Part shown: piece after piece, positions 1-64,000 of the stretch
Position numbering within the stretch: position 1 is the stretch's first letter
How the letters are laid out: each line of letters starts with the position of its first letter
Source of the DNA: an uncultured Micavibrio sp.
GTDB taxonomy: Bacteria; Pseudomonadota; Alphaproteobacteria; Micavibrionales; UBA1664
Length of the DNA stretch: 64,000 nt
Direction of reading: 5' to 3'
Assembly: GCA_964531715.1 (NCBI GenBank)
Contig: CAZHEE010000002.1
Coordinates: 97,676-161,675, forward strand
Notes under the pieces: model-generated
Databases searched by the model: none
The model's input: the letters and a program-made list of their open reading frames with translations, nothing else
Told to the model about the DNA's origin: nothing
Translations under genes and position numbers: made by a program

Positions 1-50
1 TTTTGAGGTTTAAATCCTATGGTTCTCGCATTAAGTGCGGGGTTGCAATT
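1..50. repeat. Dispersed repeat family E, copy 1 (cut by window edge)
   Basis: GTTTAAATCCTATGGTTCTCGCATTAAGTGCGGGGTTGCAAT aligns by eye with 13090..13130 and 62405..62445. Contains a short CGC...GCG hairpin. Confidence 0.6.
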
Positions 51-60
51 ATAACTAAAG

Positions 61-87
61 CTTAGTGAGCTTAGTGTCCTTAGTGTT
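61..87. repeat. 3 x 9-bp tandem repeat (CTTAGTGAG CTTAGTGTC CTTAGTGTT)
   Basis: Read directly from the sequence. Confidence 0.7.
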
Positions 88-99
88 TCAAAATTAGCT

Positions 100-141
100 G
101 GATTACAGGTATTTTCCTTTCAGTCAAAACCTGTAATGACG
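100..141. repeat. Solo hairpin of palindromic family A (right-end type, GGATT...AATGACG)
   Basis: GGATTACAGGT-loop-ACCTGTAATGACG with a 9-bp stem ATTACAGGT/ACCTGTAAT. Lies 20 nt downstream of the stop of the minus-strand gene at 161. Confidence 0.75.
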
Positions 142-160
142 TTTAATATGATTTTTCGCG

Positions 161-997
161 TTAAACCCCTTCACCCCTCAACGCCAAGGTGCGCTGTCTT
201 AAATCTTTCGTGATGGCATCCGCCGTCATATCTTGATATATGTTCGCGTCAAAAGCTTTGCCAATACGAACAGTAACTTTCGCTTTACGCTTATTCATTA
301 ATTCATGAATAACCAACGACCGTGTAATTGTAAAAAACCCTGATAGTGCGGCTATTCTGAATAAAAGGCTGTTCTCACCCTCAAAATATACAGGCTGAAT
401 CATCAATGGTTTGCCTCGCGTCTTGGCCTTAAGCGCGAAATGCCCGACCAAAGGCTGCCACTCCCAATCCTCGCTCGGTTGACCCCAGGCATGAGGCCGC
501 GCCAATCGCCCCGCAGGAAAAATACCGATAGCCTGACCATCGCGCAACATTTCAAGAGACTCGCGGATTGCGCGATTATTCTTACGTTTCCCCTCTGCCG
601 AGTGGCTGTCATCAACGGCAATAAGCCATGGCAACATCGGTTCAGCTTTAGTCAGAACCTCGTTTGTCAGAATCTTAAAATCTTTTCGTTGTGTATGAAG
701 AACATGATTCATAAGCAAGCCATCCAAAACGCCGAAAGGGTGGTTTCCGACAATTAATAACGGGCCATTATTCGGAATATTGCTGGGCTGCTGATCAGGG
801 TAAGAAATTTCAACATTCAATTTCTCAAGCGCATGGTCAAAAAACGGTATAGCAGGTTGATTGTTAAAGCTTTCAACAACATCACGATAAGCCTTTTCAA
901 GCGCGATGCGCCCGGTCATATATTCCATCAAACTGATGAAAGCACGCCGCGTGACCGAACCTTGATTTGAATATGTGATCGGCTCAATAAGCGACAT
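161..997 (-). CDS. PlsC-like lysophospholipid acyltransferase family protein
   Basis: 278-aa ORF with the acyltransferase HX4D box NHPFGVLDG and a downstream IFPAGR block. Confidence 0.6.
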   Translation of the reverse strand: MSLIEPITYSNQGSVTRRAFISLMEYMTGRIALEKAYRDVVESFNNQPAIPFFDHALEKLNVEISYPDQQPSNIPNNGPLLIVGNHPFGVLDGLLMNHVLHTQRKDFKILTNEVLTKAEPMLPWLIAVDDSHSAEGKRKNNRAIRESLEMLRDGQAIGIFPAGRLARPHAWGQPSEDWEWQPLVGHFALKAKTRGKPLMIQPVYFEGENSLLFRIAALSGFFTITRSLVIHELMNKRKAKVTVRIGKAFDANIYQDMTADAITKDLRQRTLALRGEGV

Positions 998-1143
998 AAA
1001 TGTTAGTTTATAGGCAGTTTGCCGCGCATTGCAATCGTAAAAATCACATGTTTGACAGGCAATGGTTTCAGGGTGTAATGTGGCATTCTTATGACTGCGG
1101 CCATATCAAAAACAATAATGAAAAACGGGACTGCAAAACACAC

Positions 1144-2091
1144 ATGAAAATATGGATTTTATACGGGGATGATATTGATTCCACCGCTGACTTAGCGTTT
1201 GAAATGCGGCGATTCCTCTCTGAAGGGGAGAAAATGGGCGTTGAGGTAAAGGCCTACAAACCCAATCAATTCGACCTTTTGGTGACGGAGGAAAAACGCA
1301 ATCAAATTATTATTGACGGGAAATGGACGGATTTGCCTGACTTTATTTTCCCCTATTTTAACCATAGCGACCACAGCTATTTCTCACTTGCCATTGTGCG
1401 GCAGTTTGAGCGAATGGGCGTGAATGTCTTCAATAATGCCGATACGCTGGAGCGTGTTCGGGATAAGCTTCACGCGCATCAGATTCTGGCGGAAAGCGGG
1501 CTGCCGACCCCTGATACAATGCTTGCGAAATTTCCAGTCAATATTGACTTGGTTGAGGAAACATTGGGCTTTCCGGTAATTGTTAAAACGCTTCACGGTG
1601 CACTCGGTTCGGGCGTTTTTCTGATTGAAAATGCCAAATCTTTTGAGGATCTCATGACGCTTGTACATGAAACTCAACCGAATATTCTGATGATATTTCA
1701 GAAGTTTGTGGCAAGTTCCAAAGGTCGTGATTTAAGAATAATTGTGATTAATGGTAAGGCGATTGCCGCCATGCAACGCACCGCCAAAGAAGGGGATTTT
1801 AAGGCAAATTTCTCACAAGGTGGACAGGTTGAAAAATTTGAGATCGATAAAAAGGCGGAAGATATCGCTATTAAAACGGCGGATGCTCTCGGCATTCAGG
1901 TGGCCGGGATTGATTTACTCTTCACGCAAGACGGCTATACAATTTGTGAGGCGAATACTTTCCCGGGCTTTAAAGGCTTGGAGAAAGCAACTGGCGCGAA
2001 TGTGCCCGAGGCAATCTTCACCGCCATGCAAAAGTATATGGATAAGAAGAATCAAAAAACCGGCTTCGTCAGGAGAATGTTGAAGGGGTAG
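1144..2091 (+). CDS. RimK-family ATP-grasp ligase
   Basis: ATP-grasp pattern (FPVIVKTLHGALGSGVFLIEN, RIIVINGKAIAAMQR, GIDLLF..ICEANTFPGF). Start moved to the ATG at 1144 (MKIWILYGDD) because the upstream 48 codons look non-coding. Confidence 0.7.
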   Translation: MKIWILYGDDIDSTADLAFEMRRFLSEGEKMGVEVKAYKPNQFDLLVTEEKRNQIIIDGKWTDLPDFIFPYFNHSDHSYFSLAIVRQFERMGVNVFNNADTLERVRDKLHAHQILAESGLPTPDTMLAKFPVNIDLVEETLGFPVIVKTLHGALGSGVFLIENAKSFEDLMTLVHETQPNILMIFQKFVASSKGRDLRIIVINGKAIAAMQRTAKEGDFKANFSQGGQVEKFEIDKKAEDIAIKTADALGIQVAGIDLLFTQDGYTICEANTFPGFKGLEKATGANVPEAIFTAMQKYMDKKNQKTGFVRRMLKG

Positions 2092-2095
2092 GTTA

Positions 2096-3841
2096 TTGGC
2101 CTATATCAATCTTTTTAAAGAGCTTTGGAAATATGCGGATGGCTTTCGGTGGAAGGTTGTAACATTCCTTATTCTGCACATGATTGCGCACCTTTCAACG
2201 ATTGCTCAACCTCTTGTATTTGCGCAAATTTTGAATGCATTGCAAAACCAAAATGATGAAATTATTGAAATTGTGCTCGGTTGGCTTGCAGTATGGGTCG
2301 GGCTTTTTGTATGGTTTAACATATTTCATAGACTTGCAAATTACTTTTGCTATGATGTCAGCTATTGTGTAAAGCAAGCTTATTTTAATGATTATTATGG
2401 CATACTAACTAAGCTACCTTTGGCTTGGCATTCAAATTACCATTCGGGAAGTACAATTAACCGTGTAAACACAGCCGCCGATGCACTGTTTAACTTCACT
2501 ATTAATCATTATCAATATGTAACTTTTTTCATGCTGTTTTGGGGACCATTGATTGCCTTGTTATTTTTGTCTTGGCAGGTCTCTTTAATTACTTTTGTTA
2601 TTGCCATTCTAAGCATATTTGCGATGAGAGTATTTGATAAAAAACTCGTTGTTTTATACAGAAATATGAATGATATACAGCATAAAGTATCCTCTGTATT
2701 TTATGATTATGTTTCAAATATTAAAACGATTATTACGCTGCGCCTTGGTCGCCATACGTTAAAAGATTTTAACCAACAAATTGAGAAAGGCTATGCGCCC
2801 TATATGCAAGCCGAAAGTAGAGTTAATCAATGGAAGTGGCTAACAGTAACATTTGGTGTTCTTGTCATGGAAGCTGGCGTTATTCTCTATTATATATGGG
2901 AGCAATTGAGCCGTGGGGGCACAGTTATGGTTGGTAATGTCGCTGCTGTCTTTCAATATGTTCAACAAGTGAGTAAAACTTATATGGATATAGCCGGAAA
3001 CTACCAACAAATAATTGCATGGCGTACAGATTTTGAAACAGCGAAGCCTATTAAAGACAGCCTTGTTGTAAGTCATTATACGGGTCATGCCGTAACTGAT
3101 TGGCAGGCAATCAAAATAGACAGCTTGAATTTTTCCTATGATGCAGGGAAGAAAACTTTGCGGGACTTTCACCTTTTATTTTCAAAAGGTGAGCGTATCG
3201 CACTTATCGGTGAAAGTGGATCAGGGAAGTCCTCCGTTATGGCAATTTTGCGAGGTCTTTATGAGCCTGAGACTGTTCATTTAACACTTGATGGCGAGAA
3301 CCATGAAAGCTTGTCGCCGCTTTTTGAAACAACCACTCTCATTCCGCAAGAGCCCGAAATTTTTGAAAATACTATTCTTTATAATATCACTTTCGGGGTC
3401 GATTATTCCGAGGTCGATGTCGACAATGCGATAAAACTTGCTTGTTTTGACCGCGTTCTGGCGAGGCTTCCGAATGGGTTACAAACGGATGTCCGCGAAA
3501 AGGGGGTGAGTTTATCAGGCGGTGAACGGCAAAGGCTGGCATTGGCGCGAGGAATTCTGGCCGCTAAAAACAGTTCCATTATTCTGATGGACGAGCCGAC
3601 CTCATCCGTGGATGCGCATAACGAGCTGGTGATTTACGAGAACATCTTTGAGCATTTCAAAGACCGTACTGTGATCTCCTCAATCCATCGGCTGCATTTG
3701 CTCGGCAAATTCGACTTGGTTATCGTGATGGATCAAGGAAAGATAGTGCAAAGCGGGACGTTTAAAGACCTTAAATCGCAAGAGGGTCTTTTCCAAAAGC
3801 TCTGGGATAAGTATCAAGAAAGCGCGAAGGAAGATAGTTAA
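2096..3841 (+). CDS. ABC transporter, fused permease/ATP-binding protein
   Basis: 581 aa with a hydrophobic N-terminal half. Walker A GESGSGKSS, signature LSGGERQRLALAR, Walker B IILMDEPTS. TTG start 5 nt after the rimK-like stop. Confidence 0.85.
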   Translation: MAYINLFKELWKYADGFRWKVVTFLILHMIAHLSTIAQPLVFAQILNALQNQNDEIIEIVLGWLAVWVGLFVWFNIFHRLANYFCYDVSYCVKQAYFNDYYGILTKLPLAWHSNYHSGSTINRVNTAADALFNFTINHYQYVTFFMLFWGPLIALLFLSWQVSLITFVIAILSIFAMRVFDKKLVVLYRNMNDIQHKVSSVFYDYVSNIKTIITLRLGRHTLKDFNQQIEKGYAPYMQAESRVNQWKWLTVTFGVLVMEAGVILYYIWEQLSRGGTVMVGNVAAVFQYVQQVSKTYMDIAGNYQQIIAWRTDFETAKPIKDSLVVSHYTGHAVTDWQAIKIDSLNFSYDAGKKTLRDFHLLFSKGERIALIGESGSGKSSVMAILRGLYEPETVHLTLDGENHESLSPLFETTTLIPQEPEIFENTILYNITFGVDYSEVDVDNAIKLACFDRVLARLPNGLQTDVREKGVSLSGGERQRLALARGILAAKNSSIILMDEPTSSVDAHNELVIYENIFEHFKDRTVISSIHRLHLLGKFDLVIVMDQGKIVQSGTFKDLKSQEGLFQKLWDKYQESAKEDS

Positions 3842-3844
3842 AAC

Positions 3845-3896
3845 TGGTGCTGCCGAGGAGAATTGAACTCCCGGCCTCACCCTTACCAAGGGTGAG
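3845..3896 (-). pseudogene. Orphan 3' half of tRNA-Thr(GGU): anticodon arm, T arm, acceptor 3' strand and CCA
   Basis: The reverse complement reads CTCACCCTTGGTAAGGGTGAGGCCGGGAGTTCAATTCTCCTCGGCAGCACCA. The anticodon loop is TTGGTAA. The sequence 5' of it (3897..3920) cannot form a D arm or pair with the acceptor 3' strand. Confidence 0.7.
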
Positions 3897-4065
3897 ATTA
3901 TATGCATATTGCTATAATCAACGTTGTTCAAAATAAAATTAGGGTGTAAAATTTTATAATTTCGCCGCAACAGTTTGAAGCAATTATAATATCAACAATT
4001 ATAGCAGTATTTAATAGCTAATCAGATATAATTAGCTATATATGTAAATATAAACAATCCAAAAA

Positions 4066-4142
<77 letters not shown>

Positions 4143-4148
4143 TTTCGA

Positions 4149-5264
4149 TTAATCATCGAATGAGACTGGTTTATAATCCATCTTTAAGGCATCCGCAACC
4201 GCTTTATGCGTGATTTCGCCATTTTTTACATTCAACCCTGCGGCGAAGCCATCATCATTACGCAAAGCCTGTTTCCATCCTTTATTGGCAAGTTCCAATA
4301 TATAAGGGAAGGTTGCTTGATTGAGCGCCTCTGTCGCCGTTAAAGGATATGCACCCGGCATGTTGGCCACACAATAATGCATGATCCCCTCCTCCATATA
4401 AACAGGATTTTCGTGCGTTGTCGGGCGTGATGTCTCAAAACATCCGCCTTGGTCAATCGCAATATCAACCATCAATGCGCTTGGTTTCATAATTTTCAGA
4501 TGCTTACGCTTTACAAGTTTGGGGGCTGAGGCTCCCGGAATAAGAACCGCCCCTATCACCATATCGGCATTCGGCAAAAGGCTTTTAATGGTCGCTTCTG
4601 TCGATTTTATAATTAAAGCCTTATTGCCGAAATAGCCTTGAAGCTCTGCTATACGCTCATCACTGATTTCCAAAATAGTCACTTTGCCCATCATACCAAC
4701 GGCGATTTGTGCCGCGTTGAACCCTGCCGTACCACCGCCTAAGATAAGAACCTCTTGCGATGGTGTGCCTTTCACTCCGCTAATCAAATGTCCGCGCCCG
4801 CCGAAATGTTTTGCACTGTACACCGCACCCATCAATGGAGCCATGCGCCCCGCCACTTCCGACATGGGTTGAAGTAGCGGCAAGCCTTTACCATCTTCAC
4901 CAGTGATTGTCTCATAAGCAATGGCGATACAGCCCGAGTCTATTAATCCTCTCGCCTGAACAGGGTCGGGAGCGAGGTGCAAATAGGTAAAAATAATCTG
5001 GTTTTTGCTGAGCATCGCACATTCGGATGGCTGAGGCTCCTTTATCTTCACAATCATCTCGGCCTGATCAAAGACAGTTTTCGCGTCAGGGAGAATTTTT
5101 GCACCAACCACTTGATAATCTTCATTCGATGCAAAAATACCAAGCCCGGCATTTGACTGCACAAGAACCTCATGCCCTGCCTTAACTAACTCACCGACAT
5201 AGCGGGGCGTTAAACCGACACGGTTTTCATTATTTTTAATTTCAGTCGGGATACCAATAATCAT
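4149..5264 (-). CDS. ald: Alanine dehydrogenase
   Basis: 371 aa. N-terminus MIIGIPTEIKNNENRVGLTP and the Rossmann motif ILGGGTAGFNAA are typical of Ald. Confidence 0.85.
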   Translation of the reverse strand: MIIGIPTEIKNNENRVGLTPRYVGELVKAGHEVLVQSNAGLGIFASNEDYQVVGAKILPDAKTVFDQAEMIVKIKEPQPSECAMLSKNQIIFTYLHLAPDPVQARGLIDSGCIAIAYETITGEDGKGLPLLQPMSEVAGRMAPLMGAVYSAKHFGGRGHLISGVKGTPSQEVLILGGGTAGFNAAQIAVGMMGKVTILEISDERIAELQGYFGNKALIIKSTEATIKSLLPNADMVIGAVLIPGASAPKLVKRKHLKIMKPSALMVDIAIDQGGCFETSRPTTHENPVYMEEGIMHYCVANMPGAYPLTATEALNQATFPYILELANKGWKQALRNDDGFAAGLNVKNGEITHKAVADALKMDYKPVSFDD

Positions 5265-5268
5265 GATT

Positions 5269-6225
5269 TTATAAATCCCTTATCATTCTGTCCCAAACAT
5301 CACCTAAACGTCTCATATTGCGAGGGGAATAATATTGCGCATTCGGCTCACGATTGATAATAAATTGAAAAACATAATTTTCCGGTTCAAGCCCCATACG
5401 TAAATCTCTGATAATGATATCATTTTCAATTTGAACAACGTCATAGAAGCCTTTGGTAAACCATTGCAAGCGTTGCACGGCAAAAGTATTTTCAAGTCCG
5501 GAAAGAAGCGTTTTATCAAGAGGATAAACCTTATAGTCAATCTGCTTCGTATCATCAAACAGGGAATAATAGCCAATACGGTAGCTTTCATCCTCCATGA
5601 TAACCACCCGCCATAAAATTGTATTAAAAGGCGTTGGTTGAACCAGTATCTTTGCACTATCCGTCATTTGCGGATTGCCCACAACAATGGAACGGACATA
5701 GGCTTGCGCCCCGACACTCCATGCCAAATACAGCGTTGAAATAGCAAGCCCTATATGAATGAGCCTCCTGCTTTTTAAAAATAAATAAGCAATGACAAAC
5801 CCTAAAAAAGGCAATGTATATAAAGGGTCTATGATGAAAATTGAGCCAACGCCTACTGGAGGCACACTTAAAGGCCAGAAAAGCTGCGTTCCATAGATGG
5901 TCATGGCATCGAGCAAAATATGCGTGACGATAATGGCAAAAAACGCCAGATGCGTTTTAAAATCTTTGAAATTGAGATTAAACCATTTTATTTTTGAGGC
6001 TAACCAAACAAGTATCGGCGTCATAAACAGGCAAAAAATATAGGAATGTGTTGCGCCGCGGTGATAGGTGAAGTCGGATACGGGATCCCCCATCGGGACG
6101 AAGACATCAAGGTCAGGGACTGTGCCTATAATCGCGCCAAGAACCGCTGATTTTCGCCCTATCTTTGAGCCTAAAAAAGCGGCCCCGATGGCCGCTCCTA
6201 AAGTTGCTTGTGTGAGTGAGTCCAC
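5269..6225 (-). CDS. Membrane-bound metal-dependent hydrolase (YdjM/DUF457-like)
   Basis: 318 aa, polytopic. N-terminus MDSLTQATLGAAIG and a His-rich pattern (YHRGATHS, THILLD) resemble this family. Confidence 0.5.
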   Translation of the reverse strand: MDSLTQATLGAAIGAAFLGSKIGRKSAVLGAIIGTVPDLDVFVPMGDPVSDFTYHRGATHSYIFCLFMTPILVWLASKIKWFNLNFKDFKTHLAFFAIIVTHILLDAMTIYGTQLFWPLSVPPVGVGSIFIIDPLYTLPFLGFVIAYLFLKSRRLIHIGLAISTLYLAWSVGAQAYVRSIVVGNPQMTDSAKILVQPTPFNTILWRVVIMEDESYRIGYYSLFDDTKQIDYKVYPLDKTLLSGLENTFAVQRLQWFTKGFYDVVQIENDIIIRDLRMGLEPENYVFQFIINREPNAQYYSPRNMRRLGDVWDRMIRDL

Positions 6226-6230
6226 TTATG

Positions 6231-8159
6231 TCAGCTCCCATCCCCAAAATATCGAAGCTGTGGTCCCGCGCCAGTTTTAAGTCTTAAACCATTATTTTTT
6301 GTGTTACCGCGGCTGTCTTCCTCTAACTGCCTTGCATCCTGCGCATTATACTGAAAGTCATCAGGGCTTCGTATTTGGTCAATTCTCTTCTGCCTTGCAC
6401 GCTCATCTTGCTCATTATATTGAAAATCATCGGGGCTTCGAGCGGCATTCCTAGTAGCCTGCCGTTGCTGTTCATCTTGTGCATTATATTGAAAATCATC
6501 GGGACTACGTGCTTGCTGACCTGATTGTCCCTCTAAAGTTTCGTATGTAGCTTGTACATCTGCGAGCTCAGCTTCTGCCTGTTCTAAATTTTCGCGCGCT
6601 TGCGCTACAGCTTGTATATAAGGCCTTTTACCCTTTCCCTTATTTCTGTTTGCTTCCAAAGCTTCTTCAGCATCGGCCAGTTCTTGCCTTGCGTCTGCTA
6701 CCGCCTCTTCAGCTTGATTTAAAGCAACCGGTGATAATTGACGATTAGAGGTGTTGTTATTCGAACCTGATACTCCATCAGCCGCTGTATTACTATTATT
6801 ACCTGCTGTTCTTGCGTATAGTTCTTCAGCTCTTTGCCTTGAAATTTCGCGCTCTTCTGGTGTCATTGGCACAAATCTGCCGGCTTCTCCTGAGGTAACT
6901 GTATCAAGCGCTCTGCTTAATTCATCGCCACGTATAACAGCCTCAATATATGCGGCCTGATCACCTTGCTTTTTCGCTTTCATTGCATCATCAGTTGCTT
7001 TATCAATATGTCTCGCTAATACCATTGCTTTGGTAGTATCTGCAATTTCAGTATCTTTTAATATGTCTTCCATAGTTCTGGAACCTTCTACACCTGCGCC
7101 TGAAGGTGTCACTGATTGACCTTCATTAGAACCTGTAGAGGTGTTGTTATTCGAACCTGATACTCCGTCAGCTGCTGCATTACTATTATTACCTGCTGTT
7201 CTTGCGTATAGTTCTTCAGCTCTTTGCCTTGAAATTTCGCGCTCTTCTGGTGTCATTGGCACAAATCTGCCGGCTTCTCCTGAGGTAACTGTATCAAGCG
7301 CTCTGCTTAATTCATCGCCACGTATAACAGCCTCAATATATGCGGCCTGATCACCTTGCTTTTTCGCTTTCATTGCATCATCAGTTGCTTTATCAATATG
7401 TCTCGCTAATACCATTGCTTTGGTAGTATCTGCAATTTCAGTATCTTTTAATATGTCTTCCATAGTTCTGGAACTTTCTGCACCTGCGCTTGAAGGTGTC
7501 ACTGATTGACCTCCATTAGATTCCATAGAGATGTTGTTATTCGAACCTGATACTCCATCAGCTGCTTTTGCGATGTCATTCACGTTTTTACCAATTTCGT
7601 CAATTTGCTTGACGACTTCTGGACTTACGCGGCTCGCTCCTGTGTTTTCATTCAGATTGCCTCCATTGCTAGATGGCGGATTGCTAGGATTCGAAGAAAC
7701 TGGCTTTAGCATAGCATTTGCAGCTTTTTGCAGGTCTGACATACCTTTATCAACACGTTTGAGACCTTCCATGGCCGCTTCCTGCTGAGTTGTATCTACA
7801 TTTCCCTGACCGCCATTTAAAGGTTCCTGTGAAGCTGAAACTTCCGGAAGAGGCACAGAATATTGTGCTAATACAGAAGTTTCGATCCTATCATATATTG
7901 CTTGCTTTTCTTCAAACCTTGCTTCCGCGGCTTCCAAAATGTTTTCCGCCCCCCTTTTATTGCGACCAGATGCGCTTTGATATCTTTGTTGAGCTTCCTG
8001 CAACTCCTGATAAGCCTGCCCCATTTCTATCTCTGCAGCATTTAATTCATAATAAAGATCGGAATCATCGACTGTTTGAGCATATAAAGGCAGAGCTGTA
8101 AAAGCCAAAACTGACAAAGCAACCCCAAAAAGATATGATTTAAATTTTGTATTCGGCAT
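6231..8159 (-). CDS. Secreted repeat protein (coiled-coil-like, Ser/Asn/Gly-rich linkers)
   Basis: 642 aa. Signal-peptide-like N-terminus MPNTKFKSYLFGVALSVLAFTALPLYAQ. Contains 130-aa tandem repeats and three C-terminal SPDDFQYN motifs. Confidence 0.6.
   Translation of the reverse strand: MPNTKFKSYLFGVALSVLAFTALPLYAQTVDDSDLYYELNAAEIEMGQAYQELQEAQQRYQSASGRNKRGAENILEAAEARFEEKQAIYDRIETSVLAQYSVPLPEVSASQEPLNGGQGNVDTTQQEAAMEGLKRVDKGMSDLQKAANAMLKPVSSNPSNPPSSNGGNLNENTGASRVSPEVVKQIDEIGKNVNDIAKAADGVSGSNNNISMESNGGQSVTPSSAGAESSRTMEDILKDTEIADTTKAMVLARHIDKATDDAMKAKKQGDQAAYIEAVIRGDELSRALDTVTSGEAGRFVPMTPEEREISRQRAEELYARTAGNNSNAAADGVSGSNNNTSTGSNEGQSVTPSGAGVEGSRTMEDILKDTEIADTTKAMVLARHIDKATDDAMKAKKQGDQAAYIEAVIRGDELSRALDTVTSGEAGRFVPMTPEEREISRQRAEELYARTAGNNSNTAADGVSGSNNNTSNRQLSPVALNQAEEAVADARQELADAEEALEANRNKGKGKRPYIQAVAQARENLEQAEAELADVQATYETLEGQSGQQARSPDDFQYNAQDEQQRQATRNAARSPDDFQYNEQDERARQKRIDQIRSPDDFQYNAQDARQLEEDSRGNTKNNGLRLKTGAGPQLRYFGDGS
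6335..6515 (-). repeat. Three spaced copies of a ~30-nt motif encoding RSPDDFQYN(A/E)QD
   Basis: TTATA(C/T)TGAAA(G/A)TCATC(A/G)GG... recurs at about 6345, 6415 and 6485. Confidence 0.7.
6751..7565 (-). repeat. 390-bp tandem repeat, about 2.1 copies, inside the secreted-protein gene
   Basis: Antisense shadow ORFs all begin MLLFEPDTPSAA at 6751, 7141 and 7531, exactly 390 bp apart. A 98-aa block (SRTMEDILKD...RTAGNNSN) is identical in two copies. Confidence 0.9.
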
Positions 8160-8234
8160 GACGTAAAACCTTTCAAAAAATTACGATAACAATTAATTAT
8201 ATTAATAGAAAGTTAATAAAATGTAAAATTGTAT

Positions 8235-9542
8235 TCATAATTCTTTATAAATTTCATGAGCAAGCTCGCGAAGGGCGTTATCCCGCGCACCCATAACACA
8301 AATAATATCGCTTTTTTGGACCTTATTCAAAACATCATTCTTAATTTCGCTTAGGGTTGGATAGTATAGAGCGTTTAAATTCTCTTTTTGAAGTTGGGCG
8401 ATAAAACTTTCAGCCGTTATTGTTTTTTTAATTCTACCGCCAAAATAGACAATATCCGGCATGTAAAATATATCGCCATCCGCCAGATTTTTTTTTAAGA
8501 CCTGCTTTAATGCCTCGGCATGCATCGCCATCGGTTTATAACCATGCGATTGGTAAATGAGAAGAAGCCTGCGCCACTCCTCTTTCAATGTTTTAATCCC
8601 TGCCGCGATTTTATCAGGGTTATGCCCGAAATCATCAATGACAGTAATGCCTTTTTTCTCGCCTATAAATTCAAGCCGACTTCCGACGCCTTTAAAAATA
8701 TGCAGGACTTCAAAAGCCTTCGGCTTGTCGAAATTACTATACAAAGCCTCCAAGCATGCCAAAGCCGCCAATGCATTGGATCGGTTATGTTTGCCGGGCA
8801 CTTTTAAATTTAAGTCATCTCCATCATTTTGAAGGGAATAATGAATGGCGTTCGGATAATCACCTGCCAATGCCGTAACATGCGGGCAATCCATGTTCAA
8901 AACCTGAATATCTGATTGGTTTAAAAACTGCCTGAAAAGCGGGAGCAATTCATCCATTCCCTTATGATCTTCTGAAATATTGGTGAGTACCGCAATTTTC
9001 GGATGATAAAGCGCTATAGAGCCGTCACTCTCATCCGTTTCGGCAATGATCATATTGTCACAACCTAGCCGCAAATTCTCGCGATTATAATTCAGCATAT
9101 CGCCGCCATTAATAATCGTGGGGTTTAAGCCAAGCTGATCGGTAAGCCAGCCAACCATAGCCGTCACTGTGCTTTTACCATTTGTACCGGCAATACAAAC
9201 AGAAGTTTCAGCGCCATTAACAATATCGGCGAGCAATTCGGCACGTTTCATAATAGGAATATTAAGGGTGAGTGCCGCCTTCACATCGGGAATGGTGGGC
9301 TCAACCGCGCTTGAGACAATCACCGCATGAATATTTCCCGATAATCCGCTGCCATCCTGAGGCCTTAAAATAATACCTGCATCCTCAAGCTTTTGAAACT
9401 GTTCGGGAAATCGCCCTGCATCATAATGCCTGTCAGAGCCATAGACGGTCGCTCCTCTCGCTATCATCAGCTTTGCAAGGGCGCTCATGCCACTGCCGCC
9501 GACACCGCAAAAGAAAAGGCGTTTACCTTTATACTCAGTCAT
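8235..9542 (-). CDS. Mur ligase family protein (MurC/Mpl-like)
   Basis: 435 aa. N-terminal Rossmann motif FFCGVGGSGMSALAKL and ATP-binding P-loop IAGTNGKSTVTAM. Not located in a dcw-type cluster. Confidence 0.6.
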   Translation of the reverse strand: MTEYKGKRLFFCGVGGSGMSALAKLMIARGATVYGSDRHYDAGRFPEQFQKLEDAGIILRPQDGSGLSGNIHAVIVSSAVEPTIPDVKAALTLNIPIMKRAELLADIVNGAETSVCIAGTNGKSTVTAMVGWLTDQLGLNPTIINGGDMLNYNRENLRLGCDNMIIAETDESDGSIALYHPKIAVLTNISEDHKGMDELLPLFRQFLNQSDIQVLNMDCPHVTALAGDYPNAIHYSLQNDGDDLNLKVPGKHNRSNALAALACLEALYSNFDKPKAFEVLHIFKGVGSRLEFIGEKKGITVIDDFGHNPDKIAAGIKTLKEEWRRLLLIYQSHGYKPMAMHAEALKQVLKKNLADGDIFYMPDIVYFGGRIKKTITAESFIAQLQKENLNALYYPTLSEIKNDVLNKVQKSDIICVMGARDNALRELAHEIYKEL

Positions 9543-10052
9543 TTATTGCATGACAGGGTAAGACCGCCGCCCGATTACATAATCCTTTTTTACAGGGTAA
9601 TTTTGCGTGGTCGGGATAGGCGCGCTGTAAGATTCCTCGGTCAATATCTCTGAAATCACGGCAGGGACATTATTCGCATCATTGGCAATAAGAGCTATCG
9701 GTTGAGATTCTGCGCGGAAGCCATTAAAACGATTGCCGTTTTCAAGATTTGTAAAATCAATCACAACCTTATCCGGATAATTCCAATAGCCAAAGCCGAA
9801 GGACGGCTCTATCACAACTGTGCGCCTGCGATCCGTAAAATTATCATCACAATCAATTTTAAGGTCGGCAGGGTCACGCTCAATGAAGGCCGTTCCGGGC
9901 GCATCCAGCGCATAACGGTTTGTATCGGTTGATAAGCGGCAATAGGCGGCATCGGTGCCAAGCAAGGCCACTTCAATATCCTGCCCCGTATTGATAGATG
10001 GCGCGGCGCACGCGGTCACAAATAAACAAAAAGATAATAAAACATATTTCAT
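9543..10052 (-). CDS. Putative lipoprotein
   Basis: 169 aa. Signal peptide with lipobox-like FVTAC. Its stop abuts the Mur-ligase start codon (9542/9543). Confidence 0.5.
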   Translation of the reverse strand: MKYVLLSFCLFVTACAAPSINTGQDIEVALLGTDAAYCRLSTDTNRYALDAPGTAFIERDPADLKIDCDDNFTDRRRTVVIEPSFGFGYWNYPDKVVIDFTNLENGNRFNGFRAESQPIALIANDANNVPAVISEILTEESYSAPIPTTQNYPVKKDYVIGRRSYPVMQ

Positions 10053-10145
10053 GAAAATAAGAATATCAGATTTATATCAGCACACATCCTGTTTTTTCAA
10101 CTTTTCAACGGGTAATTTATTCGTTAAATAGTTATCTAAAACTGG

Positions 10146-10222
10146 TTGTCATCCCGAGCGCAGCCGAGGGATCTAATTACTAAATAGATCTCTCCACGCG
10201 CTGCGCTTGGTCGAGATGACAA
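10146..10222. repeat. Palindromic element family C, copy 1 (77 bp)
   Basis: TTGTCATCCCGAG...GGGATCT...AGATCTC...CTCGAGATGACAA-type nested palindrome. It is the reverse-complement relative of 13173..13260 and lies just downstream of the clpB stop. Confidence 0.8.
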
Positions 10223-10240
10223 TTTATGAAATTTTCAGCA

Positions 10241-12838
10241 TTATGCCGCTTGGCTGTTCACCTTTTCGCCTTTGAAGGATAAATCGTTGCCGTCGTAAGC
10301 GACATGCACAATCATATTATCCGTAATCTCCCCTTTAAGCAGAGCCTCGGCCAGCGGATTTTGAAGCTCGCTTTGAATGACCCGTTTTAAAGGTCGCGCA
10401 CCATAAGCAGGGTCGTATCCTTTATCTGCAAGAAACGCCAAAGCCTTCTCATCCAGCTCAATTTCGATTTGGCGATCTTCAAGGAGCTTCCTCAAACGCT
10501 TGAGCTGTATCTCGACAATTTGCGCCATCATTGCGCGTTCCAACCTACGGAACAACAATATATCATCCAGACGATTGAGAAATTCCGGTCTGAAATAGCC
10601 GCGAACTGCCTCCATCACGCCCTCGCGGACATCCTCAACATCTTCGCCCTCTTTCTGATTGACCAGCAAATCCGCACCGATATTCGATGTCATAATCAAA
10701 AGCGTATTGGTGAAATCAACCGTCCGGCCTTGCCCATCGGTCAGCCGCCCGTCATCCAAAACCTGAAGCAGGACATTAAATACATCCAAATGCGCTTTTT
10801 CAATTTCATCGAACAATATGACTTGATAAGGCCTGCGCCGCACCGCCTCGGTTAACACGCCGCCTTCCTCATACCCGACATAGCCGGGCGGTGCACCAAT
10901 CAAGCGCGATACGGAATGCTTCTCCATAAACTCACTCATATCAATGCGCACCATCGCGGTATCATCATCGAATAAAAATTCCGCTAAAGCCTTTGTAAGC
11001 TCGGTTTTCCCGACACCGGTCGGCCCCAAAAACATGAAGGAGCCAATCGGACGATTCGGGTCTTGCAAGCCTGCGCGAGCGCGGCGGATCGCATTTGATA
11101 CGGACATAATTGCCTGATCCTGCCCCACCACGCGTTTTGCCAAGGCCGCCTCGAGGTTGAGCAGTTTTTCTTTTTCACCCTCAAGCATTTTGGACACGGG
11201 AATCCCCGTCCATTTTGCAATGACTTCGGCAATATCCTCATCTGTCACTTCCTCATTAATCATCGCGGATGTTGACAAATGGCTCGCCTCCTCGACCTTG
11301 GCTTCCAGTTCAGGAATTTTACCGTAAGATAACTCCCCGGCCTTTGCCCAATCATTATCACGCTCGGCACGTTCAAGCTCGGCACGGGCTTTATCCAGCT
11401 CCTCTGCCCATTGCTGCGCCTTGTTCAGCTTTTCTTTCTCCGCCTGCCATTGCGAAGTGAGGTCTGCCGATTCTGATTCTAGGGCGCTCAAATCTTCTTC
11501 CAGCTTTTTCAAGCGGTCTTTTGACCCTTGATCTGTTTCTTTTTTCAGGGCTTCACGTTCAATTTTGAGCTGAATAATCTGCCGATCAAGCGCGTCCAAA
11601 GCTTCTGGCTTAGAGTCAACCTGCATCCGCAAGCGTGCCGAGGCTTCATCAATTAAATCAATCGCCTTGTCGGGTAAAAAACGATCCGTGATGTAGCGAT
11701 TGGAGAATGTCGCCGCGGAGACAATCGCCGCATCCGTCACGCGCACACCATGGTGAAGCTCGTATTTCTCTTTCAAGCCACGCAGGATTGAGATCGTATC
11801 TTCAACCGTCGGTTCGCTGATAAAGACAGGTTGAAAACGCCGTGCCAGTGCCGCATCTTTTTCAATATATTTGCGATATTCATCCAAAGTCGTTGCACCG
11901 ACCATGTGTAGTTCACCCCGTGCCAATGCAGGCTTCAACATGTTTCCTGCATCCATCGCGCCATCGGTTTTCCCTGCGCCGACAAGCGTATGAAGCTCAT
12001 CCAGAAACAGAACGACTTCGCCCGCGGCTTCTTTAACCTCATCAAGCACACCTTTCAAGCGTTCCTCGAATTCCCCGCGGAACTTCGCCCCTGCAATCAG
12101 TGAGCCCAAATCAAGAGCCATTAATCGCTTGTTTTTCAGGCTTTCAGGCACATCACCATTGATAATACGAAGCGCGAGCCCTTCCGCAATTGCGGTTTTT
12201 CCCACACCCGGGTCGCCAATGAGTACAGGGTTATTTTTGGTTCGGCGCGATAGCACCTGAATAGTGCGGCGAATTTCCTCATCACGCCCGATGACTGGGT
12301 CGAGCTTCCCACTTCGCGCCACTTCTGTTAAGTCACGCGCATATTTCTTAAGCGCATCAAATTGATCCTCGGCACTTGCGGAATCAGCCGTACGACCTTT
12401 ACGGCGGTTATTGATGGCTTGGTTCAAATGCTGATCATTCACGCCGCTATCTTTTAACGCGGCGGAGACTTCCGTTTTCTTCGCCATAATCATGGCCTGC
12501 AACAAACGTTCGGTTGTGATAAAGCTGTCGCCTGCTTTTTCCGACAATACGCGTGCCTCGTCTAAAATCTTGGCAAGGTCATTGGACATACGCAATCCTT
12601 GTGCGCCTGCGCCTGTCACCTGAGGGAGTTTCGCGAGATTTTTATCAAGGATGGCTCGCAATTTTTGTAAATCACCACCAGCGGCGGTTACGAGGGAGTC
12701 CGTTACATTCTGATCATCATCTAGCATCACGCGGAGCAAATGTTCAGGCTCTAGCGATTGGTTGTCTTTCCTGAGCGCGAGTGTTTGCGCCGCCTGAACA
12801 AAGCTTCTCAGCTTTTCCGTCATTTTTTCGAAGTCCAT
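10241..12838 (-). CDS. clpB: ATP-dependent chaperone ClpB
   Basis: Two AAA+ modules ([15 protein letters not shown] and [15 protein letters not shown]) with a long coiled-coil middle domain. Start set at [10 protein letters not shown] (12838). Confidence 0.95.
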
Positions 12839-12869
12839 TATTAGGCCCCTCTCTTTATTATTTTCCAAT

Positions 12870-12894
12870 CGTCATTCCGGCGCAGGCCGGAATC
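12870..12894. repeat. Solo hairpin, family D (CGTCATTCCGGC-GCA-GCCGGAATC)
   Basis: 9-bp perfect stem ATTCCGGC(N)GCCGGAAT with the same CGTCATT...AATC frame as family A/B arms. Confidence 0.7.
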
Positions 12895-13060
12895 TATTTA
12901 TTGTTTTATCACTATAATATTAATCTTCTTCCGAAGCGCATCAAGTTTATAAAAGAGCCTCTCATGAGCAATCTCCATAAATTATAATATAGGAATAAAG
13001 TCCTTAATGTCAAATGATTTTTCATCGTAGAGTTATAGAGAAGGGGCGTTGTTTTTAAAA

Positions 13061-13130
13061 CCTCTATATATCTCTGTTTACCTCTGTAGTTCAACTCTAC
13101 AGACTCCGCGTCAAGTGCGGGGATGCGATA
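13061..13130. repeat. Dispersed repeat family E, copy 2
   Basis: CCTCTGTAGTTCAACTCTACAGACTCCGCGTCAAGTGCGGGGATGCGAT aligns with 1..50 and 62384..62445. Confidence 0.6.
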
Positions 13131-13172
13131 GTACGAAAAACTTTTTGCCTTTGCGTCTTATTGTAAGAAATC

Positions 13173-13260
13173 TTGTCATCTCGACCGAATATAATGAGCG
13201 GAGAGATCTGATGCAAAAAGCAGATCCCTCGATTACGCTTTGCTTCACTCGGGATGACAA
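13173..13260. repeat. Palindromic element family C, copy 2 (88 bp, opposite orientation to copy 1)
   Basis: TTGTCATCTCGACC...GGAGAGATCT...AGATCCCTCG...CTCGGGATGACAA. Confidence 0.8.
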
Positions 13261-13327
13261 TTTATTCTTAGAATGAATTACGCCTATTTTCTTAATCATT
13301 AAAAGATGCAATAACAAACGAAGAAAA

Positions 13328-13678
13328 TTAAGCCATTGCCAGTTCGGCTTCTTTCACATTCTGCATTTGTGGAACATTTGTCGCATTGTCATTTTCTTGC
13401 GCATCATCATTTGATTGCTGCTCTCTTTGCTGAGTATTTTCTAAATCGAAGCTGTTAATCAAACGTTGATAATGCTCGGCATGTTGGCGGTAATTTTCCG
13501 CCAGAACATAATTGCCCGATGTTTCCGCATCCATTGCCAGTGTTTCATATTTCTCGGTCACTTGCCACGCCGTTCCGCGAATTCGTGCATCTGGGCCGTT
13601 ACTGTCGAAAACCCGCATTTTGTTATTCTTGCCGCCCTGAGGCTTTCTTCTGGTTTGGCGTTTGGCATTATGTCTCAT
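13328..13678 (-). CDS. DUF4167-like small basic protein
   Basis: 116 aa. The basic N-terminus followed by RIRGTAWQVTEKYETLA...YRQHAEHY resembles the alphaproteobacterial DUF4167 family, which often neighbours prmC. Confidence 0.55.
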   Translation of the reverse strand: MRHNAKRQTRRKPQGGKNNKMRVFDSNGPDARIRGTAWQVTEKYETLAMDAETSGNYVLAENYRQHAEHYQRLINSFDLENTQQREQQSNDDAQENDNATNVPQMQNVKEAELAMA

Positions 13679-13878
13679 TTAATATGTCCTTCTTTATAAA
13701 CGTTTAATAAAAGTATCCACACATTTATTAACATTTTTATCCAACCATATTAAAAGCGTACCCTATTCGCATCGCTTTTCAAATTATGGTGCTTCATGGG
13801 CTTCATGCGCATGTTGTGATTTTAGATTCCAGCATTCGCGGCATGCTCACAACCCCTATTTTCAAACTTTATTCATAT

Positions 13879-15111
13879 TTATCTGTGGATTGCGGTAAAT
13901 ACGCGGTCATGCCCCCCAAGGTCACGGATAACGCGATAGTCGGTAAAGCCAGCACCCCTCGCAATTTCTGCGATTCGTCCACACTGCCCTGCCCCATGCT
14001 CAAGGGCAAGCAAACCACCTTTTTTTAAGTAGTTTCGAATCTGTGGAAGAATCAAGCGATAAGGTCCCAGTCCATCTGCACCACCATCCAAAGCACTATG
14101 CGGATCATAGTTTTTCACTTCCGCTTGAAGCGTTGGGATATCACAACTTTCAATATAAGGCGGGTTTGAGATGATAATATCAAACTGCCCCTCAACCGAG
14201 TCGAACCAATCAGATAGAATAAAAGTAACGCGACTTGAAAGATTTTGTTTTTCGGCATTGAGCCGCGCCACTGTCAGAGCCTCTTTAGAAATATCAGTCG
14301 CGATACCGATTGCATTTGGTAGCTCATTCAAAAGTGTGAGAATCAAACATCCTGAGCCTGTACCTAAATCTAGTATTTTTAAAATTTCGTCATTACACGT
14401 TTTATCTTGAGATAAATACGTGTAATCCATTTTAGTATTTTCCGATGGATTGCACGTATTTTGCTGACGCAAAAAAGTGCAATGACGTAAGACTTCCTCA
14501 ATTAAAGTTTCACTATCAGGGCGCGGGTCAAGGACATGCTCATTCACGTGAAAATCCAGCCCGTAAAACTCTTTCACGCCGATAATTTTTGAGAGAGGCT
14601 TACCTTTTAACCGTTCAGCAAGCATTGATTCAAGTTTTTGATGTTGTTCGGCTGTAAGATTTAAAGAATCATTCGAAATTAGATCTGCATCGCGCATGCC
14701 CGTGATATGCTTAAGCATCATCCGCGCCTCTAATGATGACCCGAGTTGTTTTGAGATATATCTTAAAAAAAACTCGTCATTACACGTTTTACCTTTAGGT
14801 AAATACGTGTAATCCACCTCACCTGTAATCTCGCCATATAAATCAAGCCACTCAGGATTATCTTCTTGGATAAGGTTTATTTTCCATTCTCTGGAATATC
14901 GCCTTAGTCGCTTTTCCCACTGAACAGCATCTTCCCAATTACCGCATTGCCGGTACCAGACAAGTTTTTTTACATTATATTTTGTTGTAAATTTGCTCCC
15001 TATATTATTTTTATGTTGCCAAGTCCGACCAATTAAATTGGATGAAATACCCTTATAAATTGTGCCATTTTTTTGCTTTGCTAGCATGTAGACGTAAAAA
15101 TCTTTTTTCAT
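13879..15111 (-). CDS. prmC: Release-factor glutamine N5-methyltransferase PrmC, read as one ORF with an N-terminal GIY-YIG domain and carrying an in-frame palindromic insert
   Basis: 410-aa ORF. Residues 1-98 align with the stand-alone GIY-YIG ORF at 16315..16611. The rest has PrmC hallmarks ILDLGTGSGCL (motif I) and IISNPPYI (motif IV) and sits directly downstream of prfA. The true prmC initiation codon is uncertain; an in-frame GTG lies inside the hairpin at about 14818. Confidence 0.75.
   Translation of the reverse strand: MKKDFYVYMLAKQKNGTIYKGISSNLIGRTWQHKNNIGSKFTTKYNVKKLVWYRQCGNWEDAVQWEKRLRRYSREWKINLIQEDNPEWLDLYGEITGEVDYTYLPKGKTCNDEFFLRYISKQLGSSLEARMMLKHITGMRDADLISNDSLNLTAEQHQKLESMLAERLKGKPLSKIIGVKEFYGLDFHVNEHVLDPRPDSETLIEEVLRHCTFLRQQNTCNPSENTKMDYTYLSQDKTCNDEILKILDLGTGSGCLILTLLNELPNAIGIATDISKEALTVARLNAEKQNLSSRVTFILSDWFDSVEGQFDIIISNPPYIESCDIPTLQAEVKNYDPHSALDGGADGLGPYRLILPQIRNYLKKGGLLALEHGAGQCGRIAEIARGAGFTDYRVIRDLGGHDRVFTAIHR
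14388..14487. mobile_element. ORF-less 100-bp palindromic mini-element (family A left hairpin + 18-nt spacer + right hairpin) inside prmC
   Basis: Left hairpin CGTCATTACACGT..ACGTGTAATCC (14388..14428) and right hairpin GGATTGCACGT..GTGCAATGACG (14447..14487). Translated in frame as HCTFLRQQNTCNPSENTKMDYTYLSQDKTCNDE just before PrmC motif I. Confidence 0.8.
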
Positions 15112-15167
15112 TGATTATCTCTGAGATGGATTACACGTATTTATCTTCGATAAAACGTGTAATGACG
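14775..15167 (-). mobile_element. GIY-YIG element copy 1: left hairpin, GIY-YIG ORF, right hairpin
   Basis: Left hairpin at 14775..14815 and right hairpin at 15128..15167 are 40-bp inverted repeats of each other. The GIY-YIG coding part (about 14816..15111) begins MKKDFYVYMLAKQKNGTIYKG. The element fills the prfA-prmC junction. Confidence 0.75.
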
Positions 15168-15172
15168 ATACT

Positions 15173-16234
15173 CTATTCAAACTCTGCCAGGCGGCTGGCA
15201 TTATCTTCTTGTATTAATGCATCTGTAATCTCGCCCAAACCACTCCCCGCCAAGACGCCCGAAAGATTATGCACGGTCAGCCCAATACGATGATCCGTCA
15301 CGCGCCCTTGCGGAAAATTATAGGTGCGAATACGTTGCGAGCGATCACCGCTCCCTACTTGCAATTTACGGTCATCCGCGCGTTCATTCGCCGCCTTTTC
15401 CATTTCGGCCTCCAAAATACGGGAGCGCAGAACACTCATCGCCTTTTCCTTGTTTTTATGTTGGGAGCGGCCATCTTGCGATTCCGCAACTACGCCTGTC
15501 GGAATATGTGTCACACGCACAGCGGAATCAGTGGTGTTGACATGCTGCCCCCCAGCGCCTTGTGACCTGAAAGTATCAATGCGCAAATCCTCGGTTTTGA
15601 TTTCGACATCAACCTCCTCGGCCTCGGGGAGAACGGCGACAGTCGCGGCAGAGGTATGGATACGCCCGCCGCTTTCGGTTTCGGGTACACGCTGAACACG
15701 GTGACCGCCGCTTTCATATTTCATCTTTGAAAACACATTATTGCCGGAGATTGTGCAGACAATTTCCTTATACCCACCCAAGTCATTTTCGGATGTTGAA
15801 TCAACCTCTACGCGCCAGCCATTTGCAGCGGCAAAGCCCTTATACATGGTGAACAGGTCGGAGGCGAAGAGCGCCGCCTCATCCCCGCCCGTGCCTGCGC
15901 GGATTTCCAAAATCGCATTGCGGCTATCGGTTTTTTCCTTTGGAATAAGCGCGATTTTCACGGCATGTTCAAGCGCGGGCAGTTGAGGCTCCAGCGTTTT
16001 GAGATCCTCTTTCGCCATCGCCGCCATTTCAGGGTCGGATAACATCTCTTTAAGGTCGGCAATCTCGCTTTTCGTGTTTTGATAGGCAAGTATCGCCTGA
16101 ACAACAGGCTCTAAATCACTATATTCTTTTGATATTTTGACGAATTGGTCGCCTTCCAACTCCCCCGAAGACATCAGGGAGGTCAGCTCCGCATGACGGT
16201 CAGTAATGGCTTGTAATCGCGCTTCAATGGACAT
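15173..16234 (-). CDS. prfA: Peptide chain release factor 1
   Basis: 353 aa. GGQ motif ([17 protein letters not shown]) and the RF1 tripeptide region (PxT-type IHTSAATV). Confidence 0.95.
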
Positions 16235-16269
16235 GGTAGAGGTTTACATGAAAGTTTTTAAATAAGCAA

Positions 16270-16676
16270 CGTCATTGCACGTTTGCTAAAAGCTATACGT
16301 GCAATCCATAAACGTCAAAGCCCGCATATATTATCATATAAATCTAACCATTCGGGGCTATTTTCCTCAATCAAATTAATCTTCCACTGACGAGAATATC
16401 GCCGCAAGCACTTTTCCCAATTTACAGCCTCTTCCCAAGTGCCGCAGTGATGGTACCAAACCAGTTTCTTTATATCATATCGAGATGTGAATTTACTACC
16501 GATATTATTTTTATGTTGCCAAGTGCGACCAATTAAATTTGATGACATGCCTTTATAGATTGTACCATGCTTTTGTTTGGCTAGCATGTAAACATAAAAA
16601 TCTTTTTCCATTTTATCATCTTACTTTTGCGATTATGGATTGCACGTATTTTTCTTCGAAAAAACGTGCAATGACG
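16270..16676 (-). mobile_element. GIY-YIG element copy 2: left hairpin, GIY-YIG ORF, right hairpin (407 bp)
   Basis: Left hairpin CGTCATTGCACGT..ACGTGCAATCC at 16270..16307, ORF at 16315..16611, right hairpin GGATTGCACGT..ACGTGCAATGACG at 16637..16676. Lies between the prfA start and the ispG stop. Confidence 0.8.
16315..16611 (-). CDS. GIY-YIG (URI-domain) nuclease, catalytic core only
   Basis: 98 aa: FYVYML...GTIYKG...NLIGRTWQH...WEK pattern. 77 of 98 residues are identical to the N-terminus of the 13879..15111 ORF by manual alignment. Confidence 0.8.
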   Translation of the reverse strand: MEKDFYVYMLAKQKHGTIYKGMSSNLIGRTWQHKNNIGSKFTSRYDIKKLVWYHHCGTWEEAVNWEKCLRRYSRQWKINLIEENSPEWLDLYDNICGL

Positions 16677-16701
16677 GTCATTTTTTAATTGTCCTTATAA
16701 A

Positions 16702-17838
16702 TTAGGCTACTTTAACTTTCTTCCCTACCTCAATCTCTTGCGCTTTTTCCTCCACCATCTCCGCGATATGGTCAACGATAGACTTATCACCGCTATTAAA
16801 CCGATGCGCCTTTTCCCCGCCGATATAAATTTGATGATTATCCGCGCCGCCGCCTGTCAGGCCGATATCGGTCATGAGCGCCTCTCCCGGGCCATTGACG
16901 ACACAGCCGATAATTGAAACCGTCATGGGTGTTGTGATATGGGCGAGGCGTTCTTCAAGTGCCACAACCGTATCAATCACTTGAAATTGCTGGCGGGCGC
17001 AGGATGGGCAGGAGATGATATTCACCCCGCGATGGCGCAAACCCAGCGATTTCAGGATATCAAACCCAACCTTAATTTCCTCGACCGGGTCGGCAGACAG
17101 CGAAACGCGGATCGTATCCCCTATCCCGCTCCATAACAAATTACCAAGCCCTATCGCCGATTTCACCGTTCCGGTTCTTAAGCCCCCAGCCTCGGTTATA
17201 CCTAAATGAAGTGGATAGTCGCACGCCTCGGCCAGTTGTTGATAGGCGGCGCATGCCATAAACACATCCGAGGCCTTACAGGAGATTTTGAAATTAAAAA
17301 AATCATGATCTTCCAAAATCTGAATATGGCGCATAGCGGATTCAACCATCGCATCGGGGCAAGGCTCCCCATATTTCTCCAGTAAATCGCGTTCAAGGCT
17401 GCCGGCATTCACGCCAATCCGAATGGCGCAATTATTGTCTTTGGCGGCGTTAATGACCTCACGTACACGTAACTCATCCCCAATATTACCCGGATTAATC
17501 CGCAAGCAAGCCGCGCCGTTTTTCGCGGCCTCAACCCCTCTTTTATAATGAAAATGAATGTCGGCGACAATCGGCACTGTGACCTCGGGGATAATGTCTC
17601 TAAGCGCGGCGGAGGATTCTTCATCCGGGCAGGAGACACGAACAATATCCGCGCCTGCAATTTCCAAATCGCGAATTTGCTTGATTGTGGCAGGCACATC
17701 ATGGGTGAGCGTGTTGGTCATAGACTGCACGGTGATAGGCGCATCACCACCGACAGGGACGTTGCCGACCATAATCTGGCGACTTTTCCGCCGCTCAACC
17801 ATCCGCCACGGGCGATGCATCATATGTGCTTCAGTCAT
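16702..17838 (-). CDS. ispG: 4-hydroxy-3-methylbut-2-en-1-yl diphosphate synthase
   Basis: 378 aa. TIM-barrel N-terminal part and the C-terminal Cys cluster SCPSCARQ...GCVVNGPGE. Confidence 0.9.
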
Positions 17839-17918
17839 TTTATATTAATGTCTTATTTTTTTAGGGCTTGCAATTAATTTCTATTTTCTATATGGAAATA
17901 GAAAAAGGATGATTTAAT

Positions 17919-18254
17919 ATGGTTTTATATTTAGCAGAAAGAGAAACTAAGACAGAAAAAAAAGCAAAGAGACCTGATCAATATCAGGTTGAGCTTTCGT
18001 TTAATATCAGTTCAGGATTTTTAGTGCTGACTGGATGTCACTTGATAGTGTTAATGAAAGTTTTTAAAAAAACTCAAGAAGAAGCTGAACGACATTATGA
18101 GGAAACAATTTTAAAGGGTCAATCTGCCGTACTTGTAACAACAGAGGAAGTTGCACAAGAAAAGTGCACCCAAGCATTGGATGAAGTTTGCGCTCATGCT
18201 GACCATAATCCCTTTATAATTTCTACTCTATTTAGAGTTAGAAGAGCACCTTAA
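17919..18254 (+). CDS. Divergent ClpS-like adaptor protein
   Basis: 111 aa. Aligns by eye to ClpS blocks (QYQVEL ~ MYKVIL; VLMKVF ~ VLQKFF; EEAERH..KGQSAVLVTTEEVAQEK ~ ERATQL..QGKAICGVFTAEVAETK) but lacks the DDYTPMEFV N-degron pocket motif. Confidence 0.45.
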   Translation: MVLYLAERETKTEKKAKRPDQYQVELSFNISSGFLVLTGCHLIVLMKVFKKTQEEAERHYEETILKGQSAVLVTTEEVAQEKCTQALDEVCAHADHNPFIISTLFRVRRAP

Positions 18255-18261
18255 ACAAAGC

Positions 18262-19185
18262 CTAACCGCCATTCCTCAACCTTAATGCCTGAACTGATAG
18301 TGGGCGGTTGCGAAGAACCTGCGCAGGTTCGCCCATGACACCGAGGCTTTCCCCATCGAGGAAAATTTCGATACCGCCGGCATTGCCTGTGGTGAAGAGG
18401 ACATCCTGCCCCTCCGCTATATAAAACACATCACCTTGGCGCAGGGTTCGGGTGAAAATCTCTAGCCGCCTGTCCAGCGGTTGAATTTGAACCCAGCTCT
18501 CTGAAATTGCTTTAATGGCAAGTGGCGCCTCAAGCGCATCCGCACCATAGGCCACCCTGCCTTCATCCGGCATCACGGCCGGCATTATCGGTTCAGGGCT
18601 ATCTGCCTCACTATCGGCCACGATCACTTCATCGGCGGCAGGGCTTTCAAATTCTTCTTTATTTATAATATGCTCCTCAAGCATTTCAGGCGGCACTTCA
18701 GGAACGCTGATTTGGTTTGTCCTGTTCGATGGTGTAAATAGCCATATAACAAGCACGACAAACATCACTAACGCCAGTATCGCGGCAACCAATGCCGAAA
18801 TTATCGCAGGGATAACCTGATATTTCTGTAACATCGCCTCATAAAGGGATAAAGTCTTGCCCTCCGCATAGACAAAAGATTTATGTTGCTCAACCTGACC
18901 TTTGCCGTAAAACTGAACTTTGAAAAGATAAGCCATTTTTTCGGAATCAAGCTCCAATATATCGGCATAAGCACGGACAAAGCCGACAGCATAGACTTTC
19001 GGCGGCAAGGCATTCACATCATCCGCCTCTATTGCCTCCAAATGGGTTGAACCGATATTCAGATGCGTTGCAATGTCGTGAAGCGCGAAACCTTTGGCTT
19101 TGCGCGCCTTTTGAAATATCTGCCCCACACTCATGCCCGAGTATGTATCCAGAGTTTGCCTGTCATTAGGTGAAAGGTTATTCAT
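18262..19185 (-). CDS. rodZ: RodZ-like HTH / transmembrane cytoskeleton protein
   Basis: 307 aa. N-terminal XRE-type HTH (IFQKARKAKGFALHDIATHLNI), a single TM segment, and a C-terminal beta-rich domain. Adjacent to ispG as in many proteobacteria. Confidence 0.6.
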   Translation of the reverse strand: MNNLSPNDRQTLDTYSGMSVGQIFQKARKAKGFALHDIATHLNIGSTHLEAIEADDVNALPPKVYAVGFVRAYADILELDSEKMAYLFKVQFYGKGQVEQHKSFVYAEGKTLSLYEAMLQKYQVIPAIISALVAAILALVMFVVLVIWLFTPSNRTNQISVPEVPPEMLEEHIINKEEFESPAADEVIVADSEADSPEPIMPAVMPDEGRVAYGADALEAPLAIKAISESWVQIQPLDRRLEIFTRTLRQGDVFYIAEGQDVLFTTGNAGGIEIFLDGESLGVMGEPAQVLRNRPLSVQALRLRNGG

Positions 19186-19250
19186 CGCGGTTTCAAGGTT
19201 ATATGATTTTTTTCATTTCATAAAGGTGGCTTCATCGGCTATAAAAAACT

Positions 19251-19979
19251 ATGAATCATGTAAATACAGATGAAATTAGTAAGTTCGAAAATATGGCCGA
19301 ACAATGGTGGGATGAAAGTGGCCCATTAAAACCTTTGCATAAGCTGAACCCGACTCGGATTCACTATATCCGCCATCAGATTTATGAACATTTTGATCGA
19401 GATACGATAGATGGGCTGAACATTCTTGATGTCGGGTGCGGAGGGGGTTTGGCTTGCGAGCCTTTATGTCGCCTCGGCGCAAAAGTCACAGGCATTGATG
19501 CCGGCGAAAAAGCGATTGCGGTTGCAAAAGCTCACGCGGATGAAAGCGGGCTTGAGATTGATTATCACTGTCAAACCTCGCATGAGCATAAAGGGCAATA
19601 TGATGTTATCCTCGCACTTGAAATTATCGAACATCTGGATGATATACCCGCCTTTATTGCAAGTTTGACAAAGCTCCTCAAAAAAGATGGACTTATTATA
19701 TTCTCAACCCTAAATCGGACGGCGAAATCATTCGTACTCGGGATTATCGGCGCGGAATATATCATGCGCTGGCTGCCGAAAGGCACACATAATTGGAAAA
19801 AATTTGTGAAACCATCGGAGTTGGCTGGTTATGCCGAAGATTACAGTCTGAAAGTGAAAGATATTACAGGCCTTGTCTATAACCCACTCATAGATGTATT
19901 TTCACTGTCTGACAGTGATATTGATGTGAATTATTTTATGAGTGCAACACGAAATCTTGAAAAACAAGCCTCAAAGTGA
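19251..19979 (+). CDS. ubiG: Ubiquinone biosynthesis O-methyltransferase
   Basis: 242 aa: WWDESGPLKPLHKLNPTR, SAM motif ILDVGCGGGL, and the WLPKGTHNWKKF block. Confidence 0.85.
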   Translation: MNHVNTDEISKFENMAEQWWDESGPLKPLHKLNPTRIHYIRHQIYEHFDRDTIDGLNILDVGCGGGLACEPLCRLGAKVTGIDAGEKAIAVAKAHADESGLEIDYHCQTSHEHKGQYDVILALEIIEHLDDIPAFIASLTKLLKKDGLIIFSTLNRTAKSFVLGIIGAEYIMRWLPKGTHNWKKFVKPSELAGYAEDYSLKVKDITGLVYNPLIDVFSLSDSDIDVNYFMSATRNLEKQASK

Positions 19980-20006
19980 TATCATACTATAAAGGAGTGA
20001 TATCAC
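19976..20006 (+). promoter_or_regulatory. Putative VapB operator: two GTGATATCA copies 21 bp apart
   Basis: GTGATATCA at 19976..19984 and 19997..20005, each containing the palindrome TGATATCA. The second overlaps the vapB RBS AAGGAG. Confidence 0.45.
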
Positions 20007-20007
20007 A

Positions 20008-20253
20008 ATGGATCGCATTATAATTAGTATGGAAAAGGATCAAATTCAAGCCATTGATGCTATGGCATCGGCAGAAAATATCTCGCGGGCTGAATTTATT
20101 CGCCGTAAATTGCAAATTGAATGCGAGAATACTTCTGAAAGCGACCTCAAAGGCTCTGAGTTTTTTGGCATTGCTAAAGAAAAAAACTGGTGGAATGGGG
20201 ATAATGCCATTGATTATCAACATCATATTCGGTCTGAATGGAATGATGAATGA
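20008..20253 (+). CDS. vapB: Ribbon-helix-helix antitoxin (VapB-like)
   Basis: 81 aa. RHH-like N-terminus (RIIISMEKDQIQAIDAMASAENISRAEFIRRKL). Has a 4-nt ATGA overlap with the PIN gene. Confidence 0.65.
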   Translation: MDRIIISMEKDQIQAIDAMASAENISRAEFIRRKLQIECENTSESDLKGSEFFGIAKEKNWWNGDNAIDYQHHIRSEWNDE

Positions 20254-20621
20254 AGAATAATAGCCTCTATTTGTTCGATACAAATATACTCATTTCTTAT
20301 GCCAATGGTGATGAACAAGCCAAAAATATTCTTGAAAACACTCAAAATAAGTCAATCAGTGTAATTAGCATAACAGAATTTCTTTCAGGAATTCCAAAAT
20401 GTGAGCACTCGAATGCATGTAAATTTTTAAAGATAAATTTCACAATTTTAGATGTTACTTTTAATTGCGCAAAACATGCCGCTAAACTTCGCCAGACGCT
20501 TCGGCTTAAAACTCCAGATGCGCTCATCTATGCAACGGCTTTAGAGAATAATGCAATTTTGGTTACAAAGGATAAAAAAGATTTTGATATAAATTGGCAA
20601 AATGTTTTTATTCTGAGCTGA
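20250..20621 (+). CDS. vapC: PIN-domain toxin (VapC-like)
   Basis: 123 aa with the conserved acidic positions LFDTN, ITEFL, TPDALI and VTKDKKDF. Confidence 0.75.
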   Translation: MKNNSLYLFDTNILISYANGDEQAKNILENTQNKSISVISITEFLSGIPKCEHSNACKFLKINFTILDVTFNCAKHAAKLRQTLRLKTPDALIYATALENNAILVTKDKKDFDINWQNVFILS

Positions 20622-20673
20622 TAAATCAAAATAATCCCTGTTCAAATCCTATGACTCACTTATCTTATTAGAT

Positions 20674-20868
20674 ATGAGTGGAATATTTTTTATTTTAATG
20701 CTGGTTGCCATGGGGTTAACGCTCATCGCGCTTGCGGTTGGTATAATCATGATGGGTAAGGGCGGCGAAGCCAATATCAAAAACGGCAACAAATTTATGA
20801 AGGCACGTGTTGTATTGCAAGGCGTTGCACTCGCCTTTTTCGCGCTGACTATTTTAACTTCTGTTTAA
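20674..20868 (+). CDS. Twin-transmembrane HIG1-domain small protein
   Basis: 64 aa with two hydrophobic helices separated by GKGGEANIKNGNKFMKARV. Confidence 0.55.
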   Translation: MSGIFFILMLVAMGLTLIALAVGIIMMGKGGEANIKNGNKFMKARVVLQGVALAFFALTILTSV

Positions 20869-20894
20869 CCTCCTCCCGATAATATGAGAAAACC

Positions 20895-21644
20895 ATGAAA
20901 ATACTTGTCCCTGTCAAAAGAGTGATTGATTACAACGTTAAAGTCCGTGTGAAAGTGGATGGGAGCGGTGTAGAGACCGCCAACGTCAAAATGTCAATGA
21001 ACCCGTTTGACGAAATCGCGATTGAAGAGGCCGTCCGCTTAAAAGAATCGGGCAAAGCCGACCAAGTGGTTGTTATCTCTATCGGGCCTTCCCAAGCGCA
21101 GGAGACCTTACGTACAGCGATGGCGATTGGTGCGGATGAAGGCATTCTTATCCAAACAAATGATGAGGTTGAGCCGCTCAATGTAGCGAAGCTCCTCAAA
21201 GCCGTGATAGAAGAGCAATCCCCCGACCTCGTGATTATGGGGAAACAAGCGATTGACGATGATTCGAACCAGACAGGGCAAATGCTCGCCGCTCTCCTTG
21301 GGTGGGGGCAGGCAACGTTTGCTTCCAAAATTGAAATTGATAGTGATACGGCCAATGTGACACGTGAAATTGATGGCGGGTTGCAAACCTTGGCCGTCAA
21401 AACACCTTGCATTATTACAACCGATTTAAGGTTGAACGAGCCGCGTTATGCTTCCCTGCCCAATATTATGAAGGCAAAGAAAAAGCCGCTTGAGACAAAA
21501 TCGCCTGATGATTATGGCGTCGCAATTGAAAGCCGTGTTCAAGTTCTAAAAGTTGAAGAACCGCCTGTACGCAGTGGCGGCGTTAGGGTTGCAAGTGTAG
21601 ATGAGCTCATAGACAAACTCAAAAACGAAGCAAAGGTGTTGTAG
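20895..21644 (+). CDS. etfB: Electron transfer flavoprotein beta subunit
   Basis: 249 aa: [46 protein letters not shown]. Confidence 0.95.
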
Positions 21645-22580
21645 ATGTCAATTTTAGTTATAGCCGGGCATGATAATACTCACATCTCCGATGCAACTCT
21701 CTCAACGATTGCGGCGGCAAAAGAGATTGGCGGTGAGATAACGCTTCTGGTTTTAGGTCATGATTGTTACGATGCCGCAAATGATGCCAAATCAATAGAT
21801 GGCGTGGCTAAGGTCCTCAAATCAGACAGCGATATTTATAAATATAATCGCGCTGAAGTGATTGCCGATGCGGTTGTAAGCCTTGCTAAAGATAGCAGCT
21901 ATACCCATATTCTCGCGCCAGGTACAACGTTCGGGAAAAACATCCTACCGCGCATTGCGGCCTTGCTCGACACGCAACAGATCACGGATATTATCGCGGT
22001 TGAAAGTGCAGATACTTTTCAACGTCCAATTTATGGCGGGCAAGCCATCGCAACCGTTCAAATGAAAGACGAACTAAAGCTTATGACCGTTCGTGCAACC
22101 GCTTTCAACAAGGCCGAAAAAGGCAATGGTTCTGCCGCAATAGAAGATGTTCCTGCCGTTAGTGACAACGACCTGTCCCAATTTATCGGCGAAGAACTTT
22201 CGCAATCAGAGCGTCCTGACTTGACCTCGGCCTCAATTGTCATTTCTGGCGGGCGGGGTGTCGGTTCAAAAGAAAACTTCGATATTGTTGAGCAATTAGC
22301 CGATAAACTCGGTGCGGCGGTGGGCGCGTCTCGCGCGGCCGTTGATGCAGGCTATATCTCAAACGATTATCAGGTTGGGCAAACAGGGAAAGCCGTTGCA
22401 CCTGATCTCTATATCGCAATCGGCATTTCTGGCGCGATTCAACATATGGCGGGGATGAAAGACTCAAAAATCATCGTTGCAATTAATAAAGATGAGGATG
22501 CCCCGATTTTTCAAGCCGCGGACTACGGCCTCGTCGCCGATTTATTTGAGGCTGTGCCTGAGTTAATTGAAAAATTATAA
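21645..22580 (+). CDS. etfA: Electron transfer flavoprotein alpha subunit
   Basis: 311 aa. C-terminal FAD motif VGQTGKAVAPDLYIAIGISGAIQHMAGM. Start abuts the etfB stop. Confidence 0.95.
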   Translation: MSILVIAGHDNTHISDATLSTIAAAKEIGGEITLLVLGHDCYDAANDAKSIDGVAKVLKSDSDIYKYNRAEVIADAVVSLAKDSSYTHILAPGTTFGKNILPRIAALLDTQQITDIIAVESADTFQRPIYGGQAIATVQMKDELKLMTVRATAFNKAEKGNGSAAIEDVPAVSDNDLSQFIGEELSQSERPDLTSASIVISGGRGVGSKENFDIVEQLADKLGAAVGASRAAVDAGYISNDYQVGQTGKAVAPDLYIAIGISGAIQHMAGMKDSKIIVAINKDEDAPIFQAADYGLVADLFEAVPELIEKL

Positions 22581-22597
22581 TCTGTAAGGCTATAGTT

Positions 22598-23239
22598 TTA
22601 ATATTTAGGATTGGAAACATCCGCATCACGAATATAGAATGCTTCCGCTTTATGAAATTCTATCGTTTCATTTTGAATTGATTTAATCAGAGCCTTTAAA
22701 TTAATTGAGTCTTGTTGAAAGTTATTAAGAGAAATATGTTTTGCTTCATTCAAAAACCGCTCAACCGCATCTCCTGTTATACTATCAATCTGATTATTCT
22801 CAATAAGTGCATCAATAGCCGTTAAAGAGAAACAATGCGCTTCATTGGTAGCCTGACTATCTTTATCAAAAATCTGGCAGTAATAATCCTGCCGTTTGGT
22901 TTCAATGAGTACAAGTTTTTTTCCCTTGCTCTCACATCCAAATGCAAAAGCCTGCAATGTGGTCACGCCATGGACAGGCACCTGTAGGCTATAGCCGATA
23001 AACCGCGCAACGGTCAGACCAACACGCAACCCGGTGAAAGATCCTGGACCTATCGTTGTATAAACCGCCCTGATCTGTTGCGGTTTAATAGCATTTGCCT
23101 TTGCCATATCCTCATAAAGAGGTAGCAATTGCTCGGCATGGCCGCGCGCTATATCAACCTGTCGCATATCAATAACTTTTTTATCATTAAAAAAGGCAAT
23201 ACCGCAGCCATGGACAGCCGTATCTATCAAAATATGCAT
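22598..23239 (-). CDS. tsaB: tRNA t6A37 biosynthesis protein TsaB
   Basis: 213 aa: ILIDTAVHGCGIAF...TIGPGSFTGLRVGLTVA. Confidence 0.7.
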   Translation of the reverse strand: MHILIDTAVHGCGIAFFNDKKVIDMRQVDIARGHAEQLLPLYEDMAKANAIKPQQIRAVYTTIGPGSFTGLRVGLTVARFIGYSLQVPVHGVTTLQAFAFGCESKGKKLVLIETKRQDYYCQIFDKDSQATNEAHCFSLTAIDALIENNQIDSITGDAVERFLNEAKHISLNNFQQDSINLKALIKSIQNETIEFHKAEAFYIRDADVSNPKY

Positions 23240-23241
23240 TA

Positions 23242-23796
23242 TTACAACACTTGGCGGACTTCGGTAACTTCCGGAACGAAATGCCGCATCATATTCTCAA
23301 TCCCTTGTTTAAGAGTCATTGTCGCGGACGGGCATCCCGCGCATGCGCCGCGCATATGCAGGTATAAAACGCCATCTTCAAAACGGTCAAAAACAATGTC
23401 ACCGCCGTCATTGGCAACGGCGGGGCGTACCCGCTCATCCAGAATTGCGTTAATTTGGACGATAATCGGGTCGCTATAATCCACATCTTGCAAATCCTTT
23501 ACGGCCTCGGCATCAACGGCAGGAAGGCCGCTCAAAGCGTGATCCATGATTGTCGCCAGAACGCGAGGCTTTATTGTGTCCCAATCGGCATCATCCTGCT
23601 TCGTCACGCTGACAAAATCTTTGCCGAGATAAACGCCCTCAACCCCGTCAATTTCGAACAGCATCTTACCCAGCGGTGAGATTTTCATCGCTTCCTCAAC
23701 CGCGCGGAAATCAAATGTTCCTTGGGGTGAGACATCCGTTCCGGGTATGAATTTCACGGCGTTGGGGTTTGGTGTAGATTCGGTTTGTATGAACAT
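23242..23796 (-). CDS. NifU-family Fe-S cluster protein (Nfu N-terminal + NifU C-terminal domains)
   Basis: 184 aa: MFIQTESTPNPNAVKFIPG and the CxxC motif GACAGCPSATMTLKQGIE. Confidence 0.8.
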   Translation of the reverse strand: MFIQTESTPNPNAVKFIPGTDVSPQGTFDFRAVEEAMKISPLGKMLFEIDGVEGVYLGKDFVSVTKQDDADWDTIKPRVLATIMDHALSGLPAVDAEAVKDLQDVDYSDPIIVQINAILDERVRPAVANDGGDIVFDRFEDGVLYLHMRGACAGCPSATMTLKQGIENMMRHFVPEVTEVRQVL

Positions 23797-23909
23797 GGCT
23801 CTTAGTCTTTGGCTGTTGGTTATTGGTTATTTATAGAATAATAAAAGCATAAAAGTAATTACTTTTATAAGTATCATTTTATCTTAACACGAAGTTCGCG
23901 AAGTTTTTT

Positions 23910-23950
23910 GAAGTTGTCGCGAAGATTTATTTCTGCTTCGCGTCGACTTC
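23910..23950. repeat. Imperfect 15-bp-stem hairpin built from GAAGT..CGCGAAG units
   Basis: GAAGTTGTCGCGAAG-(11 nt)-CTTCGCGTCGACTTC, with further half-copies at 23891 and 23961. Confidence 0.5.
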
Positions 23951-23977
23951 TTTTTCTTTCCTTCTTCGCGTTAGAAT

Positions 23978-25150
23978 TTAACCCTCAAAATTCAGTGCGG
24001 CGATGGCAGGCAATTCCTTACCCTCCAGCCATTCAAGGAAAGCCCCCCCGGCGGTTGAGACATAGGTCATATCATCAATCACGCCTGCCTTTGCAAGAGC
24101 GGCAACCGTATCCCCTCCCCCTGCAATCACTTTCAGGTCACCTGATCGCACACGTGCCGCCGCATGTTGCGCAACATTGTTCGTTCCTTCGTCAAAGGGC
24201 TCAATCTCAAATGCGCCGAGAGGGCCATTCCAAACAAGCGTTTTACAATTATTAAGAAGCGCATTCATCGCCTCAATCGAGCCATTTCCGATATCCAGAA
24301 CCATACGGTCATGAGGCACAGCCGTCATCGCAACCTCGTCATAAGTGCTTCCTACCTTGAACTCGACCGCGGCCTTACCATCAATCGGCAGGTAGAGGCT
24401 ACACCCCGTTTCCTGCGCTTTTTCAATAATGACGAGGGCCTGGTCTTTCATGTCTTTTTCACAAAGAGACTTGCCCAATTCTGCCCCCATCGCATAGAGA
24501 AAAGTGTTTGCCATACCGCCGCCGAGAATAAGCATATCGACCTTCTCAACCATATTGTGAAGCACATCAAGCTTGGTTGAGATTTTCGCACCACCAACAA
24601 TCGCGGCGACAGGTTTATCAGGATTGCCAAGCGCTTGATTAAGTGCATTCAATTCCTTCTCAAGTGATAACCCTGCATAGGCGGGTAGTGCGTGGGCGAG
24701 GCCTTCCGTTGAACCATGGGCACGGTGAGAGGCAGAAAAAGCATCATTGACAAAAATATCGCCCTCGCCATTGGCAATTTTGGTAACGAAATCAGGGTCA
24801 TTGGCTTCCTCCCCTTCATAAAAACGCACATTTTCCAGGAGGGTTAAATCGCTTGAAGGAGTGGACAAACAATCATCCGTAAAATTAACCTCTACACCCC
24901 ATCTTTTGCTCAATATTTCAGGCAGGAAAGAGAGAGAATAATCCATATTCTTTCGCCCTTTGGGTCGCCCGAAATGGGAAAGAATGGCAATGCGCGCGCC
25001 TTTATCTTTTAGGGTAAGAACAGTCTCTTTAACACGATCTATCCGTGTAAAATCAGTGACTTGCATGTCTTTATTTACGGGAACGTTGAGGTCAAGACGG
25101 AGTAAAACTAACTTTCTCGAAATATCACTTAAATCTTTTAACGTTTTCAT
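23978..25150 (-). CDS. pgk: Phosphoglycerate kinase
   Basis: 390 aa: RLDLNVP, ILSHFGRPKG, FVNDAFSASHRAH, STAGGAFLEWLEGK. Confidence 0.95.
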   Translation of the reverse strand: MKTLKDLSDISRKLVLLRLDLNVPVNKDMQVTDFTRIDRVKETVLTLKDKGARIAILSHFGRPKGRKNMDYSLSFLPEILSKRWGVEVNFTDDCLSTPSSDLTLLENVRFYEGEEANDPDFVTKIANGEGDIFVNDAFSASHRAHGSTEGLAHALPAYAGLSLEKELNALNQALGNPDKPVAAIVGGAKISTKLDVLHNMVEKVDMLILGGGMANTFLYAMGAELGKSLCEKDMKDQALVIIEKAQETGCSLYLPIDGKAAVEFKVGSTYDEVAMTAVPHDRMVLDIGNGSIEAMNALLNNCKTLVWNGPLGAFEIEPFDEGTNNVAQHAAARVRSGDLKVIAGGGDTVAALAKAGVIDDMTYVSTAGGAFLEWLEGKELPAIAALNFEG

Positions 25151-25222
25151 GTTTTATCTTTCTTTCTACAAGTTTGCCCGCCCTCAGAGAGGGGATTAAG
25201 GGGAGGGTGTAAATACCATCGC

Positions 25223-26158
25223 TTACCGTATTGACCGAGCATTATCCGTTGCCATTAAAATACGGTCTTGAATAGCTGGGTCAAGGGCGGAGTGCCCACC
25301 ATCAGGCACAATAATCAAGTCAGACTCAGGCCAAGCCTTATGCAATTTATAGGCATTTTCGAGCGGCGTTATCATGTCATATCGCCCGTGGATAAGAACA
25401 CCCGGAACAGTCCGAAATTTATCAATTAAGTCAGTTATATATTTATCATTTTTAAACAAATGATTTTTAAAATAGTGCGCCTCAATCAATGCCATGACCC
25501 AAACGGCTTGTTTTTCGCTATCCGCCGTGACCGTTCGAAATTGCGGATAAAGTGTTGAGCATGAGCCCTCATAATCGACCCATTGTTCCCCTGCTTGTAA
25601 GCGTCGAGTATCGTTTTGCAACGCTTCATAATAGGATGATAAGATATCCGCCTCATTATGATCACGCGCAAAACGCGCCCAGACTTCAGGAAATATTTTT
25701 CGCATACCGTAGAGAAACCAATCACAATCAGCTTTTGTAAACATTGAAATTGACCGTATCATAAGACTGATACAAATTTGAGGCTCACGTGCGGCGTAAA
25801 GCAAAGCAAGAACAGCCCCCCAAGACCCACCGAAAACATGCCATTTTGATATTTTCAGATGGTTGCGGAGCGCAACTATATCACTCACCAAATGGTCAGG
25901 CGTATTATTTTCAAGCTCAGCCAAAGGTTCGGACCGACCACATCCTCGCTGGTCAAACAAAATGATACGGTAAAAATCAGGGTCGAAAAACCGCCTCAGC
26001 ATGGGGTTTGCCCCCTGCCCCGGCCCACCGTGAAGCACAATGACCGGCACACCGTCCGGATTGCCGCATTGCTCCCAATAAAGCGTATGGATATCGTCAA
26101 CCTTCAAATAACCTGTTGAGAATGGTCGAATATCGAGATAGAGCTTGCGAAAGGCCAT
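25223..26158 (-). CDS. pip: Proline iminopeptidase
   Basis: 311 aa: VLHGGPG, GGSWG nucleophile elbow, C-terminal GGHSA. Confidence 0.8.
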   Translation of the reverse strand: MAFRKLYLDIRPFSTGYLKVDDIHTLYWEQCGNPDGVPVIVLHGGPGQGANPMLRRFFDPDFYRIILFDQRGCGRSEPLAELENNTPDHLVSDIVALRNHLKISKWHVFGGSWGAVLALLYAAREPQICISLMIRSISMFTKADCDWFLYGMRKIFPEVWARFARDHNEADILSSYYEALQNDTRRLQAGEQWVDYEGSCSTLYPQFRTVTADSEKQAVWVMALIEAHYFKNHLFKNDKYITDLIDKFRTVPGVLIHGRYDMITPLENAYKLHKAWPESDLIIVPDGGHSALDPAIQDRILMATDNARSIR

Positions 26159-27124
26159 TTAGTTACCCTCTGTTTCACTCACATCATCTATTGTTAAATT
26201 CGGAAACATTGGAGAATTCGGTAAAACCCGATCCTTAATTGAATCTTCTATAGCACTGTTTTTATTAATTATTTCGTCTTCGTTTGCAATAGTCAGCTCA
26301 TCCAGTAACTGAAGTTGAGAAGGGTCAAAAATCTCAATGTAAGGCCCGTTATACTCCCGCATCCATCCGCGAACACGCACCGCTTGCCCATCCATTTGCA
26401 TGAGGTTATAGCCTGCCTTTGAAAAGTCACGGCGAAGGCCACTGTTTACCGCGATGGTAAAGTCTTTTTTCCAATCTTTATCAAAGTTCAAATATATCAC
26501 GTTATTTCTGGCGGCAACGCGTTCGACAACACCTTCAACGATTGCAAAGCCATCATCTTTATCATCCAAACCCTGATTGTCAAAGATATTGTGAGCATTG
26601 AGAATCTGAAAATTTTTATCAGCCCATAATCCTAGGCCAGCTTCTCGTGCACGATCTTCAGCTTCATAAAGTTTGGCGGCTACAACATTATGGCTTTGGC
26701 TCGGATAGGCGAAGGCAAGCCCTTTTTGAAGCATGTCTTCTTGCAAAAAAACATTATCCTCGCGTAAAATATAGCCCTCAATATGACCAAGGGCATTCGT
26801 TGTTCCGCGACTATTCCCGCGCATCTGAAAAATTGAGACTGTTTCCCCTTTCCAGTTTTCGTCAAGATAGGTTTTGGCTTGGCTCATCGCTTCACTCACA
26901 ACACCACCCATTTCCATCGGGATATAAATGGCAGGCAGGTGAACAGTCTCCGTATTATTAATGACCAGCGTATCGCCGCTAATCACATTTGTGATGACTG
27001 CTTTTGGCTTCGTCATGCTGAAAACTTGCCTAAGCTCATCCCTGACAGAGGCAAGCCCCTCACTTGACATGAAAAAGCCATAGAGTAAAAGAATAACAAG
27101 GAACGGAACATTAATCTTGGGCAT
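26159..27124 (-). CDS. Secreted thermonuclease (SNase)-like protein
   Basis: 321 aa. Signal peptide plus SNase-like blocks VISGDTLVI and AEDRAREAGLGLW. Catalytic residues were not verified. Confidence 0.45.
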   Translation of the reverse strand: MPKINVPFLVILLLYGFFMSSEGLASVRDELRQVFSMTKPKAVITNVISGDTLVINNTETVHLPAIYIPMEMGGVVSEAMSQAKTYLDENWKGETVSIFQMRGNSRGTTNALGHIEGYILREDNVFLQEDMLQKGLAFAYPSQSHNVVAAKLYEAEDRAREAGLGLWADKNFQILNAHNIFDNQGLDDKDDGFAIVEGVVERVAARNNVIYLNFDKDWKKDFTIAVNSGLRRDFSKAGYNLMQMDGQAVRVRGWMREYNGPYIEIFDPSQLQLLDELTIANEDEIINKNSAIEDSIKDRVLPNSPMFPNLTIDDVSETEGN

Positions 27125-27133
27125 TATACAGAC

Positions 27134-28600
27134 ATGACAAATATTCGCGATTACTTCAAGCTTATAATCATTTTACCGCTTTTGACCCTTGCCGCTTGTT
27201 CGACCAATCCGGCAACTGGACGTAGCCAATTTACAGCCCTCTTACCGGCCTCACAGGAAGCGAGCATCGGTGCGCAGGAGCATGAAAAAATCCTTAAGCA
27301 ATATGGCGGCGCGATTAAAAACAGAAAAATTACGGATTATGTGACACGCATCGGCAATAAAATTGTCCCGTTTACGGAGCGCGATGATGTTACCTACACT
27401 TTCACGGTTCTGGACAGCCCGATTGTCAACGCCTTTGCCCTGCCGGGCGGATATGTTTATGTGACGAGGGGTTTGATGACCCTTGCCAATAACGAGGCCG
27501 AACTTGCCGCAGTCATCGCACATGAAATCGGCCATGTGACTGCAAGGCATTCGGCGGAACGCTATAGCCGCTCTATTTTGACTGGACTTGGTGCAAATGT
27601 CCTCGCCGCGACAATTGATGTGAGTGGTGCGTCTCAAGCCCTCGGCGTTGGCGCCAATCTTTATTTAAGTTCTTACTCCCGCTCACAAGAACATGAGGCG
27701 GATGATCTGGGCGTGCGTTATTTGGCGCGCGCGGGCTATAACCCTGATGCGATGAGTGACTTTTTACGATCGCTAGAGGCTTCATCAGAGCTTGAGGCGC
27801 GACGTCTCGGGGTTCAAAGCTCTGCGATTGACAGTTATTTCTCAACCCACCCCGTGACTGCGGAACGCGTGCAACGCGCGGCACAGGCCGCCAATCAATA
27901 TCCCGAGAATGCGAATGAGACAAATCGCCTTGATTATCTTCGCATGATTAATGGCATGGAGGTCGGTGACGGTTCCGCCCAAGGGTTTGAGGATAAAGGC
28001 TATTTCGTTCACCCTGAACTCGGCTTTATTTATAAAATCCCGCAAGGCTTTAAGACAGATAACCGCCCTAATGCCGTTATCTCCCAAGGTCGTGACGGTG
28101 CGCTTGTCTTTACCGCAGCAGCAAAAAAGCCAAATCAATCGATTGAAAATTATTTGCGGATGGGCGTGATGAAGGGTGACATGTCCAATGCCCGCGATTT
28201 CGGCACAAACCTTATTAACGGCTTTAATACGGCCAGTGTAGAAGTATCGGGAACGGTGAATAACAAGCCCGGGAACATGCGCCTTGTCGCGATTGAATGG
28301 GATGCGGATACGGTCTATCAATTTGCAATTGCCATACCGCGGGGAACATCCAATGCGGAAATTGAAGCCATGCAGGCCAGTGTTTTTTCCTTCAATCGTT
28401 TAACAAACGCACAAAGAAACCGTTTTACACCTAAAACACTCGCACTGAAAGTCGCAAAAGCGGGCGACACGCCCCAAACTATGGCGCGAGGCTTCCCCTA
28501 CGATGATAATTTCAATGTCGAACGTTTTCGCGTGCTCAATGGCCTTGAGCACGGTGAGGGGCTGCAGGTTCAAAATGTTTACAAAATCATTACGCAATAA
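27134..28600 (+). CDS. M48-family zinc metalloprotease (lipoprotein-type signal)
   Basis: 488 aa. LTLAAC lipobox, HEIGH zinc motif (AHEIGHVTARH) and a downstream E (SQEHEAD). Confidence 0.8.
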   Translation: MTNIRDYFKLIIILPLLTLAACSTNPATGRSQFTALLPASQEASIGAQEHEKILKQYGGAIKNRKITDYVTRIGNKIVPFTERDDVTYTFTVLDSPIVNAFALPGGYVYVTRGLMTLANNEAELAAVIAHEIGHVTARHSAERYSRSILTGLGANVLAATIDVSGASQALGVGANLYLSSYSRSQEHEADDLGVRYLARAGYNPDAMSDFLRSLEASSELEARRLGVQSSAIDSYFSTHPVTAERVQRAAQAANQYPENANETNRLDYLRMINGMEVGDGSAQGFEDKGYFVHPELGFIYKIPQGFKTDNRPNAVISQGRDGALVFTAAAKKPNQSIENYLRMGVMKGDMSNARDFGTNLINGFNTASVEVSGTVNNKPGNMRLVAIEWDADTVYQFAIAIPRGTSNAEIEAMQASVFSFNRLTNAQRNRFTPKTLALKVAKAGDTPQTMARGFPYDDNFNVERFRVLNGLEHGEGLQVQNVYKIITQ

Positions 28601-29755
28601 TTATCGACTGCGCAATTTGCCATTCAATATTGATTCGGCTTTATCTTTCGGTAGATTTTGATAGTAATCTAAGGCCTCCTGAAGCTTTTGAATATCTATT
28701 TTCGCGTTAGGATTAAGAATTTTATTCAGCATAAGATAAAGGCTTGTAAAACCTTGCTTGCTAAAATTATACGTCTTGCAAAATATTGCCAAACCCTCGC
28801 CATTTGTACTTTTAAACAGATGATGCATTGTTTCATGCTTAACCCTTGCCAGTTTTGAGAAGAGCGCGAGGAAAAACCCATATTCGTGACGGCGTAAAAC
28901 CTCCTGCAAAAACGGTTCATTAATGCGCCCTGCCACTTTAAATTGTTCTGCAGTTTGCAACATATCTTTTGTCGGCATGCTGACATTTCTATTGTGGATT
29001 GTGGATCTGAAATCACTTCTGATTTGCCCTAAGACTTTTTTGGCTGCTTCTGAAGATTGGACGTGTGCCGGTAGAAAATTATAGTCTGTTTTTTTCATCA
29101 GCTCGTCACTGACATGGTCATGAACAATATTTACCACTTTTCTAGATAAATTATCCGAAGTCTCATCATGGAGTGAGCCATAAAGATGCCTAATTTTTTG
29201 AACAAGCTCTTGACCTAAAGATAATGTATCATTCATGAGCACATTTCTAATTGTTCCCTCATCTTGCTTGCGCACGAGTGCCGATACAACTGTTTCATTC
29301 AGTTTCGGACGGCGAGCAATTACACGCCAATGCTCTTTACCTTTTGACTGGATAATATAGATCATATCCTGATCGGTCAGTTGCGGCGAATTAAGCAAAA
29401 ACGGCTCGGCAATATTAATTTTTTCATAAGCCATATAATGTAGCAGTGTAGGGTCAAGGTCATCTCTCAATGAAAGGCGTTCAACTAAGCTCCGCTGAAT
29501 ATCCGCGCGAACATGTTTAACAATCCCGATTATAATACGTGTAATCGCAGGACGATCGCTTTCTTTAATTTTAACATTAAGAAGACTGATGACTGATTCC
29601 TCTATAGTTTTTAACTTCTCAGCAGAAAAATCATTATCATACTGGTAGGCCGCGAGACCATCATGAAGCGTTACTAATATAGAGTCGTAATGCACATTTT
29701 GTGGTGTTGTTGAATTATTGTTTAAATACACTTTTTTTATCCCTTTTACCTTCAA
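28601..29755 (-). CDS. DUF2336-like helical-repeat protein
   Basis: 384 aa. Pattern PFLLNSPQLTDQDMIYIIQSKGKEHWRVIARRPKLNETVVSALV resembles the alphaproteobacterial DUF2336 family. Confidence 0.5.
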   Translation of the reverse strand: MKVKGIKKVYLNNNSTTPQNVHYDSILVTLHDGLAAYQYDNDFSAEKLKTIEESVISLLNVKIKESDRPAITRIIIGIVKHVRADIQRSLVERLSLRDDLDPTLLHYMAYEKINIAEPFLLNSPQLTDQDMIYIIQSKGKEHWRVIARRPKLNETVVSALVRKQDEGTIRNVLMNDTLSLGQELVQKIRHLYGSLHDETSDNLSRKVVNIVHDHVSDELMKKTDYNFLPAHVQSSEAAKKVLGQIRSDFRSTIHNRNVSMPTKDMLQTAEQFKVAGRINEPFLQEVLRRHEYGFFLALFSKLARVKHETMHHLFKSTNGEGLAIFCKTYNFSKQGFTSLYLMLNKILNPNAKIDIQKLQEALDYYQNLPKDKAESILNGKLRSR

Positions 29756-29916
29756 CCATTATCATAATGTTAAACCCTTACAATTTGGTTAAAATTTAAA
29801 TTAATTTCTTTCAAACATTTCTGTTTATAAATTTAGGGATAGCTTTACTTTTTATTTACCTGCATCCACTATTCTGGGATACAATTATAAAAAAAGTATT
29901 TAGGGACTATTGAACC

Positions 29917-30162
29917 ATGCAAATTAATCCGTTTATCCAGCCATTGCCAGCCCGCGTGCAGGAAAATGTTCAGCAAAATGCGGATCAGAATTTGCGCAAC
30001 AGCTCTTCCGGTAAACAAAGAACTGAATTATCAGAAACTAGCCAAAACGAAACGGCGAATTTTCAAAAGCTAGCCCAAAATATACTTGAACAACGCGCAT
30101 CGGGTGAGGTCACACAAAAACCGGCTATCGAACGCGGGCAAGTACTCAACATTCTTGTTTGA
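29917..30162 (+). CDS. Hypothetical small Gln/Asn-rich protein
   Basis: 81-aa ORF in a long intergenic gap. Weak RBS and no recognisable motif. Confidence 0.3.
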   Translation: MQINPFIQPLPARVQENVQQNADQNLRNSSSGKQRTELSETSQNETANFQKLAQNILEQRASGEVTQKPAIERGQVLNILV

Positions 30163-30182
30163 TTTATAAATAAAAAACATAT

Positions 30183-31625
30183 GTGACACATACTAAAGTT
30201 TTGTATAAAACTTTAAATGTGAATGAAGAATCTTTAACTGCCGAATTGAATAAGTCATCCAATCCGCAAATGGCGGATAGTTTTACCGATGATGATATTC
30301 GCGTCATTACCGACGCTCTCCATGATGAGCGGGCATCAGAGGTTCAATCGCTTGTCGATGATTTGTCCGTCACGCAATCGGCGGAATTGCTCGAAAAAAT
30401 TATCCCTGATGATAGGGCAACTTTAATAGAGAATTATCTCGCACATTTTGATGCCGAGACTTTTGTCGAGCTGGATAACGATGTACGCCGTTCCATTTTG
30501 GAGGCGATGGAGCCGATAACGGTCGCGACAATCATTTCGGAACTTGATTCCGATGATGCGGTTGAGATGATTGAGAAGCTCGACCCGATTTTCCAAAAGC
30601 AGATTATTAAAAAGCTTTCGGCAAAAAACAGGGCAACGATTGAAGAAGGCCTGACCTATCCCGAAGAATCTGCCGGCCGCTTGATGCAGCGTGAATTTGT
30701 TGCCATTCCGCAATTTTGGACGGTCGGAAAAACCATTGATTACCTTCGTGCCGCCGCCGAAGAACTCCCTTACGAGTTTTTCGATATTTTTGTTATAGAC
30801 CCGCTTTATCACGTTGTCGGGGAACTGCCGCTTAATCAGATTATCCGCTCAAAACGCTCTGTTAAAATTTCGGATTTGCTGGAAGGGCGCGAAATTCACT
30901 ATATTGATGCGACAATGGATCAGGAAGATGTCGCGCGTATCTTTCAGGATAAAAACATGACATCTGCGCCTGTGGTGGATAATAACCATCGCCTGATCGG
31001 TGTCATAACGTTTGATGATATTCATGATGTTATCGACCGCGAGGCTCAGGAAGATATCTTGCGTTTGGCAGGGGTTTCGACCAGCGGGTCGGACATGTAT
31101 CGCGATATTCTGAACACAACAAAATCACGCTTTACATGGCTCTCGGTTAATTTGTTGACAGCTATTTTAGCCTCGCTCGTCATAGGCTTATTCGATGCAA
31201 CGATTGAGCAGATTGTCGCCCTTGCCGTTCTGATGCCGATTGTCGCCTCAATGGGAGGGAACGCAGGGACTCAAACGCTGACCATTACTGTGCGCGCGCT
31301 TGCAACCAAGGCTCTTTCCCGCACCAATATGATGCGAATGATCGGTAAGGAAACTTTTGTCGGCTTTTTAAACGGTTTAGCTTTCGCGTTTATTATCGGC
31401 GCTGTCACTTATTTCTGGTTTGACAGTAGCCTGCTTTCGGTTGTGATAGCCGTTGCCATGGTAATTAATCTCATCATTGCAGGGTTATTCGGTATCGTCA
31501 TTCCGATTATTCTTGATAGGATCGGGATTGATCCCGCCCTCGCCTCATCAGTTTTTCTTACAACTGTGACAGATGTTGTCGGCTTTTTTGCTTTTCTAGG
31601 TTTAGCGGCAATAGTTTTGATTTAA
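30183..31625 (+). CDS. mgtE: Magnesium transporter MgtE
   Basis: 480 aa. N-domain, tandem CBS (EIHYIDATMDQEDVARIF, NHRLIGVITFDDI) and a C-terminal 5-TM domain with MPIVASMGGNAGTQ. GTG start; an alternative start is possible. Confidence 0.9.
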   Translation: MTHTKVLYKTLNVNEESLTAELNKSSNPQMADSFTDDDIRVITDALHDERASEVQSLVDDLSVTQSAELLEKIIPDDRATLIENYLAHFDAETFVELDNDVRRSILEAMEPITVATIISELDSDDAVEMIEKLDPIFQKQIIKKLSAKNRATIEEGLTYPEESAGRLMQREFVAIPQFWTVGKTIDYLRAAAEELPYEFFDIFVIDPLYHVVGELPLNQIIRSKRSVKISDLLEGREIHYIDATMDQEDVARIFQDKNMTSAPVVDNNHRLIGVITFDDIHDVIDREAQEDILRLAGVSTSGSDMYRDILNTTKSRFTWLSVNLLTAILASLVIGLFDATIEQIVALAVLMPIVASMGGNAGTQTLTITVRALATKALSRTNMMRMIGKETFVGFLNGLAFAFIIGAVTYFWFDSSLLSVVIAVAMVINLIIAGLFGIVIPIILDRIGIDPALASSVFLTTVTDVVGFFAFLGLAAIVLI

Positions 31626-31637
31626 ATTTATTCCCAC

Positions 31638-31728
31638 CGTCATTGCGAGAAGCGGAGCGACGAAGCAATCCATACAGTCTCTAACATCTTATGGATTGCC
31701 GCGGTCGCGTTGCTCCCTCGCAATGACA
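31638..31728. repeat. Palindromic element family B, copy 1 (91 bp) between convergent mgtE and pcm
   Basis: CGTCATTGCGAG..GCAATCCATA-(centre)-TATGGATTGC..CTCGCAATGACA. Each arm is itself an ATTGC...GCAAT hairpin. Confidence 0.8.
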
Positions 31729-31738
31729 ACCTTAAAAA

Positions 31739-32449
31739 CTACGCAAAAGCATTCATTTGATTGAATTCTGGGTCAATATCTTTTGTTTCCTCTGCAATTT
31801 CAGGCAGCAATGGAACAAAGCGCACTGAAAATAAGGCTTCACGCTCAAACTTATCCTCGCTTATACGCGTGATTTTAATCAGCGTTTGGTCAATATCATC
31901 CTTGCCGATCGGCGCAATCATAACGCCCCCGACCCTTAATTGATGAAGCAAACCGTCGGGAATATCACCATGCGCGGCGGCCGTCACAATAATGCGGTCA
32001 AAGGGGGCCTGATGTTCCCACCCTTTCATACCGTCACCATTCACGGCCGTAATGTTACGCAAACGCATTTCGGCAAAACGCCCTTCCGCTTGGTTTAAAA
32101 GCGGTTTATGCCGTTCAATCGTATAAAGCCTGCGGCAGAGTTTTGAGAGGATTGCCGCCTGATAACCTGAGCCTGTTCCAACCTCCAATATTTTACAGCG
32201 GTCATTAATCCCTAGCGATTGCGTCATGGTCGCAACGACCAGAGGCTGTGAAATTGTTTGCCCCAAACCAATCGGTAAAGCCATATCTTCATAGGCTTGC
32301 GAATGAAAAGCGGCCGGAATAAAAACTTCCCGTGGTATCGTCTCAATCGCCTCTAAAGTCCGCGCACATATAATGCCGCGACGACGCAAATGCATCAGCA
32401 AGCGAATTTTCTGCGCCTGCAACCCTGTCAAATTATCACTGAAGCTCAT
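31739..32449 (-). CDS. pcm: Protein-L-isoaspartate O-methyltransferase
   Basis: 236 aa: QTISQPLVVA and the SAM motif ILEVGTGSGYQAA. Confidence 0.85.
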   Translation of the reverse strand: MSFSDNLTGLQAQKIRLLMHLRRRGIICARTLEAIETIPREVFIPAAFHSQAYEDMALPIGLGQTISQPLVVATMTQSLGINDRCKILEVGTGSGYQAAILSKLCRRLYTIERHKPLLNQAEGRFAEMRLRNITAVNGDGMKGWEHQAPFDRIIVTAAAHGDIPDGLLHQLRVGGVMIAPIGKDDIDQTLIKITRISEDKFEREALFSVRFVPLLPEIAEETKDIDPEFNQMNAFA

Positions 32450-32567
32450 AGGATATAGTATGTGTGCTTCGTAATGCTATCGCAAGATAGCTTCATTGCT
32501 TTATTTACCGCTTGCATTTCACGGCTCCATCCGATAAAAAGCTTCAATTATCTTTTTCGATGATTTT

Positions 32568-32644
32568 GCGCCCGTAGCTCAACTGGATAGAGCGTCTGAC
32601 TACGGATCAGGAGGTTGAGGGTTCGAATCCTTCCGGGCGCGCCA
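32568..32644 (+). tRNA. tRNA-Arg (anticodon ACG)
   Basis: 77 nt. Acceptor GCGCCCG/CGGGCGC, anticodon stem TCTGA/TCAGG, loop CTACGGA, T loop TTCGAAT, encoded CCA. Confidence 0.9.
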
Positions 32645-32928
32645 GTATTTATAATAGTTTTCATTGTTTTTCTTTTCATTTTTTATCCTTATAGTTTTCC
32701 AATAACAATCTGTGCTTTAAGATCAAGGTTTAATGCATCGAAAAACAAGAAGATTATTATATGTCCAGCATTACCGATAATATTGAATAGGTTAATTTAA
32801 GACTAGTTTGAAAATCCTAAATCTTATTGTTTAATTAGAGTAAAAATTTTTGAACATTAGCAAACTAAAAGATGCTTTGAATGCTTTTATTTTTTGCAAA
32901 AGTAAAAGAAGCCCTTTAGGCTTTACTG

Positions 32929-34002
32929 ATGGCTGATGACAGTACAGACGACTCCCAGAAGACCGAGGAACCAACGGCAAAAAAATTGGAGGAATCGCGC
33001 AAGAAAGGTGACGTTCCCCTTAGCCGTGAGATGAATCACTGGGTCATGCTTCTTGCCGGCACCATTCTTATTATCGCGCTTGCCGGCCCGATGATGAGCG
33101 CGATGAGCGAGACGATGAAGCTCCTCATTAAAAATTCGTGGCAACTTCATGGCGCGAGTGGCGGAATAGGTCGTGTTCTCTCCGCGCTTTTTACCGATGT
33201 GATGATAGCTTTACTGTTGCCGGTTTTATTTTTGATTATTGCCGCTATCTTAGGACCTTTTATTCAGGTCGGACCATTATTCGCGCCTGAAAGTATCCAA
33301 CCCAAACTTAGCAAGATTTCAGTAATTAAAGGCTTCGGGCGATTATTCTCGCTCCGCTCAATCTTTGAATTTCTCAAAGGGATTTTGAAAATTTGCCTGA
33401 TTGGCGCGATCAGTTTTATTTTGCTCTATCCGTTTTTTGATACGATTGACCATCTGGTCGGACTGCCGATTCCTTATATGATGGAGGAAATGCGGGTGAT
33501 GTTTTTCCGCATGATGGCGGGTGTTCTGGTCGTTCTGTTTATTCTGGCGGTGATGGATGTTGTTTATCAACGCATGGAACATATGAAAAAGATGCGGATG
33601 TCGCGGCAGGAAATCAAGGATGAACATAAACAAACCGAGGGTGATCCTCAGGTTCGCGCAAGGCTCAGGCAACTGCGCATGCAAAGGGCGCAACAACGGA
33701 TGATTCAAAATGTGCCGAACGCGGATGTTGTCATTACCAACCCGACCCACTTCGCGATTGCCTTGCAATATGACCCTGAAACCATGGATGCGCCGGTCTG
33801 TATTGCTAAGGGTGTCGATGAAGTCGCCGCGCGTATTCGCGAGGTTGCAAAAGATAATGATATTCAGCTTGTCGAGAATAAACTGCTCGCCCGTGCACTC
33901 TTTGACACGGTTGAGATTGATGACGTTATCCCGATTGAACATTATCAGGCCGTCGCCGAGATTATTTCCTATGTGTTTAATTTGAGAAAAGGGAAACAAT
34001 AA
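32929..34002 (+). CDS. flhB: Flagellar export apparatus protein FlhB
   Basis: 357 aa. N-terminus KTEEPTAKKLEESRKKGDVPLSRE, four TM segments, autocleavage motif NPTH (VVITNPTHFAIAL). Confidence 0.9.
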   Translation: MADDSTDDSQKTEEPTAKKLEESRKKGDVPLSREMNHWVMLLAGTILIIALAGPMMSAMSETMKLLIKNSWQLHGASGGIGRVLSALFTDVMIALLLPVLFLIIAAILGPFIQVGPLFAPESIQPKLSKISVIKGFGRLFSLRSIFEFLKGILKICLIGAISFILLYPFFDTIDHLVGLPIPYMMEEMRVMFFRMMAGVLVVLFILAVMDVVYQRMEHMKKMRMSRQEIKDEHKQTEGDPQVRARLRQLRMQRAQQRMIQNVPNADVVITNPTHFAIALQYDPETMDAPVCIAKGVDEVAARIREVAKDNDIQLVENKLLARALFDTVEIDDVIPIEHYQAVAEIISYVFNLRKGKQ

Positions 34003-34077
34003 GGCGTGTCATAACGATTTAGCCTGGTTCACAAATTAACACTATGGCTTTGAAGCGGTTTTGCTATCATAGAGGCC

Positions 34078-36465
34078 ATGAGCGATAGCGACACTTTATT
34101 CACTTTTATATTCGGGAATGGGATGAGCTTGCTTATCATACTTATAAGTGTTGCTATTATAAGCTTACTCGCGCTTGGGTATTTCTCCCTCCTGTTTAAA
34201 AAACATCTGCGTGACCGCGATATTTTAAAGGAAGTTTTTGAGGGCTCGGCCTCCGCGCGGCTTGTCACCGATATTCAGGATAAACCACTCTTTTACAATC
34301 TTGCCTTTGAAGATCTCTGCGGCAAAGATATTAGGCCGAATTTAAACTGTATTCGCGCCATTTTCTCACAAGGACAGGATGAAGATACTATCGGGCGGCT
34401 TGAGGCTCTCATCCAAAATGCCATGCGCGGACATGAAGATGCGATGGAGGCGGCAACCACGAATGAGAGTGGCGAAGTAAAATGGTACCGCCTGTCCGCA
34501 CAACCTGTGGCAGGATGGCTTGGCACTATTCATTGGCGGCTGGATGATATTACGGATCGCCGTTCGGTTGATACGGTCATTCGGGAGGAGCGTGAAAAGC
34601 TTATTGATTTTACCGATCATGCACCTGTCGGTTTTTATGCCATGAATGAACATGGGCGGTTTACTTTCATAAATGCAACGCTTGCGCGGTGGTTAGGGAG
34701 TGATATTGACGGCTTATTAAATGGTGGAAACCTGCATGCCTATCTGGTCGAACCGCCGAAAAATGCCGCGCCTTATGATATTAAGCCTGAAGGTGGCGCA
34801 CGGCAAGTTTGCGAACTGGATATTAAAGGCCCTGCAGGTCGCATTTTTACGGCCTCAATCAATCAGTCGGTTGTAATGGAATCAGATGGCGCGGTGCGCG
34901 TCCGTGGCGTCGTCCATGATTTAACGGCAGAACGCGAAATGACTAAAGCTCTCCGCGCATCCGAAGACCGCTTCCGAAGATTTTTTGAGGAAGCCCCGCT
35001 CGGCATTGCCCTGGTTGATGAAAACAGCCTGATCACGGATGCTAACTCTGTTCTCTATACAATGCTGAAGGCCGAAGAGGGTACGATTGAAGGTCGATCA
35101 TTCCCTGATTATGTTATCCAACAGGAACAGGAAAAAATCAAAACCCTGTTAAGTGATGTAAAGCACAAGCGCATTACATCCGAACCTGTGGATGTTGATT
35201 TGCTCACTGCCGATGGTTCGGAAGACAAACAGTCGGTCAAGCTTTATGCCTCCCCCCTTCGCGGTAATAATGTTGCCATACGCCTGTTTGACCGATCGGA
35301 GCAAAAAACGCTTGAGGCTCAGGTTAATCAATCCCAAAAGATGCAGGCGGTCGGGCAGCTGGCCGGCGGTATCGCCCATGACTTTAACAATCTCCTCACC
35401 GCGATGATTGGTTTTTGTGATCTCCTCTTGCTCCGTCATAAGGCTGGCGACCCATCATTTAATGATATTATGCAGATTAAGCAGAATTCCAACCGTGCCG
35501 CGAATCTGGTACGGCAGCTCCTCGCTTTTTCAAGGCAACAGCAATTAAACCCGAAAGTGATTGATGTGACTGAAATTCTGACCGAATTATCGCATCTGAT
35601 CCGCCGCCTGATCGGTGTTCAAATCGAGCTTGATTTGGTTTATGCATCTGATTTATTCGACGTGAAAGTCGATGAAGGTCAGTTTGAGCAAGTCCTGATT
35701 AACCTTGCCGTCAATGCCCGTGATGCCATGGACGGGCGCGGTAACCTCGAAATTAAAACAGAAAATCTGAGCCTCGATAAACCGCGGCAAATGATGAATG
35801 ACGTCATGCCGCACGGCGACTGGGTTGCAATTCATGTCAAAGATACTGGTTCAGGCATCGCGCCCGATACATTAGAACGGATTTTTGAGCCTTTCTTTAC
35901 AACCAAAAAAATTGGTGAGGGAACGGGTCTTGGCCTTGCAACCGTCTACGGTATTGTGCGCCAGACCGGCGGCTATATCAATGTGCAGAGTATAGAAGGT
36001 GAAGGCACAATTTTTAGTGTTTACCTCCCACGCCATAGTGAAAATAAACAGCCTGTTGCCGTTACGAAAGACATCAAAACCGAAGCCATCCAACAGGATT
36101 TAACAGGGACGGCGACTATATTATTGGTCGAGGATGAAGATGCGGTGCGCGTGTTTTCCGCCCGCGCCTTATCCAATAAAGGCTATCAGGTTTTGGAGGC
36201 CAATAACGGATTAACTGCCCTGGATGTCATGGCAGAGCGTGGGGACAACATCGACCTTATCGTGACAGATGTTATCATGCCTGAAATGGATGGTCCGACA
36301 TTTGTAAAAGAGGTGGTTAAAACCAGACCCGATTTGCCCGTGATATTTGTTTCAGGCTATACCGAGGACAGATTTAAAGAAGAAATCGGTGACAATGCTT
36401 ATTTCCTACCCAAACCTTTCACGCTCCAACAACTGGCCGTAAAAGTGAAAGACGTTTTGAAGTAA
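34078..36465 (+). CDS. cckA: Hybrid sensor histidine kinase/response regulator, CckA-like
   Basis: 795 aa. N-terminal TM, PAS-like repeats, H-box [22 protein letters not shown] boxes ([18 protein letters not shown]) and a C-terminal receiver ([11 protein letters not shown]...[11 protein letters not shown]). Confidence 0.6.
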
Positions 36466-36516
36466 GCTTGGATTGCAGATATTCTATAGTCATAGGTAAC
36501 TAAAAAATTTTTCAAC

Positions 36517-36630
36517 CGTCATTGCGAGGGAGCCCCTGCCTTCGTAGAGGGCAGGCGTTGCGACCGCGGCAATCCATAGAACATTAAAGACTGTATGGAT
36601 TGCTTCGTCGCTCCGCTTCTCGCAAAGACG
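36517..36630. repeat. Palindromic element family B, copy 2 (114 bp, inverted relative to copy 1, with an extra internal hairpin) between convergent cckA and lpdA
   Basis: CGTCATTGCGAGGGAGC[CCCTGCCttcgtagaGGGCAGG]CGTTGCGACCGCGGCAATCCATA...TATGGATTGCTTCGTCGCTCCGCTTCTCGCAAAGACG. Confidence 0.8.
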
Positions 36631-36658
36631 AATCTTTTAGTCTCTATAAGATGGAAAG

Positions 36659-38053
36659 CTACATATGTATCGGCTTATCAAAGGCTGCGAGTGCGGCTTC
36701 TTTCACCACTTCATTTAAGGTCGGGTGGGCATGGCAAGTTCGCGCCAAATCTTCTGCCGAACCGCCAAATTCAATGACGGTGGCAATTTCATGAATGAGC
36801 GTTCCGGCCTCTGCCCCAATTATATGCGCACCTAAAATTTTATCAGTCTTCGCGTCGGTCAAAATCTTAACAAAGCCTTCCGTTGCATTCATCGCACGGG
36901 CGCGACCATTGGCGGAATAAGGAAATTTTCCGATTTTATATTTTACGCCTTTATCTTTCAAATCCTCTTCCAAATGTCCGATAGCGGCAACCTCGGGATG
37001 AGTGTAAACTACGCCTGGGATAAGGTTGTAATCGATATGCCCTGATTGCCCTGCCAACATTTCGGCGAGGACGACTCCCTCCTCCTCGGCCTTGTGCGCC
37101 AGCATCGGGCCTGCAATCACATCACCAATGGCATAGATTCCATCAATATTCGTGCCAAAAAATTCATCCGTGATGATGCGCCCGCGCTCATCTGTATCTA
37201 CGCCGACATCTTCTAACCCGAGATCATCAGTATGTGGCTTCCGCCCGACTGCAACCAGCACAATTTCAGATTTAAGTGATTCCGCCTTACCACCTTTAGC
37301 AGGCTCAATTTTGAGCGTCACACTGTCTTTGCCCGCTTTCGCCTCGACCACTTTTGAGGAGAGCTTAAAGGTCACGCCTTCTTTCTCCATAATAGTTTTC
37401 ATCTCTTTCGCGCAATCCAGATCCATGCCCGGGAGCAAGCGATCCATATACTCAACAATCGTCACTTTCGTGCCGAGGCGGCTCCACACCGTGCCAAGCT
37501 CTAACCCGATGACACCGCCACCGATAACAGTCATTGTTTTCGGCACTTTAGCAAGCTTCAACGCCCCTTCGGAGCTAACGATTCGTTTTTCATCAATCGC
37601 GATATTCGGCAGTTGAACCACGGATGACCCTGTCGCGATAATAATATTCTCCGCCTGATAGGCTTTACCATTAACCGTGACAGTGTCGCTATCGGTTATT
37701 GTGCCGAAGCCTTTGAGCCAGTCGATTTTGTTTTTCTTGAATAAAAATTCGATGCCTTTTGTATTGGCGTCAATCACGGAAACCTTATGCTTCATCATAT
37801 TTTTGAGGTTTACTTTTGGTGAAGACACATCAATGCCAAGCCCTTTAAAATCATGCACCGATTCGCGGTAGCGTTCAGAGGTATGAAGCAACGCTTTCGA
37901 AGGAATACACCCGATATTGAGGCAGGTTCCGCCCAGCGTCTCGCGAGCCTCAACACAGGCCGTTTTCATGCCCAGCTGTGCGCATTTAATGGCGCATACA
38001 TAACCGCCCGGGCCGCTTCCGATGATGATAACGTCGTAGTGAGTGTCTGCCAT
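36659..38053 (-). CDS. lpdA: Dihydrolipoyl dehydrogenase (E3)
   Basis: 464 aa: GSGPGGYVCA, redox-active GGTCLNIGCIPSK, C-terminal HAHPTLNE. Confidence 0.95.
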   Translation of the reverse strand: MADTHYDVIIIGSGPGGYVCAIKCAQLGMKTACVEARETLGGTCLNIGCIPSKALLHTSERYRESVHDFKGLGIDVSSPKVNLKNMMKHKVSVIDANTKGIEFLFKKNKIDWLKGFGTITDSDTVTVNGKAYQAENIIIATGSSVVQLPNIAIDEKRIVSSEGALKLAKVPKTMTVIGGGVIGLELGTVWSRLGTKVTIVEYMDRLLPGMDLDCAKEMKTIMEKEGVTFKLSSKVVEAKAGKDSVTLKIEPAKGGKAESLKSEIVLVAVGRKPHTDDLGLEDVGVDTDERGRIITDEFFGTNIDGIYAIGDVIAGPMLAHKAEEEGVVLAEMLAGQSGHIDYNLIPGVVYTHPEVAAIGHLEEDLKDKGVKYKIGKFPYSANGRARAMNATEGFVKILTDAKTDKILGAHIIGAEAGTLIHEIATVIEFGGSAEDLARTCHAHPTLNEVVKEAALAAFDKPIHM

Positions 38054-38365
38054 GATAAATTTCTGTCCGTAAGTTTTAATAATTTGAAATTAGGGTCTTG
38101 TTTTTTACAAGCCTGATTATTATACACGAGGATAGTTTTATTTCGAGACTGGACTTTGATTATTTTTCATTCAGACTTAATAAAATATAAATGCGAAACT
38201 TTTATTTGACTTTTCATAAAGCTTTAATATAAAGTGCCGCACAAATAATAATAACGTACACAAGGGCACAGAAATGAAAACCACCGATGTACGAGAAAGC
38301 GGACACAGAAACCGCCAACTCGATAAAAATATTCTTTTTGATAAAATGTCGCAGGATTTGATGCG

Positions 38366-39502
38366 ATGAGAGTGGAATTAGACGAGAAAGCCCGCGGTCT
38401 TCCTTCAACTATTGAAAATTATCTAGCTTATCAGCCAAGAGAGTTGCCTGTTTGTTCAGAGCGGCCTATTGAGCCCGAGATAAAACTTCTTATACCCAAA
38501 ACCTATGATGTTTTTAACGTATACAGAGATATTTATCGCCTGCATAAAACCACCAGCGGTATTGCACTTGCCGATAATCGAGTTCTTGCAAGAGAGCCAC
38601 TTATATCTTATGTGCTTGATACGCCTGACTTCGATATCATGCGTAGAACTGGTGAACAATTAAGAGTTCGCGGACCAATTAATGTCTGTAATTTTGACCA
38701 TGAAGACCCTACAGAAATTATTTGGCGTGGTCAATGCACGGTTAAAACACTCGCAAGTTCATTAAAAGATACTTTTGCAGATCGTGTTGAAATAGAAGCG
38801 GCAATTCCGTCGCGTGATATTCGGTTTGCTGTTCAACATTTTTTGCAAGAGGACGCCCCATCACTTCATCAAGTTTATTATGACTTAAATCCTGACGATT
38901 TAAGGGTTGCGGCAATTTGCGTCACAGCCCGTGCAAGTTTTAACAGCGTTTTTTATGTTCCTGAATATGATGCTTATGTTGAGTTCGAAAATACATGCGA
39001 CCCTAACTATTTTTTCAATCCTATCGGTGATGTTAGTACAGGCAAAGATATGGAGTTTGAAGCCGAGTTAAAGAAACTTTATGTTCGCCCTGAATTGGGT
39101 TTAACAGATGTAAACCTCCTTGATATTTATGAGCTTGCCAAAAAAGCTTATATTGATTTAATGTTACGAAAATTTCCTGGCTTTCAACTCTCCAAATATA
39201 GTAAAGCCGAAAGAGCGATGATTAAAACAGGCGAGTTCTATCACGCAAACAGGCAAGGCGATGGTCCGACTTCTGCCTTTGAGGAAACATCACAAGTAAT
39301 TGCCGAACTCCCCTATGGTGCTCAAATATCGGCAGGCATGCGGCACGCCATAAAAACTGATGTTACAATTTGGGACGCACTTAATAACATTGGCTTAATT
39401 GCAGAGCGTGTAAAAAAAATGGCACAACCAAGTCAGATTTTACCCGCTAATAATGCGCCTTGTGCAGCTGATAAACGTGAACATGTGCGCTTAAGAGCGT
39501 AG
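38366..39502 (+). CDS. Hypothetical protein, possibly CYTH-like (triphosphate tunnel) fold
   Basis: 378 aa. N-terminal EPEIKLLIP fits the ExExK signature, and further acidic beta-strand motifs VEIEAAI and MEFEAEL are present. Assignment is tentative. Confidence 0.35.
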   Translation: MRVELDEKARGLPSTIENYLAYQPRELPVCSERPIEPEIKLLIPKTYDVFNVYRDIYRLHKTTSGIALADNRVLAREPLISYVLDTPDFDIMRRTGEQLRVRGPINVCNFDHEDPTEIIWRGQCTVKTLASSLKDTFADRVEIEAAIPSRDIRFAVQHFLQEDAPSLHQVYYDLNPDDLRVAAICVTARASFNSVFYVPEYDAYVEFENTCDPNYFFNPIGDVSTGKDMEFEAELKKLYVRPELGLTDVNLLDIYELAKKAYIDLMLRKFPGFQLSKYSKAERAMIKTGEFYHANRQGDGPTSAFEETSQVIAELPYGAQISAGMRHAIKTDVTIWDALNNIGLIAERVKKMAQPSQILPANNAPCAADKREHVRLRA

Positions 39503-39534
39503 ACGCTCTAATAGCTTTAAGCTATAAATCTCTC

Positions 39535-40533
39535 ATGACTAAAAATCTGATCGGGATTGGAAATGCGGCTGTGGATGCCGTCGTGCATGTCCCTGATGAC
39601 GCCGCCTTAGATAATCTTAACCTTGAAAAAGGCGGATGCGTTTTTGCCAATGACGGTGATGCCATCATGGCGCGCGCTTTAACGCAATATCCTGACAGGC
39701 TGGAAACCCCCGGCGGTGCGGCGGCCAATGCGCTTGCATCCTATGCCGCACTGGGTGGACGCGCACGATTTATCGGCAAGGCGGGGCAGGATGCGCATGG
39801 CGAATTTTTCAAACAATCCATGCAGGACTTCAATATTGCCTATGACACCGCGCCGACTTTGGAAACCCAATCGACCTTCCTTTTTGCCTTTGTCACCCCT
39901 GATAAAGAGCGGACATTTCTCTCCAACCATGGGGCAAGCCATAAAATTGAGACTACAGATGTGAATGAGGCATGGTTTTCACCTGATACAAGCCTGATTA
40001 TGGATGGCTATATGCTCATGTCAGGCGGCGGCCCTGCCGCGATGTTTCAGGCCATGGACTATGCCAAAAAGCATGATAGCGAGATTATTTTCATGCCGTG
40101 CAGCCTATCCGTTATTGACCATAACCGCGCGATGATTGACGAGATTATTGACCGTTCCCACGCCATCATCTGTAACGAAGATGAGGCGAAAGCCATTGCC
40201 TGCACAGTCGATTTGGATCAGGCCTGTCAAAGGCTTTATCATGGCGGTGACTATGATTGGGGGGTTGTGACCATAGGTGCACTGGGCGCATTTTACTTTA
40301 AAGGTAATCAATCTGGCCACGTGAATATACCCTATCGCCCTGACTTTATTAACAACACAAATGGGGCTGGTGATGCGTTTTCAGGGGGGCTCATTTATGG
40401 GCTTCATCATGATATGGATATAGAGGATGCGACCACGCTCGGTCACCATTGCGCCATCCATGTGATACAGCAGGATGGCCCTCGCCCTGCAGGCTGGCTC
40501 AATCATCTTTTAACCTGCCAAAAGACGGCTTAA
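39535..40533 (+). CDS. PfkB-family sugar/nucleoside kinase
   Basis: 332 aa: GGAAANALAS, and the C-terminal ATP/anion-hole motif TNGAGDAFSGGLIYGL. Confidence 0.8.
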   Translation: MTKNLIGIGNAAVDAVVHVPDDAALDNLNLEKGGCVFANDGDAIMARALTQYPDRLETPGGAAANALASYAALGGRARFIGKAGQDAHGEFFKQSMQDFNIAYDTAPTLETQSTFLFAFVTPDKERTFLSNHGASHKIETTDVNEAWFSPDTSLIMDGYMLMSGGGPAAMFQAMDYAKKHDSEIIFMPCSLSVIDHNRAMIDEIIDRSHAIICNEDEAKAIACTVDLDQACQRLYHGGDYDWGVVTIGALGAFYFKGNQSGHVNIPYRPDFINNTNGAGDAFSGGLIYGLHHDMDIEDATTLGHHCAIHVIQQDGPRPAGWLNHLLTCQKTA

Positions 40534-40536
40534 ATT

Positions 40537-41508
40537 ATGCTTAATCCGTTTCAGGCCATGCAAAAGGCAGTGGACATCGTTAATGACAGTGAGCATATCA
40601 AAAATAAAATTGCCGCCTGTTTGTTTCAAACATCACCGTCATCCTCCGACTTGATCGGGGGATCTTCTTCCGAGGGGAATCCTTTGGTCAAGCCAAAGGA
40701 CGACGTTTACATAGCGCGATATAATCATCGCCCTGACAGACTAAAAAACAAGCTCTCACCCGATAAGCGTATAGGTGACAGCAGCCAGTTCCTCCATGCC
40801 GAGGTCGCCTGCATCTTCGCCGCTGACTTTCCGACTGAAGGCGCAAGCCTATGCATCACTGACCCGTTTTGCCCGAATTGCGCGAAAGCCATCAGCGAGG
40901 CGGGGATAGCCCATGTTTATATTGACCATAAAGGTATTGAGAAAGATTTTTTTGTCCGCAGAAGAGATGTGTTTGAGGCCTTGTCACTCAATATTTTGAG
41001 GCAAGAAGGCATTGGTGTTGCCATTCTTAATCGTAAAAAAAGAACATATCAAATAGTGCTTGAACCACAAAAAATTTCTAAAAAAGAAACAGATTTAATT
41101 ATTTTAAAACAATCAGATAATTCAATTTCATTATCTGATTTATTAAAGAAAAATAAAGCGTTTTATCCTGATAAAAATTTCGCGATTGCTTTCATCAAAG
41201 ATAGAGAAGATCAAATTTGCGCTTTTACTATATTTGAAAAATCTTATGATAGCCTTCACGATGTTAATCCATCCGACAAATACAGTGTGATGATTGACCC
41301 CGTCAACCGCCTCCTCTATCACTGCGCGCGCCATGGCTATCAAATTTTGAATCAAGAGATAGCAACAAATATCACCCCCTCGAACCGCGCAATCGTGAAT
41401 GCAATCGGTTATAATATTCACAAGATTATAAGCACTTGGCATGATACAGAGGGCAGTAACCGCAATATTTTAAACGATTTGGATATAATCTCTGTTAAAT
41501 CTTGCTAA
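40537..41508 (+). CDS. Cytidine/deoxycytidylate deaminase-like zinc-binding protein with a C-terminal extension
   Basis: 323 aa. HAEVACI ... DPFCPNCAKAI (H-A-E / PCxxC zinc motif). Residues 34-56 are encoded by a palindromic insert. Confidence 0.6.
   Translation: MLNPFQAMQKAVDIVNDSEHIKNKIAACLFQTSPSSSDLIGGSSSEGNPLVKPKDDVYIARYNHRPDRLKNKLSPDKRIGDSSQFLHAEVACIFAADFPTEGASLCITDPFCPNCAKAISEAGIAHVYIDHKGIEKDFFVRRRDVFEALSLNILRQEGIGVAILNRKKRTYQIVLEPQKISKKETDLIILKQSDNSISLSDLLKKNKAFYPDKNFAIAFIKDREDQICAFTIFEKSYDSLHDVNPSDKYSVMIDPVNRLLYHCARHGYQILNQEIATNITPSNRAIVNAIGYNIHKIISTWHDTEGSNRNILNDLDIISVKSC
40637..40705. repeat. 69-bp (23-codon) palindromic insert, family C-like, in frame in the deaminase-like gene
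   Basis: Left arm CGTCATCCTCCGACTTGATCGGGGGATC. The right arm contains a perfect 8-bp hairpin TCCTTTGG-tcaag-CCAAAGGA followed by CGACG. Encodes PSSSDLIGGSSSEGNPLVKPKDD. Confidence 0.55.
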
Positions 41509-41609
41509 ATCCCAAAGAAACCAAATTAAGCTTTTATTAACCATTTATACTGGACAGGTGATTCACGAATAATCATACTTATCCATGTGATTTACTATAT
41601 AGTTAAACA

Positions 41610-42725
41610 ATGCGGCTTAAAACATTCTACGCAAAAACCATGACAGAAGCGATGCGCCAAGTTCGTGACACTTTGGGGGAGGATGCCATCATCATTGCAA
41701 CCCGTGATGAGAATGGCGGTCGTTCTGTGCGCGTAACGGCGGCGATTGAGCAAGCCGACGATCATGATTTCGATGATCCGCATTATGATCCCCTGTTTGA
41801 GGATTTTGATGTGCCGCCACCGCAAAACATGCAATTTTCCAATGACTTGAGAGGCGCACAAGCCACACAGTCATTCAAAAATCAGGATGGCAAAACAGGT
41901 CGCACGAATGAGCAGTTAACCGATGTCATGCTCCGCCATGTTGTGCCGAATGATGTGATGGATAACATTCTGGCAACCGCCACGATGAGCGGTCTGGTAC
42001 AGCAAGAAGCCGCCCTTGCCGCCGCGCTTGACCATCTTTATGGCTTTACCCCGCTCCCCCTTAAAACGCGGAAGGCTCTTATGATTGTCGGACCGCCTGG
42101 CGCAGGGAAAACCTTGATGGTGGCGAAGCTTGCAACCAAAGCTGTAATGGATGGGCTGTCCGTTGCCGTGATTACGACCGATACGGTTCGCGCGGGCGGG
42201 GTTGAGCAACTGCACGCGTTTACAAAAATTTTAAAGACAAAGCTTTATAAGGCCAAAACCCGCGATGATTTGAACAGTCATTTGCGCGATGCGAAGGGGC
42301 ATGACCTCATTTTAATTGATACGGCCGGCACTAACCCACATGACCCTGATGACATGGCGCGCATTGCACGATTGGCAGATGCAGGCAGTATTGAGCCTAT
42401 TTTGGCAATGACGGCGGGCATTGATGCCGAGGAAGCGTCAGAAATTTCAAGGTCTTTTGCGCTTTTAGGGGTGCAACGGATGGTGTCAACACGGCTGGAT
42501 GTGGCGCGGCGCCTTGGTGGCTTGCTCGCCGCCGCACAAAAAGGCGGCATGCAATTTTGTCAGATGAGTTTCAGCCCGCGTGTCACGGATGGGCTTGATA
42601 TAATGGATGCAAATGGGCTTGCGGCTTTCTTGATTAATGCGGATAAAAAGTTAAGAAAATACTCCAATAAAGAAACCCAACCCACTGAAACAAAAACAAA
42701 AATTAATGCGGGACGTGCGAGATGA
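41610..42725 (+). CDS. flhF: Flagellar biosynthesis GTPase FlhF
   Basis: 371 aa. N-terminus MRLKTFYAKTMTEAMRQVRDTLGEDAIIIATRD, SRP-type GTPase boxes GPPGAGKT and DTAG. Confidence 0.85.
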   Translation: MRLKTFYAKTMTEAMRQVRDTLGEDAIIIATRDENGGRSVRVTAAIEQADDHDFDDPHYDPLFEDFDVPPPQNMQFSNDLRGAQATQSFKNQDGKTGRTNEQLTDVMLRHVVPNDVMDNILATATMSGLVQQEAALAAALDHLYGFTPLPLKTRKALMIVGPPGAGKTLMVAKLATKAVMDGLSVAVITTDTVRAGGVEQLHAFTKILKTKLYKAKTRDDLNSHLRDAKGHDLILIDTAGTNPHDPDDMARIARLADAGSIEPILAMTAGIDAEEASEISRSFALLGVQRMVSTRLDVARRLGGLLAAAQKGGMQFCQMSFSPRVTDGLDIMDANGLAAFLINADKKLRKYSNKETQPTETKTKINAGRAR

Positions 42726-43546
42726 ATGACCACATAAGATCAACAGCGGCGCAATCAAAAGAGCCTTTAGGCGGCTTCCCTCAAGGCAGTAATGTCATTG
42801 CGGTTGCAAGCGGCAAGGGCGGTGTCGGAAAAACATGGTTCTCTGTAACCTTGACCCACGCCCTCGCACGGCAAGGCAAGCGTGTCCTTCTTTTTGATGG
42901 TGATTTGGGGCTTGCCAATGTCGATGTTCAGCTCGGTCTGATGCCGAAACGTGATTTAAATGATGTTATCCGCGGTCGTCTAAGCCTTGATAAAGTCGTG
43001 CAACATTACGCCGATGGGGGGTTTGACATTATTGCGGGTCGCTCAGGACAGGCATCACTTTCCGCGCTCCCAAGTCAGCGGCTCGCCCTCCTCCGTGATC
43101 AGCTCCTCGATCTGGCAAAGAGTTATGATATTGTTGTGATTGATTTGGGTGCAGGCGTGGACAGAACGGTGCGCATGCTATCCGCCTCGGCAGTACGGAC
43201 ATTGCTTGTCACCACGGATGAACCGACATCCCTCACCGATGCCTATGCTTTTATCAAGCTCGGCGCGGCGGCAGGCATGTCGAAACGTGTAAGCATCGTT
43301 GCCAACCAGGCACCGAATGTTATTGAAGGCGAGAAAACCTATAAAACCCTACTAAAGGCTTGCGAAAATTTTCTGCGGCTCAACCCTGCGATGGCCGGAA
43401 TCGTTCGCCTTGACCCGCGCGTAAAAGACTCCATTCGGTCGCAAACGCCTATCCTCACCCGATCTCCCAATAGTGAGGCTTCACAGGATGTTGAGAAAAT
43501 TGCGCTTTATGTTGAAAACATCATTAAAAAGGCGGCAACGGGTTAA
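42722..43546 (+). CDS. flhG: MinD/ParA-type ATPase FlhG (FleN)
   Basis: 274 aa. Deviant Walker A SGKGGVGKT. Has a 4-nt overlap with flhF. Confidence 0.75.
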   Translation: MNDHIRSTAAQSKEPLGGFPQGSNVIAVASGKGGVGKTWFSVTLTHALARQGKRVLLFDGDLGLANVDVQLGLMPKRDLNDVIRGRLSLDKVVQHYADGGFDIIAGRSGQASLSALPSQRLALLRDQLLDLAKSYDIVVIDLGAGVDRTVRMLSASAVRTLLVTTDEPTSLTDAYAFIKLGAAAGMSKRVSIVANQAPNVIEGEKTYKTLLKACENFLRLNPAMAGIVRLDPRVKDSIRSQTPILTRSPNSEASQDVEKIALYVENIIKKAATG

Positions 43547-43570
43547 CCCTCTGTATGATAGACTTGCCAG

Positions 43571-45316
43571 ATGAGTTGGATTAATCCGTTTTCAAAATTA
43601 TCAGGCCTGTTATCCACGCCTTTATTACCTCAAAACACGTCAGCCCTCAACAATATACAAGCGATTGCAGAAAGCCTTCCCGGTAGCCTTCAAACAGATA
43701 ATAACAGGTTTCGGATTGAAGGACAGATTGCAACCATCCTTAAAAGCGGGCAAGCAATTTTCCAGACAAAACAGGGAGATATACAATTCCGCTTTGACGG
43801 TAAATTACCACAAAATATTCAAATAGGCGCAAAAGCAATTGCAAGTAATTTATCAACATCTTCTGCTAACTTATTTAGTTTAAATGTTATTTCTCAAAAT
43901 AAGAGCGTTCATCCTGCACCATCTCTTCCGCCTGCGACTGTAACAAATCTCAATACAGGTTTATCAAGCCAAAATGATGTGCAGGCCTTACAAACAGTCG
44001 GGAAACAGGCTAGCCAAGCAAATCAGACTATTCTTCATGCATCAGGTTCGCTCAAAACAGGACAGGCCTTAACGCTTACCCCCCTGCCGCAAACTCTAAA
44101 CTCGATAGGTGCGATTGCATCCCAATTTACTAAAAGCAATGCTGATACTGTTATGAACACCAAACTTAATACAGTCCCTCAAAATATACCTTCAAATTCG
44201 TTATCAGGACTCATGCCCACCATCCGTTTTTCAAATCCCGATACTGTTTCTTTTTTAGTAAGTGGTGACAGAACCATAAGGCCGATTATTCAAAATTTAG
44301 CGGTTCACAATGTTGCCCCGTCATCTACGCTTGTTTCAACTGATCGCACGATAGCGACCGCAAATACTGCCGATGCGCGTATTGCGCTGATTATTGAACC
44401 GCTTTATATCAGCCCGCCTATCAGCGCAAATGCGACAATCTCCGCCACATTAAATAAACCATCCATGCCATTATCATTGATGGATATAAAAGCGGGTCAA
44501 TTAATGACCGTTTCTACCGGCTATCAAACCGCTGACAATCAACCCATCGTTCAAATTATGAATGGTCATGGCGCGGCACAACACTTTGCGACACTCAATT
44601 ACCCAACAAAGGCTTTACCGCAAGGTACAATAATCAGTTTCACGCCGATTAGCTCAAAAAATTCAACGCCATTTTCAATGTCTGCGCCGTCATCTATACC
44701 AAGTCAATGGGATGATTTGCATGGCTTGCTTCCGCCCGCCCTCATGCAGGCTGTCTCAAATACCATGCCCGCAATTGGCGGTAATACGGCGCAATTTCCC
44801 GCTGCGGCGTTGTTGTTTTTGGCGGCGGCCAATGCAGGTGATATATCGGCATGGCTGGGTCCAAAATCATCGCAAGCTCTGCGCGATACTCATCAAGGCA
44901 AAAGCCAGCCAAACATGCAAAAACTGCTGTCCGATTTACTTGGCAATGCCAAAGGGCGCACACCTGACAGGCTCGACCCGCCTCAAGTGCAAGGACAAGA
45001 TTGGCGAGGATATCAGCTCCCGCATCTACACGGTCAGGATTTGCACCTCGCAACCTTATGGGTACAACGGGAACATATAGACCATAATTCAGCTTCTGAA
45101 ACTCACAAAACACAACGATTTTTTGTTGATTTGCATTTAACCCGTATGGGGCAGGTTCAGTTAGATGGCATGATAAATGTTGAGAAACAATCATTCAATC
45201 TGGCTATTCAAACCGATAAGCCTTTAAGTGACGAACTAATCTCAAAATTACAGGCACATTATGCAAGGCTTCTTGAAGGTCTTGGATATCATGGAAATTT
45301 GCGTTTTAAGCAGTGA
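43571..45316 (+). CDS. Ser/Thr/Gln/Pro-rich protein, possibly a FliK-like hook-length control protein
   Basis: 581 aa, low complexity. The C-terminal block RFFVDLHLTRMGQVQLDGMINVEKQSFNLAIQ resembles the FliK C-domain pattern. Located after flhF-flhG. Confidence 0.35.
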   Translation: MSWINPFSKLSGLLSTPLLPQNTSALNNIQAIAESLPGSLQTDNNRFRIEGQIATILKSGQAIFQTKQGDIQFRFDGKLPQNIQIGAKAIASNLSTSSANLFSLNVISQNKSVHPAPSLPPATVTNLNTGLSSQNDVQALQTVGKQASQANQTILHASGSLKTGQALTLTPLPQTLNSIGAIASQFTKSNADTVMNTKLNTVPQNIPSNSLSGLMPTIRFSNPDTVSFLVSGDRTIRPIIQNLAVHNVAPSSTLVSTDRTIATANTADARIALIIEPLYISPPISANATISATLNKPSMPLSLMDIKAGQLMTVSTGYQTADNQPIVQIMNGHGAAQHFATLNYPTKALPQGTIISFTPISSKNSTPFSMSAPSSIPSQWDDLHGLLPPALMQAVSNTMPAIGGNTAQFPAAALLFLAAANAGDISAWLGPKSSQALRDTHQGKSQPNMQKLLSDLLGNAKGRTPDRLDPPQVQGQDWRGYQLPHLHGQDLHLATLWVQREHIDHNSASETHKTQRFFVDLHLTRMGQVQLDGMINVEKQSFNLAIQTDKPLSDELISKLQAHYARLLEGLGYHGNLRFKQ

Positions 45317-45369
45317 AATTTAAGCCTTGCATTCATCACCTTAAAGCATTAAATATTTGGTTGAATTAA

Positions 45370-45444
45370 GGGTTGTTAGCTCAGGGGTAGAGCACTTGCT
45401 CGACACGCAAGGGGTCACTGGTTCAATCCCAGTACAACCCACCA
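45370..45444 (+). tRNA. tRNA-Val (anticodon GAC); position 33 reads C
   Basis: 75 nt. Acceptor GGGTTGT/ACAACCC, anticodon stem CTTGC/GCAAG, loop TCGACAC, T loop TTCAATC, encoded CCA. Confidence 0.85.
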
Positions 45445-45448
45445 TTTT
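45430..45448 (+). repeat. attL: 19-bp direct repeat CAGTACAACCCACCATTTT (3' end of tRNA-Val)
   Basis: Identical 19-mer recurs at 55129..55147. Confidence 0.85.
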
Positions 45449-45612
45449 CACTTTTCACACCATCTCACAAAGCCCTATATTTAGCCTAAAAACCTTGATT
45501 TTATTATATTCTTATTATATCATAATTTCATAACGTTTCGCGATGCGTCACTACAACACGCCCATTTTAAGGGTATAGTTTAGGGGCATCCTGAAAACAT
45601 TGGGGGTATCGT

Positions 45613-46848
45613 ATGAAATTAACGAACATAGAGTGTAAGAATGCGCCGCTTAAAAACAAGCCTTATAAGCTTGCTGATGGTGGTGGACTGTATCTTTTAA
45701 TCAATCCAAACGGATCAAAACTATGGCGTTTGAAGTATTATTTTCTTCAAAAAGAGAAAACTTTCGCCATAGGGCAATACCCCATTATAACCTTGAAAGA
45801 AGCTAGAGAAGCCCGTGAAGATGCGAAAAGGCTTATTACCAAGGGCACTGATCCCTCAAAGAATAAACAGGAAAACAAAACAGCCGCAATCAGAAACGTT
45901 GAAAATACATTTAAGGCCGTTGCATTAGAATGGCACGAAACCAAGAAAAGCGGCTGGTCGGATAATTATGCCCGTAAAATGATGCAGGGATTGGAAAAGA
46001 ACCTGTTCCCCTTCATTGGCAATCGCCCTATCAAAGACATTACACCGCCTGAATTACTAGACGTACTGCGAAAGATTGAAGGGCGCGGATCGTTGGACAT
46101 TGCGGGACGCACAAAGCAGATATGCGGACAGGTATTCCGTTATGGCATCCAAACGGGCAAATGTGAATGGGATATTGCCTTAAACCTAACAGGAGCATTA
46201 AAGACGCATAAGAAAGAGCATTTCCGTACATTAGAGACTAATCAACTGCCGGACTTCCTGCGTGCCTTGGAACGGAATGAAGCGCGGATATTTGAACGCA
46301 CACGCCGCGCCGTTTATTTATCCCTCTATACATTTTGCCGCCCAAAAGAAATTCGCATGGCACGATGGCAAGATATCGACTTTGATAACGCTCAATGGTC
46401 AATCCCTGCGGAGATCATGAAGATGAAAAAACCGCACCTTGTGCCACTATCTAAACAGGCATTGGATGTTTTACACGCCCAACGTGAAGAATTAGAGGGC
46501 GTTAAGACAGAATGGGTATTTCCTTCACAGGTGCGATTGCGTAACCCTATGAGTGATGGCACGGTCAATAAAGCGATTAAACGCCTTGGATTCGGTCAAG
46601 ATATGGTTGCCCATGGTTTTAGAGCCTTGGCACGCACTGTGATTGCAGAAAAAATAAAATACTCTGCCGAAGTTATTGAAAAACAGCTTGCCCATAAAAC
46701 AAATAATCCTCTTGGCGAAGCGTATGACAGAACACAGTTTATCGAAGAGCGTACAAAGATGATACAACATTGGGCAGATTATGTCGATGCTGTAGCACAA
46801 GAAAATAAAGTTATTCCTGTCAATTTTGGAAAATTGCTTAATGAATAA
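45613..46848 (+). CDS. int: Tyrosine integrase, P4-like (N-terminal DUF4102-type arm-binding domain)
   Basis: 411 aa: KLADGGGLYLLINPNGSKLWRLKY, and catalytic region HGFRALARTV...LAHKTNNPLGEAYDR. Confidence 0.9.
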   Translation: MKLTNIECKNAPLKNKPYKLADGGGLYLLINPNGSKLWRLKYYFLQKEKTFAIGQYPIITLKEAREAREDAKRLITKGTDPSKNKQENKTAAIRNVENTFKAVALEWHETKKSGWSDNYARKMMQGLEKNLFPFIGNRPIKDITPPELLDVLRKIEGRGSLDIAGRTKQICGQVFRYGIQTGKCEWDIALNLTGALKTHKKEHFRTLETNQLPDFLRALERNEARIFERTRRAVYLSLYTFCRPKEIRMARWQDIDFDNAQWSIPAEIMKMKKPHLVPLSKQALDVLHAQREELEGVKTEWVFPSQVRLRNPMSDGTVNKAIKRLGFGQDMVAHGFRALARTVIAEKIKYSAEVIEKQLAHKTNNPLGEAYDRTQFIEERTKMIQHWADYVDAVAQENKVIPVNFGKLLNE

Positions 46849-47473
46849 AGATTACCTAGACGCAAGAAATATTGAAGACATTATCGCCGAGAGAGATTTC
46901 CTAGAAGAACAGCATAAGCTTTGTAAAAATTCTGAAAAATTCAAATTACATTTTGTTTTTGAAGCCTTGCGGATAGTTTTAAGTGAAGCGGAAGAATCGA
47001 GTTTTCCTAATGTGGATCTCGATTGGATTTGGGAAAGTTTATATACACAGCTTTTTAAAAAGGCTAACAAGTCGCAAGAAAATTATATTTTAGGCATGTT
47101 TATTTTTGCACTTACGAAAAATGGAAGCCCCGCATTACCAGCTATTCAGGCTGTTGCGGATTGGACACATAAAGCTGAAACAACTTGCAGAAGTTCGTTT
47201 TATGAAATAAAGAAACTGTCGAATATTGAAGAAGTAGGCTTCTGGTTTACTACAAAAACGCTATGCAAAACTGATTTTTGTATTTTGTTTGAAAACCAAA
47301 CAAGAATATTTTCATCCAAGAATAAAAAAACACAGCAAGCCTTCGAAAAACTTAAACAATTATCCCAATCTAAAGATAGTCAAAATCTCTTATCTACTGG
47401 CATAAACACAACAAAATCACAATTTTTATCAAACGAGAAGATACGAGAACATATCAAAAATCGGTCAAAATAA
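46841..47473 (+). CDS. Hypothetical island protein
   Basis: ATG at 46841 overlaps the int stop by 8 nt. About 210 aa with no recognisable motif. Confidence 0.4.
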   Translation: MNKDYLDARNIEDIIAERDFLEEQHKLCKNSEKFKLHFVFEALRIVLSEAEESSFPNVDLDWIWESLYTQLFKKANKSQENYILGMFIFALTKNGSPALPAIQAVADWTHKAETTCRSSFYEIKKLSNIEEVGFWFTTKTLCKTDFCILFENQTRIFSSKNKKTQQAFEKLKQLSQSKDSQNLLSTGINTTKSQFLSNEKIREHIKNRSK

Positions 47474-47562
47474 ACCTGACTAGTCAAAAAATTTTTGCGT
47501 AGTTTTCAGTTTTTCGCGCACATGTTCTTATGATTTCAGACAATCTAAGAAAGGAACATACC

Positions 47563-47793
47563 ATGTCTGAATTTAACACCACACAACTGCCAGAAACAGG
47601 CTATTTACGGCAATCACAACTCATACCGCATATTATACCATTCTCAGCAGCAACGCTATGGCGCGAGGTTAAGGCTGGACGTTTTCCTGCCCCGGTAAAG
47701 CTATCTTCACGCATTACCGCTTGGCGTGTTGAAGGCATTCGCGAATGGATGGGAAACCCGTTAAAATTTTGGGATCTTCAAAGTGCCTATTGA
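47563..47793 (+). CDS. alpA: AlpA-family (MerR-like HTH) phage/island regulatory protein
   Basis: 76 aa: GYLRQSQLIPHIIPFSAATLWREVKAGRFPAPVKLSSRITAWRVEGIREW. RBS AAGGAA upstream of the ATG at 47563. Confidence 0.75.
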   Translation: MSEFNTTQLPETGYLRQSQLIPHIIPFSAATLWREVKAGRFPAPVKLSSRITAWRVEGIREWMGNPLKFWDLQSAY

Positions 47794-48448
47794 AATCAAA
47801 AAACCGATTATACCAAACACTATTTATGGTCATCTTGCCATCTTAAAACTGTGTCAGATTGCAGGATATGATTATTATCTAGGAGATGCCGCAAAAAGAA
47901 CATTAATTGTCTTAGCGGGCTTTAGCGGCACTGATGGTATGTGCTATCCCTCTATATCTCAAATTGCAAAAAATTTAGGTGTTTCTCGTGCAGCAGTGCA
48001 TAGACAAATCAATATTCTAGTGAAACAAAACTATTTGAAAGCAGAAGGACGCTATTGTCCAAAAACAAAAAGAAGAAAAACCAATATATTTATCTTTAAC
48101 ACTGATTTGGCGAGACAGTATTCTTCATATCCTGAAATATTTTGTGAGAGTAATGTAACCTCTGTGGTTACATTCCTTGTAGCCGTATTATATTACATGG
48201 ATTGTTACCCCGATATGTTACAGGGGCATGAAACCTCAAAGAGTTACACAAATAAAACAGATAAAATAAAACAAAATAAAGAAACCAACTTGAATAAAAC
48301 AGATGATTTGCTTGTCGGGAGGAAAAAGTTGCACGCATACGCATGGGAAAAACAAAAATCTCGTCAAGAGGAGAGTAATGTAAGCGATGAAATGAAAAAT
48401 AGCTTTAAAGATTTAGACTATGAATTATCCAGTCATTTTAAATTCTAA
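47783..48448 (+). CDS. Winged-helix DNA-binding protein (possible island replication/regulation protein)
   Basis: 221 aa. HTH-like SISQIAKNLGVSRAAVHRQINILVKQNYLK. GTG start overlapping alpA. Confidence 0.45.
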   Translation: MPIEIKKPIIPNTIYGHLAILKLCQIAGYDYYLGDAAKRTLIVLAGFSGTDGMCYPSISQIAKNLGVSRAAVHRQINILVKQNYLKAEGRYCPKTKRRKTNIFIFNTDLARQYSSYPEIFCESNVTSVVTFLVAVLYYMDCYPDMLQGHETSKSYTNKTDKIKQNKETNLNKTDDLLVGRKKLHAYAWEKQKSRQEESNVSDEMKNSFKDLDYELSSHFKF

Positions 48449-48567
48449 ACAACTTGTAGAATTCTCGTTATCGATGAGGCGTGACACTAAAACTATGAAT
48501 GAAAAAGATGCAATTGAATATTGCGTACAAAAATATCAGGAAAAATTAGAACAAGAAATTAAGAAAC

Positions 48568-49176
48568 GTGTGGATACATGAACTTTTTTATTCAGAATTA
48601 CCACATTATTTCGGTAAAAAAATGCAGTTAGTGACACACAGCAGTAAATATGGATATCGCCGTATGACGGTTGAGGATCTGGATTGTATCACTGTCGCAG
48701 ACTGCAAAAAAGGTTACTGTAATATTTTGTCCGGCCATCAGCGCATTTTAATATCAAAACCATCGTTATTTTCAGATGCACTGTTTATAACATTACAAAC
48801 ACAGAATTTCGACTATTTGCAGTCGATTTACCTTGAAGAGACAAAACAGCCTTTTGGTGGATCACGGCTATGGCTAAAATGCCCTGATTGCGACAGACGA
48901 TGTAACAAGCTTTATTGGCATCAATCACTATTCAGTTGCCGTGTTTGTCTTGGTTTATCTTACCGAAGCCGCCAGAGTTCATTTTTGAATTATCAGGAAC
49001 ACAAAGCTTTGAAAATTGAGCATTGGCTCGGTGAATTTTGCCACTACATGACACGCCCATTATCGGAACAAATACCATCACGGCCTAAATATATGCGTAA
49101 AAATACATATCAGAGATTGATTGTCGAACTGAATGATTGCAAATCTGGGATACAGAGCAGAAATGCCCTAATCTAG
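48568..49176 (+). CDS. Hypothetical zinc-ribbon protein
   Basis: 202 aa. CPDCDRRCNKLYWHQSLFSCRVCLGLSYRS (CxxC-N17-CxxC). Start codon uncertain. Confidence 0.45.
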   Translation: MWIHELFYSELPHYFGKKMQLVTHSSKYGYRRMTVEDLDCITVADCKKGYCNILSGHQRILISKPSLFSDALFITLQTQNFDYLQSIYLEETKQPFGGSRLWLKCPDCDRRCNKLYWHQSLFSCRVCLGLSYRSRQSSFLNYQEHKALKIEHWLGEFCHYMTRPLSEQIPSRPKYMRKNTYQRLIVELNDCKSGIQSRNALI

Positions 49177-49575
49177 TTTTGGTAAATCATCAATTCCACG
49201 ATTGCGTAAATATTTATTCATCATCAATTCAGTATCATTTGTTTCATCACTGCCATAATCTAGATCCGGAAAACGGCACATAGCCATTCGCTGGTATTTA
49301 GAACAATTTGTTTCAATAGATATGTCTGTAACATCATTTTCTTTGCAATAAACAGGCTCTATACATCTGATATCTATTCCTTCTAGTGCAAGATTTTCCC
49401 TAAAATATTTCTCAAATGTTTTAATATCCAAAGTGTTTTGAGGCTCGATGCTTTGTTTCTCTTTAAAAACAAGGAAATAATAATCGACAATAAACTGGGG
49501 ATTAAAACTGTAACGCTTAGCTAATTTTCGTGATCTTACTTGCCCTACAAATATATTATAAATTAATCTAATCAT
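49168..49575 (-). CDS. Hypothetical soluble protein (downstream gene of the two-gene cassette)
   Basis: 135 aa. The ATG overlaps the upstream gene's stop (ATGATTAG). RBS AAAGG. Confidence 0.5.
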   Translation of the reverse strand: MIRLIYNIFVGQVRSRKLAKRYSFNPQFIVDYYFLVFKEKQSIEPQNTLDIKTFEKYFRENLALEGIDIRCIEPVYCKENDVTDISIETNCSKYQRMAMCRFPDLDYGSDETNDTELMMNKYLRNRGIDDLPKLD

Positions 49576-49963
49576 GATTACCTTTCTTAAATATTAGAAT
49601 TTCTTTTTTGATGCTAAAAACAATGTGACTGACTATGACAACAGAAAAAATGCGATAAATATACACCCATGCTGGAACATTTTGACCAGATACTTCTAGT
49701 TGCCATGGATTTATTAGAGTATAAGTCAAAATGACGGTCACCAAAGATGCCACTGGATACGTTATTTTAGAAAAGTGTTTATATGTTTTTCCCAATATCC
49801 CAAGCAGTAAGCCTGTTATAAATATAGAAGGATCTAAGATAAAAGCAAAAATGCTGCCCATCATTACAGCTGCCGCATGCTTATCAACAAAAAATATTAC
49901 AAATGAAAATATAACAATTAATGGAAAAAATAGCAAATGAGGTCTCTTAAAATTCTTTAGCAT
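49568..49963 (-). CDS. Hypothetical small polytopic membrane protein (upstream gene of the cassette)
   Basis: 132 aa from the ATG at 49963 (MLKNFKRPHLLFFPLIVIF...), preceded by the RBS TAAGGAG. Several hydrophobic segments. Confidence 0.55.
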   Translation of the reverse strand: MLKNFKRPHLLFFPLIVIFSFVIFFVDKHAAAVMMGSIFAFILDPSIFITGLLLGILGKTYKHFSKITYPVASLVTVILTYTLINPWQLEVSGQNVPAWVYIYRIFSVVIVSHIVFSIKKEILIFKKGNHD

Positions 49964-49990
49964 GGTCTTTTTTCTCCTTATAATTAATAC

Positions 49991-50160
49991 GGCTACCAGA
50001 TAACTCTGGCAGCCGGGGAGTTTAGAACCATCACGTGAATGGCGTGACGTATTGACGCCATGCGCTTTTATATTTCGCCACCTCCCCGACCATAAGTCGA
50101 GAGGCAACACAGATAACGGCAGTGTCTAGAATGCCGCACGTGAAGGGTTCTAATGCCCTA
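49991..50160 (-). other. G+C-richer structured non-coding region (candidate leader RNA or recombination/binding site)
   Basis: 10-bp hairpin at 49991..50014. Hairpin ATGGCGT/ACGCCAT at 50039..50061. Long-range TAGAACC..CACGTG / CACGTG..GGTTCTA pairing. GGGGAG/CTCCCC pairing. Direct repeats CAGATAAC(N)GGCAG. Confidence 0.4.
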
Positions 50161-50263
50161 GATACGAAATCACCGCATCTATTCAGATAATCGCTTTGTG
50201 AAATCTTTAAGTCAACCTAAATTAAGCATATTAAATTAATTTGGTTTAAAACAATATACGTAA

Positions 50264-50404
50264 CATCAACCGCCTGAATTTCTAAATGCCGTTCGTCAAA
50301 ATTTAGGACATTCATCTATTGATACGACGCTATCCAGTTATGGGCGATTATCTTCGTATGACCAGCGCAGGATTATCGCCGAAAACAAAGGGCAATTCGC
50401 TTGA
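50264..50404 (+). pseudogene. C-terminal remnant of a second tyrosine recombinase
   Basis: Translates to ...NAVRQNLGHSSIDTTLSSYGRLSSYDQRRIIAENKGQFA*. LGHSSIDTT..Y is the box II / catalytic Tyr region. No upstream catalytic domain is present. Confidence 0.65.
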
Positions 50405-50653
50405 TCGCATGGGAGGGGCAATTTAACCGATGCCCCTATTCCACAAAAAATACAAACATGTCACCATAACATCATCAAATATCAAAATAATAGAATCCTA
50501 TGACCGAAGAACAAAAACAACGCCTTGACCGCAATATAAATTTGTAAGTTTTATCTATGAAAACATTACTGCTTAAAAATCGGAAAGCATGCTGTAAAAT
50601 AAAAGCCGCATCATTAACTATTTCTTTAATGTTTACATATTATATTACTTTTT

Positions 50654-51229
50654 ATGGAGGAATATTACACACAAAAAGACATTGCGGATCAGTGGCAAAA
50701 AATATCGGATGAAGCGATAAAGAAAGCCGGTGAAAGCAAAAGCGATTTTCGTGCCGATGCAGTTTATATAGGAGGTATGACGGTCATTGGGGGCGGGTTG
50801 ATTGCCACCTTAAATGGTGGTCAATTATCATCTCTGTTTCTTGCGGCGGCGGCATTGACTGGTGTTTTATATTCTCATGTAAAACATACATATAAGAAAA
50901 AATATTATGAGGCATTTGCCTCTCATGCATTGGATCAAAAAGATAATAGCATTATTTTGCAATCAGATAATCCATTGACACTTCCAAGATTTGATAAGGA
51001 AAACAAAGAATTTGGAATAAACTATAAACATCTTACAAGCGGTTTAAAAAGTATTTTCAGCCTTAGAACAGTAATTGTCGCGGCAGTGGTTGGCACATCG
51101 GTTATGGCATATATGCATCCAGATAAAGAGCAACCAGATATATTACGACCAGAAGAAAAGGAAACCAATGCTACCCAAGGATCCTTTTCGGCACCGAAGA
51201 CATCTCTGCGTCCTGTCCCTCATCCATAG
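50654..51229 (+). CDS. Hypothetical membrane protein
   Basis: 191 aa. Two central hydrophobic helices (GGMTVIGGGLIATL..LFLAAAALTGVLY) and a third near residue 145. Confidence 0.4.
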   Translation: MEEYYTQKDIADQWQKISDEAIKKAGESKSDFRADAVYIGGMTVIGGGLIATLNGGQLSSLFLAAAALTGVLYSHVKHTYKKKYYEAFASHALDQKDNSIILQSDNPLTLPRFDKENKEFGINYKHLTSGLKSIFSLRTVIVAAVVGTSVMAYMHPDKEQPDILRPEEKETNATQGSFSAPKTSLRPVPHP

Positions 51230-51413
51230 AAACAGTATTTTCAAACCAATCGATAATGGATGGAATATTTTTACCGACATAAGCACATCCGCCAACAAAG
51301 ACTGCCGCTATTGCAATAATAGCCAGAAATTCTTTGACCTGCATATGGGGCACACCATCATCTTTGAGACGGTCATTAAAAGCATCTTTTGCCTTATTGA
51401 TAAAACTTTGCAT
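51171..51413 (-). CDS. Hypothetical single-pass membrane protein
   Basis: 80 aa with one TM (FLAIIAIAAVFVGGCAYV). Convergent with, and overlapping, the 3' end of 50654..51229. Confidence 0.3.
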   Translation of the reverse strand: MQSFINKAKDAFNDRLKDDGVPHMQVKEFLAIIAIAAVFVGGCAYVGKNIPSIIDWFENTVSMDEGQDAEMSSVPKRILG

Positions 51414-51549
51414 GATGTTTTATCCTATATAATATGAAAAAAGTCAACCTTTTCTAATAGAGTGTCAGTAAAAATTGAGTGCATAAAACATAATTAATTC
51501 TTATAAGTAAAAGTAGTTTGCATTATCTATCATAAAAAGGATTTATAAA

Positions 51550-51819
51550 ATGAATGAAATACCAGAAATGATTAGCCGCAATGGCGACCCTATTGAAATA
51601 GCTGAAATGAAAAATTTCTTTAACTACGCAATAAAAGAAAGGGTAAACCAATATATCACGGAAATATTTTACGATTCAAAAAGCAATCTTTGTGAAGTAA
51701 AACTTTCTGAATTGGTTGTTTATGGCGACCCTATCTATCAAAAAATTCATAGTCTTGCAAAAGTTACGATCAAACAATTCAGTATTTTAGACCAAATTGA
51801 CCATTCTGTATTTTCTTGA
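51550..51819 (+). CDS. Hypothetical protein
   Basis: 89-aa ORF with RBS AAAGGA upstream. No motif recognised. Confidence 0.35.
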   Translation: MNEIPEMISRNGDPIEIAEMKNFFNYAIKERVNQYITEIFYDSKSNLCEVKLSELVVYGDPIYQKIHSLAKVTIKQFSILDQIDHSVFS

Positions 51820-51829
51820 TACGTCAATA

Positions 51830-54800
51830 TCACTTTGGTAAAAAGTCTATTTTGTCTATCTCTTGCATTACGCTTGCGGTGTCGCGGAGGGCGATTACTA
51901 TGCGTTGGTAGTGCATAATGTCATCAACCGATAGATTGCGCCCTTTGCGGTCTTTGAGCCATTTTTGCGCGGGTTGGTATCCACCGATATAAAAGTCCCA
52001 TGCACCTTGTGGCACTTCGCCGAAATATTGGGTTTCGTTGATATAGACTTTGCCGTCTTCATATCGTGGCTTGACAACCTCGTGATCGCCATCAATGGGA
52101 TAGGTTGTGATGGGTATATCTAGCGCGGATGATTCCATCAAATGCAGGGCACGAAGTTTTGCCCCTTGCTCAACCAGCGCATTATAACTTTTAACATCAT
52201 TAGGAAACGGAATACGCGGAAAGTCCGATTTTAAAAATTCGGCATAGCGTGCGCGGTATGCAGACGCATGAAGCACAGCATAAATATAATCAAACAGGCT
52301 TTCCGGCGTCACATCGGGTATGGCCATTTTAATCTTGGCGTATATTTTTGGATCGAAATTCGGAACTTTCTGCTCTACCCCATCCATGAGTAATTCATAG
52401 CGATAGAGGGGGAAAGTACAACTAATTTCAGATGTTCTGTTTGAAACAAGTGAACTTTCAACAATTCCCTTATGAATAAAAACATGGTGAAAATCCGATG
52501 ATTTTTGCTGTTTGGAGACGTTCAATCCGATATTGCCCTTATTTAGCATATGCTTCATTACTTCGCCTCTAGGCATACAATGAAACCCTTTTGATTTGCC
52601 TGTGAAATAAGTCCACTTATTATCAAATGGTCTATATGCAATTTTTTGAATATTTTCTGGATCAAGATTTGTATCTTTTAGTTCTTTTTGTGCTAAATCT
52701 ACTTTCCAATCACGGGCATCTTTACCCAAACTATATTTGGCTCTTGCATCCTCAACAGGCAAAGAAGAAAAATCATGAATAGTATTTAATAAACTTTCTT
52801 TTGTTTCGTAAATTGTAAATTTGTCACGCGCGGTTACAATGCCGACAGAATTACACGGGAACATTTTATCGAGAGAAAAACCTTTCTCATATTCGGCCAG
52901 AGTTTTAAAATCCTTGGGAACCATAAAATATTGAGGGTTTGCGGGGTTTAATACGTTCCATTTTATGTTTTGGATATTTGTTTTTTCCAATTCGTTATAT
53001 TTAGATTGACGATGACCCCACACATCAACATGGTGAATGATTGCCAAATCCTTACTTTTTTTATCGCTTTTGACCGCAATCATAATTGCAACACCAGCTT
53101 GAATATCAAAAATATTTTGATCAATGTCGCCCGATGGCGTAGTCTCTTTCTTTTTAGAATTACCATGAAGGTCGATGATATAAATATCATCAAAAGTATT
53201 CATTAAATGCCAACGCATCCCACGGAATGTTGGATTATCTAAATATGAATGGCTTGTAATATAAGCCAAAACGCCTTCGCCATTTTTTTCGACGTAATGC
53301 TCGCCCATGCGAATAAATTTGGCGTAATCATCATTAAGCCATTTGGAATTTTTCTCCTGTAACTTAATTTTTCCACCAGGCTCTTTCTTATAATCATCCA
53401 TAAGGGACATAATCCAATCACCCTTGTTTGAGCTTTCACCACTATAAGGCGGATTCCCAAATGCTACCATGATCGGCATATCGCGTTTGATACGGCTGGC
53501 CTCGTTTGCTTCCCTTGATAACCATGATGCGAATAATGTATCGGCATCGGGGTGGTGTTCCTCCAGCGCGTTTGTCAGATACACGCCAACCCTTGGTGGA
53601 TTGTTCGGGTTGGATGGTTTATATCCTGTTTCCTGTAGCAATAAATCCAATTTCATGTGGCACATGGCGTAGGAGGCCATGAGTAATTCAAAACCGTGCA
53701 GACGTGGCAACAAGTCGTTTTCGACGTAACTGCTCCATATACCTTGTTGTCCTTGATATTTTTGCCAGATTTGTTTCACGGCCTCCGCCATGAATGTGCC
53801 TGTCCCCGTTGCAACGTCCAGTAATTGCACCTTGTGGACTTCTATTTCATCCTTAATCTTTCCCTTTTTACCAACGCGGTCAGATTCGACCTTGATTTTG
53901 ATTTTGGATTTATCGGCAATGCCGTTTGGTAAATCGAAATGGATTTTTAAAACATCATCAATGGCGCGAACAATGAAATTAACGACTGGTTCGGGCGTGT
54001 ACCAAACCCGCGTGCCTTACGCAAGGATTTATCGTATTCGGCCAAGAATGTTTCATAGAAATGCAGGATAGGGTCATTCTGCCCCGTTGCCGTTCCAAAA
54101 TCCTTTAATACCGCATCCAAATCGGAAAATAAGAAGACTTCGCATAGTGCATCAACAATCCAAACGACTCGTTCATCCAATTCCGACCCTGCCACGTATA
54201 AAAATAGCTGGCGTAAGAATGGGTTTGATTTTGGGATGAGTAGTAACGCTTCGCTTCGTGAGAAATTATCGGGCGTTGTATCGTGCAGGCGTGCCGTGAA
54301 CAAGCCATAGGCGATTGTTTGGGCATAGACATCGGCAAATTGCTCTTCGTCCATGTCATGCACAAGGATATTTTGAAATGCCTTTAATTGATCTTTTAAT
54401 GAACTATCCGCTTCATCCGTTAAAACCAGCATAAAGACATGTTTCATCAATTTGGCCTTTTGCGCCATCATGGATGCCAGTTTCTTTGCCGATTTAATTG
54501 TTTGCCCTTGGAATGATGCAAAATCGATTAAGAGTGTTTTAAGGCGGTCATAGTTTTCAGGGATGGGTTGGATGGTATCGCCAACAATTTCGGCAATTTG
54601 AACCACCTCAACTTTTTTCACCATGAAGGTAAAAGCGAAATTCTAAATAATCGGTCAGGACAAGGTTATCGAGTGACTCAAGGTATCGTTTTAATTGATC
54701 CGTTTTTTCAGTTTTGGATAGGTCAATGCCAACATCCTTGGCCTCCAAATACCCAACATCAATTTTACGCCTGTGCAGGATAAAATCAGGCGCACCACAT

Positions 54801-54946
54801 TTTATATGCGCTGGATCATTAATTGCCGTTACATCGTCCAATAATTCCTCTAATAGGGTTTTTAACGCAGGCCGATAGGCGTGTTCACGCGCTATGCCGG
54901 TTTTGAATTGTTTTTGAACATCCTCAATGTATCTTTGTATCGGCAT
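51830..54946 (-). pseudogene. Single-chain Type IIG-like restriction-modification enzyme (PD-ExK nuclease + N6-adenine methyltransferase + C-terminal specificity domain), disrupted by two frameshifts
   Basis: Three consecutive ORFs: 54946..54608, 54624..53947 and 53830..51830. N-terminal nuclease motif APDF...YLEAKD. MTase motif I LLDVATGTGTF and motif IV FGNPPYSGES. C-terminal GGYQPAQKWLKDRKGR block. Frame breaks at the T6 run 54613..54618 and the C3 run 54007..54009. Confidence 0.75.
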
Positions 54947-55128
54947 ATAATCTTGTCTTTATAACTGTCGTTGGATATATTCACCTTATATCGGACAATC
55001 AGATATGTCGATTCTGATGCTCGTTTTACTCATAAAAATATCAAATAGGGGCACAATTGGGGGTATAAAAATAAAAGAACCGATAGTAAATGTAATAATA
55101 TCAGCATGATACTTCAATTAACCAGTAG

Positions 55129-55147
55129 CAGTACAACCCACCATTTT
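55129..55147 (+). repeat. attR: 19-bp direct repeat CAGTACAACCCACCATTTT
   Basis: Identical to 45430..45448. It is preceded by a degenerate T-arm-like stretch (CTTCAATTAACCAGTAG). Confidence 0.85.
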
Positions 55148-55158
55148 TAATTAACACG

Positions 55159-55896
55159 ATGACAATTTCTCATATTCAAGGACCGAACGGAACGCTAGCC
55201 TATAGCTACAGTGAAGGGGATAAACGCCTTCCGTCTATCATTTTTTTATGCGGTTTTAAGTCTGATATGATGGGTAGCAAGGCGCAATGGCTCCATGAAT
55301 ATTGCGCTAATAATAACCGAACATATCTGAGATTTGACTATTTCGCTCATGGGCAATCAGAAGGAAATTTTAAAGATTTTACGATCGGTAAAGGTTTGGC
55401 AGATACTTTATTTATGATTGAAAATTTTATCGATCAGCCCGCTATCCTTATCGGCTCCTCCATGGGCGGTTGGATTGGGCTTCGTGCCGTCCAACTCATA
55501 CCGCATCTCATTCACGGTTTTATCGGTATAGCGGCGGCGCCTGATTTTACCCGAAAAATCTATAACTCTCTTGATGATGGGCATTTAGCTCAACTGGCTG
55601 AGCATGGTTATATTAAGGAAGATAGTGGCTATGATGAGCCTTATATCTTCACTCGCGCTTTATTTGAAGATGGTGAAAATCATTGTTTGCTTGATAAGAA
55701 GATTGAGTATGATGGATATGTACATTTGCTTCAGGGAAAGCAAGATAGCTCCGTTCACTATGATACTCCAGGTTTAATTAATCATTGCTTTGATGGACGT
55801 GCGAAAATCACACTTATACATGACGGTGACCATAGTTTATCCAGGCCGCAAGATCTGGACGTTCTAAAACAAGCGATTGAAGAAATGACGTCTTGA
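55159..55896 (+). CDS. Alpha/beta-fold hydrolase
   Basis: 245 aa. Nucleophile elbow GSSMGGW and C-terminal DGDHS. Confidence 0.7.
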   Translation: MTISHIQGPNGTLAYSYSEGDKRLPSIIFLCGFKSDMMGSKAQWLHEYCANNNRTYLRFDYFAHGQSEGNFKDFTIGKGLADTLFMIENFIDQPAILIGSSMGGWIGLRAVQLIPHLIHGFIGIAAAPDFTRKIYNSLDDGHLAQLAEHGYIKEDSGYDEPYIFTRALFEDGENHCLLDKKIEYDGYVHLLQGKQDSSVHYDTPGLINHCFDGRAKITLIHDGDHSLSRPQDLDVLKQAIEEMTS

Positions 55897-55936
55897 CTTC
55901 ATATAGGTAATTCACGATAACTTGTGATGTTTTTGA

Positions 55937-56026
55937 GGAGGGGTGGCCGAGTGGCTTAAGGCGCACGCTTGGAAAGCGTGTTTAGGGTCAAACCTAACGT
56001 GGGTTCGAATCCCATCCCCTCCGCCA
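55937..56026 (+). tRNA. tRNA-Ser (anticodon GGA)
   Basis: 90 nt. Acceptor GGAGGGG/CCCCTCC, anticodon stem CACGC/GCGTG, loop TTGGAAA, long variable arm, encoded CCA. Confidence 0.9.
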
Positions 56027-56043
56027 TATTCTAACTTTAAAGT

Positions 56044-56961
56044 TTAGCCAAAATCGTCATAAATAGCCTTAATGCCGGATTTGTAATCGGGATATTTGAG
56101 TGTAATGCCTAGCTTATCCTTGATTTTTGTATTATCGACACGTTTGTTATCTTTATAAAAGCTTGCCGCCATAGGGGACATGTCCGCCTCCTCATAATCA
56201 ATCATTGGCGGGACAGGCTTTCCCAATAGTTTACATGCATAATCAATCAGCTCATGACTCTGCGCCGGATTATCATCCGCCAGATTATAGATATCGCCCG
56301 GTTTCGGTTGTTTCATTGAGGCAATCAAAACCTGTACAATGTCATCGACATGAATGCGGTTAAAAGCATGCCCATCCTTTTTTATCCGTCTGGTCACACC
56401 TGCGCGAACCGTATCAAGGGCGGATCGACCCGGGCCGTATATCCCTGAAAGCCTGAAAATATTAATCGGAATTTGGGCTATGCGGCGCATCTTCAGCCAC
56501 TGAACCTCGGCACGCGCACGCTTGCTTCCGCGTTCTGATGTCGGGCGGCGTTCGCTTTCCTCATCGACCGTTCTGCCATCCTGATTACCGTAGACGGATG
56601 TTGAGGAAAGCAAGCCAATCCATTCAATTGAAGTAACCTGCAAGATATCTCTGGCATGGGTTTGAAATATGATATCCCCGCCTTTATTGGGTGGAACGGA
56701 AATCAGAATATGAGTGACGCCTTCAAAAGCCATAACAGGGTCAGTAAATGGTATTTTATCGGAAAAAAGAAACGCCTTTACCCCTTTTTTACGCATTTCT
56801 TTCAGCTTATCTTTATCGGTTGTAGTGCCGATAATGTCCCAATCCTCAGTATCTTCCTGTAATTTTGTAGCGAGAGCCTCGGCAACATAGCCGTAACCGA
56901 AACAAAAAAGTTTCTTTTTTTGATTATGTGCATCTTCGATTATGTCCATTTCTTTTTCCAT
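56044..56961 (-). CDS. NAD-dependent epimerase/dehydratase (SDR) family protein
   Basis: 305 aa. Rossmann-like FCFGYGYVAEALA and the extended-SDR pattern SSTSVYG. Confidence 0.6.
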   Translation of the reverse strand: MEKEMDIIEDAHNQKKKLFCFGYGYVAEALATKLQEDTEDWDIIGTTTDKDKLKEMRKKGVKAFLFSDKIPFTDPVMAFEGVTHILISVPPNKGGDIIFQTHARDILQVTSIEWIGLLSSTSVYGNQDGRTVDEESERRPTSERGSKRARAEVQWLKMRRIAQIPINIFRLSGIYGPGRSALDTVRAGVTRRIKKDGHAFNRIHVDDIVQVLIASMKQPKPGDIYNLADDNPAQSHELIDYACKLLGKPVPPMIDYEEADMSPMAASFYKDNKRVDNTKIKDKLGITLKYPDYKSGIKAIYDDFG

Positions 56962-56993
56962 GGCCTCTTATTAATCATATAAGTTTTACTTTG

Positions 56994-57662
56994 TCAAAAA
57001 TCAATTTGTGTATAATGAACTGATGGCGCAAATCCTGGAACTCTGTCCTCCAGCAAGGCCTTAAATGATGGGCGCGATTTCAGGCGCGAATACCATTCTT
57101 TTGCGACAGGGTGTGACTCCCACGGAACATCGCCCATATAATCGATTGCGGACAAATGTGCCGCCGCCGCCAGATCGGCGTAGCTTACTGAATCCCCTGC
57201 AAGCCAACGCCGCCGCTCGATAAGGAAAGCCAGATAATCGAGGTGATAATGAATATTGGCATGGCCGGCACGGACTGACGGGCCATGAGGCTCCCCCGAT
57301 TTTAAAAAGCGTTTCATCATCTTCTCGCCAATCAGATATTCAGTGACTTCGCGGTTGAATTTGACATCAAACCACCCGACAATACGTCGTACTTCAGCGC
57401 GGGAAACCGAGTCATCGCCCAACAGTGAAATTTCAGGATAGACCTCATCCAGATACTCGCAAATAACGGTCGAATTTGACAGGATTGTCCCATCCTCCTC
57501 AATCATCAAAGGCACATCGCCTGCCGGATTCATCGCCATATATTCCGTGCGCCGTTCCCATGTTTTTTCAATCACGGTTTCAAAGCGCAGGTTCTTCTCG
57601 GCAAGTGAAAGGCGCACTTTTCGTGAGAATGGATGAAGCCAAAGGTGAAACAGAGTTCTCAT
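56994..57662 (-). CDS. Glutathione S-transferase family protein
   Basis: 222 aa. Thioredoxin-like N-domain (FSRKVRLSLAEKNL, VPLMIEEDGTILSNSTVICEYL) and a helical C-domain. Confidence 0.75.
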   Translation of the reverse strand: MRTLFHLWLHPFSRKVRLSLAEKNLRFETVIEKTWERRTEYMAMNPAGDVPLMIEEDGTILSNSTVICEYLDEVYPEISLLGDDSVSRAEVRRIVGWFDVKFNREVTEYLIGEKMMKRFLKSGEPHGPSVRAGHANIHYHLDYLAFLIERRRWLAGDSVSYADLAAAAHLSAIDYMGDVPWESHPVAKEWYSRLKSRPSFKALLEDRVPGFAPSVHYTQIDF

Positions 57663-57746
57663 AACGCTTTAGATTATATGAAACATCCTTGAAAATATAG
57701 GGGGAAGATGAGAAGTCATGCTATCTTACGATTTTGCCTTTAGAGC

Positions 57747-58142
57747 TTAAATCTCTAAAGCTTTTTGAATATCCGCTTCTTGCGCTTTGCGCATTGAAAC
57801 CGTAACAATTTCCACTCCGATGACAGAAGCCGCGGCAATTATCTCCCGCCCGATACCGATTTCGATCGTGTCCATCATGCCATAGCCAAGAACAGGTTTT
57901 ATAATTGCTTCGCCTTTAACAAAGCTATCTTTCGCCGCCAGATATTTCGATAAAACAGTATCACTCATCTCGCCTTCCTCTTTGACATGACCTTGCCTAT
58001 CGAGCAATTCATGCGCGAATAATGATAATCTCCAAGCCTTCAAAATGACAGCAGGCGATAAACTCAGCTCGCCATATTTCTCGGGCGCGCTTCTCACAAC
58101 CTCATGGTCGATAAATGCCGGCGATTTGGTTTTAAGCAGCAT
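57747..58142 (-). CDS. Hypothetical protein
   Basis: 131-aa ORF with coding-like composition. No motif recognised. Confidence 0.4.
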   Translation of the reverse strand: MLLKTKSPAFIDHEVVRSAPEKYGELSLSPAVILKAWRLSLFAHELLDRQGHVKEEGEMSDTVLSKYLAAKDSFVKGEAIIKPVLGYGMMDTIEIGIGREIIAAASVIGVEIVTVSMRKAQEADIQKALEI

Positions 58143-58226
58143 AAGTGGTTATCTTTCGATTGATATTAAACTGACATTTCCATGATAATATTATATAGTT
58201 TTACAAAAGATTAAAGATGAAGGTGT

Positions 58227-58445
58227 ATGATTACAGCCATGGCCAAAAAACTTTCGATTAAAACCGCACAAAAACCTGCCCTTAATCCCGAGATAATTAA
58301 AGTCCCGAAAATGACTGATCAGGTCGCCTGCGATGGCGGGCATCCTGCCCTTGGTCATCCGCTCACCTATTATACATTTGATGGCGATCAGGATTATATT
58401 GAGTGCGGCTATTGCGATCGCAGATTTATCCGTGCATCAAAATAA
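58227..58445 (+). CDS. Zinc-finger (zf-CHCC, NDUFS6-like) domain protein
   Basis: 72 aa: VACDGGHPALGHPLTYYTF...IECGYCDRRFI. Confidence 0.6.
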   Translation: MITAMAKKLSIKTAQKPALNPEIIKVPKMTDQVACDGGHPALGHPLTYYTFDGDQDYIECGYCDRRFIRASK

Positions 58446-58472
58446 TTGATTTTTGCAAGCAATATCCTATAT
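58446..58472 (+). promoter_or_regulatory. Putative RpoH (sigma-32)-type heat-shock promoter of the hsp20 operon
   Basis: TTGA-N16-CCTATAT, compared with the alphaproteobacterial consensus CTTG-N17-CYTATNT. Confidence 0.4.
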
Positions 58473-58525
58473 ACTATTTGTAGATGAGGCGCCGCTTATA
58501 AGGGCTTCATTTTAAAACCATTAAC

Positions 58526-58546
58526 TTGCTCTAACAAAAAGAGGAG
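58526..58546 (+). promoter_or_regulatory. ROSE-like RNA-thermometer hairpin masking the hsp20 Shine-Dalgarno
   Basis: TTGCTCT-aacaaaa-AGAGGAG. The U(U/C)GCU motif pairs with the SD, leaving one unpaired G, 9 nt upstream of the ATG at 58555. Confidence 0.4.
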
Positions 58547-58554
58547 ATAATATT

Positions 58555-59037
58555 ATGAGTGCAAGATTGTCTTTATTTGATAGCCCGATGTTTCTGGGCT
58601 TTGACCATTTTGAGCGGACGATTGACCGTTTAAAGAAAACATCCGATGGGTACCCCCCGTATAATATCGAACAGATCAGTGAGAATCAGCTGCGCATCAC
58701 TTTAGCGGTGGCCGGTTTTACGATGGATGATTTGGATGTTGAGCTGGAACATAATCAGCTCACCGTTCGTGGTAAACAAACGGATGATGAAGTGGATGAG
58801 CGTATTTTCATTCATCGCGGCATTGCGGCACGGCAATTTCAGCGCAGTTTCGTTCTCGCCGACGGGATTGAGGTGACAGGCGCATCACTTGACAACGGGT
58901 TGTTGCATATTGATATGACACGGATTATCCCCGAACCTGAGGTTAAAAAAATTCAAATCTCGGGGAAGAAAAAGCCGAATGGTAAGGCACCGCCAGCAGA
59001 AGTGATAGACATGGCGGAGGATGGGAAGCATGAATAA
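58555..59037 (+). CDS. Small heat-shock protein (Hsp20/IbpA family)
   Basis: 160 aa. Alpha-crystallin domain: YPPYNIEQISENQLRITLAVAGF...LLHIDM. Confidence 0.9.
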   Translation: MSARLSLFDSPMFLGFDHFERTIDRLKKTSDGYPPYNIEQISENQLRITLAVAGFTMDDLDVELEHNQLTVRGKQTDDEVDERIFIHRGIAARQFQRSFVLADGIEVTGASLDNGLLHIDMTRIIPEPEVKKIQISGKKKPNGKAPPAEVIDMAEDGKHE

Positions 59038-59278
59038 TCCTGCCTCAAACCCTCTTGACCACATTAAAATGCGGCTAGAGAGCCTGAATAATACTGAGTT
59101 TATGGCTTTCGGTCTCGATGGATTAAGCTATATTAAGCCAATTAATGACCCTGATGATTTGGGGTCTTCCTACGCGCTATACAGTGCAAATGGAAGGCAA
59201 ATTGCTGTCGGACATGATGTTAATGTGCTGAAAGCCACCGCGTTACAGCAGGCTCTCATCCCGATGGTTGTTCATTAG
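59021..59278 (+). CDS. DUF1150-like protein
   Basis: 85 aa. Overlaps the hsp20 3' end. GLSYIKPI...YALYSANGRQIAV pattern and the usual position after alphaproteobacterial hsp20. Confidence 0.5.
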   Translation: MGSMNNPASNPLDHIKMRLESLNNTEFMAFGLDGLSYIKPINDPDDLGSSYALYSANGRQIAVGHDVNVLKATALQQALIPMVVH

Positions 59279-60120
59279 GCTTTTTGCAAATACCTCAAAG
59301 ACAACAAATCAGTGTACTTAACATGATTGATAAGTCTCTTAGTCAAAAGTGGTTTGGGGTGATACCCTATCCCAAACCCTGCCGCCTCTAACATAGGCAA
59401 ATCATTTGCGCCATCGCCCACCGCCATAATCTGATGCGGCTTCAAGTTCATTGTGCTTTGAAGCTCTTTCAATTTCTCTTCCTTAAAACTCTTGTCTAAA
59501 ATTGGTAAGCCGACTTCTCCATTAAGAGTTTGAGTATTCTCATCCGCCAGTAATCTATTCCCGAAATGGGCATCAAACCCTAAATCTTTCGCGACTTGAG
59601 CCGTAAATTGCGTAAATCCTCCTGATATCAAAACACAATAAACATTGTGGCTTTTGAGATAATTTAGAAGTTCCCGTGCACCTTGATTATAAGCCATTTC
59701 ATTCATAACTTCTTCAATCAAGGTGGCAGGCTGCCCTTTTAAAAGCGCGACCCGCTTGCGCAAGGCGGACTCGAAATCCAATTCACCGCGCATCGCTTTT
59801 TCCGTGATAGTGGCGACCTGCGCGCCTATGCCTGCCGCCTCTGCCATATCATCCAATGTTTCGCCTTGAACAATCGTTGAGTCCATATCGGCAAGAAACA
59901 AACGGATATCGGGCTTATGCTCATAGTAAAACACATCAAAACGAAATGTCCGCCTGATCACATCCAACGTTTTTTTTGAGATTGCTTCACTGATATTCCA
60001 ACGCACGGCGCGGTCGTCCAAAACTTCGCGGTTAATAATTCCAATATCGGGAAAAGCCTGCTTCACCGGAATATCAAAATCAGGGACAGGTTGCGGCGTG
60101 ACAAAAATGAGATAAGGCAT
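59275..60120 (-). CDS. serB: Phosphoserine phosphatase
   Basis: HAD motifs [10 protein letters not shown] (DxDST), [15 protein letters not shown]. Start set at [10 protein letters not shown] (60120). Confidence 0.75.
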
Positions 60121-60151
60121 TACCCTCCTATTGCACAGGAAAGGACGCGCC

Positions 60152-61288
60152 ATGACAATCACAAAACCCACTATAAAGCCTAATAATCCGAATTTTTCTT
60201 CAGGTCCATGCGCCAAAAGACCGGGATGGAGCCTTAAAGCCCTGGATGATGCCTGCTTGGGGCGATCTCACCGTTCGAAAGAAGGTAAGGCCAAGCTGAA
60301 ACAAGTGATTGAGAAACATCGCGCACTCCTCAAAATTCCTGATGATTATAAAATTGCGATTGTTCCCGCCTCTGATACCGGCGCGGTTGAAATGGCCATG
60401 TGGAGCATGCTAGGTGCAAGAGGCGTTGATGTTTTTGCTTGGGAGAGCTTCTCCAGTGATTGGCTTAAAGATGTTCAGAACCATTTAAAACTTAACGATT
60501 TCAATGCTTATCAGGCTGATTATGGGCATCTGCCTGATATGGGTCAGTATGACGGCAACCGCGATTGTGTCTTTGTCTGGAACGGCACAACATCGGGCGT
60601 GCGTATACCCAATGCCGATTGGATTTCGGATAATCGCGAGGGGCTGACCATTTGCGATGCGACCTCCGCTGTGTTTGCCTATGATATGCCTTGGTCAAAG
60701 CTCGATGTGACCACATGGTCATGGCAAAAAGTGCTGGGTGGTGAGGCCGCGCATGGCATGATTGTCCTGTCCCCTCGCGCGGTTGAACGGCTTGAGAATT
60801 ATACGCCTGACCGCCCTCTCCCAAAGATCTTCCGTATGACGAAAGGCGGCAAGCTCAACGAAGCCCTGTTTGAAGGCGCGACGATCAATACGCCATCCAT
60901 GTTGGCGGTTGAGGATTGTCTGGACGCACTAAATTGGGTCGAGAGCATTGACGGCTTAGATGCGACAATCAAACGCTCTCAAGCGAATTTTGAAGCGATC
61001 AGGACATGGGTTGAGGCAACGGAATGGGTTGATTTTTTAAGCAAAAAAGCGGAAACGCGTTCCATAACCTCTATTTGCCTCACGCTTCAAATACCTCCAA
61101 AGCAGGATGAGAAGGCGTTTATTAAGCAGCTTGTAACTTTATTAGATGATGAAGGTGTGGCGAAGGATATCGCATCCTATCGTGATGCCCCTGCGGGTTT
61201 GCGCATTTGGGGCGGTGCAACCGTTGAGACATCGGATATTCAGGCTCTCTTCCCATGGATTGAATGGGGATATGAGCGTCTTCAATAG
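60152..61288 (+). CDS. serC: Phosphoserine aminotransferase
   Basis: N-terminus [17 protein letters not shown]-lysine region [13 protein letters not shown]. Start set at the ATG at 60152. Divergent from serB. Confidence 0.8.
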
Positions 61289-61295
61289 ACTTTTC

Positions 61296-61327
61296 GGCGA
61301 CACCCTCATGAGGGTGTCGCCTTTGTT
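61296..61327 (+). terminator. Rho-independent terminator of serC
   Basis: Perfect 11-bp stem GGCGACACCCT-catg-AGGGTGTCGCC followed by TTTGTT. Confidence 0.7.
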
Positions 61328-61561
61328 CTCAAAAAAACTTAAAAAATATGTTGCATAGGCCTATCAAATTATGTTTTCATTATTTTATGGTTAAACAAAT
61401 GGCAACAATTATTGTGCTTCTTCTCAACCTCCTCGTGGTGATTCCTCAGGAGGCCGAGCGCGTTTAACCAGATTTTTAAAATAAAACGTAATTCAGGCGC
61501 CTCTCTTAAAAAGACAGGCGCTTTTTTAATGATTAAAAACAAATGAAAGGAAAAGAAAAAA

Positions 61562-61819
61562 ATGGAAGCTTTTCAACTATCAGATGGTAAAATAACAACA
61601 AGACCTCTTCGGTCCACACCAGGTTTTGGCATTATAACAAGCGTGACGCCATTTGCAGATTTTGCAGGAGCTTGTCATCCTTCATTTCGCCAGACTGTTA
61701 TCGAACTAAAAAAAGCAGGTACTGATTTTTTTATGGCGGCAGGTACAAGGTGTATGGAAGGGCAACCTATGGGTATTCCCATTCCTGTAGAAGAGGCACC
61801 AATCGCAAGACCTATCTGA
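61562..61819 (+). CDS. Hypothetical protein
   Basis: 85-aa ORF with RBS AAAGGA upstream. Confidence 0.35.
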   Translation: MEAFQLSDGKITTRPLRSTPGFGIITSVTPFADFAGACHPSFRQTVIELKKAGTDFFMAAGTRCMEGQPMGIPIPVEEAPIARPI

Positions 61820-61829
61820 AAGATGAATT

Positions 61830-62297
61830 ATGAAACCAGATACACCTGAAATTCAAAACGCTTTTGAAGTTGAAACAGAAAAGCCTAGCGCGGAAAGTTT
61901 TATTCGCGCGGCAAAGAATCCCGTCATTATTATCACCGAGTCTGTTGCGGCATCTTGGGGATCAATGGCAAAATATCTCCTCGACACTTTTGAAGGTGTT
62001 TCCATTGTTTTTGAAAGCGATAAGGCTGAAAGAGATTTCAGGCAAACTGTCGGCGCAGAAAGACAACGTTTTGCAAATGTCTATAAAGGTATTTGCGATA
62101 CTAATATTACACCAGGTCAAGCGTCTGACCCTCTGTTCACTGCTTCTGATTGTCTAATCATTTTCGGTGAGCCTCAATTCTTGTGCCGTGCTTTACAAGA
62201 TTTGGAAACACCATTGCGCCCTATTTTCTATAATAAGGAAAAAGGTCAAAGACCATCATTGAGCGTGGCGAAACTTGCACTAAATTATAGGCAATGA
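61830..62297 (+). CDS. Hypothetical protein
   Basis: 155-aa ORF starting 10 nt after the previous ORF. Confidence 0.4.
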   Translation: MKPDTPEIQNAFEVETEKPSAESFIRAAKNPVIIITESVAASWGSMAKYLLDTFEGVSIVFESDKAERDFRQTVGAERQRFANVYKGICDTNITPGQASDPLFTASDCLIIFGEPQFLCRALQDLETPLRPIFYNKEKGQRPSLSVAKLALNYRQ

Positions 62298-62325
62298 TTA
62301 AAACACGAAGGTAATTCTTAGTAGT

Positions 62326-62363
62326 GGATTACAGGTATTTGCTTCGCAAAACCTGCAATGACG
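62326..62363. repeat. Solo hairpin of palindromic family A (right-end type)
   Basis: GGATTACAGGT-loop-ACCTGCAATGACG. Same stem variant as 100..141, with one mismatch. Confidence 0.75.
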
Positions 62364-62383
62364 ATTTAAGAAAGCTACTTCTT

Positions 62384-62445
62384 TACCTCTATTTTCCTCT
62401 GTAGTTCAAACCCTAAAGACCCCGCATTAAATGCGGGTTACATTG
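62384..62445. repeat. Dispersed repeat family E, copy 3
   Basis: TACCTCTATTTTCCTCTGTAGTTCAAACCCTAAAGACCCCGCATTAAATGCGGGTTACATT aligns with 13061..13130 and 1..50. Confidence 0.6.
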
Positions 62446-62605
62446 ATTATATCTATTTTGACCTATGTCGTGACAAATTGCTGTTACTCGTGGATAAAAT
62501 ATATGATTTTCCTTTGATTGTGTAGGCAATTTAGCCCTCACACTTTCGAAAGGGGTTCGTTTTTAAATTTATATTAAGCTAATATTGAAATCGCAAGAAG
62601 AAACC

Positions 62606-63202
62606 CTACTGTCCCAAGGCCTTCAAAACCACCTCAGGGTCTACACCTGTATCTGTATTCCCGATAATTTTGGTTTGTGAAACAACCTCAGCTTCTTCTT
62701 CTGTCGGGATAACAGCAATATCATTATCCATTGTTTCAATAATAAAAGTTTCACCACCAGCGGCAGGTTGCACGGCGTTGAGTGCCGCAGGGTCGGCAGT
62801 CATATTATTCCATGTGACTGTATCGTCAGCCGGCGCGGTCATAGTATCAGTCACACCATTTTCATTGATTGTGATGTTAATCGGTGCAGTTGCCGTTTGG
62901 GGTTCGGTCAAATTCGCCTGTGGCACTGCCACTTCGGGCGCTGTCGGTGCGGTTGGCGTAACGGGAGCCAATACGGTTGTCACTGGCGCAATTTCTGCCT
63001 CATTAGCAATATCACCGACTTGGGTAACGTTGTTCGTAATATCGGCAGAGCGATTATTATCCAGTTCAAGCGCGATAAAACCCGTATGATTTTGTAAGTT
63101 CTCAACATTCAGAACATCATAATTCTGCTCTGACATTTGGGCGATAGCCGGTGCAATATTTATGAGCGCTATTGCCGCGGCAGATAATAGTAACTTATTC
63201 AT
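62606..63202 (-). CDS. Secreted acidic Thr/Ala/Pro-rich protein
   Basis: Start set at MNKLLLSAAAIALINIAPAIAQ (63202), preceded by the RBS AAGGAG. Signal-peptide-like N-terminus. Confidence 0.45.
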   Translation of the reverse strand: MNKLLLSAAAIALINIAPAIAQMSEQNYDVLNVENLQNHTGFIALELDNNRSADITNNVTQVGDIANEAEIAPVTTVLAPVTPTAPTAPEVAVPQANLTEPQTATAPINITINENGVTDTMTAPADDTVTWNNMTADPAALNAVQPAAGGETFIIETMDNDIAVIPTEEEAEVVSQTKIIGNTDTGVDPEVVLKALGQ

Positions 63203-63254
63203 TTTATTCTCCTTTTCCTTATTTCTGTTTAACCAACAACATACATTTATGCAA

Positions 63255-64000
63255 TTAGAAAAGTTCCTGAAGCATGCAACGCGCTGCACCGCCGCCGTAA
63301 AATTGTATTGTTCGCAAGTCAGGTGTTATAAAGCCATCAACATGCTTCAAATAATGGCTTTTCTGGCTATCATGCAATGAGTCAAATCCGGATTGCGACA
63401 TAATTACCATTTTCCTGTTTCCCTGCCCTGTCACCTCCAGCGCATTCCCCGCAAACGCCTGTATTTGAGCCATGTTTAACGTAATCACATCATGCGTTTC
63501 ATTCAGGCTGTCCATGACTTTATCACGATACTCATCTTTGATAGACTCAGCACAAATGGCGGCAAAATCTGTCCCGATATGCATCATAACGTCACTGTGA
63601 TAAATCGGGTCACCTGTGTGGCTTGCCGTTTCAAATAAATAAGGTTTATAGCCCATCATTTCGCACCATTGTGAGGCAAGGTCAGGGTCAGTCCGCGCAG
63701 AAAATGTCCCGTAAGCCCGCCTATTGACCCTATCCAGAATAAGGGAAGACAGGCCTTCAAGGCATTTATTATGAGCTTCATAATGGGACCAATCATGGGC
63801 AATATCATAATGCCGTGAGAGAGTTTCAATCATGGCGGGCGTTTTTTCCGCCGCGCGGTTTTCGGTCAACATCGGATAGAGTATCATCTGTCGTCCCTCA
63901 TGGGTTGAAAACCAATTCGGGAAAATATGATCGGGGCAGCCCTCAATCCCTTTTGCAACCGTCACGTGAACGCCTTCTTCAATTAATAAATTGACAAAGG
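63255..64000 (-). CDS. Amidinotransferase/arginine-deiminase-superfamily hydrolase (5' end outside the window)
   Basis: The frame stays open to the window edge. The C-terminus ...FYGGGAARCMLQELF carries the catalytic-Cys motif typical of this superfamily. Confidence 0.5.
   Translation of the reverse strand, partial: FVNLLIEEGVHVTVAKGIEGCPDHIFPNWFSTHEGRQMILYPMLTENRAAEKTPAMIETLSRHYDIAHDWSHYEAHNKCLEGLSSLILDRVNRRAYGTFSARTDPDLASQWCEMMGYKPYLFETASHTGDPIYHSDVMMHIGTDFAAICAESIKDEYRDKVMDSLNETHDVITLNMAQIQAFAGNALEVTGQGNRKMVIMSQSGFDSLHDSQKSHYLKHVDGFITPDLRTIQFYGGGAARCMLQELF

Follow-up and report, generated by a model that had tools for sequence, protein, structure and literature searches.

A GIY-YIG nuclease gene and a hairpin-repeat dimer in one reading frame with prmC in a prfA-prmC operon

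In the window (i.e., the whole 64,000-nt stretch of DNA analysed here), prmC was confirmed to lie in one reading frame with ssnA, a gene for a GIY-YIG nuclease, and to carry a translated pair of hairpins inside its own coding sequence. We consider it probable that this arrangement arose because the prfA-prmC operon of this uncultured alphaproteobacterium was colonised twice by one family of Ssn/SRM elements. Since the parts of the fusion appear to belong to the Ssn nuclease/hairpin-repeat system described before, their behaviour is largely known; what is new is that the two genes are fused, that relatives use the same two sites again and that prmC no longer has its ancestral ATG. The features on which the argument draws are as follows.

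98-142, plus strand: solo hairpin H1, with a compensatory CAGGT/ACCTG stem
13879-15111, minus strand: 1,233-nt ORF of 410 aa, made up of an SsnA-like GIY-YIG module, a translated hairpin, and PrmC with an internal hairpin-dimer insert
13879-14772, minus strand: PrmC module (release-factor glutamine methyltransferase), residues 114-410, with TTT at the position of the ancestral ATG
14388-14487, minus strand: gene-less head-to-head hairpin dimer (H3 and H2, 14-nt spacer), translated as residues 210-242
14765-14772, minus strand: T8 run leading from the hairpin tag to the PrmC N-terminus, T TTT TTA in the zero frame
14775-14817, minus strand: 3' hairpin of unit A (SRM H4), encoding VDYTYLPKGKTCNDE at residues 99-113, the first codon being an in-frame GTG
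14818-15111, minus strand: ssnA copy A, the GIY-YIG nuclease module, without a stop of its own, residues 1-98 of the 410-aa ORF
15126-15168, plus strand: 5' hairpin of unit A (SRM H5), with a CGTC tag that ends 5 nt past the prfA stop
15173-16234, minus strand: prfA (release factor 1, the PrmC substrate), whose stop overlaps the prmC start in hairpin-free relatives
16268-16677, minus strand: unit B, consisting of hairpin H6 (16268-16309), the free-standing ssnA copy B (16315-16611) and hairpin H7 (16635-16677)
62324-62364, plus strand: solo hairpin H8, with a compensatory CAGGT/ACCTG stem

By Pfam, the 410-aa ORF contains GIY-YIG (residues 5-79), PrmC_N (126-178) and the methyltransferase core (245-322), and the AF2 model of the whole ORF has a mean pLDDT of 91.9; confidence drops only in two stretches, residues 100-111 and about 220-244. 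An earlier reading made from the sequence only had proposed that the GIY-YIG ORF lacks a stop and runs into PrmC, and this holds: copy A continues as ...LYGEITGE-VDYTYLPKGKTCNDE-FFLRYISKQ, whereas the free copy ends in ...LYDNICGL and its stop. The 3' hairpin of unit A was also found within the reading frame, as proposed there, and the 100-bp palindromic element in prmC is likewise in frame, as two inverted hairpins encoding HCTFLRQQNTCNPSENTKMDYTYLSQDKTCNDE. The same reading had named sequencing error as the result that would undo both fusion and insert. The errors to consider are an overlooked stop, a miscounted homopolymer or a chimera formed across repeats; a T8 homopolymer stands exactly at the junction, and assemblers can be misled by repeats. 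However, three independent JGI metagenome assemblies have the same sequence throughout the 1,297 nt between the stops of prfA and prmC, and differ from the window at 1-5 positions outside this segment; a fourth, strain-variant contig encodes the same 410 aa except for M163I, with both fusion and insert kept; and an independent lineage (L004) has the same architecture in a different sequence. Sequencing error is excluded by the three identical assemblies and the M163I variant, and the probability that we assign to an artefact of any of these kinds is negligible.

The hairpin motif occurs in 8 copies in the window vs. about 2 expected by chance, and each copy folds better than its own shuffles (z of -2.3 to -5.5). 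CGTC and ATT...AAT are invariant in all eight, with CC next in each, and the copies share an architecture of about 43 nt in total, i.e., a 9-bp lower stem, an A bulge, a further covarying stem of 5-6 bp and a loop of 3-4 nt. Across copies, 95.8% of the cells pair and five pairs show compensatory changes, a score reached by none of 500 shuffles. Judged by these features, the hairpins appear to be CGTC-tagged REPs, or Ssn-related motifs (SRM), of a long-stem variant. None of the eight RCACGT hairpins matches the published SRM pattern, HGTCWYN(0-2)YYVSBRHN(0-5)WNVSBRGN(0-2)RNCYNB, because the pattern caps the loop at 5 nt and wants pyrimidines at R-C-A; two other window sites (12870-12897 and 40637-40667) do match it. 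Rfam reported only four tRNAs in the window and no known RNA family at the hairpins. The tags face outwards (head-to-head) in the element at 14388-14487 and in both ssnA units. A hairpin dimer of a GCGAG type at 31638-31728 likewise has its tags outward. The likeness to Rickettsia palindromic elements (RPEs), suggested earlier as a parallel in behaviour, turns out to be closer than analogy, the hairpins carrying the CGTC tag of a REP superfamily that includes RPE-4 and RPE-6 (PMC3733652, Di Nocera et al. 2013).

PF01541 was found in both ssnA copies (E of 4e-10 and 6.5e-10). Copy A, whose residues 1-96 fold confidently in the AF2 model, shows 79% identity with copy B and 68% with the fused copy of L004; copy B has 98 aa and its own stop. 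The alignment of units A and B runs from one tag to the other, at 84% identity, and the sequences on either side of it are unrelated; the two are diverged SRM-ssnA-SRM copies less than 1.5 kb apart, and in both the gene is bracketed by inverted CGTCATT...AATCC hairpins at most 25 nt from the ORF. Compared with a 94-aa homologue of N. gonorrhoeae, ssnA shows 44% identity over 90 of 98 residues (92% of its length), with E of 1e-18 in tblastn on 7.3 Gb and 1e-28 pairwise, values on the inner side of the limits used to define the Ssn family (blastp E < 1e-10 and coverage of at least 75%; PMC11893778, Chenal et al. 2025, Nat Commun). The gonococcal gene stands among seven canonical NTS repeats and, from its equal length and NTS flanks, we infer that it is the orthologue of meningococcal SsnA (CAX49033.1). 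The catalytic Tyr, Tyr, Arg and Glu positions align between ssnA and the gonococcal protein and are kept in the fused copy. By homology, the window nucleases thus appear to be members of the Ssn family, and the earlier suspicion of a candidate nuclease linked to palindromic elements is borne out by this match to a hairpin-associated family (PMC11893778). Ssn proteins have been described as single-domain, those of more than 150 aa being excluded from the family tree (PMC11893778); copy B fits the single-domain size of about 90-150 aa, and copy A is part of the 410-aa ORF. Members of the Ssn family are assigned to cd10448 (GIY-YIG_unchar_3) in CDD and cut single-stranded DNA at specific sites beside the hairpin (PMC11893778). 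For the window proteins, the nearest solved structures are UPF0213 proteins, a weak match (E of 6e-4), and searches of PADLOC and NCBIfam with ssnA gave no match. SsnA is a single-strand DNA nuclease whose action has been shown in vitro and in Neisseria transformation, and the NTS-ssnA-NTS layout has been described (PMC11893778); by analogy with the characterised relatives, SsnA here may act on the window hairpins in single-stranded DNA.

The gene-less dimer inside prmC folds as a whole with a dG of -24 kcal/mol (z of -6.6), and two of its three reading frames are open in the present orientation vs. none of three in the opposite one. Its translation stands in place of E. coli PrmC residues 105-109, i.e., in the loop that leads from the first helix of the methyltransferase domain to strand beta1, and not in the inter-domain linker where the sequence-only reading had put it. 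The AF2 model extends the helix to residue 219, followed by low-confidence coil. Among 120 homologues, all 15 long insertions in PrmC fall in this same helix/beta1 loop. The possibility that the 33 aa are an ancestral PrmC segment was ruled out: the DNA is a hairpin dimer like other copies in the window, and most orthologues are without the insert. The idea that the short loops of insert-less relatives are scars left by deleted dimers found no support (12 of 39 clade members and 15 of 68 outgroup sequences have His at loop position 2). A neighbour-joining tree of PrmC scatters the loop inserts, but PrmC evolves too fast for the tree to be relied upon; either one ancient insertion or repeated targeting of the loop may account for them.

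With its start replaced, 33 aa inserted and a nuclease appended, prmC, which encodes an important modifier of translation factors, has been remodelled far, yet it still looks functional. The PrmC part scores 271.8 bits against TIGR03534 (cutoff of 199.1), N316-P-P-Y319 and G250/G252/G254 (GxGxG) are invariant in the PrmC alignment, and Foldseek superposes the modelled PrmC on E. coli PrmC (2B3T_A) with a TM of 0.90 and an rmsd of 2.5 Å. Fold and motifs are thus intact, and PrmC is predicted to stay functional because the insert lies at the Rossmann sheet's entry end, on the far side from the SAM/substrate face. It is very unlikely, in our judgement, that prmC is instead a pseudogene inactivated by two mobile-element insertions with the long ORF as a remnant. 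The two insertions, the loss of the native start codon and of prfA-prmC translational coupling, and the fast evolution of PrmC in the clade (52-65% identity vs. 77-91% for PrfA) would suit such decay; however, a frame of 1,233 nt is still open in an A+T-rich region, the equivalog cutoff of TIGR03534 is exceeded, every catalytic and SAM motif is conserved in a confident model that superposes on the E. coli enzyme, strain variants differ by M163I only, and, in relatives, PrmCs that have intact inserts in this loop are normal in other respects.

The junction between prfA and prmC shows how the frame became continuous. In a hairpin-free relative (L052), the prfA stop and prmC start overlap as TGATG, whereas the ancestral prmC ATG is replaced by TTT in the window, by ATT in L004 and L050, and by ATA in L006. 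The ATG is kept in four of five hairpin-free relatives and at none of four hairpin-bearing junctions (one-sided Fisher of about 0.04, a value that ignores shared ancestry, and L006 and L050 clearly have one insertion in common). Relative to unit B, ssnA copy A has lost its stop by an 8-nt deletion together with substitutions; the 3' hairpin is thereby read in a frame that does not meet the TGA contained in the AATGAC tag. Most ssnA homologues terminate at this hairpin TGA; in the ...CNDE frame, which is that of the window, L004, L042 and P0143, the reading frame continues past it. The T8 run then fixes which upstream frame enters prmC, the -1 frame stopping after 17 codons; -1 slippage on T TTT TTA, if it occurs, would yield a short SsnA ending in ...FFKIYLKTTRVIIRGADDA. 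The ATG of H4 itself is out of frame and its frame stops at TAA. A promoter/terminator scan gave nothing above the shuffled background and no terminator-like site between ssnA and prmC; the hairpin and its T8 run do not make a canonical terminator, since 6 nt lie between stem and T run. The history that we favour would then begin with a complete hairpin-ssnA-hairpin unit entering the ancestral prfA/prmC stop/start overlap. The 8-nt deletion would have taken the ssnA stop, after which the 3' hairpin was read in the TGA-skipping frame and on into the ATG-less prmC. The gene-less head-to-head dimer may represent a REPIN/RPE-like non-autonomous form, translated as a 33-aa helix extension and floppy loop.

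Relatives bear on how special the arrangement is. L004 has the same GIY-YIG::PrmC fusion with a PrmC identity of only 52%, and three relatives (L004, L006 and L050) also have SRMs at the prfA|prmC junction. At two prmC sites, one being the junction and the other a single codon in the helix/beta1 loop, different lineages have different hairpin types, either as full units or as gene-less dimers. An exhaustive HMMER search with the 410-aa query among 50%-identity representatives revealed no other GIY-YIG::PrmC fusion in the best 150 matches, none was found among 64 ssnA homologues, and a metagenome scan with the N-terminal 200 aa of both fusions returned five ssnA loci and no further fusion. The long matches of the HMMER search carried extensions of other kinds. 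A PrmC scan of a genome collection (GTDB representatives) showed nothing closer than 40% identity and no empty sites. The rarity of the fusion argues against a selected function.

Whether the fusion exists as a protein is, in our estimate, evenly balanced: ribosomes that start at the ssnA ATG may carry on into prmC and yield an SsnA-linker-PrmC protein, the alternatives being initiation at GTG-99 or ATG-131. We put somewhat short of even the chance that no fused protein is made as such, with PrmC translated from one of these internal codons and SsnA-A unmade or a dead-end read-through product. Such internal initiation is suggested by GAGG 5 nt upstream of ATG-131 and GGTGAG before GTG-99, by gene callers starting many orthologues at the equivalent Met, by the commonness of ssnA read-through into any downstream sequence, which looks accidental, and by the rarity of fusions. 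PrmC from ATG-131 could be independent and lack helix 1 of the N-domain; however, a start at Met131 would remove helix 1 and half of helix 2 of that domain, and an orthologue called from this Met has a normal upstream ATG where the DNA was checked (L047). GTG-99, for its part, lies in the base of H4 (dG of -11.5 kcal/mol, z of -5.5; pLDDT below 50 at residues 100-111), with GGTGAG directly abutting the codon, and, in the four ATG-less hairpin-bearing lineages, an open frame still leads into prmC, either from upstream or from an ATG in a hairpin. Shine-Dalgarno strength was rejected as a basis for choosing the start, bona fide genes here (prfA and both ssnA copies) being without a clear one.

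Even if the fusion protein is made, we infer that it is a tolerated by-product of element insertion and not a selected bifunctional enzyme. It is quite improbable that SsnA-PrmC was selected as bifunctional, or that the element captured prmC expression and cannot be lost. A second lineage with the same fusion at 52% PrmC and 77% PrfA identity, the loss of the ancestral ATG at all four hairpin-bearing junctions and the conserved catalytic residues of the fused nuclease would be in keeping with such selection; on the other hand, no mechanistic link between ssDNA cleavage and release-factor methylation is known, the domains fold independently of each other with a disordered linker between them, the fusion was seen in only two lineages among billions of proteins searched, and L004 has candidate starts of its own (GTG, ATT and TTG between its hairpin and prmC), so that its in-frame state may be incidental. 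A broader proposal, which we regard as unlikely, couples a take-over of host-gene expression by an Ssn/SRM element with mobility of SRM-ssnA-SRM units that home to, or overwrite, SRM-like sites. Under this proposal, prmC translation would hang on the element ORF or on start codons in the hairpin tags (ATGGATT, AATGACG), which would make the element hard to lose; if true, it would be the first comparative evidence for SRM-ssnA-SRM mobility and homing to existing SRM-like sites. We know of no demonstration of transposition by an Ssn protein. The NTS-ssnA-NTS layout as a mobile element has been advanced only as a hypothesis, and the role of Ssn in other bacteria was left open (PMC11893778).

To return to two colonisations by one family of Ssn/SRM elements, the loci form a natural comparative series: the two diverged units have sharp tag-to-tag boundaries, a full unit stands where relatives hold a dimer with no gene, identical codon positions carry hairpins of different types, and the tags donate start and stop codons. 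Such a series allows tests of how mobile these repeats are and how they turn over. Should the fusion prove no more than incidental, the operon would still be a well-documented case of the known in-frame RPE-like repeats.

Finally, the elements can be set against the systems that they resemble. As in the Ssn/NTS system, a GIY-YIG protein of about 95 aa has inverted CGTCATT...AATCC hairpins on both sides of its gene, and solo and dimeric hairpins are scattered in the genome; unlike NTS (stem CCCGCG), the window stem is RCACGT with an extra upper stem of 5-6 bp, two diverged copies lie less than 1.5 kb apart with a hairpin dimer inside a gene (in N. meningitidis, only 2% of NTS lie within genes; PMC11893778), and, in contrast to the single-domain description of Ssn proteins, one copy shares a reading frame with a host gene to which it is fused. 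CGTC REPs (8-9-bp stem, 4-5-nt loop; PMC3733652), which are mainly alphaproteobacterial, share the terminal CGTC tag, the 9-bp stem opening with A-T, the CCA-like tail and head-to-head dimers, including intragenic dimers that encode 20-30 aa, but the "loop" in the window is a second stem-loop, i.e., a longer variant. No dedicated enzyme was found for CGTC REPs, and prmC/hemK is absent from the supplementary list of REP-decorated genes (PMC3733652). With RPEs the window shares in-frame palindromes in housekeeping genes, translated as surface peptides that do not destroy the fold; the likeness is by the CGTC tag, and unlike RPEs a full nuclease unit stands beside, and is fused to, the decorated gene. 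Similar to REPIN-RAYT and IS200/IS605 are the single-gene enzyme between hairpin repeats, the gene-less inverted doublets as the abundant non-autonomous form and, for the window proteins by analogy, a predicted action on single-stranded DNA hairpins; the window enzyme, however, is a GIY-YIG protein and not an HUH/Y1 transposase, and the tag is CGTC rather than GTAG.

The reading frame under study and the free-standing nuclease gene compared with it are:

13879..15111, minus strand: 410-aa ORF (ORF list and Pfam)
16315..16611: free-standing GIY-YIG gene, 98 aa, C-terminus ...LYDNICGL*

In the 410-aa ORF, Pfam assigns residues 5-79 to a GIY-YIG domain, 126-178 to the N-terminal domain of PrmC and 245-322 to the methyltransferase core. 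The sequence-only reading had claimed a prmC with an in-frame palindromic insert, fused to a GIY-YIG domain through a translated hairpin, and this is borne out: the free copy stops, the fused copy has no stop and runs via VDYTYLPKGKTCNDE into FFLRYISKQL..., and positions 14388..14487 inside prmC are translated as HCTFLRQQNTCNPSENTKMDYTYLSQDKTCNDE. Fusion and insert are unchanged when checked for sequencing error, with no differences from the stop of prfA (the release factor 1 gene) to that of prmC (1,297 nt) among three separate JGI metagenome assemblies, which show 1-5 differences from the window outside that segment; in a variant contig the encoded 410 aa differ by a single substitution, M163I. 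The observation is real and its original interpretation essentially correct.

The motif ATGGATT-RCACGT...ACGTGY-AATGACG occurs eight times in the window, compared with a chance expectation of about two. In each folded copy a 9-bp lower stem leads through a bulged A into an upper stem of 5-6 bp, capped by a 3-4-nt loop (DNA fold energies -6 to -12.5 kcal/mol; z -2.3 to -5.5). Across the eight hairpins 95.8% of cells pair, with compensatory changes at five pairs; 0/500 shuffles came near this, and slid registers likewise were not close. Each GIY-YIG gene (hereafter ssnA, after the characterised single-strand DNA nuclease SsnA) sits between two inverted hairpins with their CGTC ends outermost, and the 100-bp element within prmC is such a pair lacking a gene. 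Unit A (between prfA and prmC, its ssnA fused to prmC) and unit B (with the free-standing ssnA) share 84% identity from CGTCATT to AATGACG and have unrelated flanks, so that the hairpin-gene-hairpin unit is a discrete duplicated entity. Several hairpin types coexist within the window, including Ssn-related motifs (SRMs) and one resembling the Neisseria counterpart (NTS):

12870-12897, plus strand: NTS-like canonical SRM, abutting the clpB start region
40637-40667, plus strand: second site fitting the published SRM pattern
31638-31728: GCGAG-type head-to-head dimer between convergent mgtE-like and pcm-like genes

The C-terminus is ...NGLHGQAV(Q)* in most of the close ssnA homologues, their 3' hairpin being translated up to the TGA within its own AATGAC tag. 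In the window, L004 (a relative's locus), L042 (a homologue's) and P0143, the hairpin is instead translated as (M/V/L)D(C/Y)...CNDE, the TGA is skipped and the ORF runs to the next stop. The loss of the GIY-YIG stop, as first proposed, can now be specified: an 8-nt deletion and substitutions directly before the hairpin of unit A open the CNDE frame. In L042 (1021-1314 and 1316-1666), both hairpins are read through, the 5' one at the C-terminal end of the upstream gene (...NVITRLDRVIQK*) and the 3' one by ssnA (116 aa); hairpins overlapping the ends of both neighbouring ORFs may be common.

Hairpin-free relatives have the prmC ATG at a conserved position, overlapping the prfA stop as TGATG in L052. 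This position reads TTT in the window, ATT in L004 and L050, and ATA in L006, all four of which carry hairpins between prfA and prmC; the ancestral ATG is kept in none of these four vs. four of five hairpin-free loci (one-sided Fisher ~0.04, uncorrected for shared ancestry). Two of the junctions hold gene-less GCGAG-type dimers:

L006, 1307-1390: junction dimer
L050, 1-79: junction dimer

In both, the AATGACG tag supplies an in-frame ATG two codons upstream, the likely prmC start (MTI...). The tag doubles as a coding signal, a start in L006 and L050 and a stop for most close ssnA homologues (P0126-P0153). The window's tag lies at most 2 nt from the same site but is out of frame, so that only the ssnA frame feeds prmC. 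L004 (PrmC 52%, PrfA 77% identity to the window) carries a second hairpin-ssnA-hairpin-prmC fusion, with hairpin sequences unlike the window's. PrmC evolves much faster in this clade than its neighbour and substrate PrfA (52-65% vs. 77-91% identity), and in the subclade of L008, L047 and L048 prmC no longer adjoins prfA.

The fusion is modelled as two independently folded modules with a disordered joint (pLDDT <50 at residues 100-111). Candidate in-frame starts are ATG-1; GTG-99, the hairpin's first codon, abutted by GGTGAG; and ATG-131, with GAGG 5 nt upstream, which would cost N-domain helix 1. Nothing resembling a terminator or a promoter rises above background in the ssnA-to-prmC interval. 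Most likely, the fusion is a tolerated by-product of insertion. The same interval contains a homopolymer:

14765-14772: T8 run on the gene strand (A8 on plus), separating the translated hairpin from the N-terminus of PrmC

Its zero frame reads T TTT TTA, the classic -1 slippery heptamer; slippage by -1 would bring a stop after 17 codons and yield free SsnA, and a T9 allele would bring the hairpin's own ATG into the prmC frame.

PrmC aligns to its E. coli counterpart (2B3T) in two blocks, residues 22-104 and 110-271, and the 33 inserted residues therefore stand in place of E. coli residues 105-109, the loop joining the first methyltransferase-domain helix to strand beta1. The insert is an in-frame translated palindromic element, as originally described, but lies in this loop and not in the inter-domain (beta-hairpin) linker where it had been placed. 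The protein scores 271.8 bits against the TIGR03534 equivalog (cutoff 199.1), and its NPPY and GxGxG motifs do not vary across the PrmC alignment. In the AlphaFold model (mean pLDDT 91.9) the helix extends into the insert as far as residue 219, and the chain from there to about 244 is a low-confidence coil; the remainder keeps the PrmC fold (TM 0.90, rmsd 2.5 A on E. coli PrmC in its RF1 complex structure). Rossmann-type methyltransferases have their ligand sites at the C-terminal ends of strands, so, from general knowledge of the fold, the loop into beta1 should be on the far side, away from these sites. Two of the dimer's three reading frames are open in the present orientation and none in the opposite one.

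Among the 120 nearest PrmC homologues, internal insertions of at least 10 aa occur in 15 sequences, all in the helix/beta1 loop, and at least nine of these carry peptide signatures of the hairpin type, read in three different frames. Five lineages share identical insert boundaries and frame (...CGT CAT TG[CT] ... AAT GAC...) with different stem types, and L050 and L006 have decayed loop inserts. One ancient insertion whose interior was replaced by whichever hairpin type dominates locally would give this pattern, as would repeated insertion guided by native loop ends (x-His ... Asn-Asp) that resemble the tags. Lineages with shared-boundary inserts are scattered among insert-less sisters in an NJ tree, PrmC evolving too fast here for a decisive tree. 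In a distant PrmC (P0201, 426 aa) this loop holds, in frame, an entire DUF559/Vsr-like endonuclease domain (residues 141-247, PF04480, E 1.8e-40) between the repeat-like peptides LPLAGGTEGG and HPTSPHKREEG, so that a second nuclease-plus-repeat system uses this hotspot too. The more distant P0223 and P0228 match in three stretches with a gap after motif I, and may carry insertions elsewhere in the methyltransferase domain, at a second site.

CGTC-tagged REPs, defined by Di Nocera et al. 2013 (PMC3733652), are for the most part alphaproteobacterial, form head-to-head dimers as a rule, include Rickettsia RPE-4 and RPE-6, are in some cases intragenic, coding for 20-30 aa, and had no known enzyme at the time. 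Chenal et al. 2025 (PMC11893778) showed that the 94-aa GIY-YIG protein SsnA is flanked by hairpins, the NTS of Neisseria (CGTCATTCCCGCGMAVGCGGGAATCYRG) and the SRMs related to it, and that SsnA binds to the hairpin and cleaves single-stranded DNA at a site immediately upstream; flanking is two-sided in 42% of homologues, and NTS-ssnA-NTS was likened to an insertion sequence. The window nuclease shares 44% identity over 92% of length with the 94-aa N. gonorrhoeae SsnA homologue (E 1e-18 in the database search, 1e-28 pairwise), within the operational definition of homology in PMC11893778. The gonococcal gene, which has seven canonical NTS copies around it within 1.47 kb, was taken from L049 (NZ_CP119140.1), one of the complete 2.17-Mb N. 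gonorrhoeae chromosomes labelled plasmids in PLSDB. The suspected pairing of an RPE-like in-frame palindromic element with a candidate nuclease belongs to the Ssn/SRM (CGTC-REP, RPE-like) kind, a described system, and it is already established that such repeats can be tolerated in frame. The eight RCACGT hairpins of the window have the CGTCATT and AATCC tags of that system on a longer stem; the published degenerate SRM pattern fits none of them and fits two other window sites. What is new relative to the described systems is this long-stem variant, a nuclease copy in frame with a host gene that has lost its own start codon, start and stop codons supplied by hairpin tags, and the recurrent use across lineages of two precise prfA-prmC sites.

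Follow-up and report, generated by a model that had tools for sequence, protein, structure and literature searches.

The ORF-less 100-bp element inside prmC is an inverted pair of CGTC-tagged hairpins that are probably cognate single-stranded DNA (ssDNA) sites of the neighbouring Ssn nucleases, a counterpart of the REPINs that appears to be translated within prmC in the way a Rickettsia palindromic element is. We read this dimer as an ORF-less, REPIN-like pair of Ssn recognition hairpins because its arms are hairpins of the CGTC-REP kind and the ORFs close by are of the Ssn family. Descriptions of this repeat-plus-nuclease system date from 2013 and 2025, and the locus is a new example of it, not a new kind of element. 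Below, the window means the whole 64-kb stretch of DNA analysed; related loci were taken from Micavibrio/Rhodospirillales MAGs.

CGTC-tagged REPs are defined by a CGTC tag, a stem beginning with AT and a CCA tail; they form dimers, and intragenic dimers encode 20-30 aa (PMC3733652). Rickettsia RPE-4/RPE-6 and Neisseria dRS3 belong to this superfamily (Di Nocera 2013), and it is common in Alphaproteobacteria, Micavibrio included (PMC3733652). The Ssn enzymes of Neisseria and Wolbachia bind the hairpin only in single-stranded DNA and nick a few nucleotides 5' of the CGTC tag (PMC11893778). For the IS-like architecture NTS-ssnA-NTS, the analogy to RAYT/REP has already been made by its authors (Chenal et al. 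2025, Nat Commun, PMC11893778), who left the role of Ssn outside Neisseria open (PMC11893778).

Table 1 Hairpin elements, ssn units and host gene in the window
Feature	Position	Strand	Details
ORF-less inverted dimer of two CGTC-tagged hairpins	14388..14487		33 prmC codons on the minus strand, in frame
Dimer left arm	14388..14429	+	CGTC tag, 9-bp stem ATTACACGT/ACGTGTAAT and CCA tail; the 17-nt loop holds a small stem
Dimer spacer	14430..14445		16 nt separating the CCA/TGG tails
Dimer right arm	14446..14487	-	tag to tail (CGTC...CCA) on the minus strand; one mismatch in the stem, ATTGCACtT/ACGTGCAAT
prmC (release-factor glutamine methyltransferase), dimer host	13879..14774	-	lacks its own start codon; reading frame fused to that of ssn copy A
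Full unit A (hairpin-ssn-hairpin)	14775..15167	-	lies 5 nt past the prfA stop codon
Full unit B (hairpin-ssn-hairpin)	16270..16676	-	between ispG and prfA
Solo hairpin, same family as dimer arms	99..141	-	stem ATTACAGGT
Solo hairpin, same family as dimer arms	62325..62363	-	stem ATTGCAGGT/ACCTGTAAT
'Family B' CGTC-REP dimer	31638..31728		91 bp; CGTCATTGCGAG...GCAATCCATA / TATGGATTGC...CTCGCAATGACA
'Family B' dimer	36517..36630		114 bp; extra small hairpin within left arm
Short canonical hairpin	12870..12897	+	fits the published SRM search pattern
Short canonical hairpin	40637..40667	+	fits the published SRM search pattern

Structure of the dimer in prmC

The geometry given in a preliminary description of this DNA proved exact: the element measures 100 bp, and the gap from ...AATCC to GGATT... 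is 18 nt. It reads CGTCATTACACGT-TTTATCTTGAGATAAAT-ACGTGTAATCCA / 16-nt spacer / TGGATTGCACGT-ATTTTGCTGACGCAAAAA-AGTGCAATGACG, each arm being built from a CGTC tag, a 9-bp stem and a CCA tail, with 16-18 nt joining the two inverted arms. The termini CGTCATTACACGT and AAGTGCAATGACG are complementary at 11/13 positions, and the full arms at 78% over 46 nt. The element has no ORF of its own, and the small size and terminal inverted repeats of a MITE are both present. It is the only dimer of such kind in the 64-kb window. The left arm is preceded by a 12-nt 5' leader without any G. The right-arm stem is slightly imperfect (8/9 pairs), and the right-arm leader consists of prmC codons and contains four G; given this stem mismatch and G-containing leader, the present copy may no longer be a substrate.

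Folded as ssDNA, the 120-nt stretch at the dimer reached -24 kcal/mol on both strands, compared with shuffle means of -9.2 and -9.6 kcal/mol (z = -5.7 and -6.3). The RNA fold was also strong (-37.6 kcal/mol, z = -6.6), which, together with the frequent transcription of REPs and their position at gene 3' ends (PMC3733652), would suit a role independent of the nuclease, as a terminator, as a translational pause site or in mRNA stabilisation. Yet we consider such an RNA-level feature highly improbable. The dimer lies mid-way in a coding sequence of the essential type and is read through; at the dimer there is neither an Rfam match (the scan of the whole window returned four tRNAs only) nor a terminator-like site; and the conservation of tag and tail is oriented and specific to one DNA strand. 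SsnA, moreover, is inactive on RNA (PMC11893778).

The dimer arms belong to the hairpin family that flanks the ssn genes

CGTCATTACACGT occurs eight times in the window at <=2 mismatches against 0.83 expected, a number reached in 0/100 shuffles. A strict hairpin scan of the window (GTC, a stem of >=7 bp, then CC) returned only six arms, those of the dimer and of both ssn units, and one solo copy. All six arms and both solo copies in Table 1 share an unpaired CGTC tag, an 8-9-bp stem opening with AT and an unpaired CCA tail, and the loops of the dimer arms and the ssn-flanking hairpins span 14-18 nt and hold a secondary small stem. The proposal that the terminal motif of the dimer also bounds the two GIY-YIG units (14775-15167 and 16270-16676) was borne out, as was the outline given for 'family B' (31638-31728, 91 bp; 36517-36630, 114 bp). 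Identity of the dimer arms to the hairpins around ssn is 0.77-0.91; to the other hairpin families of the window it does not exceed 0.61. The arms are therefore closer to the ssn-flanking hairpins than to other families, contrary to the outcome that the preliminary description had named as refuting it, and alignment showed them to be homologous to those hairpins. An attempt to match each arm to one of the two hairpin types, 'upstream' and 'downstream', that make up the heterodimers of relatives was not robust in the window and was dropped, the left arm being 0.91 identical to the upstream and 0.89 to the downstream hairpin of unit A.

Among 34 distinct tag/stem/tail variants, G2-T6 and T22-C24 were invariant, features that the selection pattern itself required. 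Seven of the nine stem pairs vary on both sides, a covariation of little weight, since the hairpins had been chosen for pairing and the test is circular. In addition, G is depleted in the 12-nt leader that precedes the tag, on the tag strand only (7-8% vs 23%, p about 1e-18), which would be consistent with a constraint on the single-stranded DNA where SsnA cuts. The published SRM pattern, HGTCWYN(0-2)YYVSBRHN(0-5)WNVSBRGN(0-2)RNCYNB, was matched by neither the dimer arms nor the ssn-flanking hairpins; two other sites of the window match it (Table 1), and relatives carry a short hairpin form, CGTCATTACACGGCTTGTCCGTGTAATCCA.

The flanked genes encode Ssn-family proteins

In unit A, the upstream hairpin (15127-15167, forward on the minus strand) is followed by a 14-nt leader and the ssn ORF, which runs from 15111 down to 14818, and the downstream hairpin (14775-16) is translated as the linker VDYTYLPKGKTCNDE into prmC. 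Unit B consists of a hairpin (16636-16676), a 23-nt leader, an ssn ORF of 98 aa (16315..16611) and a second hairpin (16270-16308). The stem is ATTACACGT at both ends of unit A and ATTGCACGT at both ends of unit B. In both copies and at eight distinct related loci of other genomes, one hairpin precedes the ATG by 14-23 nt and the other follows the ORF at 0-6 nt.

As reference we used the gonococcal SsnA orthologue, taken from a mislabelled PLSDB record, in place of Nm SsnA. Pairwise BLASTP gave 44% identity, gapless over 89-90 residues, with E = 1e-28 for copy B and 4e-29 for copy A, where Chenal 2025 took BLAST E < 1e-10 as the criterion of Ssn homology. Searching the N. gonorrhoeae chromosome by tblastn, the window Ssn found a match at E = 1e-18, an ORF of 94 aa with Y6/Y17/E64 that lies amid 10 NTS copies. 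In both window proteins, the catalytic Tyr/Tyr/Glu (Y6, Y17 and E64 of Nm SsnA) correspond in the alignment to Y8, Y19 and E66, and the Pfam GIY-YIG model matched the two proteins at E = 6.5e-10 and 4.1e-10. NCBIfam returned no model for the 98-aa protein, and a PDB sequence search with it retrieved only distant UPF0213 proteins. Both ORFs are members of the Ssn family (cd10448-type GIY-YIG) and, by that membership, predicted ssDNA nucleases. Copy B, at 98 aa, has the small single-domain size (<150 aa), whereas copy A carries the same 98-aa domain fused in frame to PrmC (410 aa) and so departs from the family norm.

The likeness to the Ssn/NTS system extends from the small (about 94-98 aa), single-domain GIY-YIG protein with its conserved catalytic residues to the arrangement, in which CGTCAT-tagged hairpins bracket the gene and extra hairpin copies occur without it. 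The locus differs in its hairpins, which have A/T-rich 9-bp stems and structured loops, do not match the SRM pattern and are strictly inverted around the gene, tag outward, and in the in-frame fusion of one ssn copy to prmC.

Conservation of the ssn copies and possible domestication

Copies A and B differ at saturated synonymous sites (pS 0.78) with a pN of only 0.115, and they are under strong purifying selection and diverged long ago. Their flanking hairpins are better conserved (75-88%) than synonymous sites (53% third-position identity). In several lineages, ssn holds conserved operon positions, after prfA and between sufB and sufC, and three of these lineages have it fused in frame to prmC. 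Being old and conserved in position elsewhere, copies A and B do not resemble 'autonomous' copies that have been transposing recently, and this placement suits domestication better than active transposition.

These observations, together with the slight decay of the right arm of the dimer, raise the possibility that the hairpins are domesticated, immobile host sites, that Ssn and these sites form a vertically inherited host system and that the dimer in prmC is an old, harmless insertion. Roles such as the control of recombination or of incoming single-stranded DNA could then be imagined as in Neisseria, where Ssn has a role in transformation and a domestication hypothesis has been put forward (PMC11893778). 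On balance we hold this account to be rather unlikely, as it leaves the original arrival of the copies unexplained and sits poorly with what was found in related genomes. There, one MAG has three dimer copies, spread over different contigs, that share 92-96% identity and whose flanks are mostly unrelated, and the same prmC codon is occupied by different hairpin families in different lineages. Near-identical dispersed dimers and repeated hits of one prmC codon argue for continuing or recurrent spread.

Dimers in related genomes and in the prmC loop

In related Micavibrio-like genomes, another 18 dimers without an ORF, 60-98 bp long, likewise have their tags facing outward. Across the window and the related loci, 19 inverted dimers were found, with spacers of 0-27 nt. 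ORF-less dimers (81-100 bp) form a dispersed class of their own in the related genomes.

Within prmC, the 33 codons of the dimer contain no stop in the coding frame. From the N-terminal domain of PrmC to the motif ILDLGTGSG, the stretch that holds the insert, this protein has 45 residues and most orthologues 16-20; most of the 117 PrmC orthologues have no insert in that loop at all. The dimer occupies, in frame, a permissive surface loop of prmC, as Rickettsia RPEs do; those elements, too, are palindromic repeats that sit in frame in protein-coding genes and are tolerated in a loop. A neighbour-joining tree of the PrmC orthologues scatters the insert-bearing proteins and, carrying no support values, does not separate independent insertions from repeated loss. 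Separately, the N-terminus MILKDFYT of one orthologue, P0048, had been considered as an ssn remnant; this candidate was rejected, because its DNA holds no CGTC hairpins and only a different, CTTAGTG palindrome, and P0048 was dropped as evidence for deletion derivatives.

Origin of the dimer

The preliminary description had likened the dimer to a MITE, that is, to an internal-deletion derivative of the GIY-YIG element. One part of this stood, in that the dimer has the same end hairpins in the same inverted order as the GIY-YIG units; a single-deletion origin was not supported. The dimer stems are hybrid, A-type (ATTACACGT) on the left and B-type (ATTGCACGT) on the right, whereas the full units have matching stems at both ends, which speaks against a single deletion from either local copy. 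Moreover, direct repeats are absent from the flanks of the dimer, of both ssn units and of the dimers found in relatives, and in the absence of target-site duplication the classical IS/MITE model does not fit. Like a classical MITE, the dimer is small, has terminal inverted repeats and no ORF, and shares its ends with a larger coding unit; it differs in lacking a target-site duplication, in having a 'parent' whose enzyme is not a known transposase, and in apparently not being derivable from the local copies by one deletion.

Could a full hairpin-ssn-hairpin unit nevertheless have lost its ORF in one internal deletion, the dimer relating to it as a MITE to an autonomous IS? The dimer retains the inner ...CCAT / ATGG... 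junctions, and unit B carries ATGGA at two places, the start codon of ssn and the inner edge of its downstream hairpin, so that a microhomology-mediated deletion could excise exactly the ORF. The spacer of the dimer also aligns with the leader of the related locus L032 at 16 of 18 columns (one mismatch, one gap position). In comparison with the ssn 5' leaders, however, spacer similarity was not significant: 169/2000 and 93/2000 shuffles, by orientation, scored as well, so that neither orientation is favoured. The CCAT tail is common among ORF-less dimers generally, and the ATGG at the spacer edge therefore need not be a start-codon remnant. Across all loci examined, neither deletion derivatives of intermediate size nor GIY-YIG fragments between hairpins were found, and the divergence of A and B is ancient. 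We consider derivation by one deletion quite improbable.

A nuclease unit beside ORF-less dimers accords with the RAYT/REPIN analogy published for Ssn (PMC11893778). As in REPIN/RAYT systems, the replicating ORF-less unit comprises two inverted hairpin repeats and a short spacer, the enzyme gene is flanked by the same hairpins, present in few copies and vertically inherited, and target-site duplications are absent. The tag here is CGTC, not GTAG, and the enzyme, a GIY-YIG nuclease of hydrolytic mechanism, is unrelated to the covalent HUH(-Y1) transposases. With published CGTC-REPs, the window elements share the mostly inverted (hetero)dimers, the short spacers and intragenic dimers that add 20-30 residues. 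They differ in their loops, 14-18 nt compared with 4-5 nt in the four published families (PMC3733652), and in flanking ssn genes, where the earlier study found no associated enzyme (PMC3733652).

Proposed mechanism and implications

In the preferred reading, that of a REPIN-like pair of Ssn sites, the inverted arrangement would place one cleavable site on each strand, at the 5' boundary of the element, so that the dimer and the full units could both be Ssn substrates in trans. Dimers would then be copied or maintained when exposed single strands are nicked and the host replicates or repairs them. The copy in prmC, which looks old and partly decayed, is unlikely to have arisen by deletion of either local ssn unit. 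We know of no route by which one cut per strand from a GIY-YIG nuclease, a hydrolytic enzyme, would lead to excision and re-insertion of DNA. Against this reading count the missing match to the SRM pattern, the long loops, the conserved placement of ssn and the single dimer in the window.

A bolder proposal is that hairpin-ssn-hairpin units and ORF-less dimers form transposons in the true sense, a class whose driving enzyme would be a GIY-YIG nickase of single strands, of neither the DDE nor the HUH type. If so, its signature would be the occupation of the same prmC codon and of the prfA/prmC junction in separate lineages, CGTC-to-GACG lengths of 3n+1 (100 and 82 nt) and a 12-nt 5' leader that is G-free on one strand only; the Ssn::PrmC fusion, by removing prmC's own start codon, would act as an addiction device that retains the element. 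We regard this as unlikely, and no strand-transfer chemistry is known to us for an Ssn-type GIY-YIG enzyme.

The locus alone does not alter what is known. To our knowledge, no enzyme that mobilises CGTC-tagged REPs, the gene-invading Rickettsia elements included, has come to light since their first description, and Ssn is the only candidate. Two intact ssn genes and their hairpins, a dimer of mixed stems and an in-frame insertion in a gene for which many insert-free orthologues exist all lie within 2.3 kb here, which makes the locus a compact natural test case for whether Ssn copies hairpins, which features of the flanks are needed and how repeats enter proteins.

Anatomy of the ORF-less element

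The ORF-less element (mini) lies inside prmC, and the preliminary description of it proved correct in every detail; the 16-nt spacer that we count between its CCA/TGG tails corresponds to the 18 nt counted there. The 91-bp and 114-bp elements of family B, composed of other CGTC-tagged REP dimers, are likewise real. In the window we count eight occurrences of the terminal 13-mer of mini (≤2 mismatches), where 0.83 would be expected; 0/100 shuffles reach this count. Besides the six arms of the three elements, a strict structural scan of the window recovered a single solo hairpin and nothing else, and a relaxed scan raised the solo copies to two. As single-stranded DNA, the mini region is predicted to fold at -24 kcal/mol on either strand (z = -5.7 and -6.3), as two side-by-side hairpins or a four-way junction.

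Features of the window and of related loci (L0xx, from other genomes or metagenomes; P0xxx, PrmC orthologues)
Feature	Position	Strand	Description
Mini	14388-14487		100 bp; two hairpins, inverted orientation
Mini, left arm		plus	CGTC-ATTACACGT-(17-nt loop)-ACGTGTAAT-CCA
Mini, right arm		minus	CGTC-ATTGCACtT-(loop)-ACGTGCAAT-CCA
Unit A	14775-15167	minus (ORF)	forward hairpin, leader, 98-codon GIY-YIG ORF, reversed hairpin
Unit B	16270-16676	minus (ORF)	forward hairpin, leader, 98-codon GIY-YIG ORF, reversed hairpin
prmC ORF, fused to ssn copy A	13879..15111	minus	410 aa; release-factor glutamine methyltransferase, TIGR03534 E = 1.6e-80
Other Ssn::PrmC fusions	L026 4001-5230; L028 3447-4583
Insert-bearing PrmC			window, L026 prmC, P0003-P0006, P0018, P0019, P0027, P0048, P0064, P0088, P0100
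Family B	31638-31728; 36517-36630
CGTC/TGTC hairpins, other sub-families	12870-12897; 40637-40667; 10147-10174; 13222-13259
Other repeat families	61-95; 27-63; 13107-13143; about 62415-62440; L041 1425-1497
Solo hairpin	99-141		adjoined by CTTAGTG motif x3
clpB-DUF4167 intergenic region	12870-13320		dense in repeats
Tandem repeat	6746-7566		390-bp, 2.1 copies, 96% matches
642-aa ORF	6231-8159	minus	contains the tandem repeat
Low-GC region	48000-52000		GC 0.34-0.37 vs about 0.44 elsewhere

CGTC-tagged REPs are defined by a CGTC tag, an AT-initial stem, a CCA tail and frequent inverted heterodimers (Di Nocera 2013, PMC3733652), and all of these features are present in the window hairpins. Such repeats are common in Alphaproteobacteria, Micavibrio included, correspond to Rickettsia RPE-4/6 and Neisseria dRS3, and were concluded to "lack a dedicated transposase"; some dimers are intragenic, adding 20-30 residues (PMC3733652). 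The loops here are 14-18 nt with a small internal stem, whereas those of the four published CGTC families are shorter. In addition, mini and the ssn-flanking hairpins do not match the SRM search pattern, which is matched at two other window sites (12870 and 40637). The window hairpins are thus a form of the repeat with a long loop; the version found at relatives' ssn genes is short, CGTCATTACACGGCTTGTCCGTGTAATCCA.

The GIY-YIG proteins belong to the Ssn family by sequence

Many bacteria have a small GIY-YIG gene, ssnA, set between hairpins, either the Neisseria NTS (CGTCATTCCCGCG...GGGAATC) or the related SRM type. SsnA binds the hairpin in single-stranded DNA only; it nicks a few nt 5' of a hairpin in forward orientation and leaves the complementary strand uncut (Chenal 2025, PMC11893778). 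Searching with a window GIY-YIG protein, we obtained a match (E = 1e-18) in the N. gonorrhoeae chromosome, a mislabelled record in a plasmid collection. The gonococcal ORF encodes 94 aa, is surrounded by ten NTS copies, and carries Y6/Y17/E64, the residues mutated by Chenal 2025 (PMC11893778). Ungapped alignments of the two window proteins to this ORF show 44% identity (E = 1e-28 and 4e-29) and bring Y8/Y19/E66 into register with the catalytic residues; both are members of the Ssn family.

These two are the only GIY-YIG genes in the window. Their units flank prfA, and 14-23 nt separate forward hairpin from ORF. The proteins are 79% identical; between the genes, pN is 0.115, whereas pS is at saturation (0.78; 53% of third positions identical). 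The two genes are thus old duplicates under purifying selection, not products of recent transposition. The hairpins of the two units are 75-88% identical, above silent-site conservation, which points to functional constraint on them.

Mini and the ssn units share hairpins

We next consider the earlier proposal that mini is an internal-deletion, MITE-like derivative of the GIY-YIG element. The arms of mini are indeed closer to the ssn-flanking hairpins (0.77-0.91) than to family B or canonical short hairpins (≤0.61), so the refuting condition set with that proposal does not refute it. Loss of the interior of either local full copy in one step would nevertheless not readily give mini: ATTACACGT stems occur at both ends of unit A and ATTGCACGT stems at both ends of unit B, while mini has one of each. 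The mini spacer shows no significant likeness to the ssn leaders (in the two orientations, 169 and 93 out of 2000 shuffles are as good), and tails in ORF-less dimers generally form the inner CCAT/ATGG junctions. No partly deleted ssn unit was seen in the window or related loci, and no target-site duplication flanks any copy, whether mini, units A and B or the relatives' dimers. The reading as an insertion sequence and its deletion MITE is therefore improbable. By analogy with RAYT/REPIN, the relationship is better viewed as that of an enzyme-encoding unit and an ORF-less partner with common recognition hairpins. Chenal 2025 likened the NTS-ssnA-NTS layout to an insertion sequence and drew a parallel to RAYT/REP (PMC11893778); the autonomous/non-autonomous idea, previously raised for the Ssn/SRM system, is putative and unproven.

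Pattern scans of genome and metagenome contigs yielded 24 related loci (19 genome, 5 metagenome); each of the genome loci comes from a MAG of Micavibrio, of Rhodospirillales or of an unclassified alphaproteobacterium. Most hairpins in the 24 loci are paired as ORF-less dimers, 60-100 bp long, in which the tags face outward and the tails inward across a spacer of 0-27 nt (n=19 dimers, including the window's). One MAG has three dimers, each on a separate contig, with 92-96% identity extending over much of the spacer and with mostly unrelated flanks; the ORF-less dimer is thus itself a dispersed repeat. The ssn homologues occupy conserved places, directly after prfA (L032-L034) or between sufB and sufC (L029-L031, L035-L037), a pattern suggestive of inheritance by descent or of a strong preference for these sites. 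At these positions they are flanked by short 30-nt hairpins.

A strand-specific G-depleted leader supports a proposed nicking model

In full and mini elements alike, a strand bears a single forward hairpin, located at the 5' boundary of that strand. Ssn would therefore nick immediately outside the element, on one side in one strand and on the other side in the other, and mini should in principle be as good a substrate as the full units. Single-stranded DNA for nicking would be available at replication forks, through transcription or as incoming DNA. With low confidence, we suggest that host replication or repair copies or maintains hairpin pairs via these nicks; cut and paste is beyond a hydrolytic nuclease alone.

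Across 79 hairpins (window and loci L002-L035), the 12-nt leader preceding the CGTC tag (e.g. window 14376-14387) is depleted in G on that strand only (7-8% vs 23%, p ~1e-18), with no depletion of C, and composition returns to background beyond -18. This stretch roughly matches in size the 5' stretch of about 9 nt that SsnA needs for cutting (Chenal 2025, PMC11893778). Gonococcal NTS copies and the window's other CGTC families show a similar G trend. Position -1 is a pyrimidine in 64/79 hairpins, CAT is the commonest trinucleotide at -3..-1 (7/79), and some copies within one MAG have a 7-10-nt leader in common. The strand-specific G depletion is a new observation that supports the Ssn nicking model. 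The right arm of mini departs from this rule, as its leader, supplied by prmC codons, has four G. One pair in its stem is also mismatched, and this copy may be decaying.

prmC carries both the insert and a fused ssn

Mini is translated in frame within PrmC as RHCTFLRQQNTCNPSENTKMDYTYLSQDKTCND; the prmC frame has no stop codon through it, whereas all three plus-strand frames do. It sits in the loop between the N-terminal domain and the motif ILDLGTGSG, which is usually 16-20 residues long in 117 orthologues versus 45 here. The closest orthologue, 61% identical by BLASTP and 64% in the alignment, lacks the insert. This loop is an insertion hot spot, with repeat-like inserts in 12/117 orthologues, and the insert-bearing ones are scattered in an NJ tree (computed without support values). 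The prmC codon at which the insert starts is shared by the window and L026 (TTA/CGT CAT TGC vs ATA/CGT CAT TGC), the hairpin family is not; the CGTC-to-GACG inserts are of 3n+1 nt (100 and 82 nt), and both PrmC proteins are ~6 residues short of the usual loop.

The GIY-YIG domain of copy A forms the N-terminus of the PrmC ORF, ssn and prmC being in frame; prmC itself lacks a start codon (...NDEFFLRYISKQL where orthologues start MRLRDISKQL). In-frame Ssn::PrmC fusions downstream of prfA also occur in two other lineages, whose PrmC are about 49-59% identical, which suggests a long-lived fusion tying an important gene to a nuclease gene.

Other repeats in the window

Of the four further CGTC/TGTC hairpins, two match the SRM pattern and two are of the TGTCATCCCGAG...GGGATC type. 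In a second genome, the CTTAGTG family is found between prfA and prmC as a long palindrome, and another family is a CGCATTAAGTGCGGGG-type hairpin. The 642-aa ORF has a signal-peptide-like N-terminus and more 23-residue SPDDFQYN repeats near its C-terminus. Given its low GC, 48000-52000 may be an acquired island.

Relation to known systems

Our literature search found nothing more specific than the CGTC-REP and Ssn papers. Its kind has precedents in the CGTC REPs, in the Ssn/SRM system and in the in-frame insertion shown by RPEs. The novelty is confined to a further member, a hairpin variant with long loops from a Micavibrio-like lineage. Local curiosities possibly worth following up are the fusion of Ssn to PrmC, the prmC codon that is occupied recurrently, and the leader free of G.

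Follow-up and report, generated by a model that had tools for sequence, protein, structure and literature searches.

Two hairpin-bracketed GIY-YIG genes in a Micavibrio ispG-prfA-prmC operon are very probably members of the Ssn/SRM system

The Ssn/SRM system consists of a single-strand-specific nuclease and its recognition hairpins (Chenal et al., Nat Commun 2025, PMC11893778). SsnA, a GIY-YIG protein with one domain only, binds the flanking NTS/SRM hairpins strictly as ssDNA, and its cuts lie a few nucleotides to the 5' side of the hairpin. The Neisseria enzyme neither binds nor cuts dsDNA or RNA, and three further homologues each cut ssDNA near their own motif. Among Ssn homologues, defined by E < 1e-10 to Neisseria SsnA, 71% are accompanied by one or more SRMs in the vicinity, and 42% are flanked by SRMs on either side. 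The same study reported the architecture NTS-ssnA-NTS and likened it to insertion sequences and to IS200/IS605-REP (PMC11893778). The idea that Ssn units are mobile is hence already in the literature.

A second closely related set of elements is the superfamily of CGTC-tagged REPs, which includes dRS3 of Neisseria as well as RPE-4 and RPE-6 of Rickettsia (Di Nocera, De Gregorio, and Rocco, BMC Genomics 2013, PMC3733652). An enzyme partner was not found for these repeats, which "apparently lack a dedicated transposase" (PMC3733652).

Here we analyse a 64-kb stretch of DNA from an uncultured Micavibrio sp. (the window), which contains two ssn units at 14775-15167 (unit 1) and 16270-16676 (unit 2). 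In each of them, a GIY-YIG ORF on the minus strand is enclosed by a pair of inverted hairpins. Our chief outcome is a re-assignment. The first-pass annotation had not recognised the pairing of nuclease and hairpin as a described system, so that the units looked like a new class of mobile element. The pairing was already published in 2025 as Ssn/SRM, or NTS (PMC11893778), and the units are of this described kind rather than a mobile element of a new type. Both are very probably members of the Ssn/SRM system. Each ORF is predicted to encode a single-domain GIY-YIG endonuclease of about 98 aa from the Ssn family, and the flanking hairpins would be its cognate Ssn-related motifs, which are at the same time CGTC-tagged REPs with an unpaired CGTC head, a stem starting with AT, and a C or CCA tail.

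The units and an additional ORF-less hairpin pair are located in a compact ispG-prfA-prmC operon, in the same orientation as the operon, and are presumably transcribed together with it. The two diverged ssn paralogues lie 1.5 kb apart and flank prfA. In unit 2, ssn copy 2 (16315-16611, minus strand) is a complete 98-aa Ssn-family GIY-YIG nuclease gene (Pfam PF01541, E 6.5e-10). The hairpin on the 5' side of this ORF (16636-16676, minus strand) has its head outward, with the stop codon of ispG (16702) at a distance of 25 nt, and folds with -12.3 kcal/mol (z -5.7); the hairpin on the 3' side (16270-16308, plus strand), also head outward, precedes the start codon of prfA (16234) by 35 nt. In unit 1, the hairpin on the 5' side of the ORF (15127-15167, minus strand) points its head outward and ends 5 nt away from the stop codon of prfA (15173), and the Ssn-family coding part of ssn copy 1 spans 14821-15111 (minus strand; PF01541, E 4.1e-10). 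The outer hairpin of unit 1 (14775-14816, plus strand) has its CGTC head outward and its CCA tail beside the 3' end of the ORF; its ssDNA fold reaches -11.1 kcal/mol (z -5.3).

Copy 1 lacks a stop codon and runs in frame through the left hairpin into prmC, the gene for the release-factor methyltransferase. The outer hairpin of unit 1 is thereby a translated stretch of the fused ORF (..VDYTYLPKGKTCNDE..). This 410-aa ORF (13879-15111, minus strand; ORF table and Pfam) leads from Ssn copy 1 through the hairpin-encoded linker to PrmC with an internal hairpin-pair insertion, and the identical 410-aa gene occurs in the gene calls of JGI metagenome assemblies. Hence, of the 98-codon ORF that had been proposed for each unit, the one in unit 2 stands and the one in unit 1 does not. 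The ORF-less pair within prmC (14388-14487) has a plus-strand hairpin (14388-14429) and a minus-strand hairpin (14446-14487), arranged heads out around a 16-nt spacer. It is in frame and adds about 34 residues between the PrmC_N and methyltransferase domains. Aligned PrmC proteins have a 23-column gap at the site of the hairpin pair in 12 of 12 homologues, and the pair thus appears to be an insertion in PrmC. The units and the pair alike read as insertions into the ispG-prfA-prmC operon. Elements of this kind would then be able to enter an essential gene in frame and to fuse their nuclease to a host protein.

The sequence CGTCATTRCACGTTT (with at most 2 mismatches) has 8 copies in 64 kb where 0.28 are expected, a number that was reached in 0 of 100 shuffles. 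Four copies sit at the exact unit ends (14775, 15167, 16270, and 16676), two form the ORF-less pair (14388/14487), and two are solo (141 and 62363). Both solo hairpins belong to the unit-hairpin subfamily and are on the minus strand: one (99-141) has the stem ATTACAGGT with a compensating change and lies 20 nt past the stop of a minus-strand ORF, the other (62325-62363) is between convergent ORFs. Altogether the window holds 10-11 hairpin copies, one dimer among them. Within each unit, the left hairpin is the reverse complement of the right one (inverted repeats I10, 18/18, and I8, 85% over 27 nt). The bracketing of both units by hairpins and the mutual complementarity of these hairpins, two observations of the first-pass annotation, are therefore well founded.

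The unit hairpins start with CGTCAT and end with ATCCA. Their stem is ATTRCACGT, with an extended and bulged inner stem, and among the hairpins it exists in an A-type (ATTACACGT) and a G-type (ATTGCACGT). A 9-bp stem, as originally suggested, is too short for most copies, which form up to about 15 pairs interrupted by a conserved bulge of one base. The 10-17 nt between the outer stems mostly pair as a further 3-6 bp after this bulge. When folded as ssDNA, the six hairpins of the units and the pair reach -9.9 to -12.3 kcal/mol, with z-scores from -3.5 to -5.7. The stem covaries: 98.2% of cells are paired, compensatory changes are found in 5 of 8 pairs, and the observed score was reached in 0 of 500 shuffles. 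G2, T3, C4, A5, and T6 as well as the post-stem A, T, and C are invariant in 30 of 30 copies, and the unpaired CGTC head and the post-stem C are kept across phyla. The hairpins that flank the two ssn copies in the window are about 90% alike and conserved more strongly than synonymous sites.

One could argue that the hairpins act at the RNA level, where they would terminate, stabilise, or attenuate transcripts of the ispG-prfA-prmC operon, and that the GIY-YIG genes are incidental neighbours. CGTC-tagged REPs are found mainly just 3' of genes, and an action at the RNA level has been proposed for them (PMC3733652). The two solo copies are 20-28 nt past stop codons, and every element has the same orientation as operon transcription. 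However, no T-tract follows the stems, and a promoter and terminator scan found no excess of terminator-like sites, so that we dropped the terminator reading; a search against Rfam gave chance-level matches only. The unpaired CGTC head and the post-stem C, both conserved, are positions important for cleavage and binding by SsnA, which does not bind RNA (PMC11893778). The gene-hairpin pairing also recurs in several phyla. An RNA-level function with an incidental nuclease is therefore very improbable.

If the unit hairpins are SRMs, one might expect the published SRM motif, HGTCWYN(0-2)YYVSBRHN(0-5)WNVSBRGN(0-2)RNCYNB, to find them. It misses all six hairpins of the units and the pair, because their stem ATTRCACGT is not pyrimidine-rich and their loop region is 10-17 nt instead of 0-5 nt. 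The only matches in the window are two canonical hairpins on the plus strand with loops of 4 and 5 nt, at 12870-12897 (CGTCATTCCGGCGCAGGCCGGAATCTAT; without an adjacent nuclease gene) and at 40637-40667 (CGTCATCCTCCGACTTGATCGGGGGATCTTC; within a predicted ORF or at its 5' end). The hairpins that flank homologues at 41-51% identity do match the motif. The published motif is a search heuristic rather than a definition, and surveys that use it will undercount Ssn/SRM, since a clade like ours escapes it.

One line of evidence for the assignment is the protein. PF01541 covers residues 5-79 of 98, and Pfam detects no second domain, in line with the bare GIY-YIG core without a separate DNA-binding domain that had been noted before; we can add a short, conserved C-terminal tail with the Ssn-specific motif RQWKINLIExxNPEWxDLY. 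Both ORFs are GIY-YIG genes by their Pfam matches, as was also claimed, and their earlier manual alignment (77/98 identical) agrees with the 77 of 97 identical residues that we find. The window protein encoded by copy 2 is 44% identical to the 94-aa SsnA orthologue of N. gonorrhoeae, our comparison partner in place of the meningococcal protein itself, without gaps over 90 residues (pairwise BLASTP, E 1e-28), and profile comparison (hhalign) of the two gives a probability of 100%. With tblastn, it matches the N. gonorrhoeae chromosome at E 1e-18 (7.3-Gb database), and it passes the homology threshold of E < 1e-10 to SsnA. The Neisseria reference was taken from a gonococcal chromosome that is catalogued as a plasmid in PLSDB. 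There, the gene lies amid 16 canonical NTS repeats, and its product carries the residues that were mutated in the work on SsnA (Y6, Y17, and E64; PMC11893778). Both window copies have the equivalents Y8, Y19, and E66. Across 33 homologues there is no variation at Y19, G21, R29, H33, and E66, and at least 90% have Y8; copy 2 keeps Y8, Y19, R29, H33, and E66. Among the matches listed, homologues are mostly about 90-125 aa long. NCBIfam has no model that matches the window protein. In CDD the Ssn family is entry cd10448 (GIY-YIG_unchar_3).

A second line of evidence is the association of gene and hairpin in other genomes, a check that had been proposed for the units. A homologue scan of genome contigs gave 9 loci, and heads-out CGTC hairpins are found on both sides of the ORF in all 8 of the 8 with both flanks available. 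The same is true for 8 of 8 loci of the closest clade (16/16 together), and the association is repeated in several phyla. In IMG/VR, a strict heads-out scan found hairpins on both sides in 15 of 46 loci. This figure is low because the filter is strict: most of the ten cases without a hit that we inspected have SRM-like inverted repeats in other arrangements. Together with the homology to Ssn, the 16 bracketed loci argue that nuclease and hairpins would work as a pair, as the first-pass annotation had suggested.

How the pair might act can be deduced from four purified homologues. By analogy, Ssn would bind the hairpin only in single-stranded DNA such as arises in replication, repair, or DNA uptake, would recognise only the CGTC..CCA strand, and would nick it on the 5' side of the CGTC head, at a distance of a few nucleotides. 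Since the heads point outward, one cut is expected just outside each unit end, one per strand. To our knowledge, GIY-YIG hydrolases form no covalent intermediate and hence cannot rejoin DNA by themselves. Any spread would therefore most likely be through host recombination or repair after nicking by Ssn. It could proceed like homing or like a REPIN, with hairpin pairs as the ORF-less form and SRM-ssn-SRM as the ORF-bearing form. The cruciform or RNA substrates considered earlier do not fit what has been measured: Neisseria SsnA acts on ssDNA only, and the three other homologues cut ssDNA (PMC11893778).

Are the units then active selfish transposons, in which the GIY-YIG protein serves as an IS-like transposase that cuts the hairpin ends, excises or copies the 0.4-kb unit, and mobilises ORF-less pairs in trans? 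A single gene inside terminal inverted repeats, the presence of ORF-less pairs and solo hairpins, and the in-frame insertion in prmC all suggest so, and the same idea has been raised in the published discussion (PMC11893778). The state of comparable sites elsewhere points in the same direction, as one site can be empty, hold a pair, or be filled, with the ORF in either orientation. In one genome (L080), ispG, prfA, and prmC are joined by a 3-nt gap and directly abutting junctions, an empty operon. The metagenome scan with a PrfA query gave one close relative (L013; PrfA 87%), in which the neighbours differ on both sides of prfA and a degenerate solo hairpin is found. Loci with hisS-prfA have a hairpin pair alone upstream of prfA, and L078 has a pair upstream of prfA that is filled by an ssn ORF in the opposite orientation. 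Sites beside prfA are hence empty, occupied by a hairpin pair, or occupied by a full unit, in distant taxa where gain and loss are inseparable. We toned down the notion of a multi-lineage hot spot upstream of prfA: all seven pair loci share hisS-prfA synteny, so that they may go back to one ancestral insertion in one clade rather than to repeated targeting.

Several observations stand against active transposition. First, reading the flanks of all six hairpin heads showed no target-site duplication. Second, we saw no near-identical unit copies; nucleotide identity between the two ssn copies is 75% (pN 0.125, pS 0.78), and their synonymous sites are saturated, hence they are ancient and the window shows no recent transposition. 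Third, outward heads would place the two predicted cuts on different strands, one at either end of the unit, which does not yield a single-stranded circle as in IS200/IS605. Fourth, we know of no strand-transfer chemistry in the GIY-YIG superfamily. Fifth, both copies are under purifying selection (third codon positions account for 47 of 73 differences) and co-oriented within an essential operon. Sequence searches with Pfam also found no recognised transposase (DDE, HUH-Y1, serine or tyrosine recombinase) in the units, GIY-YIG being the sole domain. An active transposon thus seems doubtful, and Ssn/SRM in the window genome is old, kept by selection, and not recently active. Given the age of the copies, the purifying selection, and the lack of target-site duplications and near-identical copies, mobility is something that we infer.

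Alternatively, the units could be a domesticated and now immobile host system. As in Neisseria meningitidis, Ssn may filter DNA in a restriction-like way: it would cut ssDNA that enters the cell or becomes exposed, at genomic hairpins, and would limit recombination nearby, with the flanking hairpins mainly linking the gene to its motif or regulating it. In Neisseria, the transformation phenotypes of strains with ssnA knocked out or complemented depend on NTS repeats (PMC11893778). The purifying selection on both window copies and the conservation of the hairpins beyond that of synonymous sites fit such a role. Furthermore, the position downstream of prfA is common to a 71%-identical homologue (L093-L095), which suggests long residence. 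Domestication nevertheless leaves unexplained why hairpin pairs sit in frame inside genes and why the gene is almost always bracketed by its own motif. We regard a purely domesticated system as a serious possibility that still falls short of even odds; it overlaps with membership in Ssn/SRM rather than excluding it.

If Ssn units do spread, Ssn might be the mobilising enzyme that has long been missing for the whole CGTC-REP superfamily, including dRS3 and the in-frame RPE-4 and RPE-6. Heads-out pairs would be the ORF-less form (REPIN-like or an empty homing site) and SRM-ssn-SRM the autonomous form, spreading by ssDNA nicking and host recombination, and the series from empty ispG-prfA junction to solo hairpin, pair, and unit filled in either orientation would be the record of this process. 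We put this forward tentatively, and consider it rather unlikely at present. The empty, pair-only, and filled series beside prfA bears on whether Ssn spreads CGTC-tagged repeats, which both earlier studies left open (PMC11893778, PMC3733652). A new cognate pair of nuclease and hairpin is also of practical interest, because the Ssn family is under development as a sequence-specific ssDNA tool.

Among other small GIY-YIG proteins, UPF0213/YhbQ shares the stand-alone domain of about 100 aa. In a PDB search, which found no Ssn structure, its members were weak matches (1zg2, E 6e-4; 1ywl, 0.13), and unlike them the window protein has the Ssn-specific C-terminal motif. We know of no reported hairpin association of UPF0213/YhbQ proteins. 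A homing endonuclease of the I-TevI type, whose nuclease domain is joined to a DNA-binding domain and whose gene sits in an intron or stands free in a phage genome, does not fit, as the protein has 98 aa, no separate DNA-binding domain, and a chromosomal operon context.

The parallel with RAYT-REP, already drawn in the first-pass annotation, is apt. In RAYT-REP/REPIN and IS200/IS605 systems, too, a small gene is flanked by inverted hairpin repeats that occur throughout the genome, hairpin doublets are the likely non-autonomous form, the substrate is ssDNA, and domestication is probable. Their enzymes, however, are HUH/Y1 proteins with a covalent intermediate, whereas Ssn is an unrelated GIY-YIG hydrolase whose transposition is hypothetical. 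The repeat head of RAYT-REP is GTAG, not CGTC.

CGTC-tagged REPs share the unpaired CGTC (or TGTC) head, an AT-starting stem of 8-9 bp, the CCA tail, an arrangement as inverted dimers, of which the window has one, and in-frame intragenic dimers that add 20-30 residues, and they are found mostly in Alphaproteobacteria (PMC3733652). Their loops are 4-5 nt long, in contrast to the 10-17 nt between the outer stems of the window hairpins, which themselves pair.

The closest system is Ssn/SsnA. The window differs in the stem ATTRCACGT, the extended and bulged inner stem, and the longer loop region, all missed by the degenerate SRM motif; in having paralogues on either side of prfA, one of them fused in frame to prmC; and in the activity of its clade, which is predicted from sequence alone. 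The two agree in several features: a single-domain GIY-YIG protein of about 94-98 aa that keeps the catalytic Tyr, Tyr, and Glu, a gene between hairpins in inverted orientation whose heads read CGTCAT and whose tails read ATCC, further ORF-less hairpin copies in the genome, and a host among the Alphaproteobacteria, where the Ssn family is common.

Two GIY-YIG genes bracketed by hairpins are present in the window. Unit 1 (14775–15167, 393 bp) consists of a hairpin, a minus-strand GIY-YIG ORF and a second hairpin, and unit 2 (16270–16676, 407 bp) has the same layout. On the plus strand the first hairpin of each unit reads CGTCATT[A/G]CACGT..ACGTG[T/C]AATCCA, from the CGTC head to the CCA tail, and the closing hairpin is its reverse complement (TGGATT..AATGACG). 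The 15-nt head motif occurs eight times in the 64-kb window, where 0.28 occurrences are expected by chance. A repeat finder also detects the inverted arms, which are complementary at 18/18 positions in unit 1 and at 85% over 27 nt in unit 2; both ORFs match the GIY-YIG Pfam family (E about 1e-10), and the products of the two genes, ssn copies 1 and 2, are identical at 77/97 residues. Folded as ssDNA, the six hairpins of the units and of a nearby ORF-less pair reach −9.9 to −12.3 kcal/mol (z −3.5 to −5.7), most of them with a stem of ~15 pairs and a conserved one-base bulge. Motif scan, repeat finder, Pfam and folding show that the two units described in the first-pass annotation are real. A minus-strand GIY-YIG ORF is indeed found in both, except that in unit 1 it lacks a stop codon and runs into prmC.

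One base on the 3′ side of the extended inner stem is always unpaired (..AAA-T-ACGTG..), in the hairpins at 14775, 15167, 16676, 14388 and 62363 and in a comparison locus (L001, 2941–2979). The inner stem varies with compensation (TTTTACC/GGTAAA, TTTTATC/GATAAA, TTTTTTC/GAAAAA) while the bulge stays constant across copies.

Both nuclease ORFs are co-oriented with ispG (16702–17838, minus strand), prfA (15173–16234, minus strand) and prmC (within the minus-strand ORF 13879–15111). Unit 2 occupies the gap between ispG and prfA, its hairpins 25 nt off the ispG stop and 35 nt off the prfA start; the prfA stop is 5 nt from the start of unit 1. ORF 13879–15111 would encode a GIY-YIG::PrmC fusion of 410 aa, in which the stop-less ssn copy 1 continues through the hairpin (..VDYTYLPKGKTCNDE..) into prmC; alternatively, translation of prmC may begin at an internal start. 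The same 410-aa fused gene appears in gene calls of JGI metagenome assemblies. We aligned it with 12 PrmC homologues from PrfA-centred metagenome loci. About the first dozen PrmC residues are replaced by unit 1, with hairpin-encoded residues in their place, and the ORF-less pair (14388–14429, plus strand, and 14446–14487, minus strand; heads outward, 16-nt spacer) is a 23-column gap in 12/12 homologues. The pair lies in frame in the linker between PrmC_N and the methyltransferase domain and encodes ~34 residues. In a metagenome locus with a compact operon (L080), ispG and prfA are 3 nt apart and prmC begins directly at the prfA stop. Given these abutting genes and the gaps in the PrmC homologues, both units and the ORF-less pair are insertions into what was ancestrally a compact operon.

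A structure-aware scan of the window located the copies outside the units. Two solo hairpins of the unit subfamily lie at 99–141 and 62325–62363, both on the minus strand and 20–28 nt past stop codons. Two canonical-type hairpins, at 12870–12897 and 40637–40667 (both plus strand), match the published SRM motif. They are other SRM types, whose cognate nuclease gene is absent from the window; no third GIY-YIG gene was found within it. With these types besides that of the units, the genome has at least two to three hairpin families.

How old are the insertions? Between the two ssn copies pS is 0.78, which is saturated, and pN is 0.125; third codon positions account for 47/73 differences. On these substitution patterns purifying selection acts on both genes, and the event that gave two copies, whether duplication or double acquisition, is old. 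The unit hairpins are ~90% alike between units, far above synonymous-site conservation, and each unit carries one stem variant in both of its hairpins (A-type in unit 1, G-type in unit 2). This combination fits a constraint imposed by protein recognition. One could argue that the units are an active IS-like transposon, but the hallmarks of recent movement are missing. No target-site duplication was seen in the flanks of the units or the pair.

Searching genomes with the 98-aa protein yielded nine loci, which belong to Alpha- and Gammaproteobacteria and Nitrospirota. Heads-out hairpins bracket the ORF in 8/8 loci with both flanks, and their head (CGTCAT) and tail (ATCC(A)) are kept while the stems vary (ATCCCGCGG, ATTCCCCGA, ATCCCCGG, ATCACCCGA and others). 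When 30 hairpins from the window and these loci are aligned, 98.2% of stem cells are paired and five of the eight pairs show compensatory changes, a covariation score reached in 0/500 shuffles; slid controls collapse. One could also argue that the hairpins act at the RNA level and that the nuclease gene is incidental. This is contradicted by the conservation of the unpaired head and tail, by the association of gene and hairpin across phyla, and by the promoter/terminator and Rfam scans, which gave no terminator or Rfam signals. A strict filter applied to 46 independently sampled IMG/VR loci found 15 with heads-out CGTC hairpins on both sides and nine with them on one side. Most of the ten cases with none that we inspected have SRM-like inverted repeats in other arrangements, some with heads inward. 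In three IMG/VR loci (L105, L108, L142) the heads point inward, with GACG beside the ORF; hence motif orientation relative to the gene varies across the family.

In the closest protein clade (64–71% identity) we traced contig contexts of the type prfA-ssn (L093–L095) and sufB-ssn-sufC (L096–L102). One of these proteins (P0004) is encoded directly downstream of prfA, as in unit 1, and three different proteins (P0016, P0022, P0026) are each encoded between sufB and sufC. The genes have the orientation of the host genes and flanking hairpins of the CGTCATTRCACG[G/C] type. That the closest homologues sit inside housekeeping operons suggests long residence or preferred sites.

The neighborhood of prfA could be compared across 80 PrfA-centred loci (470 kb). 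Twelve of ~19 convincing CGTC hairpins lie no more than 140 nt upstream of prfA, a zone that makes up 3.3% of bases. Five loci (L016, L017, L035, L048, L049) have a heads-out pair upstream of prfA with ~20–40 nt between the hairpins, and two more (L022, L026) appear from their sequence to have a similar one; the pairs are about 40–140 nt from prfA. In L078 the pair at the same position (2579–2981) encloses an ssn ORF of 46% identity on the strand opposite to prfA, the reverse of the orientation in unit 2. The seven pair loci, L078 included, share hisS upstream, and with this hisS-prfA synteny they may be one clade. In L013, the sole close relative, the position of the inner hairpin of unit 2 holds a degenerate solo hairpin. 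Its PrfA and IspG are both 87% identical to those of the window. The ispG-prfA gap of L013 holds a 199-aa antisense ORF (2294–2893, minus strand) without a nuclease unit, and prfA is followed by a gene other than prmC, so the neighborhood is rearranged. As far as sequence can tell, ORF-bearing and ORF-less forms take equivalent sites, in a series that gives no direction of change. The series of empty, pair-only and filled sites bears on whether Ssn spreads CGTC repeats.

The CGTC-tagged REP superfamily was defined by an unpaired CGTC head, an 8–9-bp stem starting with AT, a CCA tail and a loop of 4–5 nt. Chiefly alphaproteobacterial and with frequent inverted dimers, it was said to “apparently lack a dedicated transposase”; among its members are dRS3 of Neisseria and RPE-4/RPE-6 of Rickettsia, which are in frame (Di Nocera et al. 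2013, PMC3733652). A protein was linked to such repeats by Chenal et al. (2025, PMC11893778), who call CGTCATTCCCGCGMAVGCGGGAATCYRG the NTS and a wider version the SRM. Their ssnA (cd10448) is a 94-aa single-domain GIY-YIG gene associated with these repeats, with an SRM near 71% of homologues and SRMs on both sides of 42%. N. meningitidis SsnA binds the hairpin solely as ssDNA (not as dsDNA, RNA or the reverse strand), and its cut falls a few nucleotides 5′ of the motif. Binding depends critically on the cytosine that follows the palindrome, and cutting on the three bases that precede it. Homologues from two other Neisseria species and Wolbachia each cut ssDNA near their own motif, and ssnA limits transformation by NTS-bearing DNA. 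The authors likened NTS-ssnA-NTS to an insertion sequence, IS200/IS605 and REP and proposed domestication; mobility was not shown (PMC11893778).

Our Neisseria reference is the N. gonorrhoeae orthologue, not the meningococcal protein itself. It was obtained by tblastn of PLSDB, from a 2.17-Mb replicon (L103, NZ_CP119140.1). This replicon is filed there as a plasmid, is almost without annotation and looks like the chromosome. The unannotated ORF of 94 aa has Y6, Y17 and E64, which were mutated in the published work (PMC11893778), and 16 canonical NTS repeats surround it within 3.3 kb. The window protein aligns with it ungapped over 90 residues (44% identity, E 1e-28), and a 33-sequence profile matches it with a probability of 100%. 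In this profile Y19, G21, R29, H33 and E66 are invariant, Y8 is present in at least 90% of sequences, and a C-terminal motif, RQWKINLIExxNPEWxDLY, is conserved. Searching with the profile gave at least 7,994 homologues.

In the best-supported reading, an Ssn nuclease gene and the recognition hairpins that bracket it make up each unit. If it behaves like the homologues that have been assayed, the enzyme would bind the CGTC..CCA strand when single-stranded and nick just outside the head, with one cut per strand and one per unit end. GIY-YIG enzymes hydrolyse DNA and form no covalent intermediate. Hence, any spread must use host repair or recombination, presumably by a homing-like or REPIN-like route. 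That the units serve only as a domesticated ssDNA restriction function, as in Neisseria, also fits the data; this view overlaps with the reading of a gene bracketed by its recognition hairpins rather than excluding it.

The units are real yet not new. The pairing, which the first-pass annotation did not recognise as a described system, is Ssn/SRM, published in 2025 (PMC11893778), and the units are a member with a variant hairpin. What remains of interest is a hairpin clade missed by the published SRM search motif, and the in-frame prmC insertion together with the Ssn::PrmC fusion. The ORF-flanking hairpins of the window do not match the published degenerate motif: their stem lacks the pyrimidine richness it requires, and their inter-stem region exceeds the length it allows. 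The motif is a tool for searching and does not amount to a definition. Compared with Ssn/SRM, the hairpins differ in stem and inter-stem region but retain head, tail, stem register and gene association, and it is for these retained features that we file the units there. The ORF-less pair inside prmC represents the phenomenon already seen in Rickettsia with the in-frame RPE-4/RPE-6.

Follow-up and report, generated by a model that had tools for sequence, protein, structure and literature searches.

The gene for a putative dCMP/cytidine deaminase in an uncultured Micavibrio sp. carries, within its own reading frame, a 69-bp element that appears to be a head-to-head (HH) dimer of CGTC-tagged REP units, and both its identity with this repeat family and its in-frame tolerance by the host gene are very probable. 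According to the explanation preferred as a whole, which is considered likely, the dimer would have been inserted without target duplication into the codons of the turn between strands beta1 and beta2. Because its length is 3 x 23 nt, its frame is free of stop codons and its site is a surface turn, ribosomes would read straight through it, and the translated element would form a disordered 23-residue loop that is tolerated by the enzyme. In-frame insertion of palindromes is already known, both from published intragenic CGTC REP dimers and from the RPEs of Rickettsia (PMC3733652, PMC10969869). What appears to be unusual in this copy is that its hairpin arms are well kept in three distant relatives.

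The element occupies positions 40637–40705 (plus strand) of the window, i.e. of the whole 64-kb stretch of DNA that was analysed. Its 69 nt (CGTCATCCTCCGACTTGATCGGGGGATCTTCTTCCGAGGGGAATCCTTTGGTCAAGCCAAAGGACGACG) are bounded by the palindrome's own ends, CGTC...GACG, and the 23 codons that it supplies (PSSSDLIGGSSSEGNPLVKPKDD) lie at 40636–40704, shifted one base to the left of these ends. The imperfect palindrome is formed by two hairpins, each with a 9-bp stem and a 5-nt loop, and the CGTC/GACG tags are outermost, at 40637–40640 on the plus strand and at 40705–40702 in the minus-strand reading. The left REP unit (40637–40666, plus strand) comprises the CGTC tag, the loop CTTGA, the tail CTT and a 9-bp stem; its hairpin, ATCCTCCGA-cttga-TCGGGGGAT, has eight Watson-Crick pairs and one T.G. 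A spacer of ~9 nt, not counting the 3-nt tails, follows at 40667–40675 (plus strand). The right REP unit (40676–40705, minus strand) has the CGTC tag, a 9-bp stem GTCCTTTGG/CCAAAGGAT whose first pair is G.T, the loop CTTGA and the tail TCC. The perfect 8-bp hairpin with a tcaag loop that the initial annotation had seen in this right arm was located at 40680–40700 (TCCTTTGG-tcaag-CCAAAGGA), and the sequences of the left and right loops are reverse-complementary. The tag-proximal pair of the right stem is decayed (GGACGAC, not GGATGAC); the same pair is A-T in L001 and L205, the two relatives that carry the same dimer. As RNA, the 69 nt fold at -33.3 kcal/mol (z = -3.8), a stability equalled by 1 of 200 shuffles. 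In the plus-strand reading the left unit encodes (P)SSSDLIGGS and the right unit NPLVKPKDD; the peptide predicted if the 69 nt are read through is SSSDLIGGSSSEGNPLVKPK.

The host gene (40537–41508, plus strand, from the ORF list) encodes a 323-aa two-domain protein with a dCMP/cytidine-deaminase-like N-terminal domain. Its H-A-E and P-C-x-x-C signatures are those of the cytidine/deoxycytidylate deaminase superfamily, in which its motifs place it as a putative member: HAE (residues 87–89) and the PNC...C / PCxxC zinc motif (C112, C115) are intact, and are invariant in the homologue alignment. The protein scores 25.1 bits with Pfam PF00383 (cut-off 25), several of its 289 homologues were named deoxycytidylate deaminase by their sources, and the top Foldseek matches of its model are the dCMP deaminases 2w4l, 4p9c and 1vq2, with a probability of 1.0. 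The best deaminase match among GTDB species representatives stands at 45%, and the closest relatives of the host are Micavibrio-like MAGs. A gene for a PfkB-family kinase (39535–40533, plus strand) ends 3 nt before the deaminase start; the two genes are probably co-transcribed, and their synteny is retained in L001, L205, L206 and L207.

In the AlphaFold model of the host protein (mean pLDDT 86.8), the only residues with a pLDDT below 50 are 38–54, which lie inside the insert. The strands at 26–30 and 58–62 bracket the insert, in keeping with the placement next to a beta-strand that had been suggested from the sequence, and the model supports a predicted disordered loop of 23 residues between two beta-strands that the enzyme would tolerate. 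The 23 residues are missing in 29 of the 31 aligned homologues. When 120 homologues are compared, the F30–N63 interval is 11 residues long in 87 of them and 12–16 in 31, and reaches 34 or 36 residues solely in the window protein and in P0002. In the set of 190 orthologues the insert is missing from 186, and the sole internal insertions of at least 12 aa all fall at one turn, in P0001 (the window protein), P0002, P0123 (of L129) and P0192; the net excess in these four carrier lineages amounts to 23, 25, 23 and 23 codons, each stretch being open and in one common frame. When precisely these 69 nt are deleted, what remains is the 7-residue turn of orthologues that lack the insert, and no target duplication or direct repeat flanks the element. 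The initial annotation had described a palindrome of 69 bp (23 codons) in frame within a deaminase-like gene, with a length that is a multiple of three and an unbroken frame, and the sequence and the ORF at 40537–41508 agree with it (69 = 3 x 23, stop-free). The orthologue alignment that it had proposed, run with 120 and then with 190 homologues, gave a uniformly short CLF-ARxN turn, with 23–25 extra residues only in the four carriers. It had also named, as a sign that the insertion reading was wrong, a homologous 23-aa segment in orthologues; P0002 and P0192 do have such a segment, but in their DNA it is the same REP dimer, so the insertion is shared and the reading is not refuted.

Relatives of the element are dispersed well beyond its own lineage. 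The right-arm pattern ATCCYYYGGTCAAGCCRRRGGA, used to scan metagenomes, occurs in at least 120 contigs, many of which have paired copies on the plus and minus strands, and the matches listed share a conserved module, GG-ATCC(C/T)C(C/T)GG-TCAAG-CC(G/A)G(A/G)GGA-TGAC. At least 20 full HH dimers were extracted from the matches listed; one of them, GTCATCCTCCGG-CTTGA-CCGGAGGATCC - 17 nt - GGATCCTCCGG-TCAAG-CCGGAGGATGAC, has the architecture of the window 69-mer. A covariance model, R1, was built from 15 metagenome dimers on unrelated contigs, none of the window's lineage. It matches positions 40638–40704 over all of its length (model positions 1–76 of 76; 61.3 bits, E 1.3e-12), far beyond chance. 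In this score the right-arm match is partly by construction, as the training copies were gathered by a pattern derived from that arm, while that pattern covered neither the left arm nor the tags nor the overall layout. The CTTGA loop is present throughout the metagenome copies and in 6 of 15 units from relatives. In Rfam, no family was found at 40637–40705.

The window itself holds several palindromic families, with the ends GTCAT...ATGAC and the inner parts ...ATCC - loop - GGAT... Their matches to the covariance model reach an E of 0.002–10 only; they share the architecture and appear to belong to other subfamilies. That the insert belongs to a palindromic repeat family had been proposed in the initial annotation and is upheld; the family is dispersed, and related families lie in the window's intergenic DNA. 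Its companion case, prmC, is upheld too: in the ORF at 13879–15111 (minus strand), the gaps between domains hold residues derived from palindromes. When the window was scanned for strict ungapped hairpins, a single element came up, the search being too strict; looser matching of tag plus stem gave ~30 chance matches as background, and only its canonical units were retained. Across 1.31 Mb of DNA from relatives, units of this type are scarce: about 10 are genuine and six of these lie at the very turn that holds the window element; chance co-location is thereby excluded.

The stems of the window copy carry a TTTG/CAAA variant that, compared with the consensus ATCC(C/T)C(C/T)GG...CC(G/A)G(A/G)GGAT, preserves pairing by matched C>T and G>A changes. 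No occurrence of the variant beyond the copies of this dimer came to light in 1.88 Mb of fetched DNA, and the 64-kb window holds only one copy of the exact TTTG subfamily. Its absence from the 131 metagenome matches listed is weak evidence, the window's own contigs not being among them. The TTTG-type subfamily may be written as the pattern ATCCTTTGRTCAAGCCAAAGGA; matches to the pattern GTCATCYYSGAC were no more frequent than expected by chance.

CGTC-tagged REPs have been described as units with a terminal CGTC (or TGTC/CCTC), an 8–9 bp stem that starts with AT, a loop of 4–5 nt and a tail of 3 unpaired nt, mostly CCA; the first two stem pairs are A-T and T-A, and the loops fall into a few major sequence types (Di Nocera et al. 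2013, BMC Genomics 14:522; PMC3733652). They are mostly HH dimers with the tags outside, and are found mainly in Alphaproteobacteria, Micavibrio included; dimers of one family usually share conserved spacers, and the available text describes the units as having no dedicated or associated transposase (PMC3733652). The window element has the tag, the stem, the loop and the HH arrangement of this class. On the evidence of its sequence it is an HH dimer of the CGTC-3/4 type; both of these subfamilies have 9-bp stems and 5-nt loops (PMC3733652), and the stem and loop lengths and the peptides of the window copy fit either. The likeness to CGTC-3 and CGTC-4 dimers includes the tag, the 9-bp stem starting with AT, the CTTGA/TCAAG loop and the inverted units, as well as an intragenic dimer of 20–30 aa in an alphaproteobacterial host close to Micavibrio. 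Intragenic CGTC dimers are reported to encode 20–30 aa; examples are a CGTC-3 dimer of R. palustris, PSWPGLSRPSTS...VDARVKPGHD in dnaE2 (supplementary entry PSWPGLSRPSTSSSKAVQVSVDARVKPGHD), and a CGTC-4 unit of R. conorii, DTVVKPRYD in uvrB (PMC3733652). The frames of PSSSDLIGGS...NPLVKPKDD are those of these published R. palustris CGTC-3 and R. conorii CGTC-4 peptides. The window copy differs from other CGTC REPs in its tails, which are present but read CTT and TCC instead of the usual CCA (its metagenome relatives mostly have CCA or CCG), in its spacer of ~9 nt instead of the usual 20–100, in the AT-shifted TTTG/CAAA variant of its stems and in its decayed tag-proximal pair; the L205 copy has the tag TGTC on either end. 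In the available text of PMC3733652, the list of host genes names no deaminase, and one intragenic copy conserved across deeply diverged lineages is not reported.

Among other repeat systems, the RPEs of Rickettsia are palindromic repeats that lie in frame within unrelated housekeeping genes, are translated and have been judged compatible with the fold (PMC10969869, PMC3733652). They share with the window element the in-frame palindromic insert, RPE-bearing proteins of R. conorii have been reported as expressed, and RPE-4 and RPE-6 of R. conorii are themselves CGTC-4 and CGTC-1 (PMC3733652). Classic RPE-1, in contrast, is of ~100–150 bp and encodes 35–50 aa (Ogata et al. 2000, 2002, via PMC10969869, PMC3733652), and membership in it was ruled out by the length of 69 bp, the non-Rickettsia alphaproteobacterial host (~44% GC) and a peptide of the REP-dimer type. 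Neisseria dRS3, which is CGTC-1 (PMC3733652), belongs to the same super-family of short dispersed palindromes and is in part intragenic, but has 8-bp stems and 4-nt loops and is clustered. REPINs are GTAG-tagged REP doublets that form hairpins, are mobilised by a single-copy RAYT transposase and are described as extragenic (Bertels & Rainey 2011, PMC3116915; PMC3337134). They resemble the window element in their two inverted units with a short spacer, in the single long hairpin that these could form, in their persistence in lineages and in having no obvious target duplication; REPIN/RAYT membership was ruled out by the tag, which is CGTC and not GTAG. The window element shows neither the terminal inverted repeats nor the target duplications of MITEs, and a MITE was ruled out, as cutting out exactly 69 nt gives back the 7-codon turn and the site lacks flanking direct repeats. 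The Correia and ERIC elements are other MITEs.

The same dimer is present at the same place in two further genes, those of P0002 (L001, a Logan assembly, SRR17165154; 5105–5171) and P0192 (L205, from JGI 3300060593; 2530–2599), the latter found by an exhaustive search of representatives. In the window, L001 and L205 the tag begins 10 nt after the Phe codon, in the same frame, and the arms are nearly identical: the left arms are CGTCATCCTCCGACTTGATCGGGGGATCT, CGTCATCCCCCGACTTGATCAGAGGATTA and TGTCATCCTCCGACTCGATCGGGGGATCT, and the right arms ATCCTTTGGTCAAGCCAAAGGACGACG, ...GGATAACG and ATCCTTTGATCAAGCCAAAGGATGACA, respectively. The left unit of the window and that of L001 agree at 20 of 21 nt over the tag, the first stem half and the loop, and a 22-nt run of the right unit (ATCCTTTGGTCAAGCCAAAGGA) is identical in L001. 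The spacers between the arm blocks, of 13, 13 and 16 nt, are unalignable. In a fourth carrier, the Micavibrio-like MAG L129 (P0123), the arms of the CGTC dimer are different and its junction lies 3 nt away. Each copy has its own stem defects. In the proteins P0025 and P0027, the residues DPVKQD and DPLNDD have ~67% nucleotide identity with NPLVKPKDD over 8 codons; this is only suggestive of a remnant of that segment, and is not relied on here.

The conservation of the arms is seen most clearly at third codon positions. In the three-way alignment, 15 of 19 arm codons keep an unchanged third base, against 48 of 290 codons in the remainder of the gene (Fisher p = 2e-8); when only codons with an invariant amino acid are counted, the values are 10/11 and 27/106 (p = 3e-5), and the best 19-codon window outside the arms has 8 invariant third positions. 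In the same alignment every spacer codon varies at both position 2 and position 3. The changes in the arms are spread over the codon positions and do not resemble the result of selection at the protein level. When the four copies are fitted to a two-hairpin structure, this is 90% paired, with six compensatory pairs, a result reached by 2 of 500 shuffles; all six pairs stem from the comparison of L129 with the other copies. The single long hairpin that is the minimum-free-energy structure in RNAfold had no covariation above controls.

The distribution of the carriers is patchy, as seen in neighbour-joining trees of single proteins, in which the window deaminase is a long branch. In the PfkB tree, the window, L001 and the insert-less L125 form a clade with 100% bootstrap support and 73–75% identity, L205 lies outside it, and L129 and the insert-less L128 form another 100% clade; L125 does without the element even though it belongs to the window's PfkB clade. 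In the deaminase tree, P0002 groups with the insert-less L125p, P0003, P0004, P0005 and P0009 (85%), P0192 groups with L127p, P0007 and P0017 (97%), P0123 falls inside P0006, P0008, P0011, P0012 and P0014 (99%), and the carriers cluster together in 0–3 of 100 bootstraps.

Several histories might account for this pattern, and the one preferred here is a single old insertion, common to the lineages of the window, L001 and L205, to which the same rare arm variant, the same junction and the same frame point. The stem-loops, rather than the peptide or the spacer, would have been kept since then by constraint at the nucleic-acid level, and many related lineages would have lost the element cleanly. 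Taken in combination, the single insertion, the constraint and the precise losses are only slightly favoured. The carriers are not a clade, and since they are nested among insert-less relatives, a single origin needs ~8 or more codon-precise losses. Such losses lack a known mechanism of excision, as CGTC REPs are described, in the available text, without a dedicated transposase (PMC3733652). The principal competitor, recurrent site-specific insertion, assumes that lineage-specific CGTC REP dimers entered the codons of the same beta-turn in three or four lineages; the arms would then be alike because the family consensus is conserved, and not through constraint on the individual copy. This history is considered clearly less likely. 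In its favour, the strong bootstraps make three or four gains the more parsimonious choice over 8 or more precise losses; all four internal insertions among the 190 orthologues are at one turn; the completely different spacers are what different source copies would bring; and the L129 dimer, whose different arms resemble other subfamilies and whose junction is offset by 3 nt, looks like a separate event. The empty sites of near relatives, GAT GAC and GAT AAC (D-D and D-N), equal the bases at the element's end and could provide microhomology, but D and N are expected at a beta-turn anyway, and the bases just 5' of the three junctions (ATCAC, AACGC and CACAT) have no common motif. Furthermore, spacers are usually conserved among HH dimers of a single family (PMC3733652), the copy-specific stem defects suggest age, and no further TTTG-type copy occurs in the 64-kb window, the 7.6 kb of L001 or the 6.9 kb of L205; with dimers of this kind also rare among relatives, nothing points to an active source population. 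Either of these two leading histories requires an activity that is new for CGTC REPs, whether precise excision or targeted insertion.

The remaining explanations are much less probable. Lateral spread of an insert-bearing allele, with the 5' part of the gene moved by homologous recombination, would explain the patchy distribution, the similar arms and the finding that the N-terminal part is the most similar one between the window and L001 (nucleotide identity 0.72–0.76). It is nevertheless improbable, given that this region is conserved family-wide at the protein level, that the flanks of the P0002 insert are like those of the insert-less P0009 (ARYNQRP..L.DHF.PDVKIGQ) and unlike those of the window, and that the spacer is unalignable and differs in length, which argues against a recent transfer of the whole element. 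A hairpin within a coding sequence might also be bypassed or removed instead of being translated, by translational hopping or as an intervening sequence at the RNA level. Translational hopping occurs in T4 gene 60 and at the byps elements of yeast mitochondria, where mobile GC-rich hairpins in coding regions are bypassed. The stable hairpin of the window element is compatible with this, yet the insert is free of stop codons and lacks a matching pair of take-off and landing codons, and the four insert lengths, all multiples of three, open and in one frame, are what selection for read-through predicts; with RPE-bearing proteins of R. conorii reported as expressed (PMC3733652), bypass or removal is very unlikely. 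Least credible of all is an origin outside any repeat family, whether as an assembly artefact or as a loop expanded in this lineage whose palindromic form is accidental. The single copy of the exact subfamily in the window and the imperfect arm-to-arm complementarity of the DNA would fit it, but they are set against a covariance-model E of ~1e-12 obtained with a model from unrelated contigs, a fold z of -3.8, homologous elements in the independent assemblies L001, L205 and L129, and the recovery of the same window protein with its insert in three separate JGI metagenome assemblies and an NCBI record. An integron attC site was considered as well, and was rejected on the same evidence.

With the single old insertion retained as the preferred history, it may be speculated, from what REPs do in general, that the stem-loops, situated 100 nt into the gene that follows pfkB, act as an mRNA stabiliser or attenuator. 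The broader proposal, that REP stem-loops are under nucleic-acid selection while being translated and that the element has been removed from, or re-inserted at, one codon position many times, is tentative, and on present evidence rather doubtful. In this view the synonymous sites of the arms have stayed fixed between lineages in which synonymous sites outside them are close to saturation, and the spacer and the peptide are left to drift. If the proposal is true, CGTC REP dimers would have a sequence-specific role inside an operon, for example as an mRNA-stabilising or pausing hairpin or as a protein-binding site, and a cut-and-reseal machinery of high precision, possibly site-specific, would act on them. 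In any case, the element adds one gene and one uncultured alphaproteobacterial lineage to the proteins 'decorated' by REP/RPE palindromes, and it bears out that elements of this sort lodge in surface turns and get read through. It also provides one intragenic REP dimer that can be traced across lineages whose host genes are only ~50% identical, with stem-loops far better conserved than synonymous sites and a presence that is patchy at a single nucleotide position. The case thus bears on whether CGTC REPs function as nucleic-acid elements, and on how they move or excise.

The deaminase gene that carries the in-frame REP dimer (40537-41508, forward strand) is a fast-evolving copy: its identity is only 45-51% to relatives that reach 73-75% in the adjacent kinase gene PfkB (39535-40533, forward strand), and it lacks the segment FEELT.G.TP that is present in many homologues, though it retains intact catalytic motifs.

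In a Micavibrio-like MAG (locus L129), another CGTC dimer (4653-4724, within the gene at 4559-5560) occupies this beta-turn in the deaminase orthologue, with a 3-nt offset. This dimer has loops CTTCC and ACGAG and arms similar to those of other subfamilies, and is absent from the nearest relatives of the MAG (homologue P0008 and locus L128). Two further homologues, P0027 and P0025 (loci L206 and L207, in which the genes start at 1501), have three additional residues at the turn, DPLNDD and DPVKQD respectively; these could, tentatively, be deletion remnants of NPLVKPKDD, the residues encoded by the right REP unit. In the insert-less near relatives (L209 and L208), the empty turn site reads GAT GAC in P0017 (SDDTH) and GAT AAC in P0009 (TDNQW), bases that match the terminal GATGAC or GATAAC of the element in L205 and L001, the other lineages with the same dimer at this turn. 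The match may reflect target microhomology, or it may be a coincidence, given how often turns contain D and N.

Elsewhere in the window, two RPE-like dimers (31636-31730 and 36516-36633; CCGTCATTGCGAG...GCAATCCA...TGGATTGC...CTCGCAATGAC), with 92% complementarity over 71 nt, lie in inverted orientation on either side of three ORFs that span 4.85 kb. The stretch 48000-52000 has a GC content of 0.34-0.37, lower than the value of about 0.44 in the remaining sequence, and adjoins a large NPPY-motif methyltransferase-like ORF (51830-53830, reverse strand); it may be an island gained by acquisition. The ORF at 6231-8159 (reverse strand) contains two sets of tandem repeats, each in three copies: one with 390-nt units, which share 99% identity across 300 nt, and one with 69-nt units.

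A canonical CGTC-1-type unit (12870-12893; 8-bp stem ATTCCGGC/GCCGGAAT, 4-nt loop gcag) lies directly upstream of the start of the ORF at 10241-12868 (reverse strand). Within coding sequence, the prmC ORF (13879-15111, reverse strand, 410 aa) comprises GIY-YIG (residues 4-78), PrmC_N (125-177) and MTS (244-321) domains, and both of its inter-domain gaps hold an in-frame palindrome of the long-loop CGTCATTACACG family (14388-14487 and 14775-14835); the upstream palindrome appears to have joined a GIY-YIG ORF to prmC as one reading frame. A CGTC-like unit (31496-31528; CGTC ATTCCGATT attcttgatag GATCGGGAT) also sits in the 3' coding portion of the magnesium transporter gene MgtE (30183-31625, forward strand), and may represent a third intragenic case within the window.
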